Source: Betaproteobacteria bacterium (GTDB lineage: Bacteria; Pseudomonadota; Gammaproteobacteria; Burkholderiales; Thiobacillaceae). From it: 44,105 nucleotides of DNA. Both the position numbers and the translations under genes were made by a program. The notes under the pieces are model-generated. The model was given only the letters and a program-made list of their open reading frames with translations, made no database searches and was not told the origin of the DNA. Below, piece after piece: positions 1 to 44,105 of this stretch; positions within the stretch are counted from its first letter, which is position 1, and every line of letters begins with the position of its first letter. Location of the stretch: contig JAIFLB010000065.1 of assembly GCA_020049245.1 (NCBI GenBank), forward strand, positions 1 to 44,105, written 5' to 3'.

Positions 1-2
1 CA

Positions 3-1430
3 TTGCTGATGCTGGCGGGCGCTGCGGCGGTGGCGCTGATCGACCGCATGCCAACGCCGTCGCGTTTATTGGCGGTTGCGTTGGCGGTGGTGGTGTTGCT
101 TGACCCTTGGGCGGCGCATGCGCCGGGTTTCTGGTTGTCATTCGGTGCGGTGGCGGCTTTGCTATTGGTCGGCGCCGGCCGCTTGCGACGGCTGTCGCTC
201 TGGCTGGCCTGGAGCAAGACGCAATGGGCGATCACGCTGGCGTTGACGCCGTTGTTGCTGAGTCTGTTCCAGGAGGTTTCGCTGGTTTCTCCGCTCGCCA
301 ATCTGGTGGCGATTCCGCTGATCAGTCTGCTGGCAGTGCCATTGTCGTTGCTGGCGGCGTTGACGCCGATTGCATACGCGGCGACGGCTGCGCATGCCGT
401 GGTGGCCGCAGTCATGTGGCTTTTGCAGGCTTTGGTGAGCCTGCCGCAACCGTTGTTGCATGCCGCGACGCCGTCGTTGCTCGCGCTTTTGCTGGCATTG
501 GCTGGCGCGGGTTTACTGCTGTTACCGCGCGGCTTCCCCGGCCGTTGGCTCGGCGGCTTGCTGTTCCTGCCCTTGTTTTTTCCGCGCCTGCCGACGCCAG
601 TCGAAGGCTCAGCCTGGCTGACCGTGCTGGATGTTGGCCAGGGCGAGGCCGTGCTGGTGAGGACGGCGCGGCATGCCATGTTGTTTGATAGCGGGCCGCG
701 CTATGTTTCCGGCGAGGATGCGGGAGCGCGTGTGGTTGCGCCTGCGTTGTGGCATCAGGGTATCAATCGGCTGGATGGTCTGGTGCTGTCGCATGACGAT
801 CTTGATCACACCGGCGGTACCTTGTCGCTGTTGCAAAGTCATCAGCCAACCTGGCTGCTGACTTCGCTGGCTGGCATGCCGTTGCGCTCGCTTGGCGTGA
901 ATGGGCAAAGCGTGCGTGGCTTGCGTCCGGATGCGCTGGCGTGCCGAGCCGGGCAGACCTGGACTTGGGATGGTGTGCGCTTCGAAGTGTTGCATCCGCC
1001 GGCGCATCAATATCGCCAGTCTGGCCAGAGCGACAACAATCGAAGTTGCGTGATTCGAATCGAAACCGACCGCTTCAGCGCGTTACTACCGGGAGATATC
1101 GATCGCTTGGGCGAGATGAACCTGATTGAGCGGCAACAGTTGCAAGCTGCGGATGTACTGATATCGCCACATCATGGCAGCCGATCTTCGTCGACACCGG
1201 AATTCCTTGCCGCGTTGCGGCCGACCTGGGTGGTGATTCCGGTTGGCCATCGCAATCGCTATGGGCATCCGCACCCGGAAGTGCTGGCGCGATACCGGGC
1301 ATTGTCCGGTGTGACGCTGGCACGCACTGATCGCGATGGCGCCATCACGCTACGCCTGCAAGGTGATGCGATCCAACTCGAGCGGGCGCGGGAGGTAGAG
1401 AAACGCTATTGGCGAAATGCCGCTTTTTAG
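3..1430 (+). CDS. comEC: DNA internalization competence protein ComEC/Rec2, C-terminal part (5' end lies outside the window)
   Basis: The frame is open from the window edge. The N-terminal half is very hydrophobic and TM-like. The C-terminal domain has a metallo-beta-lactamase-type motif, LVLSHDDLDHTGG, followed later by SPHHGS, as in ComEC/Rec2. Confidence 0.8.
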   Translation: MLMLAGAAAVALIDRMPTPSRLLAVALAVVVLLDPWAAHAPGFWLSFGAVAALLLVGAGRLRRLSLWLAWSKTQWAITLALTPLLLSLFQEVSLVSPLANLVAIPLISLLAVPLSLLAALTPIAYAATAAHAVVAAVMWLLQALVSLPQPLLHAATPSLLALLLALAGAGLLLLPRGFPGRWLGGLLFLPLFFPRLPTPVEGSAWLTVLDVGQGEAVLVRTARHAMLFDSGPRYVSGEDAGARVVAPALWHQGINRLDGLVLSHDDLDHTGGTLSLLQSHQPTWLLTSLAGMPLRSLGVNGQSVRGLRPDALACRAGQTWTWDGVRFEVLHPPAHQYRQSGQSDNNRSCVIRIETDRFSALLPGDIDRLGEMNLIERQQLQAADVLISPHHGSRSSSTPEFLAALRPTWVVIPVGHRNRYGHPHPEVLARYRALSGVTLARTDRDGAITLRLQGDAIQLERAREVEKRYWRNAAF

Positions 1431-1442
1431 CCTTTTCTATCG

Positions 1443-2390
1443 TTAGCCAGCCAGCGCAGCCCGCTGTTTTTCCATCATCTCTTCCACCAGCGGTCCACAG
1501 ATCACTGATAGCGCCAGGCGCAATTCTCCGCCCGGCACCAGCATCGTGGTGGGGCGCGTCATGCGGGAACCAGGAATGCGTTGCAGCAGGGCGGGGAAGT
1601 TGTGCCGTTTGCGATCGCGGAAATGAATCACCAGGACAGATTCATCCGGCGTTGGCACCTCGCGGGCGATGAACGGGTTGGAAGTGTCGACCAGCGGCAT
1701 GCGCTGGATATTGATATCGGTGAGGCCGAATTGCGGCACGATGTAGTGAATGTAATCGTCCATTCGACGCAAGATGGTTTCCAGAGACGCTTCTGTGGAA
1801 CAGATGCCCTTGGCGCAATCACGGTGGATTTTCTGGATCCATTCCAGGTTGATTGCCGGCACGACACCGATCAACAGATCGATATGTTGGGCGACATCAA
1901 TGCCGGCTTTGCCGATGCGGCGATCGATCTCGGGTGGAAAGTGGCGCGAATCCACCTGGCGCCGGGTCCATGTATTGGCCACCAAACCGCCGTGCTGGCC
2001 TTCGTAGAACAGCAGGTTGGAGCCACTTTGCAACGGTTTCCAGGGTGTGAACTCGCCAGATTTGACGCCGAGCGTGGCGGCGCGCGTTTCGTTGTGGGCA
2101 TATTCGCGCACGACGCCGCTGCCGGTTTCTGCGTAGGTCTGGAAAAACTGTTCCAGTTCCGGGAAGTGGTTGCATTCCGGGCCGAACCAGGAAATGCGGC
2201 GGTTGCTGACCCGGGCTTCATCGAGCAATGCGGCGAATTGGCGGTCGGTATAACGTCGGAAGCCATCGCCATGAACAATTGCGGGCTTGACGTCCTGACG
2301 GCTGAACAGATCCTTGAATGCGTGGCGGACGGTCGAGAGGCCGGCGCCAGCCATGCCGGTGACAGCAATAATGGGATGTTTTTCAGACAT
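1443..2390 (-). CDS. cbbP: phosphoribulokinase
   Basis: MSEKHPIIAVTGMAGAGLSTV is a P-loop-like N-terminus typical of PRK, and family-like similarity continues over the whole length. I chose the ATG at 2390 (residue 59 of ORF 1443..2564) because the upstream 58 aa look like non-coding read-through. Confidence 0.85.
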   Translation of the reverse strand: MSEKHPIIAVTGMAGAGLSTVRHAFKDLFSRQDVKPAIVHGDGFRRYTDRQFAALLDEARVSNRRISWFGPECNHFPELEQFFQTYAETGSGVVREYAHNETRAATLGVKSGEFTPWKPLQSGSNLLFYEGQHGGLVANTWTRRQVDSRHFPPEIDRRIGKAGIDVAQHIDLLIGVVPAINLEWIQKIHRDCAKGICSTEASLETILRRMDDYIHYIVPQFGLTDINIQRMPLVDTSNPFIAREVPTPDESVLVIHFRDRKRHNFPALLQRIPGSRMTRPTTMLVPGGELRLALSVICGPLVEEMMEKQRAALAG

Positions 2391-2556
2391 TGATGCGGCT
2401 CCACGCGCTGAGTGAAAGGGTTCGAAGAAGTGGGATCGGAGAATACTATCCGGTATCGGCGATGCCGGGGGTGGCCAAACAGTCTGTGATGTTTGATTGC
2501 TGTGGCTGGAATGAGTCCAGTACCATCTTGCATTGCTTGCTTGAGGTTGAGCTGAC

Positions 2557-3777
2557 TTGGACAATTTTCACATCCCCATTTCCGCCATCGGCATGGCGAA
2601 TCGAGACCTGCCCAGCGAGCAAGATCGGGGCGATCGTTTGCCGGTGATCGAGGTGTTGGCGGAAATCGCCAGCAGCATGAGTTCTGACGCCAATACGGAA
2701 CAGATGCTGATGCGTTTTCTTGAGATCATGGTGCGCATCTCACGCGCCAAGGCCGGCGCGGTGCGTGTGTTGACCGCCGATGGCGCGCATCTGCGCATGG
2801 CGGGTTCAATCGGCCTGAGTCCGGCGTTGATCGAGAAGGAACGTTATGTGCCGCTCGAATGCGGCATCTGCGGCAAGGCGACGTTGTCGCAAGCATCTCA
2901 GTCCGACAGCGTCATGGAGGTGTGCCAGAAACAGGTTCGCCATATCTATTTTGCGCAAAATTGCAGCACGGTTTACGCGGTGCCGTTGCGCCACAAGGGC
3001 AAGGTGCTTGGGGTTTACAACATCTTTCTGGATAACCCGGCGCCGCTGCCAGAAGACATTCGCTACCTGTTCAATTCGATTAGCGAACACCTGGGCATGG
3101 CGCTGGAAAACACGCGCCTGACGCGCGAGAACATGCGCATCTCGTTGATGAACGAACGCACCATGTTGGCGAATCAGATTCATGATTCGCTGGCGCAGAC
3201 GCTGGCCTACGCCAAGATGCGGTTGACCGTATTGAACGAGGCACTTGCTGAGCAGGATCAGGTGCGCGCCAATCGCTATCTGGGCGAGGTTGAAGAAGCG
3301 GTGGACCTGGCCTATTCGGAATTGCGCAATCTGATTACCCAATTCCGCGATCGCATCGATCCGCGTGGTCTGGTGCCGGCGTTGCAGGAGATGGCAGAAA
3401 GTTTCAGCAAGAAGGCGAATGCGGATGTTGATTTCCTGAATGTGGCGCAGGATGTGGTGCTGACGCCAGAGGAAGAAATTCAGGTGTTCCATATCATTCA
3501 GGAATCGCTTTACAACATCTGCAAGCATGCCCGTGCTCGCCATGTGGTGGTGACACTCGATCTGCACGAAAACGAGTATGTAGTGAATGTGGCGGATGAT
3601 GGTGTTGGCCTGCAGGGCACCGCACTGGCCAATATGGGCAAGAGTTTTGGCCTGACCATCATGCGCGAACGTGCCGCGAAACTGGGCGGTACGCTGACCA
3701 TCGAAAGTCGCGCAGCGGGTGGCACCATCGTGCGGTTGTGTTTCCCGGCGCGTCCGGGGGTTGAGGATCAAGCATGA
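2557..3777 (+). CDS. soluble GAF-domain sensor histidine kinase (NarX/HisKA_3 type)
   Basis: The N-terminal ~190 aa form a GAF-like domain with no TM segments. The H-box is ERTMLANQIHDSLAQTL (HisKA_3), and the C-terminus is HATPase_c (DDGVGL ... GLTIMRERA). The start is uncertain: TTG at 2557 or ATG at 2593. Confidence 0.8.
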   Translation: MDNFHIPISAIGMANRDLPSEQDRGDRLPVIEVLAEIASSMSSDANTEQMLMRFLEIMVRISRAKAGAVRVLTADGAHLRMAGSIGLSPALIEKERYVPLECGICGKATLSQASQSDSVMEVCQKQVRHIYFAQNCSTVYAVPLRHKGKVLGVYNIFLDNPAPLPEDIRYLFNSISEHLGMALENTRLTRENMRISLMNERTMLANQIHDSLAQTLAYAKMRLTVLNEALAEQDQVRANRYLGEVEEAVDLAYSELRNLITQFRDRIDPRGLVPALQEMAESFSKKANADVDFLNVAQDVVLTPEEEIQVFHIIQESLYNICKHARARHVVVTLDLHENEYVVNVADDGVGLQGTALANMGKSFGLTIMRERAAKLGGTLTIESRAAGGTIVRLCFPARPGVEDQA

Positions 3778-4457
3778 ATCCATTACCCGCTGAACAATTA
3801 CGCATTGTTCTGGTTGACGATCACACGCTGTTTCGCAAGGGCTTGGCGGAACTGCTGGAACGTGAGGGCGCGGTCAAGGTGTCGGCGATTACCGGCAACC
3901 CGACCGAGGTTGCCGGTTTGCTGCGCACTTACAGTCCGGATGTGTTGATCCTGGATTTGAATATCGGTGGCACGGATGGGATTCAGGTGATGCAGGAGCT
4001 GCGCGCCGATTCATTCATGCTGCCGGTGCTTTTGCTGACGGTGAGCGAGGCGGAAGAAGACATGGCTCGGGCTCTCCGCAACGGTGCCAATGGCTATCTG
4101 TTGAAGAGCATGGAGCCGGATGAATTGGTCGATGCGATCATCCGCGCAGCTCGGGGTGAAACCGTGGTGGCGCCGGCGATGACGGCAAAATTGGTGCGCA
4201 TGCTGGATGGCAAGAACAACAGCGCAACTTCGTTGCTGGAGTCATTGACCCAGCGCGAGCGGGAAATCCTCAAACATCTGGCCAAGGGCGAGAGCAACAA
4301 GGCGATTGCCCGCGAACTCGATATCAGCTACGACACGGTCAAGTTGCATGTGCGGCATATCCTGGCCAAGCTGAATCTGTCATCGCGGGTTGAGGCTGCC
4401 GTTTTTGCAGTCGAAAACAAGCTTTCGCCCGGCTTCGAGGTGCAACGCAAGAACTGA
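3774..4457 (+). CDS. NarL/LuxR-family response regulator (REC + LuxR HTH)
   Basis: The receiver domain shows LVDDH ... VLILDLNIGGTDG. The C-terminus has LTQREREILKHLAKGESNKAIARELDISYDTVKLHV. The ATGA start/stop overlap with the kinase gene indicates translational coupling. Confidence 0.88.
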   Translation: MNPLPAEQLRIVLVDDHTLFRKGLAELLEREGAVKVSAITGNPTEVAGLLRTYSPDVLILDLNIGGTDGIQVMQELRADSFMLPVLLLTVSEAEEDMARALRNGANGYLLKSMEPDELVDAIIRAARGETVVAPAMTAKLVRMLDGKNNSATSLLESLTQREREILKHLAKGESNKAIARELDISYDTVKLHVRHILAKLNLSSRVEAAVFAVENKLSPGFEVQRKN

Positions 4458-4480
4458 CGCAAAAACTGACGCAAAAACTG
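4452..4480. repeat. 12-nt tandem repeat, AACTGACGCAAA x2.4
   Basis: Copies lie at 4452-4463 and 4464-4475, with a partial copy at 4476-4480. The repeat spans the response-regulator stop codon and the convergent intergenic gap. Confidence 0.85.
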
Positions 4481-4486
4481 GAATTT

Positions 4487-5392
4487 TCAGCCGCGCAGGT
4501 TCTGCAGGTGGTCGTGATAGCGAGCCCGGTAAAGCAGGCGGCGATGTTCCGGGCGGTCGGTAAAGCCCGTACGGGTGTGAAGCACGTTGTTGCAGATCAG
4601 GCCCATGCCGGGTTGTAGCTTGAGGCTGAAAACGCCGGCAGGCCGGCTTTCCAGTAATTCTTCCAGGGCTTTTAACGCCGCCTGAGTCGCTACGTCCTGC
4701 TTCCAGGCGATGCTCTTGGTGCGAGCGGTATAGCGCAGATGCAGATGGCCGTTGGCAACGCATAGGGCGGGGCCGGTTTCGTCGCCACGTGCGGTGCCAT
4801 GTTCATCTTCGCGGGCCGGGATGGTCATCGCATCCGTCGCCATCAGGGCACGAATATGCTCAGGATTGGCATCGCGCAGCGCGATATAGGCCAGTTCATG
4901 ATCGAGTAAATCGTTCTCGCCGCCGTCATCTGCTTCTCGCACGCAATGCAGCGTCATCGCGAAGATGCGCCGCTCGGGCGGGTTGTAGTAGCCATCGGTA
5001 TGCCAGCGGATGCGGTGATGTGTGTAGGGTATGAATTCTCCGCGCTTGCTGTTGCCAACCCCGCTGCCTTCGTCCTGTGGCGTCAGGCTGGAAATGCCGT
5101 CTTCGTCGGCTAGCCAGTTGGCATCGAGATGGGTCAGGCCGAACTGGGCGGAAAGTAGGCGTGGGCCGTTCTTGTCTTCGTTTTCGCCCATGCCGGTGGC
5201 ATAAATCGCCATGTTGGTCTTGGCGATGTGCTGCCAGAGCGCGGCATATTCGGCGTTGCTGAGTTGCTTCGGATCGCGCACAGTGACGATCAGGTCTTCG
5301 CCCCGGGGTGGATAATCGGCCAACTTGTCAGCCCGCCAGGAGGCGTAGCCAGCGGCGTTGTCAGGATGGAACGGGCTGTCAAGCGGGATCAT
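4487..5392 (-). CDS. TauD/TfdA-family Fe(II)/2-oxoglutarate dioxygenase-like protein
   Basis: It has the HxD motif in IRWHTDGYY and a distal His in NNVLHTRTGF, with a size (~300 aa) typical of the family. The substrate cannot be inferred. Confidence 0.6.
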   Translation of the reverse strand: MIPLDSPFHPDNAAGYASWRADKLADYPPRGEDLIVTVRDPKQLSNAEYAALWQHIAKTNMAIYATGMGENEDKNGPRLLSAQFGLTHLDANWLADEDGISSLTPQDEGSGVGNSKRGEFIPYTHHRIRWHTDGYYNPPERRIFAMTLHCVREADDGGENDLLDHELAYIALRDANPEHIRALMATDAMTIPAREDEHGTARGDETGPALCVANGHLHLRYTARTKSIAWKQDVATQAALKALEELLESRPAGVFSLKLQPGMGLICNNVLHTRTGFTDRPEHRRLLYRARYHDHLQNLRG

Positions 5393-5401
5393 CTGGCACT
5401 T

Positions 5402-5989
5402 TCAGGCGGGTTCTAATGGCGGGTAAAAACCGTCCATGTTTTTCTTGGCCATATCCATCATCGCCGGCACTTCAATTTCCATTAATTGATCCTGAATCCA
5501 GCTTTGATCGGATTTCTCCATGTCTTCCCGAATCATCAGGCTAAGGAAACGGGCGGGCTGGAAATTTGGTTTGCCATTGGGCAAAGTGAACTCGGCGAAC
5601 TCGGCGTAATCCTGCATTCGCTTGTTGAGCAGCTCGATATAGCCTTCCTGATAGTCATAATTCGGGTCGCGTTCGCCATCATTGAAATCGAGGATGTTCT
5701 GTTCCATCACTTCGGCCAGACGAATGCCGGTGGCACTGATCAGTTCCTGGCGCTGCTCGTCATCCAGGCGGTCGAACGCCAGACGATCCATGTAATGCAC
5801 CAGAAAACAGGTTAGTTCGGCAATGATCTTGAAGCCGCGTTGCGGTGTGATGATGTCGTAGTCGGCCTTGGATAGATTGTCGATTGCCTTGTCGGCAAGC
5901 CGCCACAGCATCGAGGCCATGACGGTGGCGACTTCCTCGGGCGAACGTTCGCCTTCCTTCTTGAACCAGGTGGTTTTGACGCGAAGCAA
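5402..5989 (-). CDS. hypothetical acidic protein (~195 aa)
   Basis: The ORF is long, with no family I recognise. The proposed TTG start at 5989 is preceded by GGAGA (5996-6000 on the complement) and lies 2 nt after the rhodanese stop. The annotated ATG at 6043 would overlap the rhodanese gene by 52 nt. Confidence 0.5.
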   Translation of the reverse strand: MLRVKTTWFKKEGERSPEEVATVMASMLWRLADKAIDNLSKADYDIITPQRGFKIIAELTCFLVHYMDRLAFDRLDDEQRQELISATGIRLAEVMEQNILDFNDGERDPNYDYQEGYIELLNKRMQDYAEFAEFTLPNGKPNFQPARFLSLMIREDMEKSDQSWIQDQLMEIEVPAMMDMAKKNMDGFYPPLEPA

Positions 5990-5991
5990 AG

Positions 5992-6840
5992 TTATTCTCC
6001 AGTCGCGACTGGCCGGGATGGATCGCGAATCCACTCGCTCCATGAGCCGGGATAAAGACGGGAACCGGGCAGACCGGCGATTTCCATGGCCAACAGGTTA
6101 TGGCAGGCGGTGACGCCTGAGCCGCAGGTGTGAATGACTTGCCAGGCGGGTCGGCCTTTCAGCATGGCCTGGAAGTTTTCACGTAATGCCTCAGGCGGCA
6201 AATAGGTGCCGTCGATATCAAGATTTTCGTCAAACGCCCAGTTGATCGAGCCGGGGATGTGTCCGGCAACCGGGTCTAGCGGTTCGAATTCGCCGGTGAA
6301 ACGGCGTTCCGGGCGCGCGTCGATGATCATTTGCTCGCCGGTTTTTACCGCATGCAGCACTTCGTCGGCTGACACGATCTGGGTCGGTTCCGGTAAACAG
6401 GCGCATCGGCCTTTAGCCAGTTCGGGTAAATCGGAGGTCAGTGGCCGCTTTTCGCGCTGCCATTTGGGAAATCCGCCATCCAGCAAGGCAACTGCGGGGT
6501 GACCCAGCCAGCGCAGCATCCACCAGGCGCGCACAGCCATGGCTCCGAAGCTGTCGTCATAAACAACGACCTGCTTGTTGACGCCAATACCCCAATTGCA
6601 AACCTTCTTGGCGAATTCTTCTGGATCAGGCAGCGGGTGGCGGCCGGTGGATTCGGTGATTTGCGTCGACAGATCCTCATCAAGATGGACATACCGAGCG
6701 CCGGGAATGTGGTTTTTCAGATAAGCCTGACGTCCGCCTTCGGGGTCGGTCAGGGTGAAGCGGCAATCAAGCACGATCCAGTTTGGGTCATCCAGATGCT
6801 GAGCCAGGTCTTCGGTACTTACGATGGTGTTGATGAACAT
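5992..6840 (-). CDS. sseA: two-domain rhodanese, 3-mercaptopyruvate sulfurtransferase type
   Basis: It has a tandem rhodanese architecture. The active-site loop CGSGVTAC in the C-terminal domain matches the CG[ST]GVTA signature of MST/SseA rather than the CRKGVTA signature of TST. I prefer the start at MFINTIVSTEDL (ATG 6840). Confidence 0.8.
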   Translation of the reverse strand: MFINTIVSTEDLAQHLDDPNWIVLDCRFTLTDPEGGRQAYLKNHIPGARYVHLDEDLSTQITESTGRHPLPDPEEFAKKVCNWGIGVNKQVVVYDDSFGAMAVRAWWMLRWLGHPAVALLDGGFPKWQREKRPLTSDLPELAKGRCACLPEPTQIVSADEVLHAVKTGEQMIIDARPERRFTGEFEPLDPVAGHIPGSINWAFDENLDIDGTYLPPEALRENFQAMLKGRPAWQVIHTCGSGVTACHNLLAMEIAGLPGSRLYPGSWSEWIRDPSRPVATGE

Positions 6841-6924
6841 GAGAGTGTGGAATCGGTTACGCGCTGTCGATAGGTGGAGAGAACTCGCCGCCACACCTGC
6901 GGCAGCGCGTAATTGCTTGCTAGA

Positions 6925-7257
6925 TTAGTAGCCGCCTTTGCCAAATGGCTTCGGCATGCCGGCAACCTTGGCGGATTGACGGTTGGGTTGCAGCGGGAAG
7001 AGTTCGTACAGCTTCTTCTTCCAGTCCACGCTGTCGTCTTCTTCGTCAAGCATGGCTACCATATTCCGGAAGTTGGGCGTGTGGCCGTCTTCCTGATAAC
7101 GCTCACGCATGAAGCGAACGACCTGCCAATGTTCATCCGTCAGGTTGATCTTTTCTGCAGCGGCAATAACTGGTACGACGTCATCACTGAAATTGGCTTC
7201 GACCAGAAAGCCGTCGTCGTCAGTCTCAAGTTCTTCGCCGTTAACGATATAACCCAT
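6925..7257 (-). CDS. DsrC/TusE-family protein lacking both conserved C-terminal cysteines
   Basis: It aligns by eye with the bona fide DsrC at 12118..12453 (EHWQVVRFMRERY vs SHWDVVNFLREYY; KLYELFP vs YLYELFP; AKVAGMPKP vs CKIAGLPKP). It ends ...SAKVAGMPKPFGKGGY and contains no Cys at all. A good RBS, AGGAGAAAACC, precedes the ATG. Confidence 0.78.
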   Translation of the reverse strand: MGYIVNGEELETDDDGFLVEANFSDDVVPVIAAAEKINLTDEHWQVVRFMRERYQEDGHTPNFRNMVAMLDEEDDSVDWKKKLYELFPLQPNRQSAKVAGMPKPFGKGGY

Positions 7258-7326
7258 GGTTTTCTCCTATTGAGCGGGTTGAAAAAAGTTTGAAAACTCA
7301 CATCAGGAGGCACGCAACCGTAACAT

Positions 7327-7980
7327 TCAGTCGATTGCTACTTCCTTGATCGATTTATGCGGAATGAAGATTCCGCAGCCATAACCACGATGCAAACCAA
7401 GGCCACGTTCCTGCAGGATCATCGATTGCATCAAGTCGATATCGTGCAGCATCAGGCTGTAACCGCCAATTACCCTTTTGGGGATGTGCATTCTCTGAGC
7501 CTTGCCAGGGATAAGGCCAGCTTTTATGCCAATCTCTTCCATCAAGCCTCTGATTCCATTTAGAAAAAGTGCCTCATCCTCGGTGTCTACAGAAACAAAA
7601 TGTGAATACAGCGTGGCATATGGCGTCACCGCTTTTTCTTTCAAGTCGCCTATGTGCAGCTTTCCCGCACCAGGATCAATTTCCTTGCCAACCAGTTCAC
7701 GTGCGTCGGCAACGTGTTCAACCGGCATCCGCAAAACCAGCTTGACGCGGCGGTTGATCACCAGATTTTCATTGCGTCCACTCGGTGTCGCATGCACGGG
7801 ATGAATGCCTGCATTGGCTAGATCGCGCAGCCAGGGGAGGTGTCTGACAATCTCTTCGAACAGCGCATAACCATGATCGGCAGGAATTTCGAAGCCGGTC
7901 AGGTCGAATTGAAGGTCGGTGACCTTGGGTGTGTAGTTGAGTCGCTTCAGCGCCTCCCACTCAGCGTTGTACATGCGCAT
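7327..7980 (-). CDS. Cas6/Cmx6-like RAMP-superfamily protein (orphan, no CRISPR context)
   Basis: The N-terminus, DLQFDLTGFEIPADHGYALFEEIVRHLPWL, resembles the N-terminal signature I remember for type I-MYXAN Cas6/Cmx6. The C-terminal glycine-rich loop GLGLHRGYGCGIFIP resembles the RAMP G-loop, and the size is ~217 aa. The call rests on memory of the family and needs a profile or structure search. Confidence 0.45.
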   Translation of the reverse strand: MRMYNAEWEALKRLNYTPKVTDLQFDLTGFEIPADHGYALFEEIVRHLPWLRDLANAGIHPVHATPSGRNENLVINRRVKLVLRMPVEHVADARELVGKEIDPGAGKLHIGDLKEKAVTPYATLYSHFVSVDTEDEALFLNGIRGLMEEIGIKAGLIPGKAQRMHIPKRVIGGYSLMLHDIDLMQSMILQERGLGLHRGYGCGIFIPHKSIKEVAID

Positions 7981-7983
7981 GAA

Positions 7984-8262
7984 TCAACTTCCTTTCGAAG
8001 AGTCATCCGCATTAGCCAGCGGTGTGGCCCACTTTAGCATTTCATCGGCCCAGTACTTGGCGGTAACGGGATCGATATCGAAAACCGTGAAGCGAGCGCC
8101 GCGCTCTCGAATGCGTAAACGCAGCATCGGTGTGCCACCACCCTCATACAAGACTTCCTGGATTTCAATTTCTTGATTGCCAAAAGGGTTACGAAACTTC
8201 GCAATTGGATTTAGTTGGTTCATAATAAATAAGTATTTGGTGATCTGCTGATTATCTGACAT
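7984..8262 (-). CDS. hypothetical small protein (79-92 aa)
   Basis: This is the first ORF of the minus-strand operon, and its stop lies 3 nt upstream of the Cas6-like start (TGA TTC ATG). I recognise no family. The start is ambiguous (ATG 8262 or ATG 8223), and neither has a strong RBS. Confidence 0.4.
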   Translation of the reverse strand: MSDNQQITKYLFIMNQLNPIAKFRNPFGNQEIEIQEVLYEGGGTPMLRLRIRERGARFTVFDIDPVTAKYWADEMLKWATPLANADDSSKGS

Positions 8263-8486
8263 TTTTAGTCAGGTATAGACACATCCCTCAGGGTTATTTT
8301 GAACCTACCCGAAAGGATAGGTTCTGGATTACCCGAGTGAAATACCCGGTTACCCCTTCGGAATGATGGTTAGGATGATAAGTGCTCCCTAATATGCATG
8401 CACTCGTTCCGTATGGCGTTTGTCTGCGGGAAGGTGCTGTGAATTGTGACGACACCCTGTAGTTAAGACTTCAAGGAGATATACAG
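8263..8486. promoter_or_regulatory. divergent control region between dsrA and the minus-strand accessory operon
   Basis: This 224-nt gap lies between divergent operons, so it must carry both promoters. It contains an inverted repeat GAACCTA (8301-8307) / TAGGTTC (8318-8324) and three TACCC[GC] direct repeats (8330, 8343, 8351). A possible -35/-10 pair is TGGTTA (8367-8372) and TAATAT (8390-8395) with a 17-nt spacer. The dsrA RBS is AAGGAGA (8473-8479). The promoter hexamers are guesses. Confidence 0.5.
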
Positions 8487-9785
8487 ATGGCAAAACCAAT
8501 GCATGAAACGCCGAACCTGGACGAACTCGAGACCGGCCCCTGGCCCTCATTTGTCACCGGTCTGAAGCGTCTGGCAAAAGATAACGACATGATGGTTGAC
8601 CTGATGGGTCAACTGGAAACCTCCTACCAGACCAAATTTGGTTACTGGAAGGGTGGTACCGTGGGTGTTGTTGGTTACGGTGGTGGTGTTATTCCCCGTT
8701 TTACCGAACTGAAGGACGAGAACGGCGCTCCCCGTTTCCCCGAAGCTGCTGAATTCCACACCCTGCGCATCCAGCCGCCCGCTGGTATGCATTACACCTC
8801 GGACCTGCTGCGTCAGTTGTCCGATGCCTGGTTGGAGACCGGTGGTTCTGGTCTGATTGCTTTCCACGGCCAGTCTGGCGACATCATGTTCCAGGGTATC
8901 AAGACTGAGAATGTGCAAAAGGCCTTCGACAAGTTCAATGAAATGGGCTTCGACTTGGGCGGTGCTGGTCCTGCATTGCGTACCTCCATGTCCTGCGTCG
9001 GTGCGGCTCGTTGCGAAATGTCGTGTTATGACGAAGCCCGCGCTCTGCGGACAGTCATCAACAACAACCTGGACGACATGCATCGCCCGTCACTGCCTTA
9101 CAAGTTCAAGTTCAAGTTCTCCGGTTGCCCGAACGACTGTATGAACGCCATCCAGCGTTCTGACATGGCGACCATCGGCACCTGGCGTGACAACATGCGC
9201 GCTGACGAGAAGCTGGCACGTGAGTGGTATGCCGCTCACAGCATCGAAGACACCATCAACATGGTTGTCAATCACTGTCCGACCAAGGCTATCCAGCTGA
9301 AAAAGAATGATGGTGCTGTCGCGGCTGAAGGCGTCACCAAAGTTGCGATCTCTGACGATCATTGCCTGGAAATTGACAACCATAACTGCGTGCGTTGCAT
9401 GCACTGTCTGAACGTTATGCCGGGCGCATTGCTGCCAGGTAAAGACAAGGGTGTCACCATCCTGGTTGGCGGCAAGGGCGTGCTGAAGATCGGCGCTTCG
9501 ATGGGTACCGTTGTGATTCCGTTCATGAAGATGGAATCCGATGATGATTTCGAGCGTTTGAACGACCTATCCCGCAGCATCCTCGACTTCTTCGCAGAAA
9601 ATGCGCTGGAGCATGAGCGTACCGGCGAGATGATCGAGCGTATTGGTCTGGTCAATTTCCTCGAAGGTCTCGATATCGAAATTGATCCCAGCATGATCGT
9701 GCATCCGCGTACGAATCCGTACTTCCGTTCGGATGATTGGGATGAGGAAGCTGAAAAGTGGTTCGAACGTAAGGCTGCTGCTTAA
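8487..9785 (+). CDS. dsrA: reverse dissimilatory sulfite reductase, alpha subunit
   Basis: The N-terminus, LDELETGPWPSFVTGLKRL, is typical of DsrA. Siroheme/FeS Cys motifs and a ferredoxin-like insert (CVRCMHC) are present, and the gene heads the dsr cluster. Confidence 0.95.
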   Translation: MAKPMHETPNLDELETGPWPSFVTGLKRLAKDNDMMVDLMGQLETSYQTKFGYWKGGTVGVVGYGGGVIPRFTELKDENGAPRFPEAAEFHTLRIQPPAGMHYTSDLLRQLSDAWLETGGSGLIAFHGQSGDIMFQGIKTENVQKAFDKFNEMGFDLGGAGPALRTSMSCVGAARCEMSCYDEARALRTVINNNLDDMHRPSLPYKFKFKFSGCPNDCMNAIQRSDMATIGTWRDNMRADEKLAREWYAAHSIEDTINMVVNHCPTKAIQLKKNDGAVAAEGVTKVAISDDHCLEIDNHNCVRCMHCLNVMPGALLPGKDKGVTILVGGKGVLKIGASMGTVVIPFMKMESDDDFERLNDLSRSILDFFAENALEHERTGEMIERIGLVNFLEGLDIEIDPSMIVHPRTNPYFRSDDWDEEAEKWFERKAAA

Positions 9786-9809
9786 CTCGGCTGCTGTGTA
9801 ATTACGAAG

Positions 9810-9841
9810 TTCCGTGGCGCTCTGGAAAGCGCGTCACGGAA
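9810..9841 (+). other. intercistronic stem-loop after dsrA
   Basis: TTCCGTGGCGC (9810-9820) pairs with GCGCGTCACGGAA (9829-9841), giving 11 bp with a 2-nt bulge and an 8-nt loop. It is followed by AAAAAGTTTT. Confidence 0.5.
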
Positions 9842-9875
9842 AAAAGTTTTCCGATCTTATTAGTTGGAGAAAAGT

Positions 9876-10949
9876 ATGGCTGAAAGGACTCATGAAACCA
9901 TCGAATCTGGCGCGCCGGATCCGATGCCCTACATGCACCCCGTAATGAAAGACAACTACGGCAAGTGGGTTTACCACTCACATCCGAAGCCGGGTGTTCT
10001 GTATCACCGTGCCGAAAACGGTGCTGAAGTGTGGACGGTCAAAGCGGGTACGCAACGCCAGATGGACCACTACACCATCCTCAAGTTGGCTGATATCGCT
10101 GATCAGTTTGCAGATGGTTATTTGCGCTTCACCACGCGTGCCAACATTGAGTATATGGTTACCGATAACAGCAAGGTCGAGCCGCTGATCAAGGCGCTGA
10201 CTGACAATGGTTTCCCGGTCGGTGGCACTGCCAACTCGGTTTCCATGATTGCGCATACCCAGGGCTGGTTACATTGCGACATTCCGGGTACGGATGCTTC
10301 CGGTGCGGTTAAAGCGCTGATGGATGAGTTGTATGACGAATTCATCAAGTGCGAAATGCCTAACCGCGTCAAGCTTTCAACCTCTTGTTGTGAAATCAAC
10401 TGCGGTGGTCAAGCGGATATTGCGATCGTGATACAGCATACCAAGCCGCCAAAGATCAACCATGATCTGGTCGCCAACGTCTGCGAACGTCCTTCCGTTG
10501 TTGCACGCTGCCCGGTTGCTGCGATCCGTCCGGCTCTGGTTAATGGGAAGCCTTCGCTGGAAGTTGACGAGAAGAAGTGCATTTGTTGCGGTGCCTGTTT
10601 CCCCCCGTGTCCCCCGATGCAGATCAACGACCCCGAGCACTCCAAGTTTGCAATCTGGGTCGGTGGCAAGAATTCCAACGCACGTTCGCGTCCGACCTTC
10701 CACAAGCTGGTTGCTTCCGGCATCCCGAACAACCCACCGCGGTGGCCTGAAGTCAGTGAGATCGTTAAAACCATTCTTGGTGCATACAAGGCAGATGGTC
10801 GTCCTTGGGAACGCATGAATGACTGGATCGACCGTATCGGTTGGCCTGCATTCTTCGAGAAAACTGGTCTGCCCTTCACCAAGTATCACATCGATAACTG
10901 GCGAGGTGGTCGTAGCAGCTTGAACGCATCTGCTCATATCCGCTTCTAA
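9876..10949 (+). CDS. dsrB: reverse dissimilatory sulfite reductase, beta subunit
   Basis: It is DsrB-like throughout, with the CxxCxxC ferredoxin insert (KKCICCGAC). I prefer the ATG at 9876, preceded by GGAGAAAAGT, over the TTG at 9864. Confidence 0.95.
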   Translation: MAERTHETIESGAPDPMPYMHPVMKDNYGKWVYHSHPKPGVLYHRAENGAEVWTVKAGTQRQMDHYTILKLADIADQFADGYLRFTTRANIEYMVTDNSKVEPLIKALTDNGFPVGGTANSVSMIAHTQGWLHCDIPGTDASGAVKALMDELYDEFIKCEMPNRVKLSTSCCEINCGGQADIAIVIQHTKPPKINHDLVANVCERPSVVARCPVAAIRPALVNGKPSLEVDEKKCICCGACFPPCPPMQINDPEHSKFAIWVGGKNSNARSRPTFHKLVASGIPNNPPRWPEVSEIVKTILGAYKADGRPWERMNDWIDRIGWPAFFEKTGLPFTKYHIDNWRGGRSSLNASAHIRF

Positions 10950-10957
10950 TCCACTTT

Positions 10958-10976
10958 CCCGGGATCAAGTCCCGGG
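10958..10976 (+). other. intercistronic stem-loop after dsrB
   Basis: CCCGGGA (10958-10964) and TCCCGGG (10970-10976) form a perfect 7-bp stem with a 5-nt loop, 9 nt after the dsrB stop. Confidence 0.45.
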
Positions 10977-11014
10977 TGTGGTCGAAACCGATATTCGGAG
11001 ATAGGGATATTTAA

Positions 11015-11374
11015 ATGAAAATCGGCATTATGGTAAGTGAAGGGCCTTACAACCATCAGGCAAGCGACACGGCTTATCTGTTTGCGCGTAATGCCATTGA
11101 AAAGGGTCATTCCGTTCCGCGCGTGTTTTTCTATCACGATGGCGTAAATAACTCGACCAAGTTGACTCAGCCTCCTCAAGATGACCGCAATGTGGTGAAT
11201 CGCTGGTCGAAGCTGGCGGAAGATCATGGTGTTGACTTGGTGGTCTGCGTAGCTGCGGGCATGCGTCGCGGAATTACGGATGACATTCTGGCACCTGGTT
11301 TCCGTATTTCGGGTCTGGGCCAATTGGTTGAAGCCGGCATCCAGTGCGATCGCCTGGTGACTTTCGGCGACTAA
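11015..11374 (+). CDS. dsrE: sulfurtransferase DsrE (DsrEFH complex)
   Basis: It belongs to the TusD/DsrE family, with the active-site Cys in the context LVVCVAAGMRRG. Its position after dsrB fits. Confidence 0.9.
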   Translation: MKIGIMVSEGPYNHQASDTAYLFARNAIEKGHSVPRVFFYHDGVNNSTKLTQPPQDDRNVVNRWSKLAEDHGVDLVVCVAAGMRRGITDDILAPGFRISGLGQLVEAGIQCDRLVTFGD

Positions 11375-11384
11375 GGGGATAACG

Positions 11385-11786
11385 ATGAGCGACATGATGG
11401 ATGACATGGACGAAGGCGGCGAAGGCGTCGTCAAGAAATTCATGTTCGTCAACCGCAAAGCGCCCCACGGCACGATCTATGCCTTGGAAGGTCTGGAAGT
11501 TGTGCTGATTTCGGCTGCTTTCGATCAGGATGTGAGCATGGTGTTCGTGGATGACGGCGTTTATGAGTTGATCAAGGGCGTCAACACCAAAGGTATCGAA
11601 GTCAAGGATTTCTCCAAGACCTATCGTGCGCTTGAAGGTTATGACATCGAAAAGCTGTATGTTGAAAAGGCATCAATGGATGCTCGCGGCCTCACTGAAG
11701 ATGATTTGATCGTCGATGTGACCGTGCTCGACAGCGCCGAGATGGCTAATCTCATGGCTGAACAAGACGTCGTGATCAGCTACTGA
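11385..11786 (+). CDS. dsrF: sulfurtransferase subunit DsrF
   Basis: It is TusC/DsrF-like (KFMFVNRKAPHGTIYALEGLEVVL) and sits between dsrE and dsrH. Confidence 0.85.
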   Translation: MSDMMDDMDEGGEGVVKKFMFVNRKAPHGTIYALEGLEVVLISAAFDQDVSMVFVDDGVYELIKGVNTKGIEVKDFSKTYRALEGYDIEKLYVEKASMDARGLTEDDLIVDVTVLDSAEMANLMAEQDVVISY

Positions 11787-11797
11787 GGGAGACGAAC

Positions 11798-12097
11798 ATG
11801 CTGCATATCGTGAATAAATCGGCTACAGAACGTAATTCGCTGGAAAGCGCCTTGCGGATGGCCACAAAGGGTTCTGCCGTGTTGCTGATTGAGGATGCTG
11901 TCTATGCAGCAACTCAGGGTAGCGTGGCGGCGGCGAAAATCAAATCGGCTATGGCCGATGTTCAGATTTATGCCTTGGGTCCTGATCTGGATGCGCGTGG
12001 TATGTCTTCGCGCGTTTTGGACGGAGTTAAAGTTGTTGATTATGGCGGTTTTGTGGACCTCGTTACCGAGCACAACAGCTGCCAATCCTGGTTGTAA
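11798..12097 (+). CDS. dsrH: sulfurtransferase subunit DsrH
   Basis: It is TusB/DsrH-like (MLHIVNKSATERNSLESAL ... LLIEDAVYAA) and lies in the expected position. Confidence 0.85.
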   Translation: MLHIVNKSATERNSLESALRMATKGSAVLLIEDAVYAATQGSVAAAKIKSAMADVQIYALGPDLDARGMSSRVLDGVKVVDYGGFVDLVTEHNSCQSWL

Positions 12098-12117
12098 TTT
12101 TTTTAAAGGAGTTCGCT

Positions 12118-12453
12118 ATGCCTATGGTTGAAGTTGCCGGCAAGAGTTTTGAGGTTGATGAGGAAGGCTATCTGACCAACCTGAACGATTGGAACCAGGA
12201 TATCGCTGAGTATCTGGCCAAGGAAGAAAAGGTTGAAATGACCGAGAGTCACTGGGACGTGGTCAACTTCCTGCGTGAATACTACGACGAGTATCAAATT
12301 GCTCCCGCCGTTCGCGTTCTGACCAAAGCTGTGGCCAAGAAACTCGGGCCTGAAAAAGGAAACAACAAGTATCTGTATGAGTTGTTCCCTTACGGACCCG
12401 CCAAGCAAGCCTGCAAAATCGCAGGTCTGCCGAAACCGACCGGATGTATCTAA
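12118..12453 (+). CDS. dsrC: DsrC, the sulfur-carrier substrate protein of DsrAB
   Basis: The C-terminal arm is canonical, ...PAKQACKIAGLPKPTGCI, with both conserved cysteines. The RBS AAAGGAG lies upstream. Confidence 0.95.
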   Translation: MPMVEVAGKSFEVDEEGYLTNLNDWNQDIAEYLAKEEKVEMTESHWDVVNFLREYYDEYQIAPAVRVLTKAVAKKLGPEKGNNKYLYELFPYGPAKQACKIAGLPKPTGCI

Positions 12454-12472
12454 TCGTTCCCGTCTGAACGAT
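12453..12472 (+). other. stem-loop 1 directly after dsrC
   Basis: ATCGTTC (12453-12459) and GAACGAT (12466-12472) form a perfect 7-bp stem with a 6-nt loop that overlaps the last base of the dsrC stop codon (12451-12453). Confidence 0.4.
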
Positions 12473-12475
12473 AAA

Positions 12476-12500
12476 CTTGACGGGCTAGCCGCCCGTCAAG
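12476..12500 (+). terminator. stem-loop 2 after dsrC (possible partial terminator or mRNA stabiliser)
   Basis: CTTGACGGGC (12476-12485) and GCCCGTCAAG (12491-12500) form a perfect GC-rich 10-bp stem with a 5-nt loop. No T-tract follows, so it is more likely an attenuator or stability element than a full terminator. Confidence 0.45.
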
Positions 12501-12571
12501 TCAGTTGCAAATAGAGTTTATCCAGCAATGCTGGAAAGCAATGATTTTGATCTGCCAACGCAGAGGAACGG

Positions 12572-13309
12572 ATGACATCGTTAACCGTTATATACACGGG
12601 CTTAATGTATTTCGCGACCATCATTCTGATTGTCGGAATTGCTTACCGAATTTATGAGTACAGCCGGACACCGGCTCCTCTTGTGATACCTACTACGCCA
12701 GCGCCAACGACAAATAGTGGCGTAGTTCTTCGCATGGCACGTGAAGTTGTTTTGTTTGAATCGTTGTTCAAATCAAATAAGTGGATTTGGCTCTTCGGCT
12801 GGTTGTTCCATGTTGGACTTGCTTTAGTTCTGTTACGCCATATTCGTTATTTCCAAGAGCCCGTGTGGTTCTGGGTGGAGTTTATTCAGCCTTTTGGTAA
12901 ATATGCTAGTTTTATGATGATTGCTGGATTGGCTGGGCTCTGGGCGCGTCGTTTTCTGGTTGATCGCGTACGCTATATTTCCACGCCTTCCGACCATTTG
13001 ATGTTGGCTTTGTTAGTCGCGATCGGCATGTCAGGTGCAATGATGACTTTTGTCACGCATACAGACATTGTTGCGTTGAAGGCTTTTGCGCTTGGTTTGG
13101 TTGTATTTGATTTACAACCTGTGCCAGAAGACCCGCTTCTGTTGATCCATCTTGGATTAGTTGCCTTGTTGATGATTATTTTTCCGGTCAGTAAGTTATT
13201 GCATGCACCCGGTATTTTCTTCAGTCCAACAAGAAACCAAAAGGATGATCCACGTACCACCCGTCACATTGCGCCCTGGGCTGCAGCGTTGGAGCGTGAC
13301 AAGATCTGA
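12572..13309 (+). CDS. dsrM: DsrM, membrane dihaem cytochrome b (NarI-like)
   Basis: It is a polytopic hydrophobic protein of ~245 aa with conserved His in the TM helices, positioned before dsrK. Confidence 0.85.
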   Translation: MTSLTVIYTGLMYFATIILIVGIAYRIYEYSRTPAPLVIPTTPAPTTNSGVVLRMAREVVLFESLFKSNKWIWLFGWLFHVGLALVLLRHIRYFQEPVWFWVEFIQPFGKYASFMMIAGLAGLWARRFLVDRVRYISTPSDHLMLALLVAIGMSGAMMTFVTHTDIVALKAFALGLVVFDLQPVPEDPLLLIHLGLVALLMIIFPVSKLLHAPGIFFSPTRNQKDDPRTTRHIAPWAAALERDKI

Positions 13310-13383
13310 GCAAGGTTGCTTTGCCTGCTTCAGAATCCTTTTCAGCTAGAGTCAATCACGGAAACAAGAGTTAAGGAGCCAAC

Positions 13384-14907
13384 GTGGCTGTTGCCGAGTT
13401 CGTAATTCCCGAGCTGACTGAATATACGGTCGTCCCCAAAATCAATCCGGGTGCGATGGAGAAGGTCAAATCGTTTGTCGCGCCTCAAGGCCCTCAAGAA
13501 TACTTGGGATACCCCTGGGAATTGGGCGCCGACTGGAAAGAGCGTGCCATCGACAAGATGGGTGACTTGCTGGGCAAGTATCGTTCACTGCGTGTATTTA
13601 TGGATGCCTGCGTACATTGTGGCGCCTGCACAGATAAATGCCATTATTTCCTGGGGACAGCAGATCCGAACAATATGCCGGTTGCACGCCAGGATTTGAT
13701 GCGTAAAGTCTACCGGCGCTACTTTACTTTGCCGGGCAAGATTGCTCCATGGTTAGTCGGTGCCGAAGACCTGACTGAAGACGTGCTGAATCAGTGGTAC
13801 ACCTATTATCACCAGTGCTCGGAATGTCGTCGTTGCTCGGTGTATTGTCCTTATGGAATCGACACTGCTGAAGTCACCATGGCGGGTCGTGAAATTCTGA
13901 ACTATGTAGGTGTAGGTCAGAAATACTCCAACGAAATTCTGGTCAAGGTACAGAAAATCGGGAACAACCTCGGCTTGCCTGGTCCCGCCCTGGAAGACAC
14001 GCTACTTGGCTTGGAAGAGGATATCGAGGCGGATACCGGCGTCCCAGTCAAGATGCCACTCGACGTAGTCGGTGCCGAAATTATGCTGGTGACGCCATCA
14101 GCCGACTTCTTCTCCGAGCCCCATGTTGAATCATTGATCGGCTATGCCAAAGTATTCCATGCTGCAGGCGTATCTTGGACTTTATCGAGCAAAGCGTCTG
14201 AGGCAGGAAATTTCGGCTTGTTTAATGGCAGTTACGAGACCATGCAGAAAGTTGCCATGCGGATTCGTGATGCCGCGCTGGAGCTTGGATGCAAACGCAT
14301 TATTGTCGGCGAATGCGGTCACGCTTGGCGGGTTGCCTATAGCTTCTGGAATACTCTGACTGGTATTGGTTACGGCGGGGAAGACCCGTTTTCCAAGAAA
14401 CTTCAGCAGCAATTGGATAACCGGTATCCGCAACCGATGCATATATGCGAATACACCTGGGATTTGATTGAAAGCGGTGTACTTAAATTCGACAAGTCTC
14501 TGAACGACAATCGTGTCATTACATTCCACGATTCCTGCAACGTCGCTCGTGGATCTCGAATGGGTACCGAACCCGGGGGACAGTTCACCATCCCAAGAAA
14601 CATCATCAGGGCCGTGGCAAACAACTTCCAGGACATGCCCGACGATACTATCGGAGAAGGTACTTTCTGTTGCGGCGGCGGCGGCGGCTTGTTGACCGAT
14701 GACTTGATTGAAGTCCGCGTAAAAGGCGCATTACCTCGCATGAATGCCTACAACAGTGTTGTAAAAGGCAATCAGGTCAATTTCCTGGCGTTGATATGCG
14801 CGATTTGCAAGGCCCAATTTACCAAGGTGTTCCCGTATTACGGATTTGATCGTGGTCAGGTCGGTGGCGTGCACCAGCTCGTCAGTACGGCCATCAAGCT
14901 GGATTGA
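13384..14907 (+). CDS. dsrK: DsrK, HdrD-like iron-sulfur protein with a CCG domain
   Basis: It carries two ferredoxin motifs, CVHCGACTDKC and CSECRRCSVYCP, plus a C-terminal CCG motif (GTFCCGGGGG). The GTG start is preceded by AAGGAG. Confidence 0.9.
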   Translation: MAVAEFVIPELTEYTVVPKINPGAMEKVKSFVAPQGPQEYLGYPWELGADWKERAIDKMGDLLGKYRSLRVFMDACVHCGACTDKCHYFLGTADPNNMPVARQDLMRKVYRRYFTLPGKIAPWLVGAEDLTEDVLNQWYTYYHQCSECRRCSVYCPYGIDTAEVTMAGREILNYVGVGQKYSNEILVKVQKIGNNLGLPGPALEDTLLGLEEDIEADTGVPVKMPLDVVGAEIMLVTPSADFFSEPHVESLIGYAKVFHAAGVSWTLSSKASEAGNFGLFNGSYETMQKVAMRIRDAALELGCKRIIVGECGHAWRVAYSFWNTLTGIGYGGEDPFSKKLQQQLDNRYPQPMHICEYTWDLIESGVLKFDKSLNDNRVITFHDSCNVARGSRMGTEPGGQFTIPRNIIRAVANNFQDMPDDTIGEGTFCCGGGGGLLTDDLIEVRVKGALPRMNAYNSVVKGNQVNFLALICAICKAQFTKVFPYYGFDRGQVGGVHQLVSTAIKLD

Positions 14908-14921
14908 TTTTGATACTGAGC

Positions 14922-14939
14922 GGTACGGTATGCCGTACC
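14922..14939 (+). other. intercistronic stem-loop after dsrK
   Basis: GGTACGG (14922-14928) and CCGTACC (14933-14939) form a perfect 7-bp stem with a 4-nt loop. Confidence 0.4.
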
Positions 14940-15000
14940 AATGAAATTTTAGGTGCAGTTAGAAAATGCGCCGTGTGCAATTGACGATAGGAGAGCGAAG

Positions 15001-16962
15001 ATGGCTGTCACTTCAAAAGATGTAAAGAAAACCGAGGGTTTGTCCTGGCGTCGGTACAAAGAAGGCGAAACGAGCAAGAACTATCGCCGTTCACAGGAGC
15101 TGATCTTCCAAGCTAGCTGGACCCATAAATGTCCTGAATATGTTCTCTCAACACCGCCTTGCCAGGGATCTTGCCCCGCAGGGGAGGACATTCGCGGCTA
15201 TCTGAACATTGCGCGCGGAATTGAAAAACCGCCGGTTGGCATGACCTGGCAGGAATTCGCTTTCCGTCGCATTACTGATGCAAATCCGTTCCCGGCTGTC
15301 ATGGGCCGTGTTTGTCCGGCGCCTTGTGAGTCCGGTTGTAACCGCAACCAGGTGGAAGACCATGTCGGCATCAACTCGGTTGAGCACTTCATTGGCAACT
15401 GGGGCCTCAACAACAGCATGAAGTTTGATGCGGTCAGTGTTGCTCCCTCCGGCAAAAAAGTTGCCATCATCGGTGGTGGTCCTGCCGGTCTGGCTGCCGC
15501 GTATCAATTAGCCAAAAAGGGTCATGCCTGTACCATTTTTGATGATCACGCCGAACTTGGCGGCATGATGCGCTACGGTATTCCCGGTTTCCGCACACCA
15601 CGCAATGTGCTTGATGGTGAAATCCAACGCATTCTGGATCTTGGCGTTGAAACCCGTTTGAACTGCCGTATTGGCAGCGATATCACCATGGATCAAATCG
15701 AAAAAGACTTCGATGCCATCTTCATGGGTCTGGGTGCTCAATCTGGACGTGCTTTGCCGGTTCCCGGTGCGGAAGCCCCCAATTGCGTAACCGCAATGTC
15801 GTTCTTGCGCGCCTTCAACGAAGGTCGTCTGCAACACGTTGGTAGCAAGGTTGTTGTTATTGGTGGTGGCGATACCTCGATTGACGTTGCAACGGTAGCG
15901 CGTCGTCTGGGCAAAATCACCAATGTGACCGACAAGGATTTGCCGGAACATGTATTGGCTGGTCATACCGCACATGATGTCAGTTCAATTGCAGCCCGTC
16001 AGGGCGCTGAAGTTGTACTGGTTTCTCGTGCCACGATCGACAAGATGGCCGCCAACAAGACCGAAATCGAGCATGCGCAGACCGAAGGTATTGAAATCAT
16101 TGGTGGCGTCACGCCGGTTGCCGTAGTGGTTGGTGCTGATGGCCGTGCAACCGCGCTGCGGGTTGCCGAGTTTGTCATGGAAGGCAATAACACCAAGATC
16201 ATCGAAGGCACCGAGCGCGATCTGCCGGCCGATCTGGTGGTCTCCGCGATTGGTCAGGCAGTTGATTTCAGTGGTCTTGAAGGCTTCAACAACAACAACG
16301 GTTTGATGAAGGCGGACAAAAATTACCGCTTCCCTGGCAAGCCACATGTGTTTGTTGGCGGTGACGTTCTTCGCCCGCACTTGTTGACGACCGCAATCGG
16401 CCATGCCCGCATCGCAGCCGATGGTATCGATGCCTTCTTGAAGAGTGAAGAACTCGACAAGCGCCCGAAAGTTGACGTGCATCACTGGGATATGGTTCGC
16501 AAATGGGTCGAAACCGGTCATGAATACAAAGAACTGCATGGCCAGAATTGGGGTACATCTGCTGAAAAGGGTCTTTTGCACAACTTCGAGGACCGTTCAC
16601 AGAAATATGTGATCCCGTCTACCGAAATGTTCCTTGGCCATTTCATGAACACCCCGCGTCTGAAGCGTCATATCGTTCACCTGGATAAGGAATCAGCCCT
16701 GGGTAACTTTGATGACCGCCTGGGTCAGCTGGATGAAAAGGAAGTGGTTGCTGAAGCCAAACGCTGCATGTCTTGCGGACTATGCTTCGAATGTGACAAC
16801 TGCGTCATCTACTGCCCACAGACTGCCGTGTTCAAGGTCAAGAAGAAAGATGACCCGACGACTGGCCGTTATGTGGATACCGACTATGGCAAGTGCATCG
16901 GCTGTCACATCTGTGCTGACGTGTGCCCGACTGGTTATATCGTCATGGGTATGGGCGAGTAA
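15001..16962 (+). CDS. dsrL: DsrL, NAD(P)H:acceptor oxidoreductase (GltD-like with a C-terminal ferredoxin domain)
   Basis: It has the dinucleotide-binding motifs VAIIGGGPAGLAAA and VVVIGGGDTSID. The C-terminus has 2x[4Fe-4S] motifs, CMSCGLCFECDNC and CIGCHICADVCP. The ATG at 15001 follows GGAGAGCGAAG. Confidence 0.9.
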   Translation: MAVTSKDVKKTEGLSWRRYKEGETSKNYRRSQELIFQASWTHKCPEYVLSTPPCQGSCPAGEDIRGYLNIARGIEKPPVGMTWQEFAFRRITDANPFPAVMGRVCPAPCESGCNRNQVEDHVGINSVEHFIGNWGLNNSMKFDAVSVAPSGKKVAIIGGGPAGLAAAYQLAKKGHACTIFDDHAELGGMMRYGIPGFRTPRNVLDGEIQRILDLGVETRLNCRIGSDITMDQIEKDFDAIFMGLGAQSGRALPVPGAEAPNCVTAMSFLRAFNEGRLQHVGSKVVVIGGGDTSIDVATVARRLGKITNVTDKDLPEHVLAGHTAHDVSSIAARQGAEVVLVSRATIDKMAANKTEIEHAQTEGIEIIGGVTPVAVVVGADGRATALRVAEFVMEGNNTKIIEGTERDLPADLVVSAIGQAVDFSGLEGFNNNNGLMKADKNYRFPGKPHVFVGGDVLRPHLLTTAIGHARIAADGIDAFLKSEELDKRPKVDVHHWDMVRKWVETGHEYKELHGQNWGTSAEKGLLHNFEDRSQKYVIPSTEMFLGHFMNTPRLKRHIVHLDKESALGNFDDRLGQLDEKEVVAEAKRCMSCGLCFECDNCVIYCPQTAVFKVKKKDDPTTGRYVDTDYGKCIGCHICADVCPTGYIVMGMGE

Positions 16963-16970
16963 TTTAAAGG

Positions 16971-17438
16971 ATGAACGGCATGGCGAGACTGGCCAATTGG
17001 CTGCGCCTCGTCGCCCTGATCGTTGTTGCAGCCTTTTCGGCTGCAGCAACCGTCCCGGCGGCTGCAGGTGTTGATCTGCCCAAGATTGAAAAGGGCAAAG
17101 GCGATAAATGTGTGGAAGACACACAATTCATGCGCCGTAATCATATGGATCTGCTAAAGCATCATCGTGATGACACGATGCGCAAGGGTATTCGTACTAC
17201 CAAGCACAGTCTCAAGAAATGCGTGGAGTGCCATGCCAGCGAGAAGAGCGGCAGTGTTGCTGCAAGTAAGGAAGACTTCTGTGCCGCCTGTCACAGCTAC
17301 GCAAGTGTCAAACTCGACTGCTGGGATTGCCATGCCACGAAACCCGGTAAGAAACCCCCGACGCAATTGGGGCAAGGTAGGGTTCAGATGCAGTCTTCAC
17401 CCCTGATTGCTGCCACCCAGCCGGGAGAAAGCAAATGA
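16971..17438 (+). CDS. dsrJ: DsrJ, periplasmic trihaem cytochrome c
   Basis: It has a signal peptide and three CxxCH motifs (CVECH, CAACH, CWDCH). Confidence 0.9.
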   Translation: MNGMARLANWLRLVALIVVAAFSAAATVPAAAGVDLPKIEKGKGDKCVEDTQFMRRNHMDLLKHHRDDTMRKGIRTTKHSLKKCVECHASEKSGSVAASKEDFCAACHSYASVKLDCWDCHATKPGKKPPTQLGQGRVQMQSSPLIAATQPGESK

Positions 17439-18187
17439 ACGACCAAATCAATACCAATTCCGTCGAGGCGCAAGCACGACGTGATTTCCTCAAGACTGGT
17501 GCGCTGGTTGTCGGTGCGACGCTGGCCCCCGGCGTGTTGTTCTACGGCGTTGCTCACAGCCGTGCGCCGGAAGAAGCCGCTTCAAGCGACAAGCGCTATG
17601 GGCTGCTGATCGATACGACCAAGTGTGGCAATGGCTGCAACGACTGTGTCACCGCCTGCAATACTGAAAATGGCCTGTCCGGTGAAACTGGTCCGCAAGA
17701 CAGTCAGTGGATACGCAAGGTGGATATCAAGGATTTGCGCACGGGTTATGTGCAAAGTCTGCCGATGATGTGTCAGCACTGCGAAAATCCGCCTTGTGTC
17801 GATGTTTGCCCCACCAGCGCATCGATGAAACGCGCTGACGGCATCGTTCTGGTGGACCGACACACCTGCATCGGATGCCGCTACTGCATGATGGCTTGCC
17901 CGTACAAAGCGCGTTCCTTCGTGCATGAGCCATTGACTGACCAGAACCCCGAAGTGCCGCGCGGCAAGGGATGTGTCGAGTCCTGCACTTTCTGTGTCCA
18001 GCGTGTCGATCGCGACGAGCAGCCAGCCTGCGTCGAGGCTTGCAATAAGCAGGGCCATGGCGCCATGATTTTTGGCGATCTCAAAGATCCCGAAAGTGAG
18101 CTAAACAAGGCACTCAAGTCGGCGTCGAGTATCGAGGTGCGTGCCGATTTGGCACTCAACACCGGCGTTCGTTATCAAGGGATTTAA
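17435..18187 (+). CDS. dsrO: DsrO, periplasmic FeS protein with a Tat signal
   Basis: It has the twin-arginine motif RRDFLKTG and multiple ferredoxin-type Cys clusters. Its ATGA start overlaps the dsrJ stop. Confidence 0.9.
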   Translation: MNDQINTNSVEAQARRDFLKTGALVVGATLAPGVLFYGVAHSRAPEEAASSDKRYGLLIDTTKCGNGCNDCVTACNTENGLSGETGPQDSQWIRKVDIKDLRTGYVQSLPMMCQHCENPPCVDVCPTSASMKRADGIVLVDRHTCIGCRYCMMACPYKARSFVHEPLTDQNPEVPRGKGCVESCTFCVQRVDRDEQPACVEACNKQGHGAMIFGDLKDPESELNKALKSASSIEVRADLALNTGVRYQGI

Positions 18188-18190
18188 TTT

Positions 18191-19408
18191 ATGGCGCAAG
18201 AACACTGCACGAATCAAGGTGAGTGCCGCACCGGTCAGTTCATCACTTTGCTCGCGTTGGGCGGACTGGTGATTCTGGGCGCGCTGTACGCCTTTTTTAC
18301 GCTGGAACATCATGGTCATGTCCTGACCGGCATGAACAACCAGGTCGTTTGGGGACTCCCACATGTGTTTGCGGTCTTTCTTATTGTTGCCGCGTCAGGC
18401 GCGCTAAATGTGGCGTCGATTGGTTCGGTCTTCGGCAAAGATGTCTACAAGAAACGTGCGCCGCTGTCCGGCATGCTGGCCTTGGCCTTGTTGGCTGGCG
18501 GACTGGCTGTTCTGGTGCTTGATCTGGGGCGTCCGGACCGTTTGATCGTGGCGATGACGCATTACAACTTCCGGTCCATCTTCGCCTGGAACATGATCTT
18601 TTATAACGGCTTCTTTGCCATTGTCGGTCTCTATCTGATTACCCTGATGGATCGCAACCTTAAAGGCTGGTCGAAACCAGTTGGTTATATGGCATTTTTC
18701 TGGCGTCTGGCTTTGACCACCGCAACTGGCTCGATTTTCGGTTTTCTGGTTGCACGCGCTGGCTACAATTCCGCGTTGATGGCGCCGATGTTCATCATCA
18801 TGTCGTTTGCATACGGACTGGCCATTTTCATGGTGGTTCAGTCCTCCATGTACTACTGGAATGGTTTGGTGCTCGATGATGGCGTGCGGCGGCGCATGAA
18901 AAATCTGTTGGCGGTTTTTGTCGGCGCTTCGTTGTATTTCACCGTGGTGTTTCACCTGACCAATCTTTATTTCGCCAAACAGTGGGATTTCGAACGTTTC
19001 ATCCTGCTCGATGGTGGCATTTACACTCAGATTTTCTGGATCGGGCAGATTCTCCTAGGCGGCATAGTGCCGTTGATCCTCCTGTTCATGCCGCGTACAC
19101 AGGATGCCCAGAAGATTTGCTTCTGCTTCTTGGCGCCGTTGCTGGTCATCCTCGGTGGTCTTGCTCAAATGTACGTCACCATCATTGGTGGGCAGGCTTT
19201 CCCGATGCAGATGTTCCCGGGTCATGAAGTTACCAGCACTTTCTATGATGGCGTGGTCGCACAGTACAACCCGACCGTATACGAATGGCTGCTGGGTATC
19301 GGTGGTGTCGGTATTACTTTCGTGCTGACGGTTATTGCGGTACGTGCCTTCAAATTCATGCCGCAGGACGATTTCCATGTTCTGCAGATGAGAAGAAGTA
19401 CAGACTGA
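18191..19408 (+). CDS. dsrP: DsrP, NrfD/PsrC-like integral membrane quinone-interacting subunit
   Basis: It is a ~405-aa polytopic membrane protein positioned after dsrO. Confidence 0.9.
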   Translation: MAQEHCTNQGECRTGQFITLLALGGLVILGALYAFFTLEHHGHVLTGMNNQVVWGLPHVFAVFLIVAASGALNVASIGSVFGKDVYKKRAPLSGMLALALLAGGLAVLVLDLGRPDRLIVAMTHYNFRSIFAWNMIFYNGFFAIVGLYLITLMDRNLKGWSKPVGYMAFFWRLALTTATGSIFGFLVARAGYNSALMAPMFIIMSFAYGLAIFMVVQSSMYYWNGLVLDDGVRRRMKNLLAVFVGASLYFTVVFHLTNLYFAKQWDFERFILLDGGIYTQIFWIGQILLGGIVPLILLFMPRTQDAQKICFCFLAPLLVILGGLAQMYVTIIGGQAFPMQMFPGHEVTSTFYDGVVAQYNPTVYEWLLGIGGVGITFVLTVIAVRAFKFMPQDDFHVLQMRRSTD

Positions 19409-19443
19409 CAAAGTTTGAATTTGCAAACCGCATCAAGCAAAAA

Positions 19444-19479
19444 GCAAAAAGCCGACAAAATTAGTCGGCTTTTTGCTTT
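19444..19479 (+). terminator. Rho-independent terminator after dsrP
   Basis: GCAAAAAGCCGAC (19444-19456) and GTCGGCTTTTTGC (19464-19476) form a perfect 13-bp stem with a 7-nt loop. The descending arm runs into TTTTTGCTTT. The A-tract on the left arm would allow it to work in both directions. Confidence 0.75.
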
Positions 19480-19499
19480 CAGCCCGGTAAAATTTCTCC

Positions 19500-20915
19500 A
19501 TGCCGCATCTATTTCTTTCCGCCGCTCACAAGTCCTCAGGCAAAACCACGGTTACGCTGGGCTTGTGTCGTGCCTTGCACGATCGGGGCATGAGGGTGCA
19601 GGCGTTCAAGAAGGGGCCGGATTACATCGACCCGATCTGGCATGGCAAGGCCAGCGAACAGCCCAGTTACAACCTTGATTTTCACCTGATGGAGCAGGAC
19701 GAAATCCTGGCTCTGTTCCATCGTCATGCTGCTCGCGCCGATATCAGCCTGATCGAAGGCAACAAGGGTTTGTACGACGGCATGGACGTTGAAGGCAGCA
19801 ACAGCAACGCGGCCTTGGCCAAGTTGCTTGGCGCGCCGGTTGTACTGGTATTGGATAGCGTTGGCATGACGCGCGGTGTGGCACCGTTGATCCTTGGTTA
19901 CCAAGCATTCGACCCGGCGATCAATATCGCCGGCGTGATTCTCAACAAGGTCGGTGGGCCGCGCCATGAAGAAAAGCTGCGTGCCGTGATCGAGCGCTAT
20001 ACCGATGTGAAAGTCCTGGGTGCGGTGCGCATGGACCCAAATCTGGCAATTGTCGAACGGCACCTGGGTTTGATGCCGGGTAACGAAGCGGAACAGGCAG
20101 AAGCCCGCATCCAAACCATAGCCGGCAGAATCAAGGCGCAGGTTGATCTGGATACCATCGTACAGGTGGCTCAGAGTGCGCAACTGCCACCAGTGGCGGT
20201 CGAGATGCCAAAACCTCGCTCCACGGCTGAAGGCTTGAAACTGGCCTATGCCAATGACAGATCGTTCGGTTTCTATTATCAGGAAGACCTGGACACTTTG
20301 CGTGCCGCCGGTGTGCAACTGATACCGCTCAATACGCTGACGGATTCGCGCTTGCCGGCTGTCGACGGTTTGCTGATTGGCGGCGGATTTCCCGAGATGT
20401 TCGTCACGCAACTGGCTGCCAATCAGTCCCTGCGCCACAACATACGCCAGGCTGTCGAAAACGGCTTGCCTGTGTATGCCGAGTGTGGGGGGTTGATGTA
20501 CCTGTCGCGCTCGGTGCGCTGGAATGAGCATTTTGGCGAGATGGTCGGCATTATCCCGGGGGATGTCGTGATGGGCGCGCGTCCGGTTGGGCGGGGGTAT
20601 GCCGCCTTGGGCGAAACGACAGAGGGACTTTGGCCGCCACATGCGGAGACGATCCCTGCCCATGAATTTCACTATTCCCACTTGGAAAATCTGGATGACG
20701 GTCTTAACTATGCTTACCGAGTATTGCGCGGCCAGGGCATCGACGGCACGCATGACGGATTTGTCTGGAACAACCTGCTGGCTTCCTACTGTCACCGTCG
20801 CGGTAGTGGGGCACGTGGCTGGATTGCCCCTTTTTTAACCAAGGTCACGGCTTACCATTTGGCGCGCATCAGCCCAAGCGCCGCTGACCGTAACGTCGTA
20901 TGTCAAGCGGCCTGA
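19500..20915 (+). CDS. dsrN: DsrN, CobB/CbiA-like amidotransferase (siroheme amidase)
   Basis: The N-terminus, SAAHKSSGKTTVTLGL, and the C-terminal glutamine amidotransferase-like domain (YAECGGLMYL) match cobyrinic acid a,c-diamide synthase homologs. The dsr context supports the call. Confidence 0.85.
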   Translation: MPHLFLSAAHKSSGKTTVTLGLCRALHDRGMRVQAFKKGPDYIDPIWHGKASEQPSYNLDFHLMEQDEILALFHRHAARADISLIEGNKGLYDGMDVEGSNSNAALAKLLGAPVVLVLDSVGMTRGVAPLILGYQAFDPAINIAGVILNKVGGPRHEEKLRAVIERYTDVKVLGAVRMDPNLAIVERHLGLMPGNEAEQAEARIQTIAGRIKAQVDLDTIVQVAQSAQLPPVAVEMPKPRSTAEGLKLAYANDRSFGFYYQEDLDTLRAAGVQLIPLNTLTDSRLPAVDGLLIGGGFPEMFVTQLAANQSLRHNIRQAVENGLPVYAECGGLMYLSRSVRWNEHFGEMVGIIPGDVVMGARPVGRGYAALGETTEGLWPPHAETIPAHEFHYSHLENLDDGLNYAYRVLRGQGIDGTHDGFVWNNLLASYCHRRGSGARGWIAPFLTKVTAYHLARISPSAADRNVVCQAA

Positions 20916-20967
20916 ATTTTTTTGCAAGTCCACCGGAGCATGTCTCCGTTTTATGAGAGGAAATGAA

Positions 20968-21342
20968 ATGATCAGTCTGACCAAACAAGCCGCGGACCAG
21001 ATCCGCACTGCCGCCATTGAATCGGGTGCCGACAACCTGGGCTTGCGTATTGCCGCGCGGGTCAATGATGCCGGCATGCTGGAATTCGGCATGGGATTCG
21101 ATGAAGAGCGCAGCAATGATGCAGCGGTTGATTCCTGGGGCGTCACGTTGTTGATCAACGCTCAATCGAAGCCTTACCTTGACGATGTGACGATTGATTT
21201 CACCGAAGTCAATCCAGGCGAAAGCCGCTTCGTGTTCAGCAAGGCCAGTGCTGGCGGTGGTTGTGGTAGTGGTGGCGGCGGTGGCGGTGGTTGTGGCAGC
21301 GGTGGCTGTGGTACTGGTGGCGGCTGCGGTAGCAGCAACTGA
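20968..21342 (+). CDS. dsrR: DsrR, IscA/HesB-like protein with a Gly/Cys-rich C-terminal tail
   Basis: The core is IscA-like (MISLTKQAADQIR ... GLRIAA ... FGMGFDEE ... IDF) and lacks the core cysteines. It ends in GGGCGSGGGGGGGCGSGGCGTGGGCGSSN. I prefer the ATG at 20968, after GAGAGGA, over the ATG at 20953. Confidence 0.7.
   Translation: MISLTKQAADQIRTAAIESGADNLGLRIAARVNDAGMLEFGMGFDEERSNDAAVDSWGVTLLINAQSKPYLDDVTIDFTEVNPGESRFVFSKASAGGGCGSGGGGGGGCGSGGCGTGGGCGSSN
21253..21306 (+). repeat. imperfect 24-nt direct repeat with 30-nt period inside the dsrR tail
   Basis: GGCGGTGGTTGTGGTAGTGGTGGC (21253-21276) and GGCGGTGGTTGTGGCAGCGGTGGC (21283-21306) differ at 2 positions. They sit within a longer GGY-rich tract that encodes the Gly/Cys tail. 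Confidence 0.8.
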
Positions 21343-21349
21343 TCAGTAA

Positions 21350-21381
21350 AGCGCCATCCCCGATTCCGGAGGGGTGGCGCT
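21350..21381 (+). terminator. stem-loop after dsrR (weak terminator candidate)
   Basis: AGCGCCATCCCC (21350-21361) pairs with GGGGTGGCGCT (21371-21381), giving 11 bp with a 1-nt bulge. A T-run appears only ~10 nt downstream. Confidence 0.35.
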
Positions 21382-21428
21382 AAGCAAGACGTTTTATTGT
21401 AATTTTGCGCAATTCTTGATTGAGCACT

Positions 21429-22871
21429 ATGGACTATTTACCGATTTTCCTGGACCTGCGCGGTCGCAATGGTTTGGTTGTAGGCGGTGGAGATGCTGCT
21501 GCCCGCAAAGCGAGTCTGATGTTGAGTGCCGGCGCCTGGGTGACGGCCGTTTCGCCACAGCCGCTTAGCGAAGCTTTCAGCGAGTTAGCCAAGACAGACC
21601 GCTTGATTCACCGTCAGGCTGAATTCGCGCCTGAACATCTGGAGGGGGTCGATGTCGTTTTCGCAGCCAGTGAAGACGAACAGCTTGATCTCCGGGTTCA
21701 CGATGCCGCACGGGCTCTGCATATTCCCGTCAATGTGGTCGATCGTCCGAAACAATGTGCTTTCATCATGCCTTCGATCATTGATCGCTCTCCGGTCATG
21801 GTTGCTGTGTCGAGTGGTGGTGAAGCGCCGGTGTTGTCTCGCTTGTTGCGCGCCAGGCTGGAAACGCTGATTCCTGCAGCTTATGGTCGGCTTGCCGCCC
21901 TGGCGGGACGCTTCAAAAGCCAGGTACGGGAAAAGTTGACCACCACCGAGGCGCGTCGGAAGTTCTGGGAGAATGCGCTGCTGTCGCCGATTTCAGAAAT
22001 GGTGTTTTCCGGACGCGAGCAAGAGGCGGAAGCCAGCCTGGCGGCCATGCTGGCGGATACGGGAAAGACGCCGGCCACAGGCGAGGTCTATCTGGTTGGC
22101 GCCGGACCGGGAAACCCGGATTTGTTGACTTTCCGGGCATTGCGACTGATGCAACAGGCCGATGTGGTCGTGTATGACCGCTTGGTCGCTCCCGCCATTC
22201 TCGACATGTGTCGGCGCGATGCAGACCGTCTATACGTCGGTAAAGAACGCGACAACCATGCCGTGCCGCAGGATGAAATCAACATGGTGCTGGTCCGCCT
22301 GGCGAAGGAAGGCAAGCGCGTTTTGCGGCTGAAGGGCGGTGATCCATTCATCTTCGGACGCGGCGGAGAAGAAATCGAAACGCTGCGCGAACATGGCGTG
22401 CCATTCCAGGTCGTTCCGGCGGTCACCGCCGCCGCTGGTGTCGCGGCGTATGCAGGTATTCCGTTGACGCACCGTGATCATGCTCAGGCATTGATTCTGG
22501 TGACTGGCCACCTCAAGGACGGCACGATGGACCTGGATTGGGACATGCTTTGTCGTCCTGCTCAGACCATCGTGATCTACATGGGACTCAAGGGCCTGGT
22601 CCAACTTTGCGACGAAATGAAGAAGCACGGCATGCCGGGTTCTACTCCGGCGGCTATCGTGCAACAGGGCACCACGTTGAATCAGAAAGTGGTTACCGGC
22701 ACTTTGGATACCTTGCCAGCCCAGGCTGCACAAGCTGAATTGAAGCCGCCGACTCTGATCATCGTTGGCAGTGTGGTCAGTCTGCATGCCAAGCTGAACT
22801 GGTTCCACCCCGAGCCTGCCGCCGACGACCATTGGCATACGCCGCTCGACAAGCCTGCCAGCCTGGGCTGA
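21429..22871 (+). CDS. cysG: siroheme synthase (precorrin-2 dehydrogenase/ferrochelatase fused to uroporphyrinogen-III C-methyltransferase)
   Basis: The N-terminus is MDYLPIFLDLRGRNGLVVGGG. The SUMT domain shows VYLVGAGPGNPDLLT ... LKGGDPFIFGRGGEE. Confidence 0.9.
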   Translation: MDYLPIFLDLRGRNGLVVGGGDAAARKASLMLSAGAWVTAVSPQPLSEAFSELAKTDRLIHRQAEFAPEHLEGVDVVFAASEDEQLDLRVHDAARALHIPVNVVDRPKQCAFIMPSIIDRSPVMVAVSSGGEAPVLSRLLRARLETLIPAAYGRLAALAGRFKSQVREKLTTTEARRKFWENALLSPISEMVFSGREQEAEASLAAMLADTGKTPATGEVYLVGAGPGNPDLLTFRALRLMQQADVVVYDRLVAPAILDMCRRDADRLYVGKERDNHAVPQDEINMVLVRLAKEGKRVLRLKGGDPFIFGRGGEEIETLREHGVPFQVVPAVTAAAGVAAYAGIPLTHRDHAQALILVTGHLKDGTMDLDWDMLCRPAQTIVIYMGLKGLVQLCDEMKKHGMPGSTPAAIVQQGTTLNQKVVTGTLDTLPAQAAQAELKPPTLIIVGSVVSLHAKLNWFHPEPAADDHWHTPLDKPASLG

Positions 22872-22897
22872 GTAATCGTCAGACAACCAGAGGCGGT

Positions 22898-23509
22898 TCA
22901 GTTCAACAGTTCGCTGAGCAACTGGGCCTGTTGTTTGGTCTGGTGTTCGATCAACAGGCGTTGGGCACGGGTGATCGCCAACAGGTCGGCAAGGGCATCG
23001 TCGAATTGATCGTTGACTACCAGATAGTCGAATTCGAGGGCATGCGAGATGTCCTCCCGCGCCACCGCCATACGTTTGGCGATGATTTCCGCACTGTCAG
23101 TGCCACGGCCATCAAGGCGACATTGAAGTTCAACCAATGACGGCGGCAGGATGAAGATCGATTTCGCCTGCGGAATCAGCTTTCGGACTTGCGCCGCGCC
23201 CTGCCAATCGATCTCCAGCAGAATGTCGCGACCGGCGGCCATTTCATCTTCAATCCATCGCTGCGATGTGCCATAGAAATTGCCGTAAACCTCTGCGCTT
23301 TCAAGGAACTCACTCTGCCCGAGCCGCTCTTGAAAATTTTCACGGCTGATGAAATGGTAGTGCACACCATCGATTTCGCCTGGCCTGGGTGCTCGCGTGG
23401 TGAACGAAACCGATAGCCGAATACTGGCATCCTGATTCAACAACGCTTTAACCAGGCTCGATTTGCCCGCGCCCGATGGCGCGGAAATGATGAATAGATT
23501 GCCACGCAT
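22898..23509 (-). CDS. gmk: guanylate kinase
   Basis: It has GNLFIISAPSGAGKSSLV and matches the guanylate kinase family over the whole length. Confidence 0.9.
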   Translation of the reverse strand: MRGNLFIISAPSGAGKSSLVKALLNQDASIRLSVSFTTRAPRPGEIDGVHYHFISRENFQERLGQSEFLESAEVYGNFYGTSQRWIEDEMAAGRDILLEIDWQGAAQVRKLIPQAKSIFILPPSLVELQCRLDGRGTDSAEIIAKRMAVAREDISHALEFDYLVVNDQFDDALADLLAITRAQRLLIEHQTKQQAQLLSELLN

Positions 23510-23521
23510 GCGGATTCCTCG

Positions 23522-24388
23522 TTACTCGATGTTCTGGATCTGTTCGCGCATTTGCTCGATCAAAACTTTCAATTCAACCGAGGTCTGGGTGAAGTCCAGC
23601 GATGCTGATTTTGAGCCGAGGGTGTTGGCTTCGCGGTTGAGCTCCTGCATCAGGAAATCCAGCCGTTTACCAGCCGCGCCGCCAGCATCGAGAGTGCGGG
23701 TGACTTCGTCGAGATGGGTCAGCAGGCGATCCAGTTCCTCGTCGATATCGATTTTCTGCGCGAACAAGACGACTTCCTGGTTCAGCCGATCTCGATCGAG
23801 TGGGTTATCGGAGTTCGGCAGCAATTCCTCCAGGCGCTTGCTGAGCTTATCCCGATAGTTGGCGATGATTTCCGGGGTGCGTGGGCGGATGTGCTCAACA
23901 TGGCCACGGATGCCGGCGACGCGTTCCAGAATGACGGCCTTCAGCTTGTCTCCTTCGCGCGCTCGGCTGGCATTGAATTGAATCAGTACCGCCTGGATCA
24001 ACGTTAAAGCGGCGGCATGCAACGCTTGTGGGTCGGGTGCGGTGTCACCCAGCATACCCGGCCAGCGCAGAATTTCGTGCACGGCGAGCGGCTGTGCATT
24101 TGGAAACGCATCCAGTGCGCTGCCTGACAAGGCTTGCAATTGCGCCAGCAATGACGGGTTGAGCGTGCCGGGCAGGGCGGCATCTTCACGTGGGTTAAAA
24201 TTGATGCGGCATTCCAGTTTGCCACGTTTGATCTGATCGCTGATCTGCGTCCGCAAAGTCGGTTCCAGTGAGCGAAAATCTTCTCCCATGCGAAAGGTGA
24301 GATCAAGGAAACGCGAGTTGACCGCGCGCAGTTCGAGCGAGAGTTGGCCATGCGGCAGATCGGCAGTTTCAACCGCGTAACCGGTCAT
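23522..24388 (-). CDS. yicC: YicC-family stress-induced protein
   Basis: The N-terminus SMTGYA and the C-terminal DUF1732-like segment (EELDRL ... RLDFLMQELNREANTLGSKS) fit the family. I placed the start at M29 of the ORF, but ATG codons at 24472, 24463 and 24442 are also possible. Confidence 0.8.
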   Translation of the reverse strand: MTGYAVETADLPHGQLSLELRAVNSRFLDLTFRMGEDFRSLEPTLRTQISDQIKRGKLECRINFNPREDAALPGTLNPSLLAQLQALSGSALDAFPNAQPLAVHEILRWPGMLGDTAPDPQALHAAALTLIQAVLIQFNASRAREGDKLKAVILERVAGIRGHVEHIRPRTPEIIANYRDKLSKRLEELLPNSDNPLDRDRLNQEVVLFAQKIDIDEELDRLLTHLDEVTRTLDAGGAAGKRLDFLMQELNREANTLGSKSASLDFTQTSVELKVLIEQMREQIQNIE

Positions 24389-24554
24389 GCTGCGCAGCTC
24401 TTCTTTCTTGCCTGAGTTTTTTTGTTTGCTGTTGGATGACATTTCCTGCCGGCTTTCTTTCATGAACGTCACGATCTTGGTTATCCTTCAATGATTACTG
24501 TCATAAAAACAGTTTAACCCGCCGCTCTCATCTCTCGCACCCAACCCCATACCG

Positions 24555-25493
24555 ATGGCAGCACAAACCACTGAACCCCTGACCCATGGTTACCATCTGG
24601 GCGATTACGTCATTGATCGTCGCATTGGTGGGGGCGGTTTTTCGCTGGTTTATCTGGGTTTCGATATCGATGGTCAACCGGTTGCAATCAAAGAGTATTT
24701 GCCGGGGGGGGTGGTTAAGCGGGGTGATCGAGGAACTGTGCATCCGCTGTCGGTGGATAAGGAAGCTTCATTTCGCTACGGCATGAAGTGCTTTTTCGAA
24801 GAAGGCCGTTCCTTGGCCGGAATCCGGCATCCCAACGTGGTCAAGGTCGTCAATTTCTTTCGCGCCAACGACACCGTTTACATGGTGATGAAGTACGAGC
24901 AGGGTAAAACCCTGCAACGACATATCGTTGGGCACGAAGAACCCATGCGGGAAACCTTTCTGCGCCGGGTCTTCATCCAGTTGCTGAATGGATTGCGAGA
25001 AGTACATGCGCACAAGATCCTGCATCTGGATATCAAGCCGTCGAACATTTATATCCGTGCCGATGGCTCGCCGGTATTGATCGATTTCGGTGCCGCTCGC
25101 CATGCCCTGTCGCAGGATTTCATGTCTTCCCCGATGTACACGCCGGGGTTTGCCGCGCCAGAGCAATACAAGCAACGTGACCGGCTGGGACCATGGACCG
25201 ATATCTACAGTATTGGCGCCACCATGTTTGCCTGTATGACGAAAAGCCCGCCGCCACCTGCTGATGAGCGAATGGAAAAAGACAAACTGCCGTTGTTGGT
25301 CAAGTCGCATACCGGTCTGTATTCCAAAGGTTTGCTTGACCTGGTCGATTCAATGCTGCGTCTGAATTACACCGAACGACCGCAGAGTGTATTTTCGGTG
25401 CAGAAACAGCTGATCAGTATGGCGCAGGCTGCACGTTCGCAAAAGCCAACCTTGTTTGCGTTGATCAAAGAAAGGATCACTCGCGAATTATGA
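24555..25493 (+). CDS. Hanks-type serine/threonine protein kinase (kinase domain only)
   Basis: It has the VAIKEY (Lys) motif, the catalytic loop HLDIKPSNI, DFG (LIDFGAA) and APE (FAAPEQ). Confidence 0.85.
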   Translation: MAAQTTEPLTHGYHLGDYVIDRRIGGGGFSLVYLGFDIDGQPVAIKEYLPGGVVKRGDRGTVHPLSVDKEASFRYGMKCFFEEGRSLAGIRHPNVVKVVNFFRANDTVYMVMKYEQGKTLQRHIVGHEEPMRETFLRRVFIQLLNGLREVHAHKILHLDIKPSNIYIRADGSPVLIDFGAARHALSQDFMSSPMYTPGFAAPEQYKQRDRLGPWTDIYSIGATMFACMTKSPPPPADERMEKDKLPLLVKSHTGLYSKGLLDLVDSMLRLNYTERPQSVFSVQKQLISMAQAARSQKPTLFALIKERITREL

Positions 25494-26401
25494 AGTACGT
25501 CGTATATCAGGCCAGTCGACGCGGTGGCCGTCCTTACAACGAAGACCGGGTCGCCTATGCCTACACCTCGGAGTCGCTGTTGATGGTGCTGGCCGATGGC
25601 ATGGGCGGACACAGCCATGGCGAGGTTGCCTCGCAATTGACGGTACAGGTCATTTCCAGCTTGTTCCAGTCGCGCGCAAAGCCGTTATTACCGGACATGA
25701 GCAGCTTCCTGTTGGATGGCATTTATGCAGCGCACGATGCGATCAATGAATATGCCCTGCGCAAGCGCATGGCCGATCCGCCGCGCACCACCTGTGTGGT
25801 CTGTGTTGTGCAAAAGGGCATGGCCTGCTGGGCGCACGTGGGTGATTCACGCCTCTATCATTTTAGCCGTCGCGACACCTTGTTCCGCACGCATGACCAC
25901 TCGGCAGTACAGCAATTATTCGATGATGGCGTGATTTCGGAAGAGGAGATGGGAACCCATCCAGACCGCAACAAGCTTTACAACTCGATCGGCGGTTACA
26001 TGCTGCCTGATATCGAGATCGGGCAGCCGGTTAAATTGCATGAAGGCGATGTGCTGATGATGTGTACCGATGGCGTCTGGCCAGAGTTGACGCCAACCGA
26101 AATGCTCTCCACCCTGCGCGCTTACCCGCTTGAACGCGCAGTTAAACACATGATGGATCATGCCGAATTTCGTGCCGGGCAGTACGGTGACAACCTGTCT
26201 GTCGTTGCCATGCGGTTTGGCGAGGAGCGATTCGAGGCGGGTGAACTGATGCTAGGCGACGATCTCGGTCTCGACGGCTTCACCACCCAACTCAAGAATC
26301 TCGGCAGCAAAAGCCAGCCGATCCCGCTGACCACCGAGCAGGAACTCGATCGGGCGATGGCTGACATTCAGGCCGCCCTGGCCAAATATGGCGCTCCCTA
26401 A
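25490..26401 (+). CDS. PP2C-family serine/threonine phosphatase
   Basis: It has the motifs [15 protein letters not shown] and CTDGVW. Its ATGA start overlaps the kinase stop. Confidence 0.85.
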
Positions 26402-26424
26402 ATTCCCCTCAAGCAAGGCATTTC

Positions 26425-27165
26425 ATGACCACTTTGCAACGCCCCTCAGGACGCGCGGCTGACCAACTGCGCAACATCCGCCTCACCCGTCACTACACCA
26501 AGCACGCGGAAGGCAGTGTGCTGGTGGAATGCGGCGACACCAAAGTGCTGTGCACCGCCAGCGTTTTGGAAAAAGTGCCGCCGCACGTGCGCGGCACCGG
26601 CGCTGGCTGGTTGACCGCCGAATACGGTATGTTGCCGCGCGCCACCCATACGCGCGGCGACCGCGAGGCGGCTCGCGGCAAGCAGTCCGGCCGCACGCAG
26701 GAAATCCAGCGCCTGATCGGGCGCAGCCTGCGCGCCGCCGTCGATCTGGAAAAACTGGGTGAGCGCACGATCCACGTTGATTGCGATGTGCTGCAGGCCG
26801 ATGGCGGTACCCGCACGGCGAGTATTACCGGCGCCTGGGTCGCGGTGCAGGATGCGATCAACTGGCTGGTGGCGCAGGGCAAATTGCCGGAAAACATCAT
26901 GCGCGACCATGTCGCGGCGATTTCGGTCGGCGTCTGGCAAGGAACCCCGGTGCTTGATCTCGACTACGCCGAGGATGTCGCCTGCGATACCGACATGAAC
27001 GTGGTGATGATTGGTTCGATTGGAAAACCCGGTGGCTTGATTGAAGTCCAGGGCACCGCCGAAGGAGCGGCATTTTCCCGCGCCGAACTGAATGTGTTGC
27101 TCGATCTGGCCGAGAAAGGCATCCAGGAATTGATGACGGCACAAAACGCCGCGTTGGAGGCGTGA
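26425..27165 (+). CDS. rph: ribonuclease PH
   Basis: [11 protein letters not shown] ... [14 protein letters not shown] ... [14 protein letters not shown] is classic RNase PH. Confidence 0.95.
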
Positions 27166-27166
27166 C

Positions 27167-27751
27167 ATGAAAAAAGTGGTGATTGCCTCGAACAATGCCG
27201 GCAAATTGCGCGAAATCGCTCGCATCCTGGAACCGCTCGACTTTGAAGCCCTGCCGCAAAGCGCGTTCGGCGTGCCGGAATGTCCGGAGCCGCATGTGAC
27301 TTTCGTTGAAAACTGCATCGCCAAGGCGCGCCATGCCGCCGCGCATACCGGTTTGCCGGCGCTGGCCGACGATTCCGGCATCTGCGTCGACGCGCTGAAC
27401 GGTGCGCCCGGCGTGTATTCGGCGCGCTATGCCGGTGATCCAAAGTCGGACGAACGCAACAATCAGAAACTGATCGAGGCGCTGCAAGGCGAATCGAACC
27501 GGCGTGCGCATTACTACTGCGTCATGGTCTATGTGCGTTACGCCGACGATCCGCAGCCGATCATTGCCGAAGGCGCCTGGCATGGCGAAATCATCGATAC
27601 ACCGCGCGGTGATGGTGGTTTCGGCTACGACCCGTATTTCCTGCTGCCCGAGTTCGGCCAGACTGGCGCTGAATTGAGCATGGAAGTGAAGAACGGTATC
27701 AGTCATCGTGGTCAGGCATTGCGCGCGCTGGCCGAGAAACTGCGCGCCTGA
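27167..27751 (+). CDS. rdgB: dITP/XTP pyrophosphatase (RdgB/HAM1 family)
   Basis: It shows VIASNNAGKLRE ... DDSGICVDALNGAPGVYSARYAG ... FGYDP. Confidence 0.9.
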   Translation: MKKVVIASNNAGKLREIARILEPLDFEALPQSAFGVPECPEPHVTFVENCIAKARHAAAHTGLPALADDSGICVDALNGAPGVYSARYAGDPKSDERNNQKLIEALQGESNRRAHYYCVMVYVRYADDPQPIIAEGAWHGEIIDTPRGDGGFGYDPYFLLPEFGQTGAELSMEVKNGISHRGQALRALAEKLRA

Positions 27752-27789
27752 GTCGGGTCTTGCATGGTTGAGATGCGGTTGATTCGAAC

Positions 27790-28500
27790 GTGATTCCCTG
27801 GCTGCGCGGTAACGATCCCGAAATCGATCCGTTTCCGCCTGTGCAGCGGGCCTCGCGGAAATACAACGGCCTGCTGGTGGCGGGCGGTGATCTGTCGGTG
27901 CCGCGTTTGTTGGCGGCTTACCGGCACGGCATCTTTCCCTGGTTCAATCCCGATGAGCCCATTTTGTGGTGGTCGCCGGACCCACGCATGGTGTTGTTTC
28001 CGAAGGAGTTCAAACTGTCGCGTTCACTCAGGAAACGGCTGGGCCGGGGTGATTTCCAGGTTCGGGCCGATACAGCGTTTACCCAGGTCATGCGGGAATG
28101 CGCTGCGCCGCGTGAAGGTGCGGCGGGCACCTGGATCAGCGAGGCGATGATCCAGGCTTATACCGCGTTGCACCAGGTTGGCTATGCGCATTCGATCGAA
28201 ACCTGGAGGCGCGGTGAAAGTGGTGAAGAGATTCTGGTCGGTGGCTTGTACGGCGTTGGCATTGGGCGGGTGTTTTTCGGCGAATCGATGTTCATGCGGC
28301 AGACGGATGCGTCCAAGGTTGCCTTTGCGCATCTGGCGGGCTGGTTGCGGCAGCATGATTACGGCGTCATTGATTGCCAGATGAGTACGCCACATCTGGC
28401 TTCATTGGGAGCACGCGAAATTCCACGTAGCGAATTTACTGAATTACTGGCGCGTTTCACGCTCGAACCCGGCATTTCCGACTGGACGCAATTGGCATGA
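27790..28500 (+). CDS. aat: leucyl/phenylalanyl-tRNA--protein transferase
   Basis: It has IPWL ... FPP ... GLLAAGGDLS ... [12 protein letters not shown] ... [10 protein letters not shown]. The start is GTG. Confidence 0.87.
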
Positions 28501-29219
28501 GCTTCGCCAAAGACCTGCCGATTTTCCGTTTGCAGTTCTATCTCACTGCGCCTTATCCGTGCAGCTATCTGCCTGATCATGTCGCGCGTTCGCAGGTCGC
28601 CGCGCCGGCCAGCCTGATCGATACCGGGGTTTACAGTGAGTTGGTGCGTCTCGGCTTTCGTCGCAGCGGCCAGCACGTCTATCGGCCGCGTTGCGACGTC
28701 TGCCGCGCCTGTGTTGCAAGCCGGTTGCCGGTGGCGGAATTCGAACCCAACCGGACGCAACGCCGCTGTCTTAAACGCAATTCAGACCTCCGTTTACGCC
28801 TGCTGCCGTTGGCGTTCGATGAGTCGCATTACCGGCTTTACCAGCGTTATCAATCTGCACGCCATGCCGGCGGCGGCATGGACGAGGACGACCGGGAACA
28901 ATTTCGCGGCTTTCTGCTGCAAAGCCGTGTCGATAGCGTGCTGGCCGAATTCAGTCTGGAAGGCGAGGTGGTGATGGTGGCGTTGATCGACAAGCTGATT
29001 GATGGCCTTTCCGCGGTCTATACCTTTTTTGATCCAGCATTGAAGCAGCGCAGTCTGGGCGCTTTCGGCATCCTGACCCAGATTAATCTGGCACGCGAAA
29101 TTGGCTTGCCTTATGTCTATCTCGGATACTGGATAGAGGCGTGCGGAAAAATGGCCTACAAACGCAGCTATCAACCGCTTGAAGGACTGATGGACGGGCG
29201 TTGGCAACGTTTGAGATGA
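28497..29219 (+). CDS. bpt: arginyl/aspartate-glutamate leucyltransferase, Bpt family
   Basis: It has the ATE_N/ATE_C features CSYLP ... GFRRSG ... YRPRC..C..C ... [10 protein letters not shown]. Its start overlaps the aat stop. Confidence 0.85.
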
Positions 29220-29236
29220 CTTGAAGGAAGGACAAT

Positions 29237-29791
29237 ATGGCAAAGCTACCTGACGCCGTGGAGCAAGTGCTTCAGATGCATGCACCGTTTATCCATGCTG
29301 TGGTGAATGCGCTGACCGATCGTTCAAAACTGCCGATACTGATGCAGACCCTGGACGCCGCTGAGCAACAGGGCTGGGCAGAACTGGTGCGGGCCTTGCG
29401 CCAGATCGTGGATGGCAAACGTGATGACTCGATCAAGCTCGGCCTGGATGAGGAAGATCGCATCGTGGTGGACGCAGTGCTGCGTGGCTTGATGAATCCG
29501 GAGTCTTTGCCTCCGCGCGACAAGCAGCCGGATGCCAGCGCCGCCGCGCCCGGTCTGGCGGCGATGATTTCAGCCAGTGCGCGCGGCGATGCGCAAGCCC
29601 TGGCGGTATTGGCCAACATGGCGGAACAGATGGTGCGCGCAGGCGGCGACATGGCGCGTTTGGGCGGAATCATGCGGCGGCTGGTCAATGGTGAACGTGA
29701 TTTCGAGGTGTTGTCGAAAGGCATGGGCAATCTGGGCCGGACTTTGCTGCTCGATATCCTGAGTGAATTGGGAAAGAGTGCGATTCACTGA
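29237..29791 (+). CDS. hypothetical protein with an internal two-fold repeat
   Basis: The RBS GAAGGAAGGA lies upstream. Two related segments are visible, LVRALRQIVDGKRDDSIKLGLDEEDRIVVDAVLRGL and LGGIMRRLVNGERDFEVLSKGMGNLGRTLLLDILSEL. I recognise no family. Confidence 0.5.
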   Translation: MAKLPDAVEQVLQMHAPFIHAVVNALTDRSKLPILMQTLDAAEQQGWAELVRALRQIVDGKRDDSIKLGLDEEDRIVVDAVLRGLMNPESLPPRDKQPDASAAAPGLAAMISASARGDAQALAVLANMAEQMVRAGGDMARLGGIMRRLVNGERDFEVLSKGMGNLGRTLLLDILSELGKSAIH

Positions 29792-29903
29792 GTGCGCTTC
29801 TTTGCTCCTGTTTTATCCGCATCGGGTTGCTTCCCCAATCTGGCAAGCGGGAACTTACAATGCCGGCCAGCCGAGTCAGCAGAATTAATGAGGATGAATA
29901 CGG

Positions 29904-30815
29904 ATGTCTGAAGACCAGAATCTGGTGCCCGTTCGAAAAGCGGAAATCGAGATGGGCAAGCCTTTGCCTTTTTCTGTTTTTGATGCCGATCGAAACCTGT
30001 TGCTGAATCGTGGTGAGTTGGTGACAACGGATCATCAGATTGATGTGTTGATACAAAAGGGGTTGTATCGCGAACAACTGCGACCCGATTCGGCCGCCGG
30101 AGCGGCTTCCAGAGAGGCGGCCAAACCGGCCGAAGGCGGCAAACCGCAAGGTGAAATGCTGAGCTTCGATGCGGTCAAACTGATGCCGGGCGATGCACTG
30201 CAACTCCAGCCCTTGATGGAGGGGCAGACAGAGCGCTATTCAGTCAAGGTGATCGGTGTGATGAAGCCGAAGAGCCTGTTGGTGACCGCGCCGGTGGTCG
30301 ATGGCAAGCTGATTTTCGTGCGTGATGGTCAGACTTATCTGGTGCGCGCCTTCTCCGGCCTGAATGTTTGTGCATTCAAGGCAAAGATCCTCAAATCCCA
30401 ATTGCAGCCGTTTCCGTATATGCATCTGTCTTACCCGGACAGCGTTCAGGCGATGCGCATCCGAAAATCAATGCGGGCGCCAGCCAGCATCATCGTCGCG
30501 GTGCATGAAACCGAGGTTGGGCGTCAAAGCGGCGCGGGCAAGATCATCGACCTCAGCGTGGGGGGCGCCCGCATGTATTCGCCGATGCAGATTGGTATCA
30601 AGGACCAGACCCTCTGGCTGTCGTTCAAGGTGATGCTGGGCGACATGGAGGAATACGTCAAAACGCCGGCGGTGATTCGTACTGTCGGCGAAGAAGACGA
30701 TGAACAGGGTAAACGCATGCATGTCTTTGGCTTGCAGTTCGGCGAACTGGCCCAATCGCAGCGCCTGATCATCATGAATCTGGTCTATCAGCATCTACTC
30801 AAGGAAAGCGCCTGA
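29904..30815 (+). CDS. PilZ-domain (c-di-GMP-binding) protein, YcgR-like architecture
   Basis: The C-terminal domain has intact PilZ signatures RKSMR (RxxxR) and DLSVGG (DxSxxG). Confidence 0.7.
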
Positions 30816-31609
30816 TGCGGCAATATCTCGATTTGCTCCAGCATGTTCTGGACCATGGTACGAAGAAATCCGACCGCACCGGAACCGGCACGATCTCGGT
30901 GTTCGGCTATCAGATGCGCTTTGATCTTGGTCAGGGTTTCCCGCTGTTGACGACCAAGAAAGTGCATCTGAAATCCATCATTCACGAACTGCTCTGGTTC
31001 CTCAAGGGTGATACCAACATTGCCTACTTGAAGGAAAACGGCGTTTCGATCTGGGACGAATGGGCCGATGCCAACGGCGATCTCGGTCCGATTTACGGCT
31101 ACCAATGGCGGAGCTGGCCAGCCGCCGATGGTCGTCATATCGATCAGATCAGCGAAGTCATCGCGGCGCTGAAACACAATCCGGATTCGCGCCGGATCAT
31201 CGTCTCGGCGTGGAATGTCGGCGAAATCCAGAACATGAAGCTGCCGCCCTGCCATGCGTTTTTCCAGTTCTATGTCGCCGACGGCAAGTTGTCTTGCCAG
31301 CTGTATCAACGCAGCGCCGATATCTTTCTCGGCGTGCCGTTCAATATCGCCAGCTATGCCTTGCTGACGCTGATGATGGCGCAGGCCACCGGACTGAAGC
31401 CCGGCGATTTTGTGCATACCCTGGGCGATGCGCACATCTATCTGAACCATATGGAGCAGGTGAAGCTTCAACTGAGCCGAGATACCCGTGCGTTGCCGAG
31501 CATGCGGTTGAATCCGGCGGTGACCGATCTCTTCGATTTCAAATATGAAGACTTCACGCTGGAAAATTATGATCCGCATCCTGGCATCAAGGCGCCGGTG
31601 GCGGTTTAA
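30815..31609 (+). CDS. thyA: thymidylate synthase
   Basis: [26 protein letters not shown] ... [11 protein letters not shown] is canonical ThyA. Confidence 0.95.
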
Positions 31610-31680
31610 CCTGAACTTCGCATCGCAATGCTGAAACACCGCTTACCCGCAAACGGGTGATCGGTTGGAGGAGAGGGCAA

Positions 31681-32193
31681 GTGCCTACCATCAACGTCAT
31701 CGTCGCCATGGCGCGCAACCGCGTCATCGGCATCAACAACACGCTGCCCTGGCGCTTGCCGGCTGATCTGCAGCACTTCAAGGCGTTGACCATGGGCCAT
31801 CACCTGATCATGGGACGCAAGACCTATGAATCGATTGGCAAGCCCTTGCCCGGACGCATCACCGTGATCGTGACCCGTAACTCGGACTACCACGTTGAAG
31901 GCTGCATCACCGCAGCTTCCATCGATGCTGCAATTGCGGCCTGTGGCGACGATTCAGAGATATTTTTTGTCGGTGGCGCGGAGTTGTATGCCCAGGTGTT
32001 GCCGCGTGCGCAGCGTCTGTACCTCACCGAAATCCAGGCGGATTTTGACGGCGACGCGCACTTTGCCGAGTTTGATCGCGTGCAATGGACTGAAACCGAG
32101 CGGCAAGCCCATGTCAGTCCAGACGGGCTGGGTTATCACTTCGTGACCTATCAGCGGCAAGATGCCCCTAAAACATCGGGTGAAAACGGATAG
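31681..32193 (+). CDS. folA: dihydrofolate reductase
   Basis: It has VIGINNTLPWRLPADLQHFKALT ... IMGRKTYESIG. I prefer the GTG at 31681 after GGAGGAGAGGG; the ORF could also start at 31657. Confidence 0.85.
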   Translation: MPTINVIVAMARNRVIGINNTLPWRLPADLQHFKALTMGHHLIMGRKTYESIGKPLPGRITVIVTRNSDYHVEGCITAASIDAAIAACGDDSEIFFVGGAELYAQVLPRAQRLYLTEIQADFDGDAHFAEFDRVQWTETERQAHVSPDGLGYHFVTYQRQDAPKTSGENG

Positions 32194-32324
32194 ATCCAAT
32201 CTATGGCAGAAGTGCAGGCCGGAAAGATGAGCGTCTCATTTCAGCGTCTCGTGATCGGCCGCGTGAATATTGGGAAGCCTTCCCGCTGGGCGATTCCGGT
32301 TCGGTGAGTCAGGTGTTGCTGGCT

Positions 32325-32915
32325 TCAGCGGCGTCTGAACCAGCCTGTCAAACTGAGTCGTTGCCGCTGCGCCGGGGCGACTTCGTGCCAGAAGCGATCC
32401 GATAAAAACGTGACCAGTGTGCCGCCGGTGGGGGCGATTTCGATCGGGTCGCAATGTTCATCCGGCCAGAAACGGAGTTGGCCGCCATCAGCTGCAGTCC
32501 AGTTTTCATTCAGGTAAATAATGACCGTCAAGGCGCGACGGTCATCGCTTTGAAAGCGGTCCAGATGTCGACGATAGCCAGTACCGGGCGGGTAGGCGGC
32601 GAAGTGGAGCTCAACGTCGAACAGGCCGAGATACAGGCTTTGATTGACCGCGCGGCGCAGGTCTTCGAGCTTTTCCTGTACCGCTTGTATTGCCGGGCCG
32701 GCAACGCTTTCGTCGATCCAGAGCACCTGATCGCCACGGATTTCCGAGCGGACTTCCGCCACACCCTTGCCTACGCCTGCCGCATGAAAAGCACCATTGG
32801 CATGCGCGGCGAGGCATTCATTTCTTAATGCGGCAGTTTCTGTTGCGCTCAGGAAGTCGGGCAGCACACACCAACCGGGATCGGCCAGCGCGGCGGCGAC
32901 CTTGTTTGTCGGCAT
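32325..32915 (-). CDS. 2OG-Fe(II) oxygenase (prolyl-hydroxylase-like)
   Basis: It has YRRHLDRF (HxD), IIYLN..W....GG.L and a distal His in FWHEV. Confidence 0.7.
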   Translation of the reverse strand: MPTNKVAAALADPGWCVLPDFLSATETAALRNECLAAHANGAFHAAGVGKGVAEVRSEIRGDQVLWIDESVAGPAIQAVQEKLEDLRRAVNQSLYLGLFDVELHFAAYPPGTGYRRHLDRFQSDDRRALTVIIYLNENWTAADGGQLRFWPDEHCDPIEIAPTGGTLVTFLSDRFWHEVAPAQRQRLSLTGWFRRR

Positions 32916-32922
32916 GCCGGTT

Positions 32923-34374
32923 TCAGTATTTCGTCCGCACGCGCCAGGTCAGTGTGGTTTTGCCTTCGGCGGGCACGGGCACATTCCAGATCGCGGTGTG
33001 CGCCGAATCTTTTGTGTGGGCATGGCTTTCATGAATCATTTGCCAATCACCCGGCATTGGCTCAACTACCTTGGCAACGATCGGTTCGCTTTTTGCGTTG
33101 CGGATTTCCATGGCATAAGCGGTCTCGATGACTCCGCCACGGGCATTGAAGCCGGCGGGGATCTTCTGAAAATCGGTTTGCTTTTTATCGGCGGTAATGT
33201 CGAACGCTTCGCCCAGTTTGAGCTTGATGGTTTCGCCCTTGGCGGTGTGGTCGATGCGGTCTTCGCCGATGAATTGCGCCCGTCCGGCGCTATCTTTCTT
33301 GTAGACGCGAACGATGCCCTTCGGCAAGGGAACGCCAAGGTTGTCGCCTGAGTTGCTGAATTCCATGAACACGCTCGGTTTCAACTTGCGGCCAAGGTCG
33401 CCAGACTGGCTGCTGTAGTACCAGTTGTCGCCCTGAAAGCGGAATTCCTTCTCGGTTTTTACCTTTTGCGCCGAGAGCAGGGCGACTTGCTTGGTTTGCT
33501 TGTCGAGTAGCGTAGTCAGGCGGTCGAGCGTGTAGAGATGATATTCAAACAAGTTTTCTTCCTGCATCTGGGGTGCTGCATCGGCCATCGCCATGGCCTT
33601 CATCATCACCGGCATGCGGCCGCGTTCCGGCTGGGCACGGTTGACTTCGCCGGCCACCAGTTGCAAGCGTGCATTCGGGTAAGCGGTGCCGCTGGTATTG
33701 GTCAGCGTGACCCAGCCATTCAGGTCGATGCTGTTTTCCTGCGCGGATAGCTCGGCTACGTAATCCGCCTTCCAGGTCAGGCCGCCAGTGAGGTAGCTCA
33801 ATTCCATGCCGGTTTCGACCTGGGTGTTGGTATTTAGAAAGCCGGTAGCGGGAACATCGGTGTTGAACAGCATGGAAAGTGTGGGTTGGTCTCGCAGCGA
33901 ACTGGGGATGCTGCCAAACCCGATGCGGCCCGGGATGCCGGTTTCAACCCGATCCTTGAACTGTAGAACGACGCCATCGTTTGCTGCTACCACCATGGCT
34001 TGTTCGACGAACTCAACGCCCGTGATTGGTTGGGTGCGGATGACACGGACCGATTCCCCGACTGATTTTTCCAGCAGTTTTTGCGGGGTCAGCAGGTCAA
34101 AGTCGAAGTTCTGTTCCAGCAAGGTCAGTTTGCGGCCGTCGGTCGAACGCAGGAGCGCGGTTTCAGACTGCAGCTGAGCTGAAACGCCGCGCCAGGCGAG
34201 CAGGTTTTCACCATTCTGGACGCGGATTTTGCGGGCATCCTTGATCAGGGCGAGGTCGCCGTTGTAGATGGTGACGGCGAGCGCGGTTTGATCCGCTGCA
34301 GTGCTGGTCCGTTCATCCAGTGCGAGAACAGGGCTGGCGGCAAGCATTGCGAGTACGAGCAGGGTGAGTTTCAT
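32923..34374 (-). CDS. secreted DUF4139-like protein
   Basis: It has a signal peptide, MKLTLLVLAMLAASPVLA. The N-terminal segment, TIYNGDLALIKDARKIRVQNGENLLAWRGVSAQLQSETALL, resembles the DUF4140/DUF4139 family as I remember it. Confidence 0.5.
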   Translation of the reverse strand: MKLTLLVLAMLAASPVLALDERTSTAADQTALAVTIYNGDLALIKDARKIRVQNGENLLAWRGVSAQLQSETALLRSTDGRKLTLLEQNFDFDLLTPQKLLEKSVGESVRVIRTQPITGVEFVEQAMVVAANDGVVLQFKDRVETGIPGRIGFGSIPSSLRDQPTLSMLFNTDVPATGFLNTNTQVETGMELSYLTGGLTWKADYVAELSAQENSIDLNGWVTLTNTSGTAYPNARLQLVAGEVNRAQPERGRMPVMMKAMAMADAAPQMQEENLFEYHLYTLDRLTTLLDKQTKQVALLSAQKVKTEKEFRFQGDNWYYSSQSGDLGRKLKPSVFMEFSNSGDNLGVPLPKGIVRVYKKDSAGRAQFIGEDRIDHTAKGETIKLKLGEAFDITADKKQTDFQKIPAGFNARGGVIETAYAMEIRNAKSEPIVAKVVEPMPGDWQMIHESHAHTKDSAHTAIWNVPVPAEGKTTLTWRVRTKY

Positions 34375-35105
34375 TCAGGTTCTCCAGGCGGACAGGCGTC
34401 CGTATCAATCAGTAAATCAACACCGGCATCCGGATGAAGGGCCGCTGCGGGAATCTTTGCGCCCTGTCGCCATGCATTCAGGGCCTCGCGCTTGTCGGCG
34501 CCACGGATAAGAAATAACACACAACGCGTATGGGATAAACGTCGGGCGGAAAGTGTTACGCGTTCAGGCGGCGGCTTGGGTGCGTCGAATACCGGCAGCG
34601 CATCGGGAAAGTCTGCTGCTGAGCCGATGTTGTTTCCAGGAAACAGGCTGGCGGTATGACCATCCTGGCCGAGGCCGAGCAACACCAGATCGAAGGCGCC
34701 CTGGCCTTGAAGTTGTTCCGCATAAAGCTTTGCAGCTATTTCCGGGCCAGACTCGGCGGGAATGATATGGATGTTGGCGGCGGGAATGTTGATCCGATCC
34801 AGCCAGGCCGCCGACGCCATCCGGCTGTTGCGTTGCGGATCATCCTGCGGCAGACAGCGTTCGTCACCAAACCAGATCTGCCAGCGCGACCAATCGTGAT
34901 GCTGTTCAGCCAGGGCGCGATAAAGTTTATCCGGCGTGCCACCGCCGGCCAGCACGAGATGGAAGATTCCCCTTGCGGCCAGCGCCGATGCCGCCGCCTG
35001 ATTGACCCAGGAAACTGCTGTCGCCAGCCAGTTCGAAGCATCGACGACATGCCAGCGTAGTCGCGATGAATGGGTCGAAATCGGGTCCGGCAGGCTGATG
35101 CGCAT
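34371..35105 (-). CDS. pgl: 6-phosphogluconolactonase
   Basis: It has LAGGGTPDKLY ... WQIWFGDERCLPQDDPQRNS ... VLLGLGQDGHTASLFP. Confidence 0.8.
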   Translation of the reverse strand: MRISLPDPISTHSSRLRWHVVDASNWLATAVSWVNQAAASALAARGIFHLVLAGGGTPDKLYRALAEQHHDWSRWQIWFGDERCLPQDDPQRNSRMASAAWLDRINIPAANIHIIPAESGPEIAAKLYAEQLQGQGAFDLVLLGLGQDGHTASLFPGNNIGSAADFPDALPVFDAPKPPPERVTLSARRLSHTRCVLFLIRGADKREALNAWRQGAKIPAAALHPDAGVDLLIDTDACPPGEPE

Positions 35106-35174
35106 CGGTTCAGTGGGGGAAAGCAGATAAAATCAGCCGAATTTTAGCTGCTTCTGACGCGAATCCCGCCCGCC

Positions 35175-35954
35175 ATGACCCCTGTTCTGATTTTTGATAT
35201 CGAAACCATCCCGGATATCGACGGCCTGCGCCGTCTTCACAATGTTGGCCCGGAGGCCAGCGATCACGAGGTGGCCGAGATGGGGATGCTGATGCGTCGC
35301 CAGCAAACCGGCGGCTCCGACTTTCTGCCGCACTATCTTCAGCGAGTGGTGACTATTTCCTGCGTGCTGCGGACCGAAAAGACCTTCAAGGTCTGGTCTC
35401 TTGCGCATCCGGAAACCAGCGAGGCGGAGATGCTGCAACGCTTCTTCGATGGCATCGAAAAGTACACGCCTCAGATTGTGTCCTGGAATGGTGGCGGTTT
35501 CGATCTGCCGGTGTTGCATTACCGTTCCATGCTGCACGGCGTCAGCGCGCCGCGATATTGGGATTGGGGCGATGATGATCGCGATTTCAAATACAACAAT
35601 TATCTGAACCGTTATCACACCCGCCATCTTGATCTGATGGATGTGCTGGCGATGTTCCAGGGCCGCGCCAATGCGCCGCTGGATGCGCTGGCCAAGCTGT
35701 ATGGCTTTCCCGGCAAGCTGGGCATGGATGGCAGTGCGGTGTGGGATGCGTTCCAGCGTGGCGAACATGCTGCCATCCGCGATTATTGCGAGACCGATGT
35801 GGTGAATACCTATCTGGTCTTTCTGCGCTTCCAGAAGATGCGTGGCGTGCTGACGGCAGCGCAATATGACGATGAAATTGCCGTCGTGCGCACATCGCTG
35901 GAGGAAATCGGCGCTGATCACTGGTTCGAGTTTCTCGAGGCATGGCCGGCATGA
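35175..35954 (+). CDS. predicted 3'-5' exonuclease (PolB-exonuclease-like, COG3298 type)
   Basis: It has IFDIETIPD (ExoI-like), [12 protein letters not shown] and YCETDV motifs. Confidence 0.65.
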
Positions 35955-37318
35955 GCGAGACGGATTCCGCCAGGCAGGCGGCTAAAGTGGCAGCCAGGGC
36001 GGCCGCCTTGCTACCACTGCGTATCGAGTCGCTTGACCATGAAGGCAAGGGCATCGGCCGCCGCGAGGGTAAGACGATTTTTGTCGATGGCGCGTTGACC
36101 GGTGAATTGGTGATTGCCTCCAGCTATCGCAAGAAGCCGGAATTCGAACAAGCCCAAGCAATCGAGATCATCAAGGCGAGCCCATACCGGGTGACGCCAA
36201 AATGTGCCTGGTTCGGCATTTGCGGTGGTTGCACGCATCAGCATCTGGACGAGGCGGCGCAAGTCGCAGCCAAGCAGCGGGTGCTGGAAGATTGTTTCAA
36301 GCATATCGGCAAGGTGCAGCCGGAAACCATGCTGTCGCCGATCCATGGCCCGACCTGGGGTTACCGCACGCGGGCGCGACTTTCTGTACGTTATGTGCCG
36401 AAAAAGGGCGGCGTCCTGGTCGGCTTCCATGAACGGCGCAGCAGCTATGTCGCCGATATGACCAGTTGCGAGGTCTTGCTGCCGCAGATTTCAGCCTTGT
36501 TGCCCAGGTTGCGCGAGTTGGTGGCAAGTCTGTCGATTCGGGATCGTCTGCCGCAAATTGAACTGGCGGCCGGCGAGGCGTTATCGGTTTTGGTGTTGCG
36601 CATCATGGAGCCGTTGACGTCGGACGACGAAACGAAACTACGTGAATTCGCTGATCACCATGGCATTCAATTCTGGCTGCAACCGAAGGGGCCGGAAACC
36701 GCGTATCCGTTCCATCCGCTGGATGTGAGCGAACTGTCCTATTCATTGCCCGAATTCAATCTGGAAATGCCGTTTCGTCCGACCGAGTTCACCCAGGTCA
36801 ATCACGGCATCAACCGCATGCTGATCCGGCGCGCGATGCGCTTACTGGAGGTGCGGCCGGGAGAACGGATTGCCGATTTCTTCTGCGGACTGGGCAATTT
36901 CAGTTTGCCCATCGCCCGGCGCGGCGCGCATGTGGTCGGTATTGAAGGCAGCCAGGCTCTGGTCACGCGCGCGATGGAGAATGCGGCGCGCAATGGCTTG
37001 GCCGAGCGAAGCGAATTCCATGTCGCGAATCTGTTCGAGATGACGTCGGAAAGCTATGCGGCGTTGGGCAGGTTTGACAAATTGCTGATCGATCCGCCCC
37101 GCGACGGTGCCATCGAGTTGGTTAAATCATTGCCGGATGCCGGTGTCGCGGGGGAATTGCCCGCGCGCATCGTCTATGTCTCCTGCAATCCAGCCACCCT
37201 GGCGCGCGATGCGGCGGTGCTGGTGCATCAGAAGGGTTATCAACTGAAAGCGGCTGGCGTCGCCAACATGTTTCCGCATACGGCGCACGTGGAGAGCATC
37301 GCGTGGTTTGAACGATAG
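35942..37318 (+). CDS. rlmD: 23S rRNA (uracil-C5)-methyltransferase RlmD/RumA
   Basis: It has a TRAM-like N-terminus and the FeS Cys cluster [14 protein letters not shown]. The SAM motif is [12 protein letters not shown] and the C-terminus has [13 protein letters not shown]. The start is either ATG 35942 or ATG 35951. Confidence 0.85.
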
Positions 37319-37374
37319 AACAGCTTGTTTTTGTGCTGTTAAACTGAATTTATTGAAACTCCCGTAATACTCGT

Positions 37375-38646
37375 TTGGATTCCATTCCTTTAGGGGCGCT
37401 ATTCGGCGCCTTGGTTTTGCTGCTGGTTCTGTCGGCGTTTTTTTCCGGTTCCGAAACCAGCATGATGGCGGTGAACCGTTATCGCTTGAAAACGCTGTCA
37501 AAGTCAGGCCATCGCGGTGCGCAACTGGCCGAGAAGCTGCTGGCGCAGACCGACAAATTGCTGTCAGCAATCCTGATTGGCAATAATCTGGTCAATTCTG
37601 CCGCCGCAGCGTTGGTTACCGTGATTGTTTTCCGCTTGTTTGGCGAAAGCGAGCTGGCGCTGACCATGGCGACATTGTTGGTCACCTTCCTGATCCTGGT
37701 TTTTTCCGAAGTCACCCCGAAGGTGATTGGCGCTTCCTGGCCAGAGCGGCTATCTCCCATCGTGAGTTATCCGCTGACTTTTCTGGTCAAGTTATTACGG
37801 CCAGTAATCTGGTTCGTGAACCTGTTTGTACAGGCTCAGTTGAAGCTGTTCCGGCTCAATCCCAGCGCAGCCTCGGAGCGCAGCATGGGAGTGGAGGAGT
37901 TGCGGACCGTGCTGGCTGAATCGGGTGCCTTGTTGCCAAGCCAGCATCACAGCATTCTGACCAATTTGTTTGAGTTGGAAGAAGTGACGGTTGATGATGC
38001 GATGCTGCCACGTAGCCAGATCGAGGCGATTGACCTTGAGGCGGAATCCGAAGAAATCCTGCATCAGCTGAGTACCAGTCATCATGCGCGTCTGCTGGTG
38101 TATGAAGGCGACCCGAATAATGTCATTGGCATCCTGCATGTGCGCCGTGCGTTGGCTCGCTTGCAGGAAGAGGCATTCGATATCGATGTTTTTCGGACCT
38201 GGCTGCGGGAGCCTTATTACATTCCTTCCGGTACCTCGCTGTATATCCAACTCACTCAGTTTCAAGTCACGCGCCATTCGCTTGGCCTTGTTGTGGATGA
38301 ATACGGGGAGCTGTTGGGGCTCATTACCGTGGTCGATATTCTGGAAGAAATCGTTGGCGAATTTACCGCAGTGATGCCTGGCGACCATGGCGCCAACAAA
38401 CGGCAGCCGGATGGCACTTTTCTGGTTGATGGCGCGACATCTTTGCGGGAACTGAATCGCAAGCTGAAGATGCAGTTACCTCTCGATGGCCCACGGACGC
38501 TGAATGGTTTGTTGCTCGAACATCTGGAGGCGATGCCGGAAGCAGGGGTTAGTGTGATGATCGCCGGCTACCCGGTCGAAGTCCTGCAGGTTCAGGATCG
38601 CATGGTGAAGACAGCAAAAGTCGGTCCGCGCCGCGCCCAGCAATGA
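37375..38646 (+). CDS. HlyC/CorC-family (CNNM) transporter-associated protein: DUF21 + CBS pair + CorC_HlyC
   Basis: The TM region begins FFSGSETSMMAVNRYRL, followed by a CBS pair and a C-terminal transporter-associated domain. The TTG start is uncertain. Confidence 0.8.
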   Translation: MDSIPLGALFGALVLLLVLSAFFSGSETSMMAVNRYRLKTLSKSGHRGAQLAEKLLAQTDKLLSAILIGNNLVNSAAAALVTVIVFRLFGESELALTMATLLVTFLILVFSEVTPKVIGASWPERLSPIVSYPLTFLVKLLRPVIWFVNLFVQAQLKLFRLNPSAASERSMGVEELRTVLAESGALLPSQHHSILTNLFELEEVTVDDAMLPRSQIEAIDLEAESEEILHQLSTSHHARLLVYEGDPNNVIGILHVRRALARLQEEAFDIDVFRTWLREPYYIPSGTSLYIQLTQFQVTRHSLGLVVDEYGELLGLITVVDILEEIVGEFTAVMPGDHGANKRQPDGTFLVDGATSLRELNRKLKMQLPLDGPRTLNGLLLEHLEAMPEAGVSVMIAGYPVEVLQVQDRMVKTAKVGPRRAQQ

Positions 38647-38749
38647 ATTCGGGCAAGGTTGCCATGATGTCGAGTTTCTTTACATTTTGTAGGGCGGGGG
38701 GCAATATCGCCAAACGAATTGCCGCTTATTCAAAGGAGAGTGGGGAGTC

Positions 38750-40471
38750 ATGGTTGCAGTAACCGTTGGCGCCAATCTGACAGGCCTTTGCCGGGCTATG
38801 GTGACCCAGGGGCTGCTATCCCCGGAGGAAGGCGAGAGCCTGCAGAACCAGTCGCGTGGTTCTGGAGAAGCTTTTATTGCCAGTTTGTTGCGCACCCGAC
38901 GTTTCCGTGCCGATCAAATCGCTGCTTTCGCTTCGGTAACCTTTGGCTTGCCGTTTTTCAATCTCGACGCGCTTGATCCGAATGTTATCCCCAAGGGTTC
39001 GGTTGATCCGAAACTGTTGACCAAGCATCGTGTATTGCCGATTACGCTGCGTGGCAATCGTTTGTTTGTTGCGCTCTCTGATCCGAGCAACCTGAAAGCG
39101 CTTGACGATATCAAGTTTCAGACCAGCCTCGCTGCCGAGCCGGTCGTCGTCGAGGACGACAAGCTGGGCCACTGGCTGGAGACCTACGGAGAGGTCACCG
39201 AGGACAGTATCCTCAAAACCATTGAAACCGAGGATTTGAACCTTGAGTTCAGCGATGATGAGGCACAGAACGCTGTCGATACCGCAGCAGCCGTCGATAT
39301 CGACGACGCACCGGTAGTCAAGTACCTGCAAAAAATGCTGCTTGATGCGATCAATAGCGGCGCCTCAGATATCCACTTCGAACCTTATGAAAAGAACTAT
39401 CGCATCCGCTATCGGATGGACGGCATTCTGTATGAAGTTGCGCAACCGCCACTTGCGATCAAGGACAAGATCGCGTCTCGTATCAAAGTCATTTCCAAAC
39501 TGGATATCTCGGAAAAACGGGTTCCACAAGATGGGCGCATGAAGCTGGTTTTGTCGCGCAACAAATCGGTGGACTTCCGGGTTTCCACCTTGCCCACTAT
39601 TTATGGCGAAAAAATCGTCATGCGTATTCTTGATTCAACCTCTGCCACGATGGGGATCGAGAAGCTGGGCTACGAGCCTGACCAGCTCAAGTTACTGGTC
39701 GATGCAGTACAACGCCCCTATGGCATGGTGCTGGTGACCGGCCCGACCGGTTCCGGCAAGACCGTTTCGCTTTACGCCTGCCTGAATATCCTGAACAAGC
39801 CCGATGTGAATATTGCTACAGTCGAAGATCCGGTTGAAATCCAGTTGCCTGGTATCAATCAGGTCAACGTCAACGAGAAAGCCGGTCTCGATTTTGCCGC
39901 AGCCATGAAGGCTTTCCTGCGCCAGGATCCGGACATCATCATGGTTGGCGAGATCCGCGACCACGAAACCGGTGATATCGCGATCAAGGCTGCCCAAACG
40001 GGTCACATGGTGTTATCGACCTTGCATACAAACGATGCGCCGGCAACACTGACGCGTCTGATCAACATGGGAATTCCCAGTTATAACGTGGCGGCTTCCG
40101 TGCAATTGATCACGGCGCAGCGTCTGGGGCGCAAGCTTTGCAATAACTGCAAGAAGCCGATTGAAATTCCGCCTGAGGCTTTGCTTAATGCCGGTTTTTC
40201 GGAGATGGATCTGGATGGTTCCTGGCAACCTTACGGTGCGGTTGGTTGCGATAGCTGCAAACAAACCGGTTACAAGGGGCGAGTTGGAATCTATCAAGTC
40301 ATGCCGATCAGTGAAGAAATCAATCGCATTATTTTGAAGAATGGCACGGCTGTAGACATCGAACAACAAGCCAAGCGGGATGGTGTGCTCAACCTCCGCG
40401 AAGCGGGTTTGCTCAAAGTAAAACAAGGCCTGACGACCCTCGAAGAGGTGTTGGCGGTGACCAACGTATAA
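38750..40471 (+). CDS. pilB: type IV pilus assembly ATPase
   Basis: It has a GspE N-domain, Walker A GPTGSGKT, a Walker B/Asp box and the tetracysteine motif CNNC...CDSC. Confidence 0.9.
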   Translation: MVAVTVGANLTGLCRAMVTQGLLSPEEGESLQNQSRGSGEAFIASLLRTRRFRADQIAAFASVTFGLPFFNLDALDPNVIPKGSVDPKLLTKHRVLPITLRGNRLFVALSDPSNLKALDDIKFQTSLAAEPVVVEDDKLGHWLETYGEVTEDSILKTIETEDLNLEFSDDEAQNAVDTAAAVDIDDAPVVKYLQKMLLDAINSGASDIHFEPYEKNYRIRYRMDGILYEVAQPPLAIKDKIASRIKVISKLDISEKRVPQDGRMKLVLSRNKSVDFRVSTLPTIYGEKIVMRILDSTSATMGIEKLGYEPDQLKLLVDAVQRPYGMVLVTGPTGSGKTVSLYACLNILNKPDVNIATVEDPVEIQLPGINQVNVNEKAGLDFAAAMKAFLRQDPDIIMVGEIRDHETGDIAIKAAQTGHMVLSTLHTNDAPATLTRLINMGIPSYNVAASVQLITAQRLGRKLCNNCKKPIEIPPEALLNAGFSEMDLDGSWQPYGAVGCDSCKQTGYKGRVGIYQVMPISEEINRIILKNGTAVDIEQQAKRDGVLNLREAGLLKVKQGLTTLEEVLAVTNV

Positions 40472-40492
40472 CGATCAAGAGGATATAACTCC

Positions 40493-41719
40493 ATGGCTGT
40501 GGCCCAAGCACCTGTTGCAGCGAACAAGCAAGTTCCTTTTGTATGGGAGGGCACGGACAAGCTTGGCAAGAAAATCAAGGGAGAAATGCTTGCTCCAGGT
40601 GAGGCGTTTGTACGCCAGTCCTTACGGCGGCAAGGCATCAATGTGGTCAAGGTTGGTAAACAGGGAATGTTCAAGCGGGGTGGAACGATCACCTCGAAGG
40701 ACATTGCCTTGTTTACGCGTCAGCTTTCAACCATGCTGAAGGCGGGCGTACCTTTGTTGCAAGCCTTCGATATCTCTGCGCGCAGCCATTCCAACCCTGC
40801 GTTGCAACGTCTCCTGGGTGATATCAAGAGTGACGTGGAAACCGGTTCCAGCATGAGCACTGCTTTCCGCAAGTACCCGAAATACTTTGACGGGCTTTAT
40901 TGCAACCTGGTCTACGCCGGCGAACAGGCCGGTATTCTGGATACCGTGCTGGATCGCATCGCGTCCTACCAGGAAAAAATGCTGGCTATCCAGGGCAAGA
41001 TCAAATCGGCGCTGTTCTATCCGGCTATCGTGTTGACAGTGGCCTTCATCATCACCGCAGGCATCATGTTGTTTGTGATTCCCGCCTTTAAGGATCTTTA
41101 CGGAAAATCCGGCGCCGATCTGCCCGCGTTGACCATGTTGGTGATGGGGATTTCAGATGCTTTCGTGAATTACTGGTATCTGATCTTCGGTGGTATCGGA
41201 CTGACGGTTTTTCTTGTGTTGCGCGCCTGGAAGCAATCGCCTGCCTTCCGTAACAAGATGGATGTCCTCATTCTGAAGGTTCCGGTGTTTGGGCCATTGA
41301 TCGAGAAGGCCACGGTTTCGCGATGGGCGCGGACCTTCTCGTCGATGTTCTCCGCAGGTGTTCCAATGGTAGAGGCACTGGATTCGGTTGCCGGCGCAGC
41401 GGGAAACAATGTTTTCATGGAAGCTACGATGAAGATCAAGACCGAGGTTTCAACCGGTTCCAGTCTGGCAGTATGTCTCCAGGGTGCGGGTGTGTTTCCC
41501 AATATGCTGATTCAGATGGTGTCGATTGGCGAGGAGTCGGGCGCGCTCGATTCCATGCTTTCGAAAGTGGCGGATTATTACGAACGTGAAGTGGATGACG
41601 CTGTGGCCGGGATTTCCAGTTTGATGGAACCGTTCATCATGGTCATTCTGGGTACGTTGATTGGTGGCATCGTGATCGCAATGTACCTGCCAATCTTCAA
41701 GATGGGATCGGTCGTCTGA
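40493..41719 (+). CDS. pilC: type IV pilus inner-membrane platform protein
   Basis: It has duplicated GspF domains (FTRQLSTMLKAGVPL ... and FSSMFSAGVPM ...). Confidence 0.9.
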   Translation: MAVAQAPVAANKQVPFVWEGTDKLGKKIKGEMLAPGEAFVRQSLRRQGINVVKVGKQGMFKRGGTITSKDIALFTRQLSTMLKAGVPLLQAFDISARSHSNPALQRLLGDIKSDVETGSSMSTAFRKYPKYFDGLYCNLVYAGEQAGILDTVLDRIASYQEKMLAIQGKIKSALFYPAIVLTVAFIITAGIMLFVIPAFKDLYGKSGADLPALTMLVMGISDAFVNYWYLIFGGIGLTVFLVLRAWKQSPAFRNKMDVLILKVPVFGPLIEKATVSRWARTFSSMFSAGVPMVEALDSVAGAAGNNVFMEATMKIKTEVSTGSSLAVCLQGAGVFPNMLIQMVSIGEESGALDSMLSKVADYYEREVDDAVAGISSLMEPFIMVILGTLIGGIVIAMYLPIFKMGSVV

Positions 41720-41732
41720 TTCCCGATTCTCG

Positions 41733-42602
41733 TTGATTTTTTCAGTCTCTCCCTTTCTCCAACTGCTGGTCGAGCAGCCAGCATTGTTTATTTCATTGGC
41801 AACCTTGCTTGGCTTGCTGGTGGGCAGTTTTCTCAATGTGGTAATCCATCGCTTGCCACATATGATGCAGCGTGACTGGCGTGAGCAATGTGCCTGGATT
41901 AATGGCAATACGCTTGAGGAAGAACCGCCTTACAACCTGGTTCTTCCGCGCTCGGCCTGTCCATCCTGTAAACATCAGATCACGTGGTTTGAAAATATTC
42001 CCGTATTGAGTTGGCTTGCCCTGCGCGGTCGATGTTCCAAATGCGGAGCGCCAATATCAAAGCGTTATCCGTTGGTGGAAATATTGACTGGCGTGCTGTT
42101 CGGGTATGCCGCTTGGCGTTGGGGTGTTGGCATGCAAACGGTGCTGATCTGGGGCCTGCTGGCCAGTTTGATCGCATTGAGTTTTATTGATCTTGATACG
42201 CAGTTGCTGCCGGACAGTATTACGCTTCCCTTGTTATGGGTGGGTTTGCTGGTCAATTTGAACGCTGTTTTCTGCCCACTCGATGAGGCAGTGATTGGCG
42301 CCGTTGCAGGCTACCTTTCGCTTTGGTCGATCTATCACCTGTTCAAGATTTTGACCGGCAAGGAAGGCATGGGGTTTGGAGATTTCAAATTGCTGGCTGC
42401 GCTCGGGGCGTGGCTGGGCTGGAAAATGATCCTGCCCATCGTATTGGCTGCCAGTTTTGCGGGTGCACTGGTTGGGATTGCGATGATCGTCTTTGCTGGC
42501 CGGGATCGCGCCAAGCCGATGCCTTTCGGGCCCTGGCTCGCGCTTGGCGGAATGATTGCCCTTTTCTGGGGCGAGACCCTGCTGCAACTCTGGTTGGGAT
42601 GA
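41733..42602 (+). CDS. pilD: prepilin peptidase / N-methyltransferase
   Basis: It has GSFLNVVIHRLP, the Cys pairs CPSC...CSKC and the GFGDFKLLAALGAW aspartyl protease motif. It uses a TTG start. Confidence 0.9.
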   Translation: MIFSVSPFLQLLVEQPALFISLATLLGLLVGSFLNVVIHRLPHMMQRDWREQCAWINGNTLEEEPPYNLVLPRSACPSCKHQITWFENIPVLSWLALRGRCSKCGAPISKRYPLVEILTGVLFGYAAWRWGVGMQTVLIWGLLASLIALSFIDLDTQLLPDSITLPLLWVGLLVNLNAVFCPLDEAVIGAVAGYLSLWSIYHLFKILTGKEGMGFGDFKLLAALGAWLGWKMILPIVLAASFAGALVGIAMIVFAGRDRAKPMPFGPWLALGGMIALFWGETLLQLWLG

Positions 42603-43228
42603 CGTCCAAGGTTTATTGCATCGGACTGACTGGCGGCGTCGGCAGCGGCAAGAGCACGGTAGCTGACCGTTTCGCTGAGTTGGGTGCGGCTGTCATCGAT
42701 ACCGATGTCATTGCGCATGAGTTGACCGGGCCGGATGGGCGTGCGATGCCAGCGATCATTGCATCCTTCGGTAGCGAGATCATAAGCAGCACTGGTGCGA
42801 TGGATCGGGTTGCGATGCGCGATCGTGTTTTTGCCGATCCCGAGGCGCGGCGGACTCTCGAAGCAATTTTGCATCCGATGATTCGCGCGGAGTCGGCACT
42901 CAGGCTGCAGACAGTTACCGCCCCCTATGCACTGCTCGTTGTGCCCTTGTTGGTAGAAAACCTGGCCTCTTATCAGCACTTGTTGAATTGCATCGCTGTG
43001 GTTGATTGCGAAGAATCTCAACAAATCTCGCGCATCGCTTCGCGCTCGGGGCTGAGTCTGGAGCAGGCAAAATCTATTCTGGCTGCCCAAGCAAGCCGGA
43101 CTTTTCGACTTCAGATTGCAGATGACTTGATCGAAAACCGGGGTGACATCATGGAGTTGGATCATCAAATTCAGCAATTGCATCATAAGTATTTGAAACA
43201 AGCGCTGGCAGCATCTTGCAAGCGATAA
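42599..43228 (+). CDS. coaE: dephospho-CoA kinase
   Basis: It begins IGLTGGVGSGKST (P-loop). Its ATGA start overlaps the pilD stop. The upstream part of ORF 42323..43228 lies inside pilD in another frame and I disregard it. Confidence 0.9.
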   Translation: MTSKVYCIGLTGGVGSGKSTVADRFAELGAAVIDTDVIAHELTGPDGRAMPAIIASFGSEIISSTGAMDRVAMRDRVFADPEARRTLEAILHPMIRAESALRLQTVTAPYALLVVPLLVENLASYQHLLNCIAVVDCEESQQISRIASRSGLSLEQAKSILAAQASRTFRLQIADDLIENRGDIMELDHQIQQLHHKYLKQALAASCKR

Positions 43229-43316
43229 AACATTTCATTGCACTAAACCGGGGCAATCCTGCAAAATCACTTCTTATTCAAGCTCTTGCGCTGAATTTCT
43301 CATCCAACTCGTCGGA

Positions 43317-44075
43317 TTGACCTTGGTGACTGTCTACGAATTCCCTTTAAGCGAACGCATCCGTACCTGGTTGCGGCTGGAAGACCTGTTCGACAAGGCC
43401 CTGTTTTTTATCCGGGCGGACGATCCACGTTCACACCATGCGGCTTTGCTTGGCATCTTCGAGATTGTCGATGTGACGACTCGGTCCGAGATGAAAAGCG
43501 AACTGATTCAAGAGCTTGATCGACAAAAATCGAGCCTTGAGGCGTTGCGCGCCAACCCCGCTGTTGATTCCGTTCGTCTGCATGAGATTCTGGCGCGCAT
43601 TACTTCTGCTTTGGCTGAAGTCCATGCCATGACCGGCAAGATTGGACAGCACGTCAGGGATAACGAGTGGCTGGCGGGTATCAAGGGCCGAGCCGGTATT
43701 CCTGGTGGCGCGTGTAGCTTTGATTTGCCGGTTTACCATTACTGGCTGAGTCAATCCGCCACAATGCGCAATGCCGATCTGATGGGATGGCTTGGCCCAT
43801 TATTGCCACTTAAGACTGCGGTGGATGTTGTGCTACGGATTTTGCGAGACAGTGGACATGTGAGTCAGCACACCGCGCTGCAGGGAATGTTCCAACTTAT
43901 GCTGGGTGGGCGAACTGCACACTTATTGCGTGTTGCCCTGGATGCGCCTTGTGCTCCGGAAGTCAGTGCAAACAAGTACGCGCTGAATATACGTTTGCTG
44001 ACTCCGGATACAGCACAAAAACCACGCCCGTGTGAGCAGGATGTGGTTTTTGAACTGACTTTCTGTAGCCTCTGA
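43317..44075 (+). CDS. zapD: cell division protein ZapD
   Basis: YEFPLSERIRTWLRLEDLF is a ZapD-type N-terminus, and the coaE-zapD neighbourhood is typical. The start is uncertain (TTG 43317 or GTG 43326). Confidence 0.8.
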   Translation: MTLVTVYEFPLSERIRTWLRLEDLFDKALFFIRADDPRSHHAALLGIFEIVDVTTRSEMKSELIQELDRQKSSLEALRANPAVDSVRLHEILARITSALAEVHAMTGKIGQHVRDNEWLAGIKGRAGIPGGACSFDLPVYHYWLSQSATMRNADLMGWLGPLLPLKTAVDVVLRILRDSGHVSQHTALQGMFQLMLGGRTAHLLRVALDAPCAPEVSANKYALNIRLLTPDTAQKPRPCEQDVVFELTFCSL

Positions 44076-44105
44076 AGGCTGTTTGCTGGCGGGGCGAAAG
44101 CACCG

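Follow-up and report, generated by a model that had tools for sequence, protein, structure and literature searches.

A conserved six-gene block divergent from dsrA unites a Cys-free DsrC paralog with Cas6-like and DsrQ-type proteins

In Allochromatium vinosum, rhodanese, TusA, and DsrE2 (Rhd-TusA-DsrE2) make up the established cytoplasmic sulfur relay that feeds DsrEFH and DsrC. This relay is treated in PMC9371685, and other families around dsr have a published record as well. A TauD-like gene upstream of dsrA was named dsrQ by Lenk et al. 2012 (as relayed in PMC7596348 and PMC9371685). Most chemotrophic sulfur oxidizers with an aerobic or facultative lifestyle are reported to carry it beside dsr (PMC7596348, section 17), and a sulfonate role has been speculated for it (PMC7596348, PMC9371685). 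Cys-less DsrC/TusE paralogs of the 'RspA' type are considered putative regulators (Venceslau et al. 2014, as relayed in PMC9371685 and PMC8477390), and in an alphaproteobacterium such a paralog and dsrQ adjoin dsrAB (PMC9371685). RAMP proteins outside canonical immunity are represented by a Streptomyces I-E derivative with a STAND NTPase and by haloarchaeal HRAMP (PMC8730458), both multi-Cas effector-like modules with a predicted defense role.

The window analyzed here (44,105 nt, the whole stretch of betaproteobacterial DNA) contains six ORFs on the minus strand, divergent from dsrA. Rechecking the ORFs recovered the strand and coordinates given in the earlier note, and its RAMP, DsrC, rhodanese, and TauD assignments were upheld by domain calls against Pfam and NCBIfam. 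The features are listed below by window position.

2557..4457 (+), GAF/HisKA_3 histidine kinase and NarL/LuxR-type response regulator (Pfam)
4487..5392 (-), g6, putative dsrQ equivalent, TauD/TfdA-family Fe(II)/2-oxoglutarate dioxygenase, 301 aa (TauD PF02668, E 4.4e-17)
5402..5989 (-), g5, acidic six-helix protein, 195 aa, pI 4.5, outside Pfam/NCBIfam families
5992..6840 (-), g4, two-domain MST-type rhodanese with a CGSGVTAC loop
6857..6912 (-), stem-loop in the g3-g4 spacer
6925..7257 (-), g3, Cys-free DsrC/TusE paralog, 110 aa (Pfam DsrC PF04358, E 5.4e-31)
7327..7980 (-), g2, Cas6/Cmx6-like RAMP protein, 217 aa (Pfam Cas6 PF09559, E 6.7e-49)
7984..8223 (-), g1, DUF6967 protein, 79 aa (Pfam DUF6967, E 4.6e-26)
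8224..8486 (no strand), control region common to g1 and dsrA, with palindromes and TACCC repeats
8487..9785 (+), dsrA (TIGR02064, 499 bits)

Recomputed from these coordinates, the intergenic gaps are the 3, 69, 84, 2, and 9 nt reported before, the short ones lying between g1 and g2 (3 nt), g4 and g5 (2 nt), and g5 and g6 (9 nt). No terminator-like site within the block rises above chance expectation, and g1-g6 probably form one operon. The g4 start is the ATG at the 19th codon of its long ORF, and g5 starts at a TTG preceded by GGAGA (its homologs have 195 aa). For g1 we place the start at Met14 of the long ORF (8223), because the 13 preceding codons hold stops in most relatives and the homologs measure 79-80 aa. 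The interval between g1 and dsrA is therefore 263 nt, which corrects the 224 nt claimed earlier.

The neighborhood proved to be conserved: the same gene order, adjoining dsrA, recurs in 70 betaproteobacterial loci, and dsrA is divergent from the block in all 63 that have upstream sequence. Among the 70, g2 and g3 are present in every locus, g1 in 69, g4 in 68, g5 in 66, and g6 in 60; the missing genes fall at contig ends, save in L051, L060, and L061. In these three loci DsrQ is absent locally, and in L047 and L062 it is displaced by ~7 kb, so a place in cis is not a strict requirement for it. Thiobacillus-like bacteria keep the six-gene block almost universally, and gammaproteobacterial loci hold a reduced core of DsrQ, the Cas6-like gene, and the DsrC paralog (ending in KGGY), again adjoining dsrA. 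A reduced core also persists in very distant metagenomic relatives. Among the more distant versions, L079, L086, and L088 retain the Cas6-like gene, DsrC(KGGY), g5, and DsrQ, and all six genes are present in L087, where g5 is just 34% identical. Because the order is kept in ~70 genomes and persists in relatives whose g5 protein has 23-34% identity, the layout is far beyond chance. The block is a real, vertically conserved unit physically tied to dsrA, and it very probably constitutes a conserved, Dsr-linked functional unit.

In our view the unit is best explained as a module with an accessory or regulatory function in oxidative Dsr, and not as another relay. It belongs to O2-exposed (aerobic or facultative) sulfur-oxidizing Proteobacteria, where it makes up the divergent arm of the dsr locus; we give this reading a probability of roughly 0.5. 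Such a role, as the earlier note proposed, is the most reasonable one because the block is conserved, tied to dsrA, and served by a control region common to both arms, in which operator-like palindromes are conserved. The accompanying claim that the set replaces TusA and DsrE2 found no support (see below), and the label 'undescribed' was partly right: the Cas6-like protein, DUF6967, and g5 were not found in the literature, whereas dsrQ and Cys-less DsrC paralogs are known. Three of the proteins keep their catalytic motifs intact: CGSGVTA in the rhodanese, HxD...H in DsrQ, and a D-H motif together with a G-rich loop in the Cas6-like protein.

By family and position, g6 appears equivalent to the dsrQ of the literature, being a TauD-family gene divergent from dsrA as in chemotrophic sulfur oxidizers. 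The published accounts (PMC7596348, PMC9371685) treat dsrQ as a single gene, whereas g6 closes a conserved unit of six genes and constantly has the g5 family ahead of it. Its WHTDGYY and NVLHxR motifs are invariant. By sequence, TmpA and the hydroxylases of butyrobetaine and trimethyllysine stand closer to g6 than TauD does, though their matches all fall far under the cut-offs. Its companion g5 matches no family in Pfam or NCBIfam, and a profile search gathered 320 clusters at 50% identity. The AF2 model of g5 (pLDDT 82) has six helices and finds no match among PDB folds (best TM 0.33). The g5 gene stands almost always directly upstream of the oxygenase gene: a TauD-like gene follows it in L076, L079, L086, L087, and L088, and the two genes overlap in L087 and L088. 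Our literature search found no description of this family that precedes dsrQ. One could explain DsrQ as a TauD-type dioxygenase that frees sulfite from organosulfonates, with only loosely related neighbors. The Pfam TauD match, the published speculation, and a TauE-type exporter near a distant g5 relative (L090) speak for sulfonate scavenging. However, no NCBIfam TauD or alkylsulfatase-type model matches g6, its nearest characterized relatives (TmpA and the trimethyllysine and gamma-butyrobetaine dioxygenases) act on ammonium compounds, and the block holds no sulfonate transporter. A stand-alone enzyme would also leave unexplained why DsrQ is constantly paired, over large distances, with g5, the KGGY paralog, and the Cas6-like protein, and we regard this explanation as unlikely.

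The DsrC paralog g3 contains no cysteine, and 70 of its 73 relatives are likewise Cys-free. All 73 share a C-terminal KGGY, an ending also found in the counterparts of L079, L086, L087, and L088, and in an alignment to A. vinosum DsrC (1yx3) Lys107 of g3 falls on the catalytic CysA. Judged by its sequence, g3 cannot relay sulfur as DsrC does, because it has no Cys. It resembles the 'RspA'-type paralogs in its DsrC fold family, in the loss of both cysteines, and in its dsr-adjacent gene, but forms a sharply bounded subgroup, with an invariant KGGY end whose Lys takes the place of CysA, of which the literature search returned no description. A strong Shine-Dalgarno sequence (AGGAGAAAACC) precedes g3 and is conserved in relatives, which suggests high expression. 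The stem-loop in the spacer behind g3 is lineage-specific in sequence, shows pairing-preserving arm changes in close relatives, and has no U-tract; it may favor expression of g3 over g4-g6. Another explanation is a protective or maturation role. The Cys-free paralog would then block the substrate channel of DsrAB, or act as a chaperone for DsrAB or DsrMK, under oxygen; g5 and DsrQ would use up O2 or sense it, and the nucleic-acid-binding proteins would be incidental. The g3 tail is indeed conserved like the DsrC arm (yet KGGY-terminated), its expression is suggested to be high, and dsrQ is reported chiefly from aerobic or facultative sulfur oxidizers (PMC7596348). Protection, on the other hand, offers no role for the Cas6-like protein and DUF6967, which form the best-conserved pair, or for the sulfurtransferase, and we hold it to be improbable.

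That sulfurtransferase, g4, consists of two rhodanese domains with an invariant active-site loop (CGSGVTACHN); its best NCBIfam model is 3-mercaptopyruvate sulfurtransferase, with a score under the cut-off. An active-Cys sulfurtransferase fits poorly in a purely regulatory model. The block resembles the Rhd-TusA-DsrE2 relay in its rhodanese (TusA in L088) and in its proximity to dsr, but it lacks DsrE2, offers no Cys acceptor on its DsrC paralog, and brings in three additional protein families. On an alternative-relay reading, which takes up the earlier note's idea of a replacement, the rhodanese and its neighbors would stand in for TusA and DsrE2 and pass sulfane sulfur to DsrEFH/DsrC. In favor of this, the MST-type active site is intact, and a search confined to the loci themselves turned up neither tusA nor dsrE2 in the window or, for the betaproteobacterial loci, less than 10 kb from the module. 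Relatives speak against the replacement: a TusA-TusA fusion stands at the rhodanese position of the module in L088, TusA-DsrE2-YeeE adjoin the module in L079, and in Methylovirgula thiovorans tusA-dsrE2 adjoin a Cys-less dsrC-like gene and dsrQ (PMC9371685). Since relatives hold TusA within or beside the module, it coexists with TusA/DsrE2, and the idea that it replaces them is not supported. With a DsrC paralog that is also Cys-free in nearly all relatives, an alternative relay seems quite improbable.

The Cas6-like protein g2 scores 139 bits against NCBIfam TIGR02807 (cas6_cmx6; cut-off 98.85), is matched by PADLOC Cas6 models, and matches the type I-B Cas6 8fcj_B (E 1.6e-14). It thus shares a family in Pfam and TIGRFAM with the Cas6/Cmx6 of type I-MYXAN and type I-B systems, cyanobacterial plasmid loci L082-L085 included. 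Identity to genuine Cmx6 Cas6 is 25-27%, and both sides share a D-H motif as well as a G-rich loop, Q..G.G..R..GCG.F.P. In contrast to Cas6/Cmx6 of CRISPR-Cas, g2 is a single gene without an array or other cas genes nearby, holds a fixed place in a sulfur-metabolism operon, and ends in an invariant PHKSIKEV specific to its clade. It is also far more conserved than usual cas genes: there are 801 homologs, nearly all of the 120 matches listed have 217 aa and 60-95% identity, and a 17-sequence alignment has 62 invariant columns. Unlike the multi-Cas modules of Streptomyces and haloarchaea, it is a lone Cas6 homolog in a metabolic operon, and the literature search found no description of a Cas6 homolog that, like g2, stands without CRISPR yet retains the G-rich loop and a probable catalytic His, nor of DUF6967 as a partner of such a protein. 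No sequence-conserved RNA hairpin fit as a Cas6 target was found. The two conserved control-region palindromes behave like DNA operators, and the dsr intra-operon hairpins are conserved in structure but not in sequence.

For g1, the AF2 model (pLDDT 80) has four strands and a helix. Its top Foldseek matches are the PC4 homolog 5a4n (TM 0.56/0.64) and Pur-alpha, both weak (E about 0.1). The predicted fold thus resembles the PC4/Pur-alpha/Whirly single-stranded nucleic-acid binders in its four-strand plus helix topology, with no sequence similarity to them. Two putative nucleic-acid binders, a sulfurtransferase, and a dioxygenase in one operon, together with the TusE family membership of g3, might point to a Tus-type RNA (tRNA) thiolation or modification. 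Sulfur would be mobilized by the rhodanese, with the TusE-like protein as adaptor; the RNA would be held by the Cas6-like protein together with DUF6967, and DsrQ would be the hydroxylase of one of its bases. This pathway is very improbable, as a PP-loop ATPase or other nucleoside-activating enzyme is absent, the TusE-like protein has no sulfur-carrying Cys, and strict dsrA linkage (63/63) is unexpected of housekeeping RNA modification. A decayed CRISPR-Cas remnant or defense island beside dsr by chance, to which the TIGR02807 and PADLOC matches might point, is effectively refuted by the fixed position of g2 in a metabolic operon throughout Beta- and Gammaproteobacteria and by the absence of cas3, cmx8, cas7, and cas5 homologs and CRISPR arrays from the window and 91 other loci (1.3 Mb in all); the high conservation of g2 also speaks against it.

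Returning to the accessory or regulatory module, our working model arranges it as three coupled pairs. The g5 protein and DsrQ would form an O2-dependent enzyme pair. The g3 protein would be a non-carrier DsrC mimic, whose flexible tail carries Lys-Gly-Gly-Tyr in place of the DsrC catalytic Cys; it could dock into DsrC-binding partners (DsrAB, DsrEFH, DsrK) or serve as a DsrQ substrate, and the sulfurtransferase (rhodanese or TusA) would provide a persulfide signal or substrate. The last pair, DUF6967 with the Cas6-like protein, would be nucleic-acid binders, RNA being the likeliest ligand, and would link this status to how dsr, or the module itself, is expressed. That this pair acts on RNA for regulation is held to be less likely than not, and a modification of the DsrC paralog or g5 by DsrQ is doubtful. 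Weighing against the module reading are the lack of a conserved hairpin target, the weak PC4-like match, the absence of a fold relative for g5, and the loci in which DsrQ is missing or displaced.

The control region itself keeps its length across relatives (221-247 nt, counted from the long-ORF start of g1), and alignments of 67-69 loci yielded its motifs. These comprise the palindromes ACCTACCC-N4-GGaTAGGT (8303-8322) and CTGAC-N7-GTCAG (8256-8272), more TACCC repeats at 8330, 8343, and 8351, a conserved block GTTACCCCTTCGGAATGATGG (8349-8369), and a -10-like TAATAT (8390-8395). Both palindromes behave like DNA operators, with an invariant core. For the first, pair counts also show G-U pairs without strand bias, which makes an operator in DNA likelier than a hairpin in RNA. 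On one side dsrA opens dsrABEFHCMKLJOPN-R; after it come dsrB, E, F, C, M, and K, then L-like and N-like genes. At the other end of the block, the kinase/response regulator pair is convergent with g6. The two proteins are candidate regulators that might bind the TACCC sites, and their genes lie directly after g6 in 24-25 of the 70 loci.

The six genes divergent from dsrA (g1–g6) are minus-strand ORFs flanked by a two-component system on one side and dsrA on the other. An earlier note had claimed such a set of ORFs beside dsrA, and their positions in the window agree with it. Every domain call made there is borne out by our family searches, and the same intergenic gaps (3, 69, 84, 2, and 9 nt) are obtained with the starts adopted here. 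The gene content is as follows.

Genes of the block (family searches) and of its plus-strand neighborhood
g1, first gene of the block (4487-8223), minus strand: DUF6967
g2, minus strand: Cas6 (PF09559, E 6.7e-49), with TIGR02807 (cas6_cmx6) above its curated cut-off
g3, minus strand: DsrC/TusE family, without cysteine
g4, minus strand: two rhodanese domains with CGSGVTAC; nearest model 3-mercaptopyruvate sulfurtransferase, score below its cut-off
g5, minus strand: no family; pI 4.5
g6, minus strand: TauD/TfdA family
Neighbors from 8487, plus strand: dsrA, dsrB, dsrE, dsrF, dsrC, dsrM, dsrK, DsrL-like flavoprotein, DsrN-like amidase, IscA-like DsrR
12118-12453, plus strand: true DsrC gene of the window

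The control region between the two operons was put at 224 nt in that note, which is wrong. It spans 263 nt (8224-8486) because g1 starts at Met14 of its long ORF (8223): the 13 codons ahead of this methionine contain stop codons in most relatives, and g1 homologs are 79-80 aa long. No terminator-like sites beyond chance expectation were found in the block, and we infer that g1–g6 are co-transcribed.

With each GTDB species represented by one genome, a scan yielded 75 loci, mainly from Thiobacillaceae, Hydrogenophilales, Gallionellaceae, and Parasulfuritortus, with uncultured Thiobacillus MAGs (L001, L002) as the nearest relatives of the window. When the window's proteins were compared with these loci by tblastn, the betaproteobacterial ones displayed the same order of g1–g6, the individual genes being present in 69 (g1), 70 (g2), 70 (g3), 68 (g4), 66 (g5), and 60 (g6) of 70 loci. 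dsrA is divergently adjacent in all 63 betaproteobacterial loci with enough upstream sequence, so the synteny that had been proposed as a check, with the block beside dsrA in related genomes, is indeed found. Absent genes fall at contig ends, except for g6 in five loci: it is displaced by ~7 kb in L047 and L062, and none is found within ~9 kb in L051, L060, and L061, g5 being the last operon gene in the latter two, followed by convergent genes.

Gammaproteobacterial loci carry reduced versions of the module. DsrQ (g6), Cas6-like, and DsrC-like genes adjoin dsrA in Thiothrix and two unclassified loci (L072-L074), where the KGGY end of the DsrC-like protein was confirmed in L073 and L074; the small ORFs that separate DsrQ from the Cas6-like gene at these two loci have no detectable similarity to DUF6967 or g5. 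Another unclassified locus (L075) has the order dsrA, DsrQ, DUF6967, Cas6-like, g5-like, and Thiohalomonas (L071) has the Cas6-like, DsrC(KGGY), and g5 genes, with no dsrA found within the 12-kb locus. A profile search with g5 reached still further (320 clusters at 50% identity), and the contexts of its distant members were obtained by exact-protein look-ups.

Gene content around distant g5 relatives (identity to g5 in brackets)
L087 (34%): all six genes
L088 (29%): DUF6967, Cas6, TusA-TusA fusion, DsrC(KGGY), second DsrC-like, g5, DsrQ
L086 (40%): Cas6, DsrC(KGGY), g5, DsrQ
L079 (23%): Cas6, DsrC(KGGY), g5, DsrQ, then Fer2/FAD reductase; TusA-DsrE2-YeeE on the opposite strand
L076 (30%): g5, DsrQ

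That distant loci keep the module order at 23-40% identity in g5 argues for an ancient unit that is under selection as a unit. The block is thus a conserved functional unit tied to oxidative Dsr.

Part of this unit has been noticed before. According to section 17 of Löffler et al. 2020 (PMC7596348), the tauD-like gene upstream of dsrA was named dsrQ by Lenk et al. 2012, who found it on Roseobacter fosmids as well as in the majority of chemotrophic sulfur oxidizers that are aerobic or facultative, and speculated that its product releases sulfite from sulfonates. The g6 protein scores 63.3 bits against PF02668 (cut-off 27), keeps the HxD...H iron triad, and has invariant WHTDGYY and NVLHxR motifs, which places it among the TauD/TfdA Fe(II)/2-oxoglutarate dioxygenases. 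It does not match any TauD equivalog in NCBIfam, and its nearest characterized relatives appear to be TmpA and the trimethyllysine (TMLD) and butyrobetaine (BBOX) hydroxylases rather than TauD, all scoring far below cut-off. A sulfonate dioxygenase would leave these affinities, as well as the constant partners of DsrQ, unexplained, and we consider that role unlikely. In L079 (2343-3803), the DsrQ gene overlaps a downstream gene for a 486-aa Fer2/FAD-binding reductase, which hints that in some lineages the oxygenase may be served by an electron donor of its own.

The acidic protein g5 is predicted with confidence (pLDDT 82) to consist of six helices; neither its fold nor sequence and profile searches gave a match in the PDB. 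Its distant relatives in L090 (114-4300), L091, and L071 (2451-4214) adjoin a DUF6866 gene, prolyl-hydroxylase-type 2OG-Fe(II) oxygenases, and a TauE exporter. Since g5 relatives thus adjoin various 2OG-Fe(II) oxygenases, g5 may be a general partner of such enzymes.

The two sulfur-related proteins, g3 and g4, bear on another claim of the earlier note, namely that the block replaces TusA and DsrE2 in the sulfur relay. MST/SseA-type enzymes are recognized by two rhodanese domains and an active-site loop CG[ST]GVTA. g4 has two PF00581 stretches and a catalytic loop, CGSGVTACHN, that is invariant in 68 sequences, and it scores 165.7 bits against the E. coli SseA equivalog (NF008557), below the cut-off of 250; on these features it can be placed in a subfamily related to SseA/MST. 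The g3 protein is a clear family member (107.6 bits against PF04358; 85.4 bits against TIGR03342, cut-off 53.5) and aligns end to end with Allochromatium vinosum DsrC (1yx3, E 8e-15). DsrC proper is defined by CysB-X10-CysA, or at minimum by CysA in a PKPTGC motif, whereas g3 has Lys107 at the CysA position, Ala at that of CysB, and no Cys at all. Judged by its residues, g3 is therefore not DsrC proper, the sulfur-carrying substrate of DsrAB. What it has instead is a KGGY C-terminus, found in 73/73 relatives (70/73 of which are Cys-free) and also in the distant versions of L079, L086, L087, and L088.

The Rhd-TusA-DsrE2 relay requires TusA, DsrE2, and Cys-bearing carriers, a set that the window's block does not provide; no TusA or DsrE2 homologs were found in the window, nor up to 10 kb from the module in the betaproteobacterial loci. 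The replacement idea fails because the DsrC paralog is unable to carry sulfur and because TusA (L079, L088) and DsrE2 (L079) coexist with the module. At 1022-2351, L088 has a TusA-TusA fusion, both CPxP motifs intact, in the rhodanese position, and its KGGY protein is followed by another DsrC-like protein that is likewise Cys-free but ends in TKGEH. In Methylovirgula thiovorans, tusA (00072), dsrE2 (00073), TauD/DsrQ (00078), and dsrAB (00079-80) are listed in the genome description, and the DsrC-like protein 00075, without CysA, was called probably regulatory (PMC9371685).

The g3 gene is preceded by a strong Shine-Dalgarno sequence and followed by a stem-loop without a U-tract in the g3-g4 spacer (6857-6912, minus strand), where other lineages have different hairpins. 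The stem-loop and the unusually strong Shine-Dalgarno sequence together suggest differential expression within the operon.

g2 is a Cas6 homolog outside any CRISPR-Cas system. It scores 166.9 bits against PF09559 (cut-off 26.7) and 139.4 bits against TIGR02807 (cut-off 98.85), and among solved structures it matches PDB 8fcj_B, a type I-B Cas6, at E 1.6e-14. There are 801 relatives, and among the 120 listed nearly all are 217 aa long and 60-95% identical; an alignment of 17 has 62 invariant columns. Genuine Cmx6 Cas6 proteins, on the other hand, are 25-27% identical to g2 and adjoin cas3, cmx8, and cas5 on cyanobacterial plasmids. g2 and four of these have D35-H36 and the entire G-rich loop Q..G.G..R..GCG.F.P in common, making His36 a candidate catalytic residue, whereas an invariant tail, PHKSIKEV, is particular to the dsr-linked clade. 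A defense system can be dismissed: PADLOC matched only Cas6, and no CRISPR-like array or cas3, cmx8, cas7, or cas5 homolog occurs in the window and 91 other loci (1.3 Mb in all).

As for an RNA that such a protein might recognize, an Rfam search of the window gave no match, and no sequence-conserved hairpin was found among the control-region palindromes and the g3-g4 and dsr spacers. The palindromes have invariant cores with flank pairing modestly above random and are better seen as DNA operators. Spacer hairpins keep their structure, but they are unlikely targets because their sequence varies between loci while the Cas6-like protein is so conserved.

The upstream partner g1 is modeled (pLDDT 80) as four strands and one helix. 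Its predicted topology, four antiparallel strands and then a helix, is like that of its best fold matches, PC4 (a bacterial homolog), Pur-alpha, and Whirly, although these Foldseek matches are weak (E ~0.1; TM 0.56-0.64 for the PC4 homolog), and a profile search of the PDB with DUF6967 gave no match. PC4, Pur-alpha, and Whirly are single-stranded nucleic-acid binders.

The earlier note had called the block undescribed, which holds only in part: a dsr-accessory category and dsrQ are known, but the six-gene make-up appears to be new to the open-access literature. No mention of DUF6967, a Cas6 homolog, or the g5 family in a dsr context was found there, searches for T. denitrificans locus tags and for Cmx6 in a sulfur context gave no match in open-access text, and genome papers on Thiobacillus thioparus and dsr-bearing iron oxidizers do not mention the block. 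A review of exapted CRISPR derivatives (PMC8730458) names no lone Cas6 within a metabolic operon; one fixed in such an operon would be unusual. Taken as a set, the six conserved genes, among them those for an orphan Cas6 homolog and a DsrC mimic with a KGGY tail, appear to be undescribed.

The control region is of similar length across nearly all loci, and its conservation was counted over ~67 of them. It contains a conserved palindrome ACCTACCC-N4-GGGTAGGT (8303-8322), a second one, CTGAC-N7-GTCAG (8256-8272), directly upstream of g1, three further TACCC direct repeats with a block GTTACCCCTTCGGAATGATGG (within 8330-8369), and a conserved -10-like TAATAT upstream of dsrA. The palindrome cores are invariant, and their flanks are paired in 43-57% of sequences; the one at 8303-8322 reaches 11-20 bp in some lineages, with different flanking sequence, and its G-U pairs have no strand bias. 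These conserved elements look like operators for a dimeric DNA-binding protein, shared by the two operons.

Convergent with g6 lie genes for a soluble GAF and HisKA_3 histidine kinase, in which a CGICG motif occurs, and for a response regulator of the NarL/LuxR type (2557-4457), a pair kept beside g6 in 24-25/70 related loci. Half-sites of the TACCC type are similar to the heptamers of NarL, and this two-component system may therefore be the dsr regulator, for which we infer it to be the obvious candidate.

Oxidative Dsr is the main cytoplasmic sulfur oxidation route in many environmentally dominant bacteria, and its textbook gene set derives from the anaerobic phototroph Allochromatium, which is reported to lack dsrQ. 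In organisms of the Thiobacillus, Gallionellaceae, and Thiothrix types, a further operon, no less conserved, lies across the dsrA promoter, so the Dsr pathway of oxygen-exposed sulfur oxidizers has components missing from current models. In our working model, the module would be made up of three coupled pairs (DUF6967 and the Cas6-like protein, the sulfurtransferase and DsrC(KGGY), and g5 and DsrQ) and would report oxygen and persulfide status to Dsr, via RNA or DsrC mimicry. In the boldest reading, a domesticated Cas6, taken over from CRISPR immunity, and a PC4-like DUF6967 would control the mRNAs of dissimilatory sulfur oxidation, with DsrQ and g5 hydroxylating the invariant Lys or Tyr in the KGGY tail of the DsrC mimic, by analogy with HIF-type oxygen sensing, and thereby switching its partners by O2 and persulfide supply. 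This full scheme is a long shot, to which we give about one chance in ten. The DsrC mimic with its KGGY tail, the pairing of g5 with DsrQ, and the two conserved operators are concrete testable objects, and the six genes might serve as metagenome markers for a Dsr system of this type.

Some smaller features concern the dsr operon and the rest of the window. GC-rich stem-loops lie in the dsrA-dsrB (9810-9842), dsrB-dsrE (10958-10976), and dsrC-dsrM (12475-12500) spacers, the first two being conserved across loci in structure and not in sequence, and a conserved ATTCGGAGATAGGGATAT block stands ahead of dsrE. About 27 kb from the g1–g6 block, a 2OG-FeII_Oxy_3 gene adjoins a DUF4139 gene (32325-32915). 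Finally, the IscA-like DsrR (20953-21342) bears a C-terminal Gly/Cys-rich tail, GGGCGSGGGGGGGCGSGGCGTGGGCGSSN, which stems from a short degenerate tandem repeat (21252-21326).

Follow-up and report, generated by a model that had tools for sequence, protein, structure and literature searches.

The closest described relatives of the protein studied here are the Cas6 proteins of types I-MYXAN and I-B; examples are chain B of PDB 8FCJ, from the PmcCAST type I-B Cascade, and Cmx6 from plasmid pSYLB of Synechocystis PCC 6714. Cas6 enzymes are specific for both sequence and shape. Parts of CRISPR systems have also been exapted, as in CRISPR-associated transposons, type IV systems, Cas1-solo/casposons and standalone repeat-derived regulatory RNAs, and these cases retain either an effector complex or the setting of a mobile element. 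The Cas6-like protein reported here (Cas6L) resembles them in being a Cas-family protein outside adaptive immunity, but it is alone and lies in a core energy-metabolism locus, that of the dsr genes. In the literature searched, no lone Cas6 within such a locus was found, and no description of the module of Cas6L and its partner DUF6967 with dsr was found in work on orphan Cas6, Cas6 exaptation, DUF6967 or Tbd_2486-2489. In many bacteria Cas6L is a constant companion of the dsr genes that had not been described before, and it most likely does a new job there, probably one of binding nucleic acid.

A Cas6-family protein beside the dsr operon

Cas6L (217 aa) is encoded on the minus strand at 7327..7980 of the window, i.e. 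the whole stretch of 44,105 nucleotides that was analyzed. A sequence-only reading had placed two minus-strand ORFs here and had likened the N-terminal DLQFDLTGFEIPADHGYALFEEIVRHLPWL and the C-terminal GLGLHRGYGCGIFIP of the longer one to Cas6/Cmx6; both ORFs lie where it put them, both segments are found in the 217-aa translation, and the resemblance goes far beyond chance. The protein scores 166.9 bits against PF09559 (E-value = 6.7e-49, cutoff 26.7) and 139.4 bits against TIGR02807, exceeding the curated cutoff of 98.85, and a sequence search of the PDB returned 8FCJ_B (E-value = 1.6e-14). The AlphaFold modeling and Foldseek comparison which that reading had proposed alongside profile searches recover the RAMP Cas6 fold: the AlphaFold2 model (pLDDT 90.1) shows two ferredoxin-like (RAMP) domains as well as the glycine-rich loop near the C-terminus, and is matched by 8fcj_B, a type I-B Cas6 (TM 0.83, rmsd 1.7 Å), followed by about 40 Cas6/Cse3 structures. 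An exact-sequence look-up of the 217 aa gave no record. By sequence and predicted fold, Cas6L is a true member of the Cas6/Cmx6 family.

Cas6L is 25-36% identical to its genuine CRISPR-linked relatives, and has in common with the I-MYXAN/I-B proteins, besides the two-domain fold, the loop pattern G.G..R..GCG.F.P; its own loop, GLGLHRGYGCG, aligns with that of genuine Cmx6. K80, R84, R198, G193, G195 and the GCG triplet are common to both in the alignment, and among 89 unique Cas6L sequences R78 and R84 vary little or not at all. Cas6L differs from these relatives in the clade-specific motifs LPW, NRR and a C-terminal P-H-K-S-I. The P-H208-K-S of its C-terminus is specific to the dsr-linked clade, in which H208, K209 and S210 are invariant and lie beside C202. 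A further difference is the variability of position 36, presumably the site of the catalytic histidine with which helix 1 begins in Cas6b enzymes. The residue is His in this copy of Cas6L and in Synechocystis Cmx6, Asn at the aligned position of PmcCAST Cas6, and in the 89 dsr-linked sequences His (62), Asn (17), Tyr (six) or Ser (four). Because this position is not conserved, selection probably keeps binding rather than cutting.

Neither Tandem Repeats Finder nor direct-repeat scans revealed a CRISPR-type array in the 44-kb window, and PADLOC and Pfam identified no further cas gene among its 44 proteins, just as the sequence-only reading had stated; Cas6-type models match Cas6L alone among the 44. 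Arrays were likewise found in none of 99 related loci (845 kb in total), nor were cas genes flanking Cas6L in them. Specifically, cas3, cas8 (cmx8/devT), cas7 (devR), cas5 and cas1/2/4 are absent around Cas6L in the window and in the flanks of the 99 loci. The genuine relatives, in contrast, lie within full cas operons (e.g. at L099 and L104) that have no DUF6967, whereas Cas6L lies beside dsrAB and is coupled to DUF6967. P-H-K-S is missing from all four context-verified CRISPR-linked relatives, which cluster apart from the Cas6L clade. A tree of 154 sequences, which combined reference sequences with the nearest clusters at 50% identity, was a midpoint-rooted neighbor-joining one in which the direction of descent (sulfur-linked from CRISPR-linked Cas6, or the reverse) is not readable.

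The operon dsrABEFHCMKLJOPN runs divergently from Cas6L on the plus strand (8487..20915; dsrA 8487-9785, dsrB 9864-10949). Related loci, retrieved via three independent routes, span 34-95% identity, and in each of the 64 that extend 1.5 kb or more upstream, dsrA is divergent from Cas6L. The suggestion that a Cas6 copy was domesticated beside dsr is thus strongly supported and extends well beyond this one contig. The carriers are betaproteobacterial sulfur oxidizers (Thiobacillus, Hydrogenophilales and Gallionellaceae relatives), and 60% identity is retained by Cas6L across families. Linkage to dsr is vertical and invariant over deep divergence, and because it is invariant, a matching CRISPR locus elsewhere in the genome is unlikely. 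Some Cas6L are not beside dsrAB (L100 and L101), and Cas6L clades lacking DUF6967, marine and non-dsr, were also found.

It is extremely improbable that Cas6L is a genuine crRNA-processing Cas6 serving a distant array in trans. The TIGR02807 equivalog cutoff is exceeded, this copy has His36, and trans-acting Cas6 is known in type III systems (PMC12669027). However, the invariant vertical linkage to dsr, the 99 loci with neither cas gene nor array, and the lack of DUF6967 and of P-H-K-S on the CRISPR-linked side all oppose such a role, and 60% identity across families is unlike the fast-evolving, sporadic cas genes. In short, Cas6L is not a stray CRISPR gene, the database label 'CRISPR-associated' is misleading for it, and the TIGR02807 'equivalog' model systematically mislabels hundreds of protein clusters. 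For CRISPR biology, the Cas6L clade is a large, ancient and vertically inherited group of Cas6 proteins working outside CRISPR-Cas, and a natural experiment in the repurposing of an RNA-hairpin endonuclease.

The DUF6967 partner

The open frame upstream of Cas6L, which the sequence-only reading had called a 92-aa unknown ORF, is real but not unknown: it belongs to Pfam family DUF6967 (PF22295; 90.9 bits, cutoff 27, over residues 14-80 of the 92-aa frame). The frame extends to 8262, and the true start is probably Met14 (ATG at 8223-8221), giving a protein of 79 aa at 7984..8223 on the minus strand. This start is favored because most homologues are 79-80 aa long, the Pfam match begins at residue 14, and in close relatives a stop or frameshift breaks the upstream extension.

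At the junction (7978..7990, minus strand), the DUF6967 stop TGA is followed by TTC and then by the Cas6L ATG, as had been read from the sequence, and an AAGGAAG ribosome-binding site sits within the 3' end of the DUF6967 ORF. Gene calls in other clades show either a 4-nt overlap between the two genes or a distance of at most 21 nt. DUF6967 lies 5' of Cas6L in at least 80 of 89 loci (about 90%), and the two proteins co-evolve, with a distance-matrix r of 0.89 and a partial r of 0.60 when DsrA is controlled. The corresponding partial r with Cas6L is -0.04 for the DsrC-like protein, -0.06 for the rhodanese and 0.21 for the ~200-aa protein of no family, all encoded nearby (see below). The proposed two-protein unit is borne out by this coupled translation, the retention in about 90% of loci and the partial correlation.

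The AlphaFold2 model of DUF6967 (pLDDT 89.1) has, according to DSSP, strands at 3-11, 17-25, 33-40 and 46-50 and a helix at 52-75, i.e. four antiparallel beta strands followed by a helix, as in PC4, PUR and Whirly proteins. Among PDB folds, Foldseek ranked the PC4 homologue 5a4n (the bacterial BPSL1147, PDB 5A4N), PUR-alpha repeats and Whirly highest; the E-values were weak (0.12-0.5), the probabilities 0.98-1.0 and TMq 0.46-0.63. A PDB profile search of DUF6967 gave no match, and a fold search in BFVD gave nothing informative. An invariant strand with alternating arginines, RLRIRERGARF, adds to the predicted likeness to these proteins. DUF6967 differs from them, however, in having no detectable sequence similarity and in its partner, a Cas6 homologue; we know of no PC4-like protein with such a partnership. 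The modeled fold looks PC4/PUR-like, of the type that binds single-stranded nucleic acid, and Cas6L and DUF6967 most likely act as one nucleic-acid-binding unit.

The control region shared with dsrA

The Cas6L-DUF6967 pair is placed like a typical divergently transcribed regulator. It shares with dsrA a control region (8224..8486), whose architecture is kept in distant clades in an alignment of 15 loci. Among 61 non-redundant loci, ACCTACCC occurs in 43 and CATCATTC in 40, while any 8-mer occurred at most seven times in shuffles. The region contains a palindrome or hairpin, HP2 (8301..8324; plus strand gaACCTACCC-gaaa-GGATAGGTtc), with the family consensus CTACCC-N4-GG(N)GTAG, which is found in at least 44 of the 61 loci; its stem hardly varies, while its loop varies freely. 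The window has one HP2 copy, and 618 kb of related loci have 59 matches inside control regions and one nominally outside, so that extra copies indicating a possible regulon were found in neither. HP2 resembles the repeat hairpin of a genuine I-MYXAN array in its short G:C-rich stem and 4-nt loop.

Next to HP2, the segment 8330..8369 holds three TACCC elements (8330-8334, 8343-8347 and 8351-8356) and a near-invariant anchor, GGAATGATGG (8360-8369), which is kept in 40 of the 61 loci at a fixed 21 nt from a TAnnAT box. In 90 nt there are on average 3.8 TACYC/GRGTA pentamers, where shuffled sequences give 0.32. The CCATCATTC/TACCC segment is part of the control region. The TAnnAT box, kept in all clades in the alignments, is here TAATAT (8390..8395, plus strand), a candidate -10 box of the dsrA promoter. 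In the other direction (8251..8272, minus strand), a GATAAT -10-like box (8251-8256, ATTATC on the plus strand) overlaps a CYGAC-N7-GTCRG palindrome (8256-8272) that is kept in clade 1 and occurs in all four arm combinations, the behavior of DNA half-sites; box and palindrome are a candidate promoter and operator of the DUF6967-Cas6L operon. An automated sigma-70 promoter scan gave nothing useful, and assignment by sequence is ambiguous in both directions.

HP2 and the anchor motifs occur in the DUF6967-carrying lineages, while the marine and non-dsr clades, which have no DUF6967, are devoid of them, with the exception of three clade-3 loci (L063, L083 and L090) that retain HP2. Because some clades with Cas6L beside dsrA, or away from dsr, are without HP2, it is not a universal ligand of Cas6L. 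A strand test based on G.U versus C.A mismatches gave a divided picture, leaning to the Cas6L sense in the window, L003 and L078 and to the opposite sense in L039 and L012, and the stems vary too little to reveal covariation. RNAalifold detected no consensus structure in the other conserved blocks of the control region; Rfam gave no match at gathering thresholds in the whole window, and none at E-value ≤1 in the control region. A clade 2 block, AAGCCC-loop-GGGTTGAAAT, which looks like the end of a CRISPR repeat, was rejected as a structured RNA (RNAalifold with 18 sequences: -1.9/-1.2 kcal/mol per strand and no real covariation).

The sequence-only reading had proposed that Cas6L processes the stem-loops of the dsr operon. 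Hairpins do lie between dsrA/B, B/E, C/M, K/L and P/N, stable ones among them, such as those of dsrA/B (-25.5 kcal/mol) and dsrC/M. Cleavage or stabilization by Cas6L of the intergenic stem-loops dsrA/B, dsrB/E, dsrC/M and dsrK/L would fit the differing abundance of dsr transcripts in Allochromatium, as reported in work cited in PMC3397948. However, no sequence common to these hairpins, or to any of them and HP2, was found, and in 618 kb no dsr operon contains an element of the HP2 type. Because they have no common sequence, the dsr hairpins are unlike a Cas6 substrate, and the only conserved hairpin that is repeat-like, HP2, stands once per locus, in the control region. The proposed processing found no support, and we consider it very unlikely.

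Instead, we tentatively favor, at slightly less than an even chance, an exapted Cas6 that together with DUF6967 forms a dsr-dedicated nucleic-acid-binding unit regulating or processing dsr expression. Cas6L would have left CRISPR-Cas and settled permanently in the reverse-Dsr locus for sulfur oxidation, where it would be made together with DUF6967. In the control region shared with dsrA, or in a transcript of it, the pair would recognize some element, the best candidate being HP2, which can form a hairpin; in this way it would control or process expression both of dsr and of the sulfur-transfer operon to which the pair itself belongs. Binding, the targeting of the control region and the regulatory outcome are what we infer here. 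Against this reading stand the clades without HP2, the weak E-values (0.1-0.5) of the DUF6967 fold, the half-site behavior of the second palindrome and the negative RNAalifold results elsewhere.

A ribonucleoprotein switch made of Cas6 and its PC4-like partner, with HP2 (CUACCC-N4-GGGUAG) in the leader or promoter region setting dsr expression, seems to us unlikely. If true, it would be the first Cas6 endoribonuclease exapted to regulate a core energy-metabolism operon, and most of the 'type I-MYXAN Cas6/Cmx6' in databases (139/154 in the tree) would not be CRISPR-associated. Were HP2 the ligand, a single repeat-like hairpin would serve regulation, which would bring Cas6L close to the other exapted CRISPR components.

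The control region may also be read by a NarL-type factor unrelated to Cas6L. The TACCC elements resemble the NarL-family heptamer, and a GAF/HisKA_3 sensor kinase and a NarL-family response regulator, assigned by Pfam, are encoded at 2557..4457 on the plus strand, with the regulator gene (3774-4457) 3 kb away. As a possible reader of these elements, the kinase-regulator pair competes with Cas6L and DUF6967; it is also present at L009-L012, and not at L014 and L016.

The sulfur-transfer operon

Proteins of the DsrC/TusE family take part, with TusA and TusBCD, in tRNA 2-thiouridine synthesis, and the penultimate C-terminal cysteine of DsrC is strictly conserved (PMC3397948). Downstream of Cas6L, a DsrC-family paralogue (6925..7257, minus strand) matches the family profiles over its full length (PF04358, 107.6 bits; TIGR03342, 85.4 bits) and has the C-terminal arm ...GLPKP.G... 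of DsrC/TusE. It differs, however, in having no cysteine, so that both functional cysteines of true DsrC (the penultimate one and a second 10 residues upstream) are gone, and in its invariant end, here ...PKPFGKGGY. Among the partner copies, 76 of 77 are without the C-terminal cysteines and end in GKGGY, whereas all 38 DsrC copies of the dsr operons end in ...CKIAGLPKPTGC(I/V). The paralogue follows Cas6L in 76 of 86 loci, and is still paired with it in the two loci away from dsrAB (L100 and L101).

Three further minus-strand genes follow. A two-domain rhodanese (5992..6894), similar in profile searches to 3-mercaptopyruvate sulfurtransferase, is present in 57 of 70 loci. A conserved protein of ~195-213 aa (5402..6043), with no significant Pfam or NCBIfam match and thus of no known family, is kept in 60 of 62 loci, and a TauD/TfdA-family Fe(II)/2-oxoglutarate dioxygenase (4487..5392; PF02668, 63.3 bits) in 51 of 59.

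These sulfur-transfer and dioxygenase neighbors fit a metabolic role at least as well as the regulatory one favored above. Cas6L might have no action on RNA and instead assist sulfur trafficking at the protein level, its fold re-used as a scaffold, chaperone or enzyme. Its partners would be the GKGGY paralogue, a rhodanese or TusA, the ~200-aa protein and the TauD-like dioxygenase, and together they could load, modify or gate DsrAB/DsrEFH, with the paralogue, for example, as a decoy DsrC arm. The persistence of the paralogue away from dsrAB and the variable catalytic-histidine position are consistent with such an accessory, as is the lack of HP2 in some Cas6L clades, and H208, K209 and S210 near C202 could form a new active site. 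However, K80, R84 and the glycine-rich loop that includes R198, all hallmarks of RNA binding in Cas6, are strongly selected, the coupled and co-evolving DUF6967 has a predicted nucleic-acid-binding fold, and the DsrC-like partner does not co-evolve with Cas6L beyond phylogeny (partial r = -0.04). We regard this explanation as rather unlikely.

Still less probable, and in our view doubtful, is an RNA-modification system in which Cas6L presents a tRNA or mRNA stem-loop to the sulfur-transfer and oxygenase partners, by analogy with the relay TusA -> TusBCD -> TusE -> MnmA -> tRNA. The module does combine an RNA-binding fold with a TusE-like protein, a rhodanese or TusA, and a dioxygenase. However, a TusE-like partner without cysteine cannot carry a persulfide, the module has neither a MnmA-type PP-loop ATPase nor any other RNA-modifying catalytic domain, and its tie to the dsrA promoter region (64/64 loci) would be left unexplained.

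With these genes, the reverse-Dsr pathway gains three conserved uncharacterized players, i.e. Cas6L, DUF6967 and the cysteine-less GKGGY paralogue of DsrC, as well as the conserved dsrA control region. The hosts are environmentally dominant sulfur oxidizers of freshwater and wastewater, and the module offers concrete genes and DNA or RNA elements that are testable in the genetically tractable Thiobacillus. As a minor observation on the window itself, a generic 2OG 'CAS-associated' model scored once in it, probably on the TauD-like protein.

Identity and genomic context of the Cas6-like protein

The two ORFs claimed in the sequence-only reading exist, both on the minus strand, one of 217 aa (7327-7980; the Cas6-like protein, Cas6L) and one of 92 aa (7984-8262). 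The Cas6/Cmx6 resemblance claimed for the former was confirmed by profile searches, in which the Pfam family PF09559 ('Cas6') aligned over its full length (E = 6.7e-49, 166.9 bits) and the NCBIfam model TIGR02807 ('type I-MYXAN Cas6/Cmx6'; curated cutoff, 98.85 bits) scored 139.4 bits. Among solved structures, the best sequence match is 8FCJ_B (E = 1.6e-14), the Cas6 subunit in the Cascade of a type I-B CRISPR-associated transposon; the alignment pairs the glycine-rich loops of the two proteins, which resemble each other in both sequence and fold. An AlphaFold2 model based on an alignment of 53 sequences was confident (pLDDT 90.1, pTM 0.84) and was superimposed on 8FCJ_B by Foldseek (TM 0.83, rmsd 1.7 Å), and the next 40 or so fold matches were Cas6/Cse3 endoribonucleases. 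Thus, the RAMP/Cas6 fold on which the earlier identification had been made to depend is present, and Cas6L, as modeled, is a Cas6-fold protein that retains the RNA-binding hallmarks of Cas6. Only 62 of 89 Cas6L sequences have a histidine at the position that we take, by alignment, to match the catalytic one of related Cas6 enzymes; this variability suggests that selection favors binding over cleavage.

Homologue searches with Cas6L retrieved hundreds of proteins, nearly all of 217 aa, from Thiobacillus, Hydrogenophilales, Gallionellaceae and Sulfurimicrobium-type bacteria. Every named sulfur-linked homologue is labelled 'type I-MYXAN CRISPR-associated protein Cas6/Cmx6' in public databases, and the equivalog cutoff of TIGR02807 does not separate the sulfur-linked members from true Cas6. 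An exhaustive search of representatives placed the clade of the window protein in one 50%-identity cluster (329 bits), and the next relative in this family of about 1050 clusters scored 172 bits.

Ninety-nine loci were gathered by three routes (genome contigs, exact-protein look-ups and a metagenome scan) and annotated with HMMs made from the window proteins; counts refer to loci with enough flank. The dsrA gene, which starts at 8487 (+), is divergent from the Cas6L gene in all 64 loci with at least 1.5 kb upstream, and DUF6967 is encoded immediately upstream of Cas6L in at least 80 of 89. Downstream lie genes for a protein of about 200 aa without a known family (60/62), a DsrC-family protein (76/86), a rhodanese (57/70) and a TauD-like dioxygenase (51/59). 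This context persists among relatives down to 34-44% identity to the window protein, and because it is conserved, Cas6L is no stray gene.

Comparison with CRISPR-linked Cas6

As the sequence-only reading stated, the window contains no CRISPR-type array by tandem-repeat and direct-repeat scans and no further cas genes among its 44 proteins by PADLOC and Pfam; Cas6-type models matched Cas6L only, and the single hit of a generic 2OG 'CAS-associated' model probably belongs to the TauD-like protein. The remaining genes are dsrABEFHCMKLJOPN, a dsrR-like gene, cysG and housekeeping genes. CRISPR-like arrays were found in none of the 99 collected loci (845 kb).

A tblastn search of annotated plasmids found Cmx6 proteins 25-28% identical to Cas6L on cyanobacterial plasmids. 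In pSYLB of Synechocystis PCC 6714, cmx6 is the first gene of an operon (cas6/cmx6, cas3, cmx8, 'Cas8' ORF, cas5, cas4/cas1, cas2) with an array repeat of GTGTCCAAACCATTGATGCCGTAAGGCGTTGAGCAC; by position, the ORF labelled 'Cas8' in the record is a Cas7/DevR-type subunit. The search of representatives also gave two near relatives that lack the C-terminal motif of the sulfur-linked clade: P0329 (35% identity; within a complete operon of Cas6, Cas3, DevT, DevR, Cas5, Cas4/Cas1 and Cas2) and P0288 (36% identity; preceded by a WYL regulator). In the alignment, genuine Cmx6 and Cas6L share the loop G.G..R..GCG.F.P, K80, L81, R84 and R198, whereas LPW, NRR and the C-terminal P-H-K-S-I are confined to the sulfur-linked proteins. 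A crude neighbor-joining tree contained 154 sequences (139 of the P-H-K type); in it, the four CRISPR-linked sequences with verified context cluster together, separate from all context-verified sulfur-linked ones. Therefore, although the sequence family is common to both, Cas6L does not belong to a CRISPR-Cas system by any of the contexts tested, and it is very probably an exapted, non-CRISPR, dsr-linked protein. Despite the shared family, a genuine Cas6 acting in trans is extremely improbable.

No description of the Cas6L module was found in the full-text literature, including recent papers on dsr evolution and CRISPR classification; subscription-only papers lie outside that coverage and may hold a prior mention. 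The protein itself belongs to a known family; what is new is the system context and the partners.

The DUF6967 partner and the dsrA control region

The small ORF, earlier described as a 92-aa unknown, belongs to a known family, DUF6967 (PF22295; 90.9 bits in Pfam, matching from residue 14). Its homologues are mostly 79-80 aa, and in close relatives a stop or frameshift interrupts the upstream extension, the DNA of which stays conserved as a promoter-like element; therefore, translation probably begins with the ATG at 8223, giving a protein of 79 aa. Its stop and the Cas6L start form a TGA-TTC-ATG junction, with a ribosome-binding site (AAGGAAG) just before. Conservation of DUF6967 is extreme: 29 positions are invariant, among them KFRNP.GNQEIE and RLRIRERGARF. 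In its model (pLDDT 89.1), four beta strands are followed by a long helix, the topology of PC4, PUR-alpha and Whirly, which bind single-stranded DNA or RNA. The best PDB fold matches were a bacterial PC4 homologue, PUR-alpha repeats and Whirly, and because the E-values were only 0.1-0.5, the predicted nucleic-acid-binding fold is a lead, not proof; sequence-profile and viral-structure searches for DUF6967 relatives added nothing.

In a mirror-tree test of 36 loci, with DsrA as a proxy for the species phylogeny, the distances of Cas6L and DUF6967 were correlated (r = 0.89; partial r = 0.60 with DsrA controlled); with Cas6L, the DsrC-like protein and the rhodanese gave partial correlations near zero and the unknown protein one of 0.21. 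This co-evolution and the translational coupling support the two-protein unit proposed earlier. DUF6967 is not universal: it is degraded or lost in three clade-3 loci, and another small protein and a 233-245-aa protein take its place in the marine clade and in the class not adjoining dsr. In these DUF6967-less loci (L074, 5040-6000; L093, L095 and L096; L101, 592-1489), the two proteins precede Cas6L; the small one has about 61-70 aa (...LYLSE.L.Q...TFD...DVKP..PDTP..WED.LE.AF), and the larger is 40% identical between clades, with no known family.

The DUF6967-dsrA spacer of 263 nt (8224-8486) has an architecture conserved across clades, with elements at fixed spacing. In the dsrA sense, these are a palindrome or hairpin, HP2 (ACCTACCC-N4-GGRTAGGT, 8301-8324), several TACCC elements (8330-8356), the near-invariant anchor GGAATGATGG (8360-8369) and, 21 nt beyond it, a TAnnAT box (8390-8395). 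Of 61 non-redundant loci, 43 contain ACCTACCC and 40 contain CATCATTC (maximum in shuffles, 7 for any 8-mer), and TACYC/GRGTA pentamers are twelve-fold enriched. HP2 is recognizable in at least 44 of the 61, with invariant stem bases and a free 4-nt loop (in clade 2, with a one-base bulge), and exists as one copy per locus, essentially never beyond the control region (618 kb). A G.U versus C.A strand test on HP2, intended to distinguish an RNA from a DNA signal, split the loci between strands, and the other conserved blocks of the region gave no consensus fold. A second palindrome, CYGAC-N7-GTCRG, beside a GATAAT box (8251-8272), behaves like DNA half-sites. For betaproteobacterial sulfur oxidizers, this is probably the first view of how dsr promoters are built at the sequence level.

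The motifs are missing from the DUF6967-less marine and non-dsr clades, even where Cas6L adjoins dsrA; the three clade-3 loci without intact DUF6967 retain HP2 and the anchor. Because Cas6L persists where the motifs are missing, HP2 cannot be its universal ligand. The Cas6L-DUF6967 pair occupies a divergent-regulator position adjoining the control region. Together with the Cas6 hallmarks, the predicted fold of the co-evolving partner and the variable histidine, this position favors a reading in which the pair would bind nucleic acid as a unit dedicated to dsr, with a regulatory or processing function; among candidate targets, HP2 is the best for the lineages that carry DUF6967. Taken whole, the proposal is tentative, though quite possibly correct. 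An RNA-modification complex is an alternative that seems improbable.

The stem-loops said to punctuate the dsr operon are present, and stable, at five intergenic sites: dsrA/B (9786-9863), dsrB/E (10950-11014), dsrC/M (12454-12571), dsrK/L (14908-14952) and dsrP/N (19409-19499), the last being terminator-like (16-bp stem, then a T run). They have no sequence in common, however, so the idea that Cas6L processes them was not sustained and is very improbable.

The TACCC elements resemble the NarL-family heptamer TACYYMT, and a sensor kinase (GAF/HisKA_3) and a response regulator of the NarL family are encoded 3 kb away (2557-4457, +), convergent with the Cas6L module; this pair also occurs in the Thiobacillaceae loci L009-L012, not in all loci. 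The response-regulator and TauD-like genes converge, and the short stretch between them contains three tandem copies of ACGCAAAAACTG (4445-4480).

Downstream genes

The DsrC-family protein downstream of Cas6L (6925-7257, -) has no cysteines and ends in GKGGY, like its counterparts in L001-L101. The C-terminal cysteine is missing in 76 of 77 copies, which end in ...GL(P/T)xP(F/Y)GKGGY, and all 38 operon DsrC copies end canonically in ...CKIAGLPKPTGC(I/V); the penultimate cysteine is described as strictly conserved in DsrC/TusE (PMC3397948). By sequence, the downstream protein is a distinct paralogue, and a flexible DsrC arm with Gly-Gly-Tyr at its end suggests use as a decoy or a modification site. 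Its pairing with Cas6L is kept even without adjacent dsrAB (L100 and L101). A protein-level sulfur-trafficking role of Cas6L together with this paralogue would agree with the pairing and is conceivable, if rather unlikely.

The protein of about 195-213 aa without a family match (5402-6043, -) is commoner across loci than rhodanese or TauD. It probably starts further downstream than its longest ORF would suggest: that ORF shares 52 nt with the end of the rhodanese gene, and the alignments with many homologues begin only at residue 18-20. In a clade with a 197-aa Cas6L, this protein is kept, and a TusA-domain protein, unusually long at 160 aa (L015, 7376-7858; similarly in L041-L049), replaces the DsrC-like protein and the rhodanese. 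The dsrR-like protein (20953-21342, +) has an IscA fold (PF01521) and a Gly/Cys-rich tail, GGGCGSGGGGGGGCGSGGCGTGGGCGSSN, encoded by a 15-21-nt tandem repeat (21247-21323).
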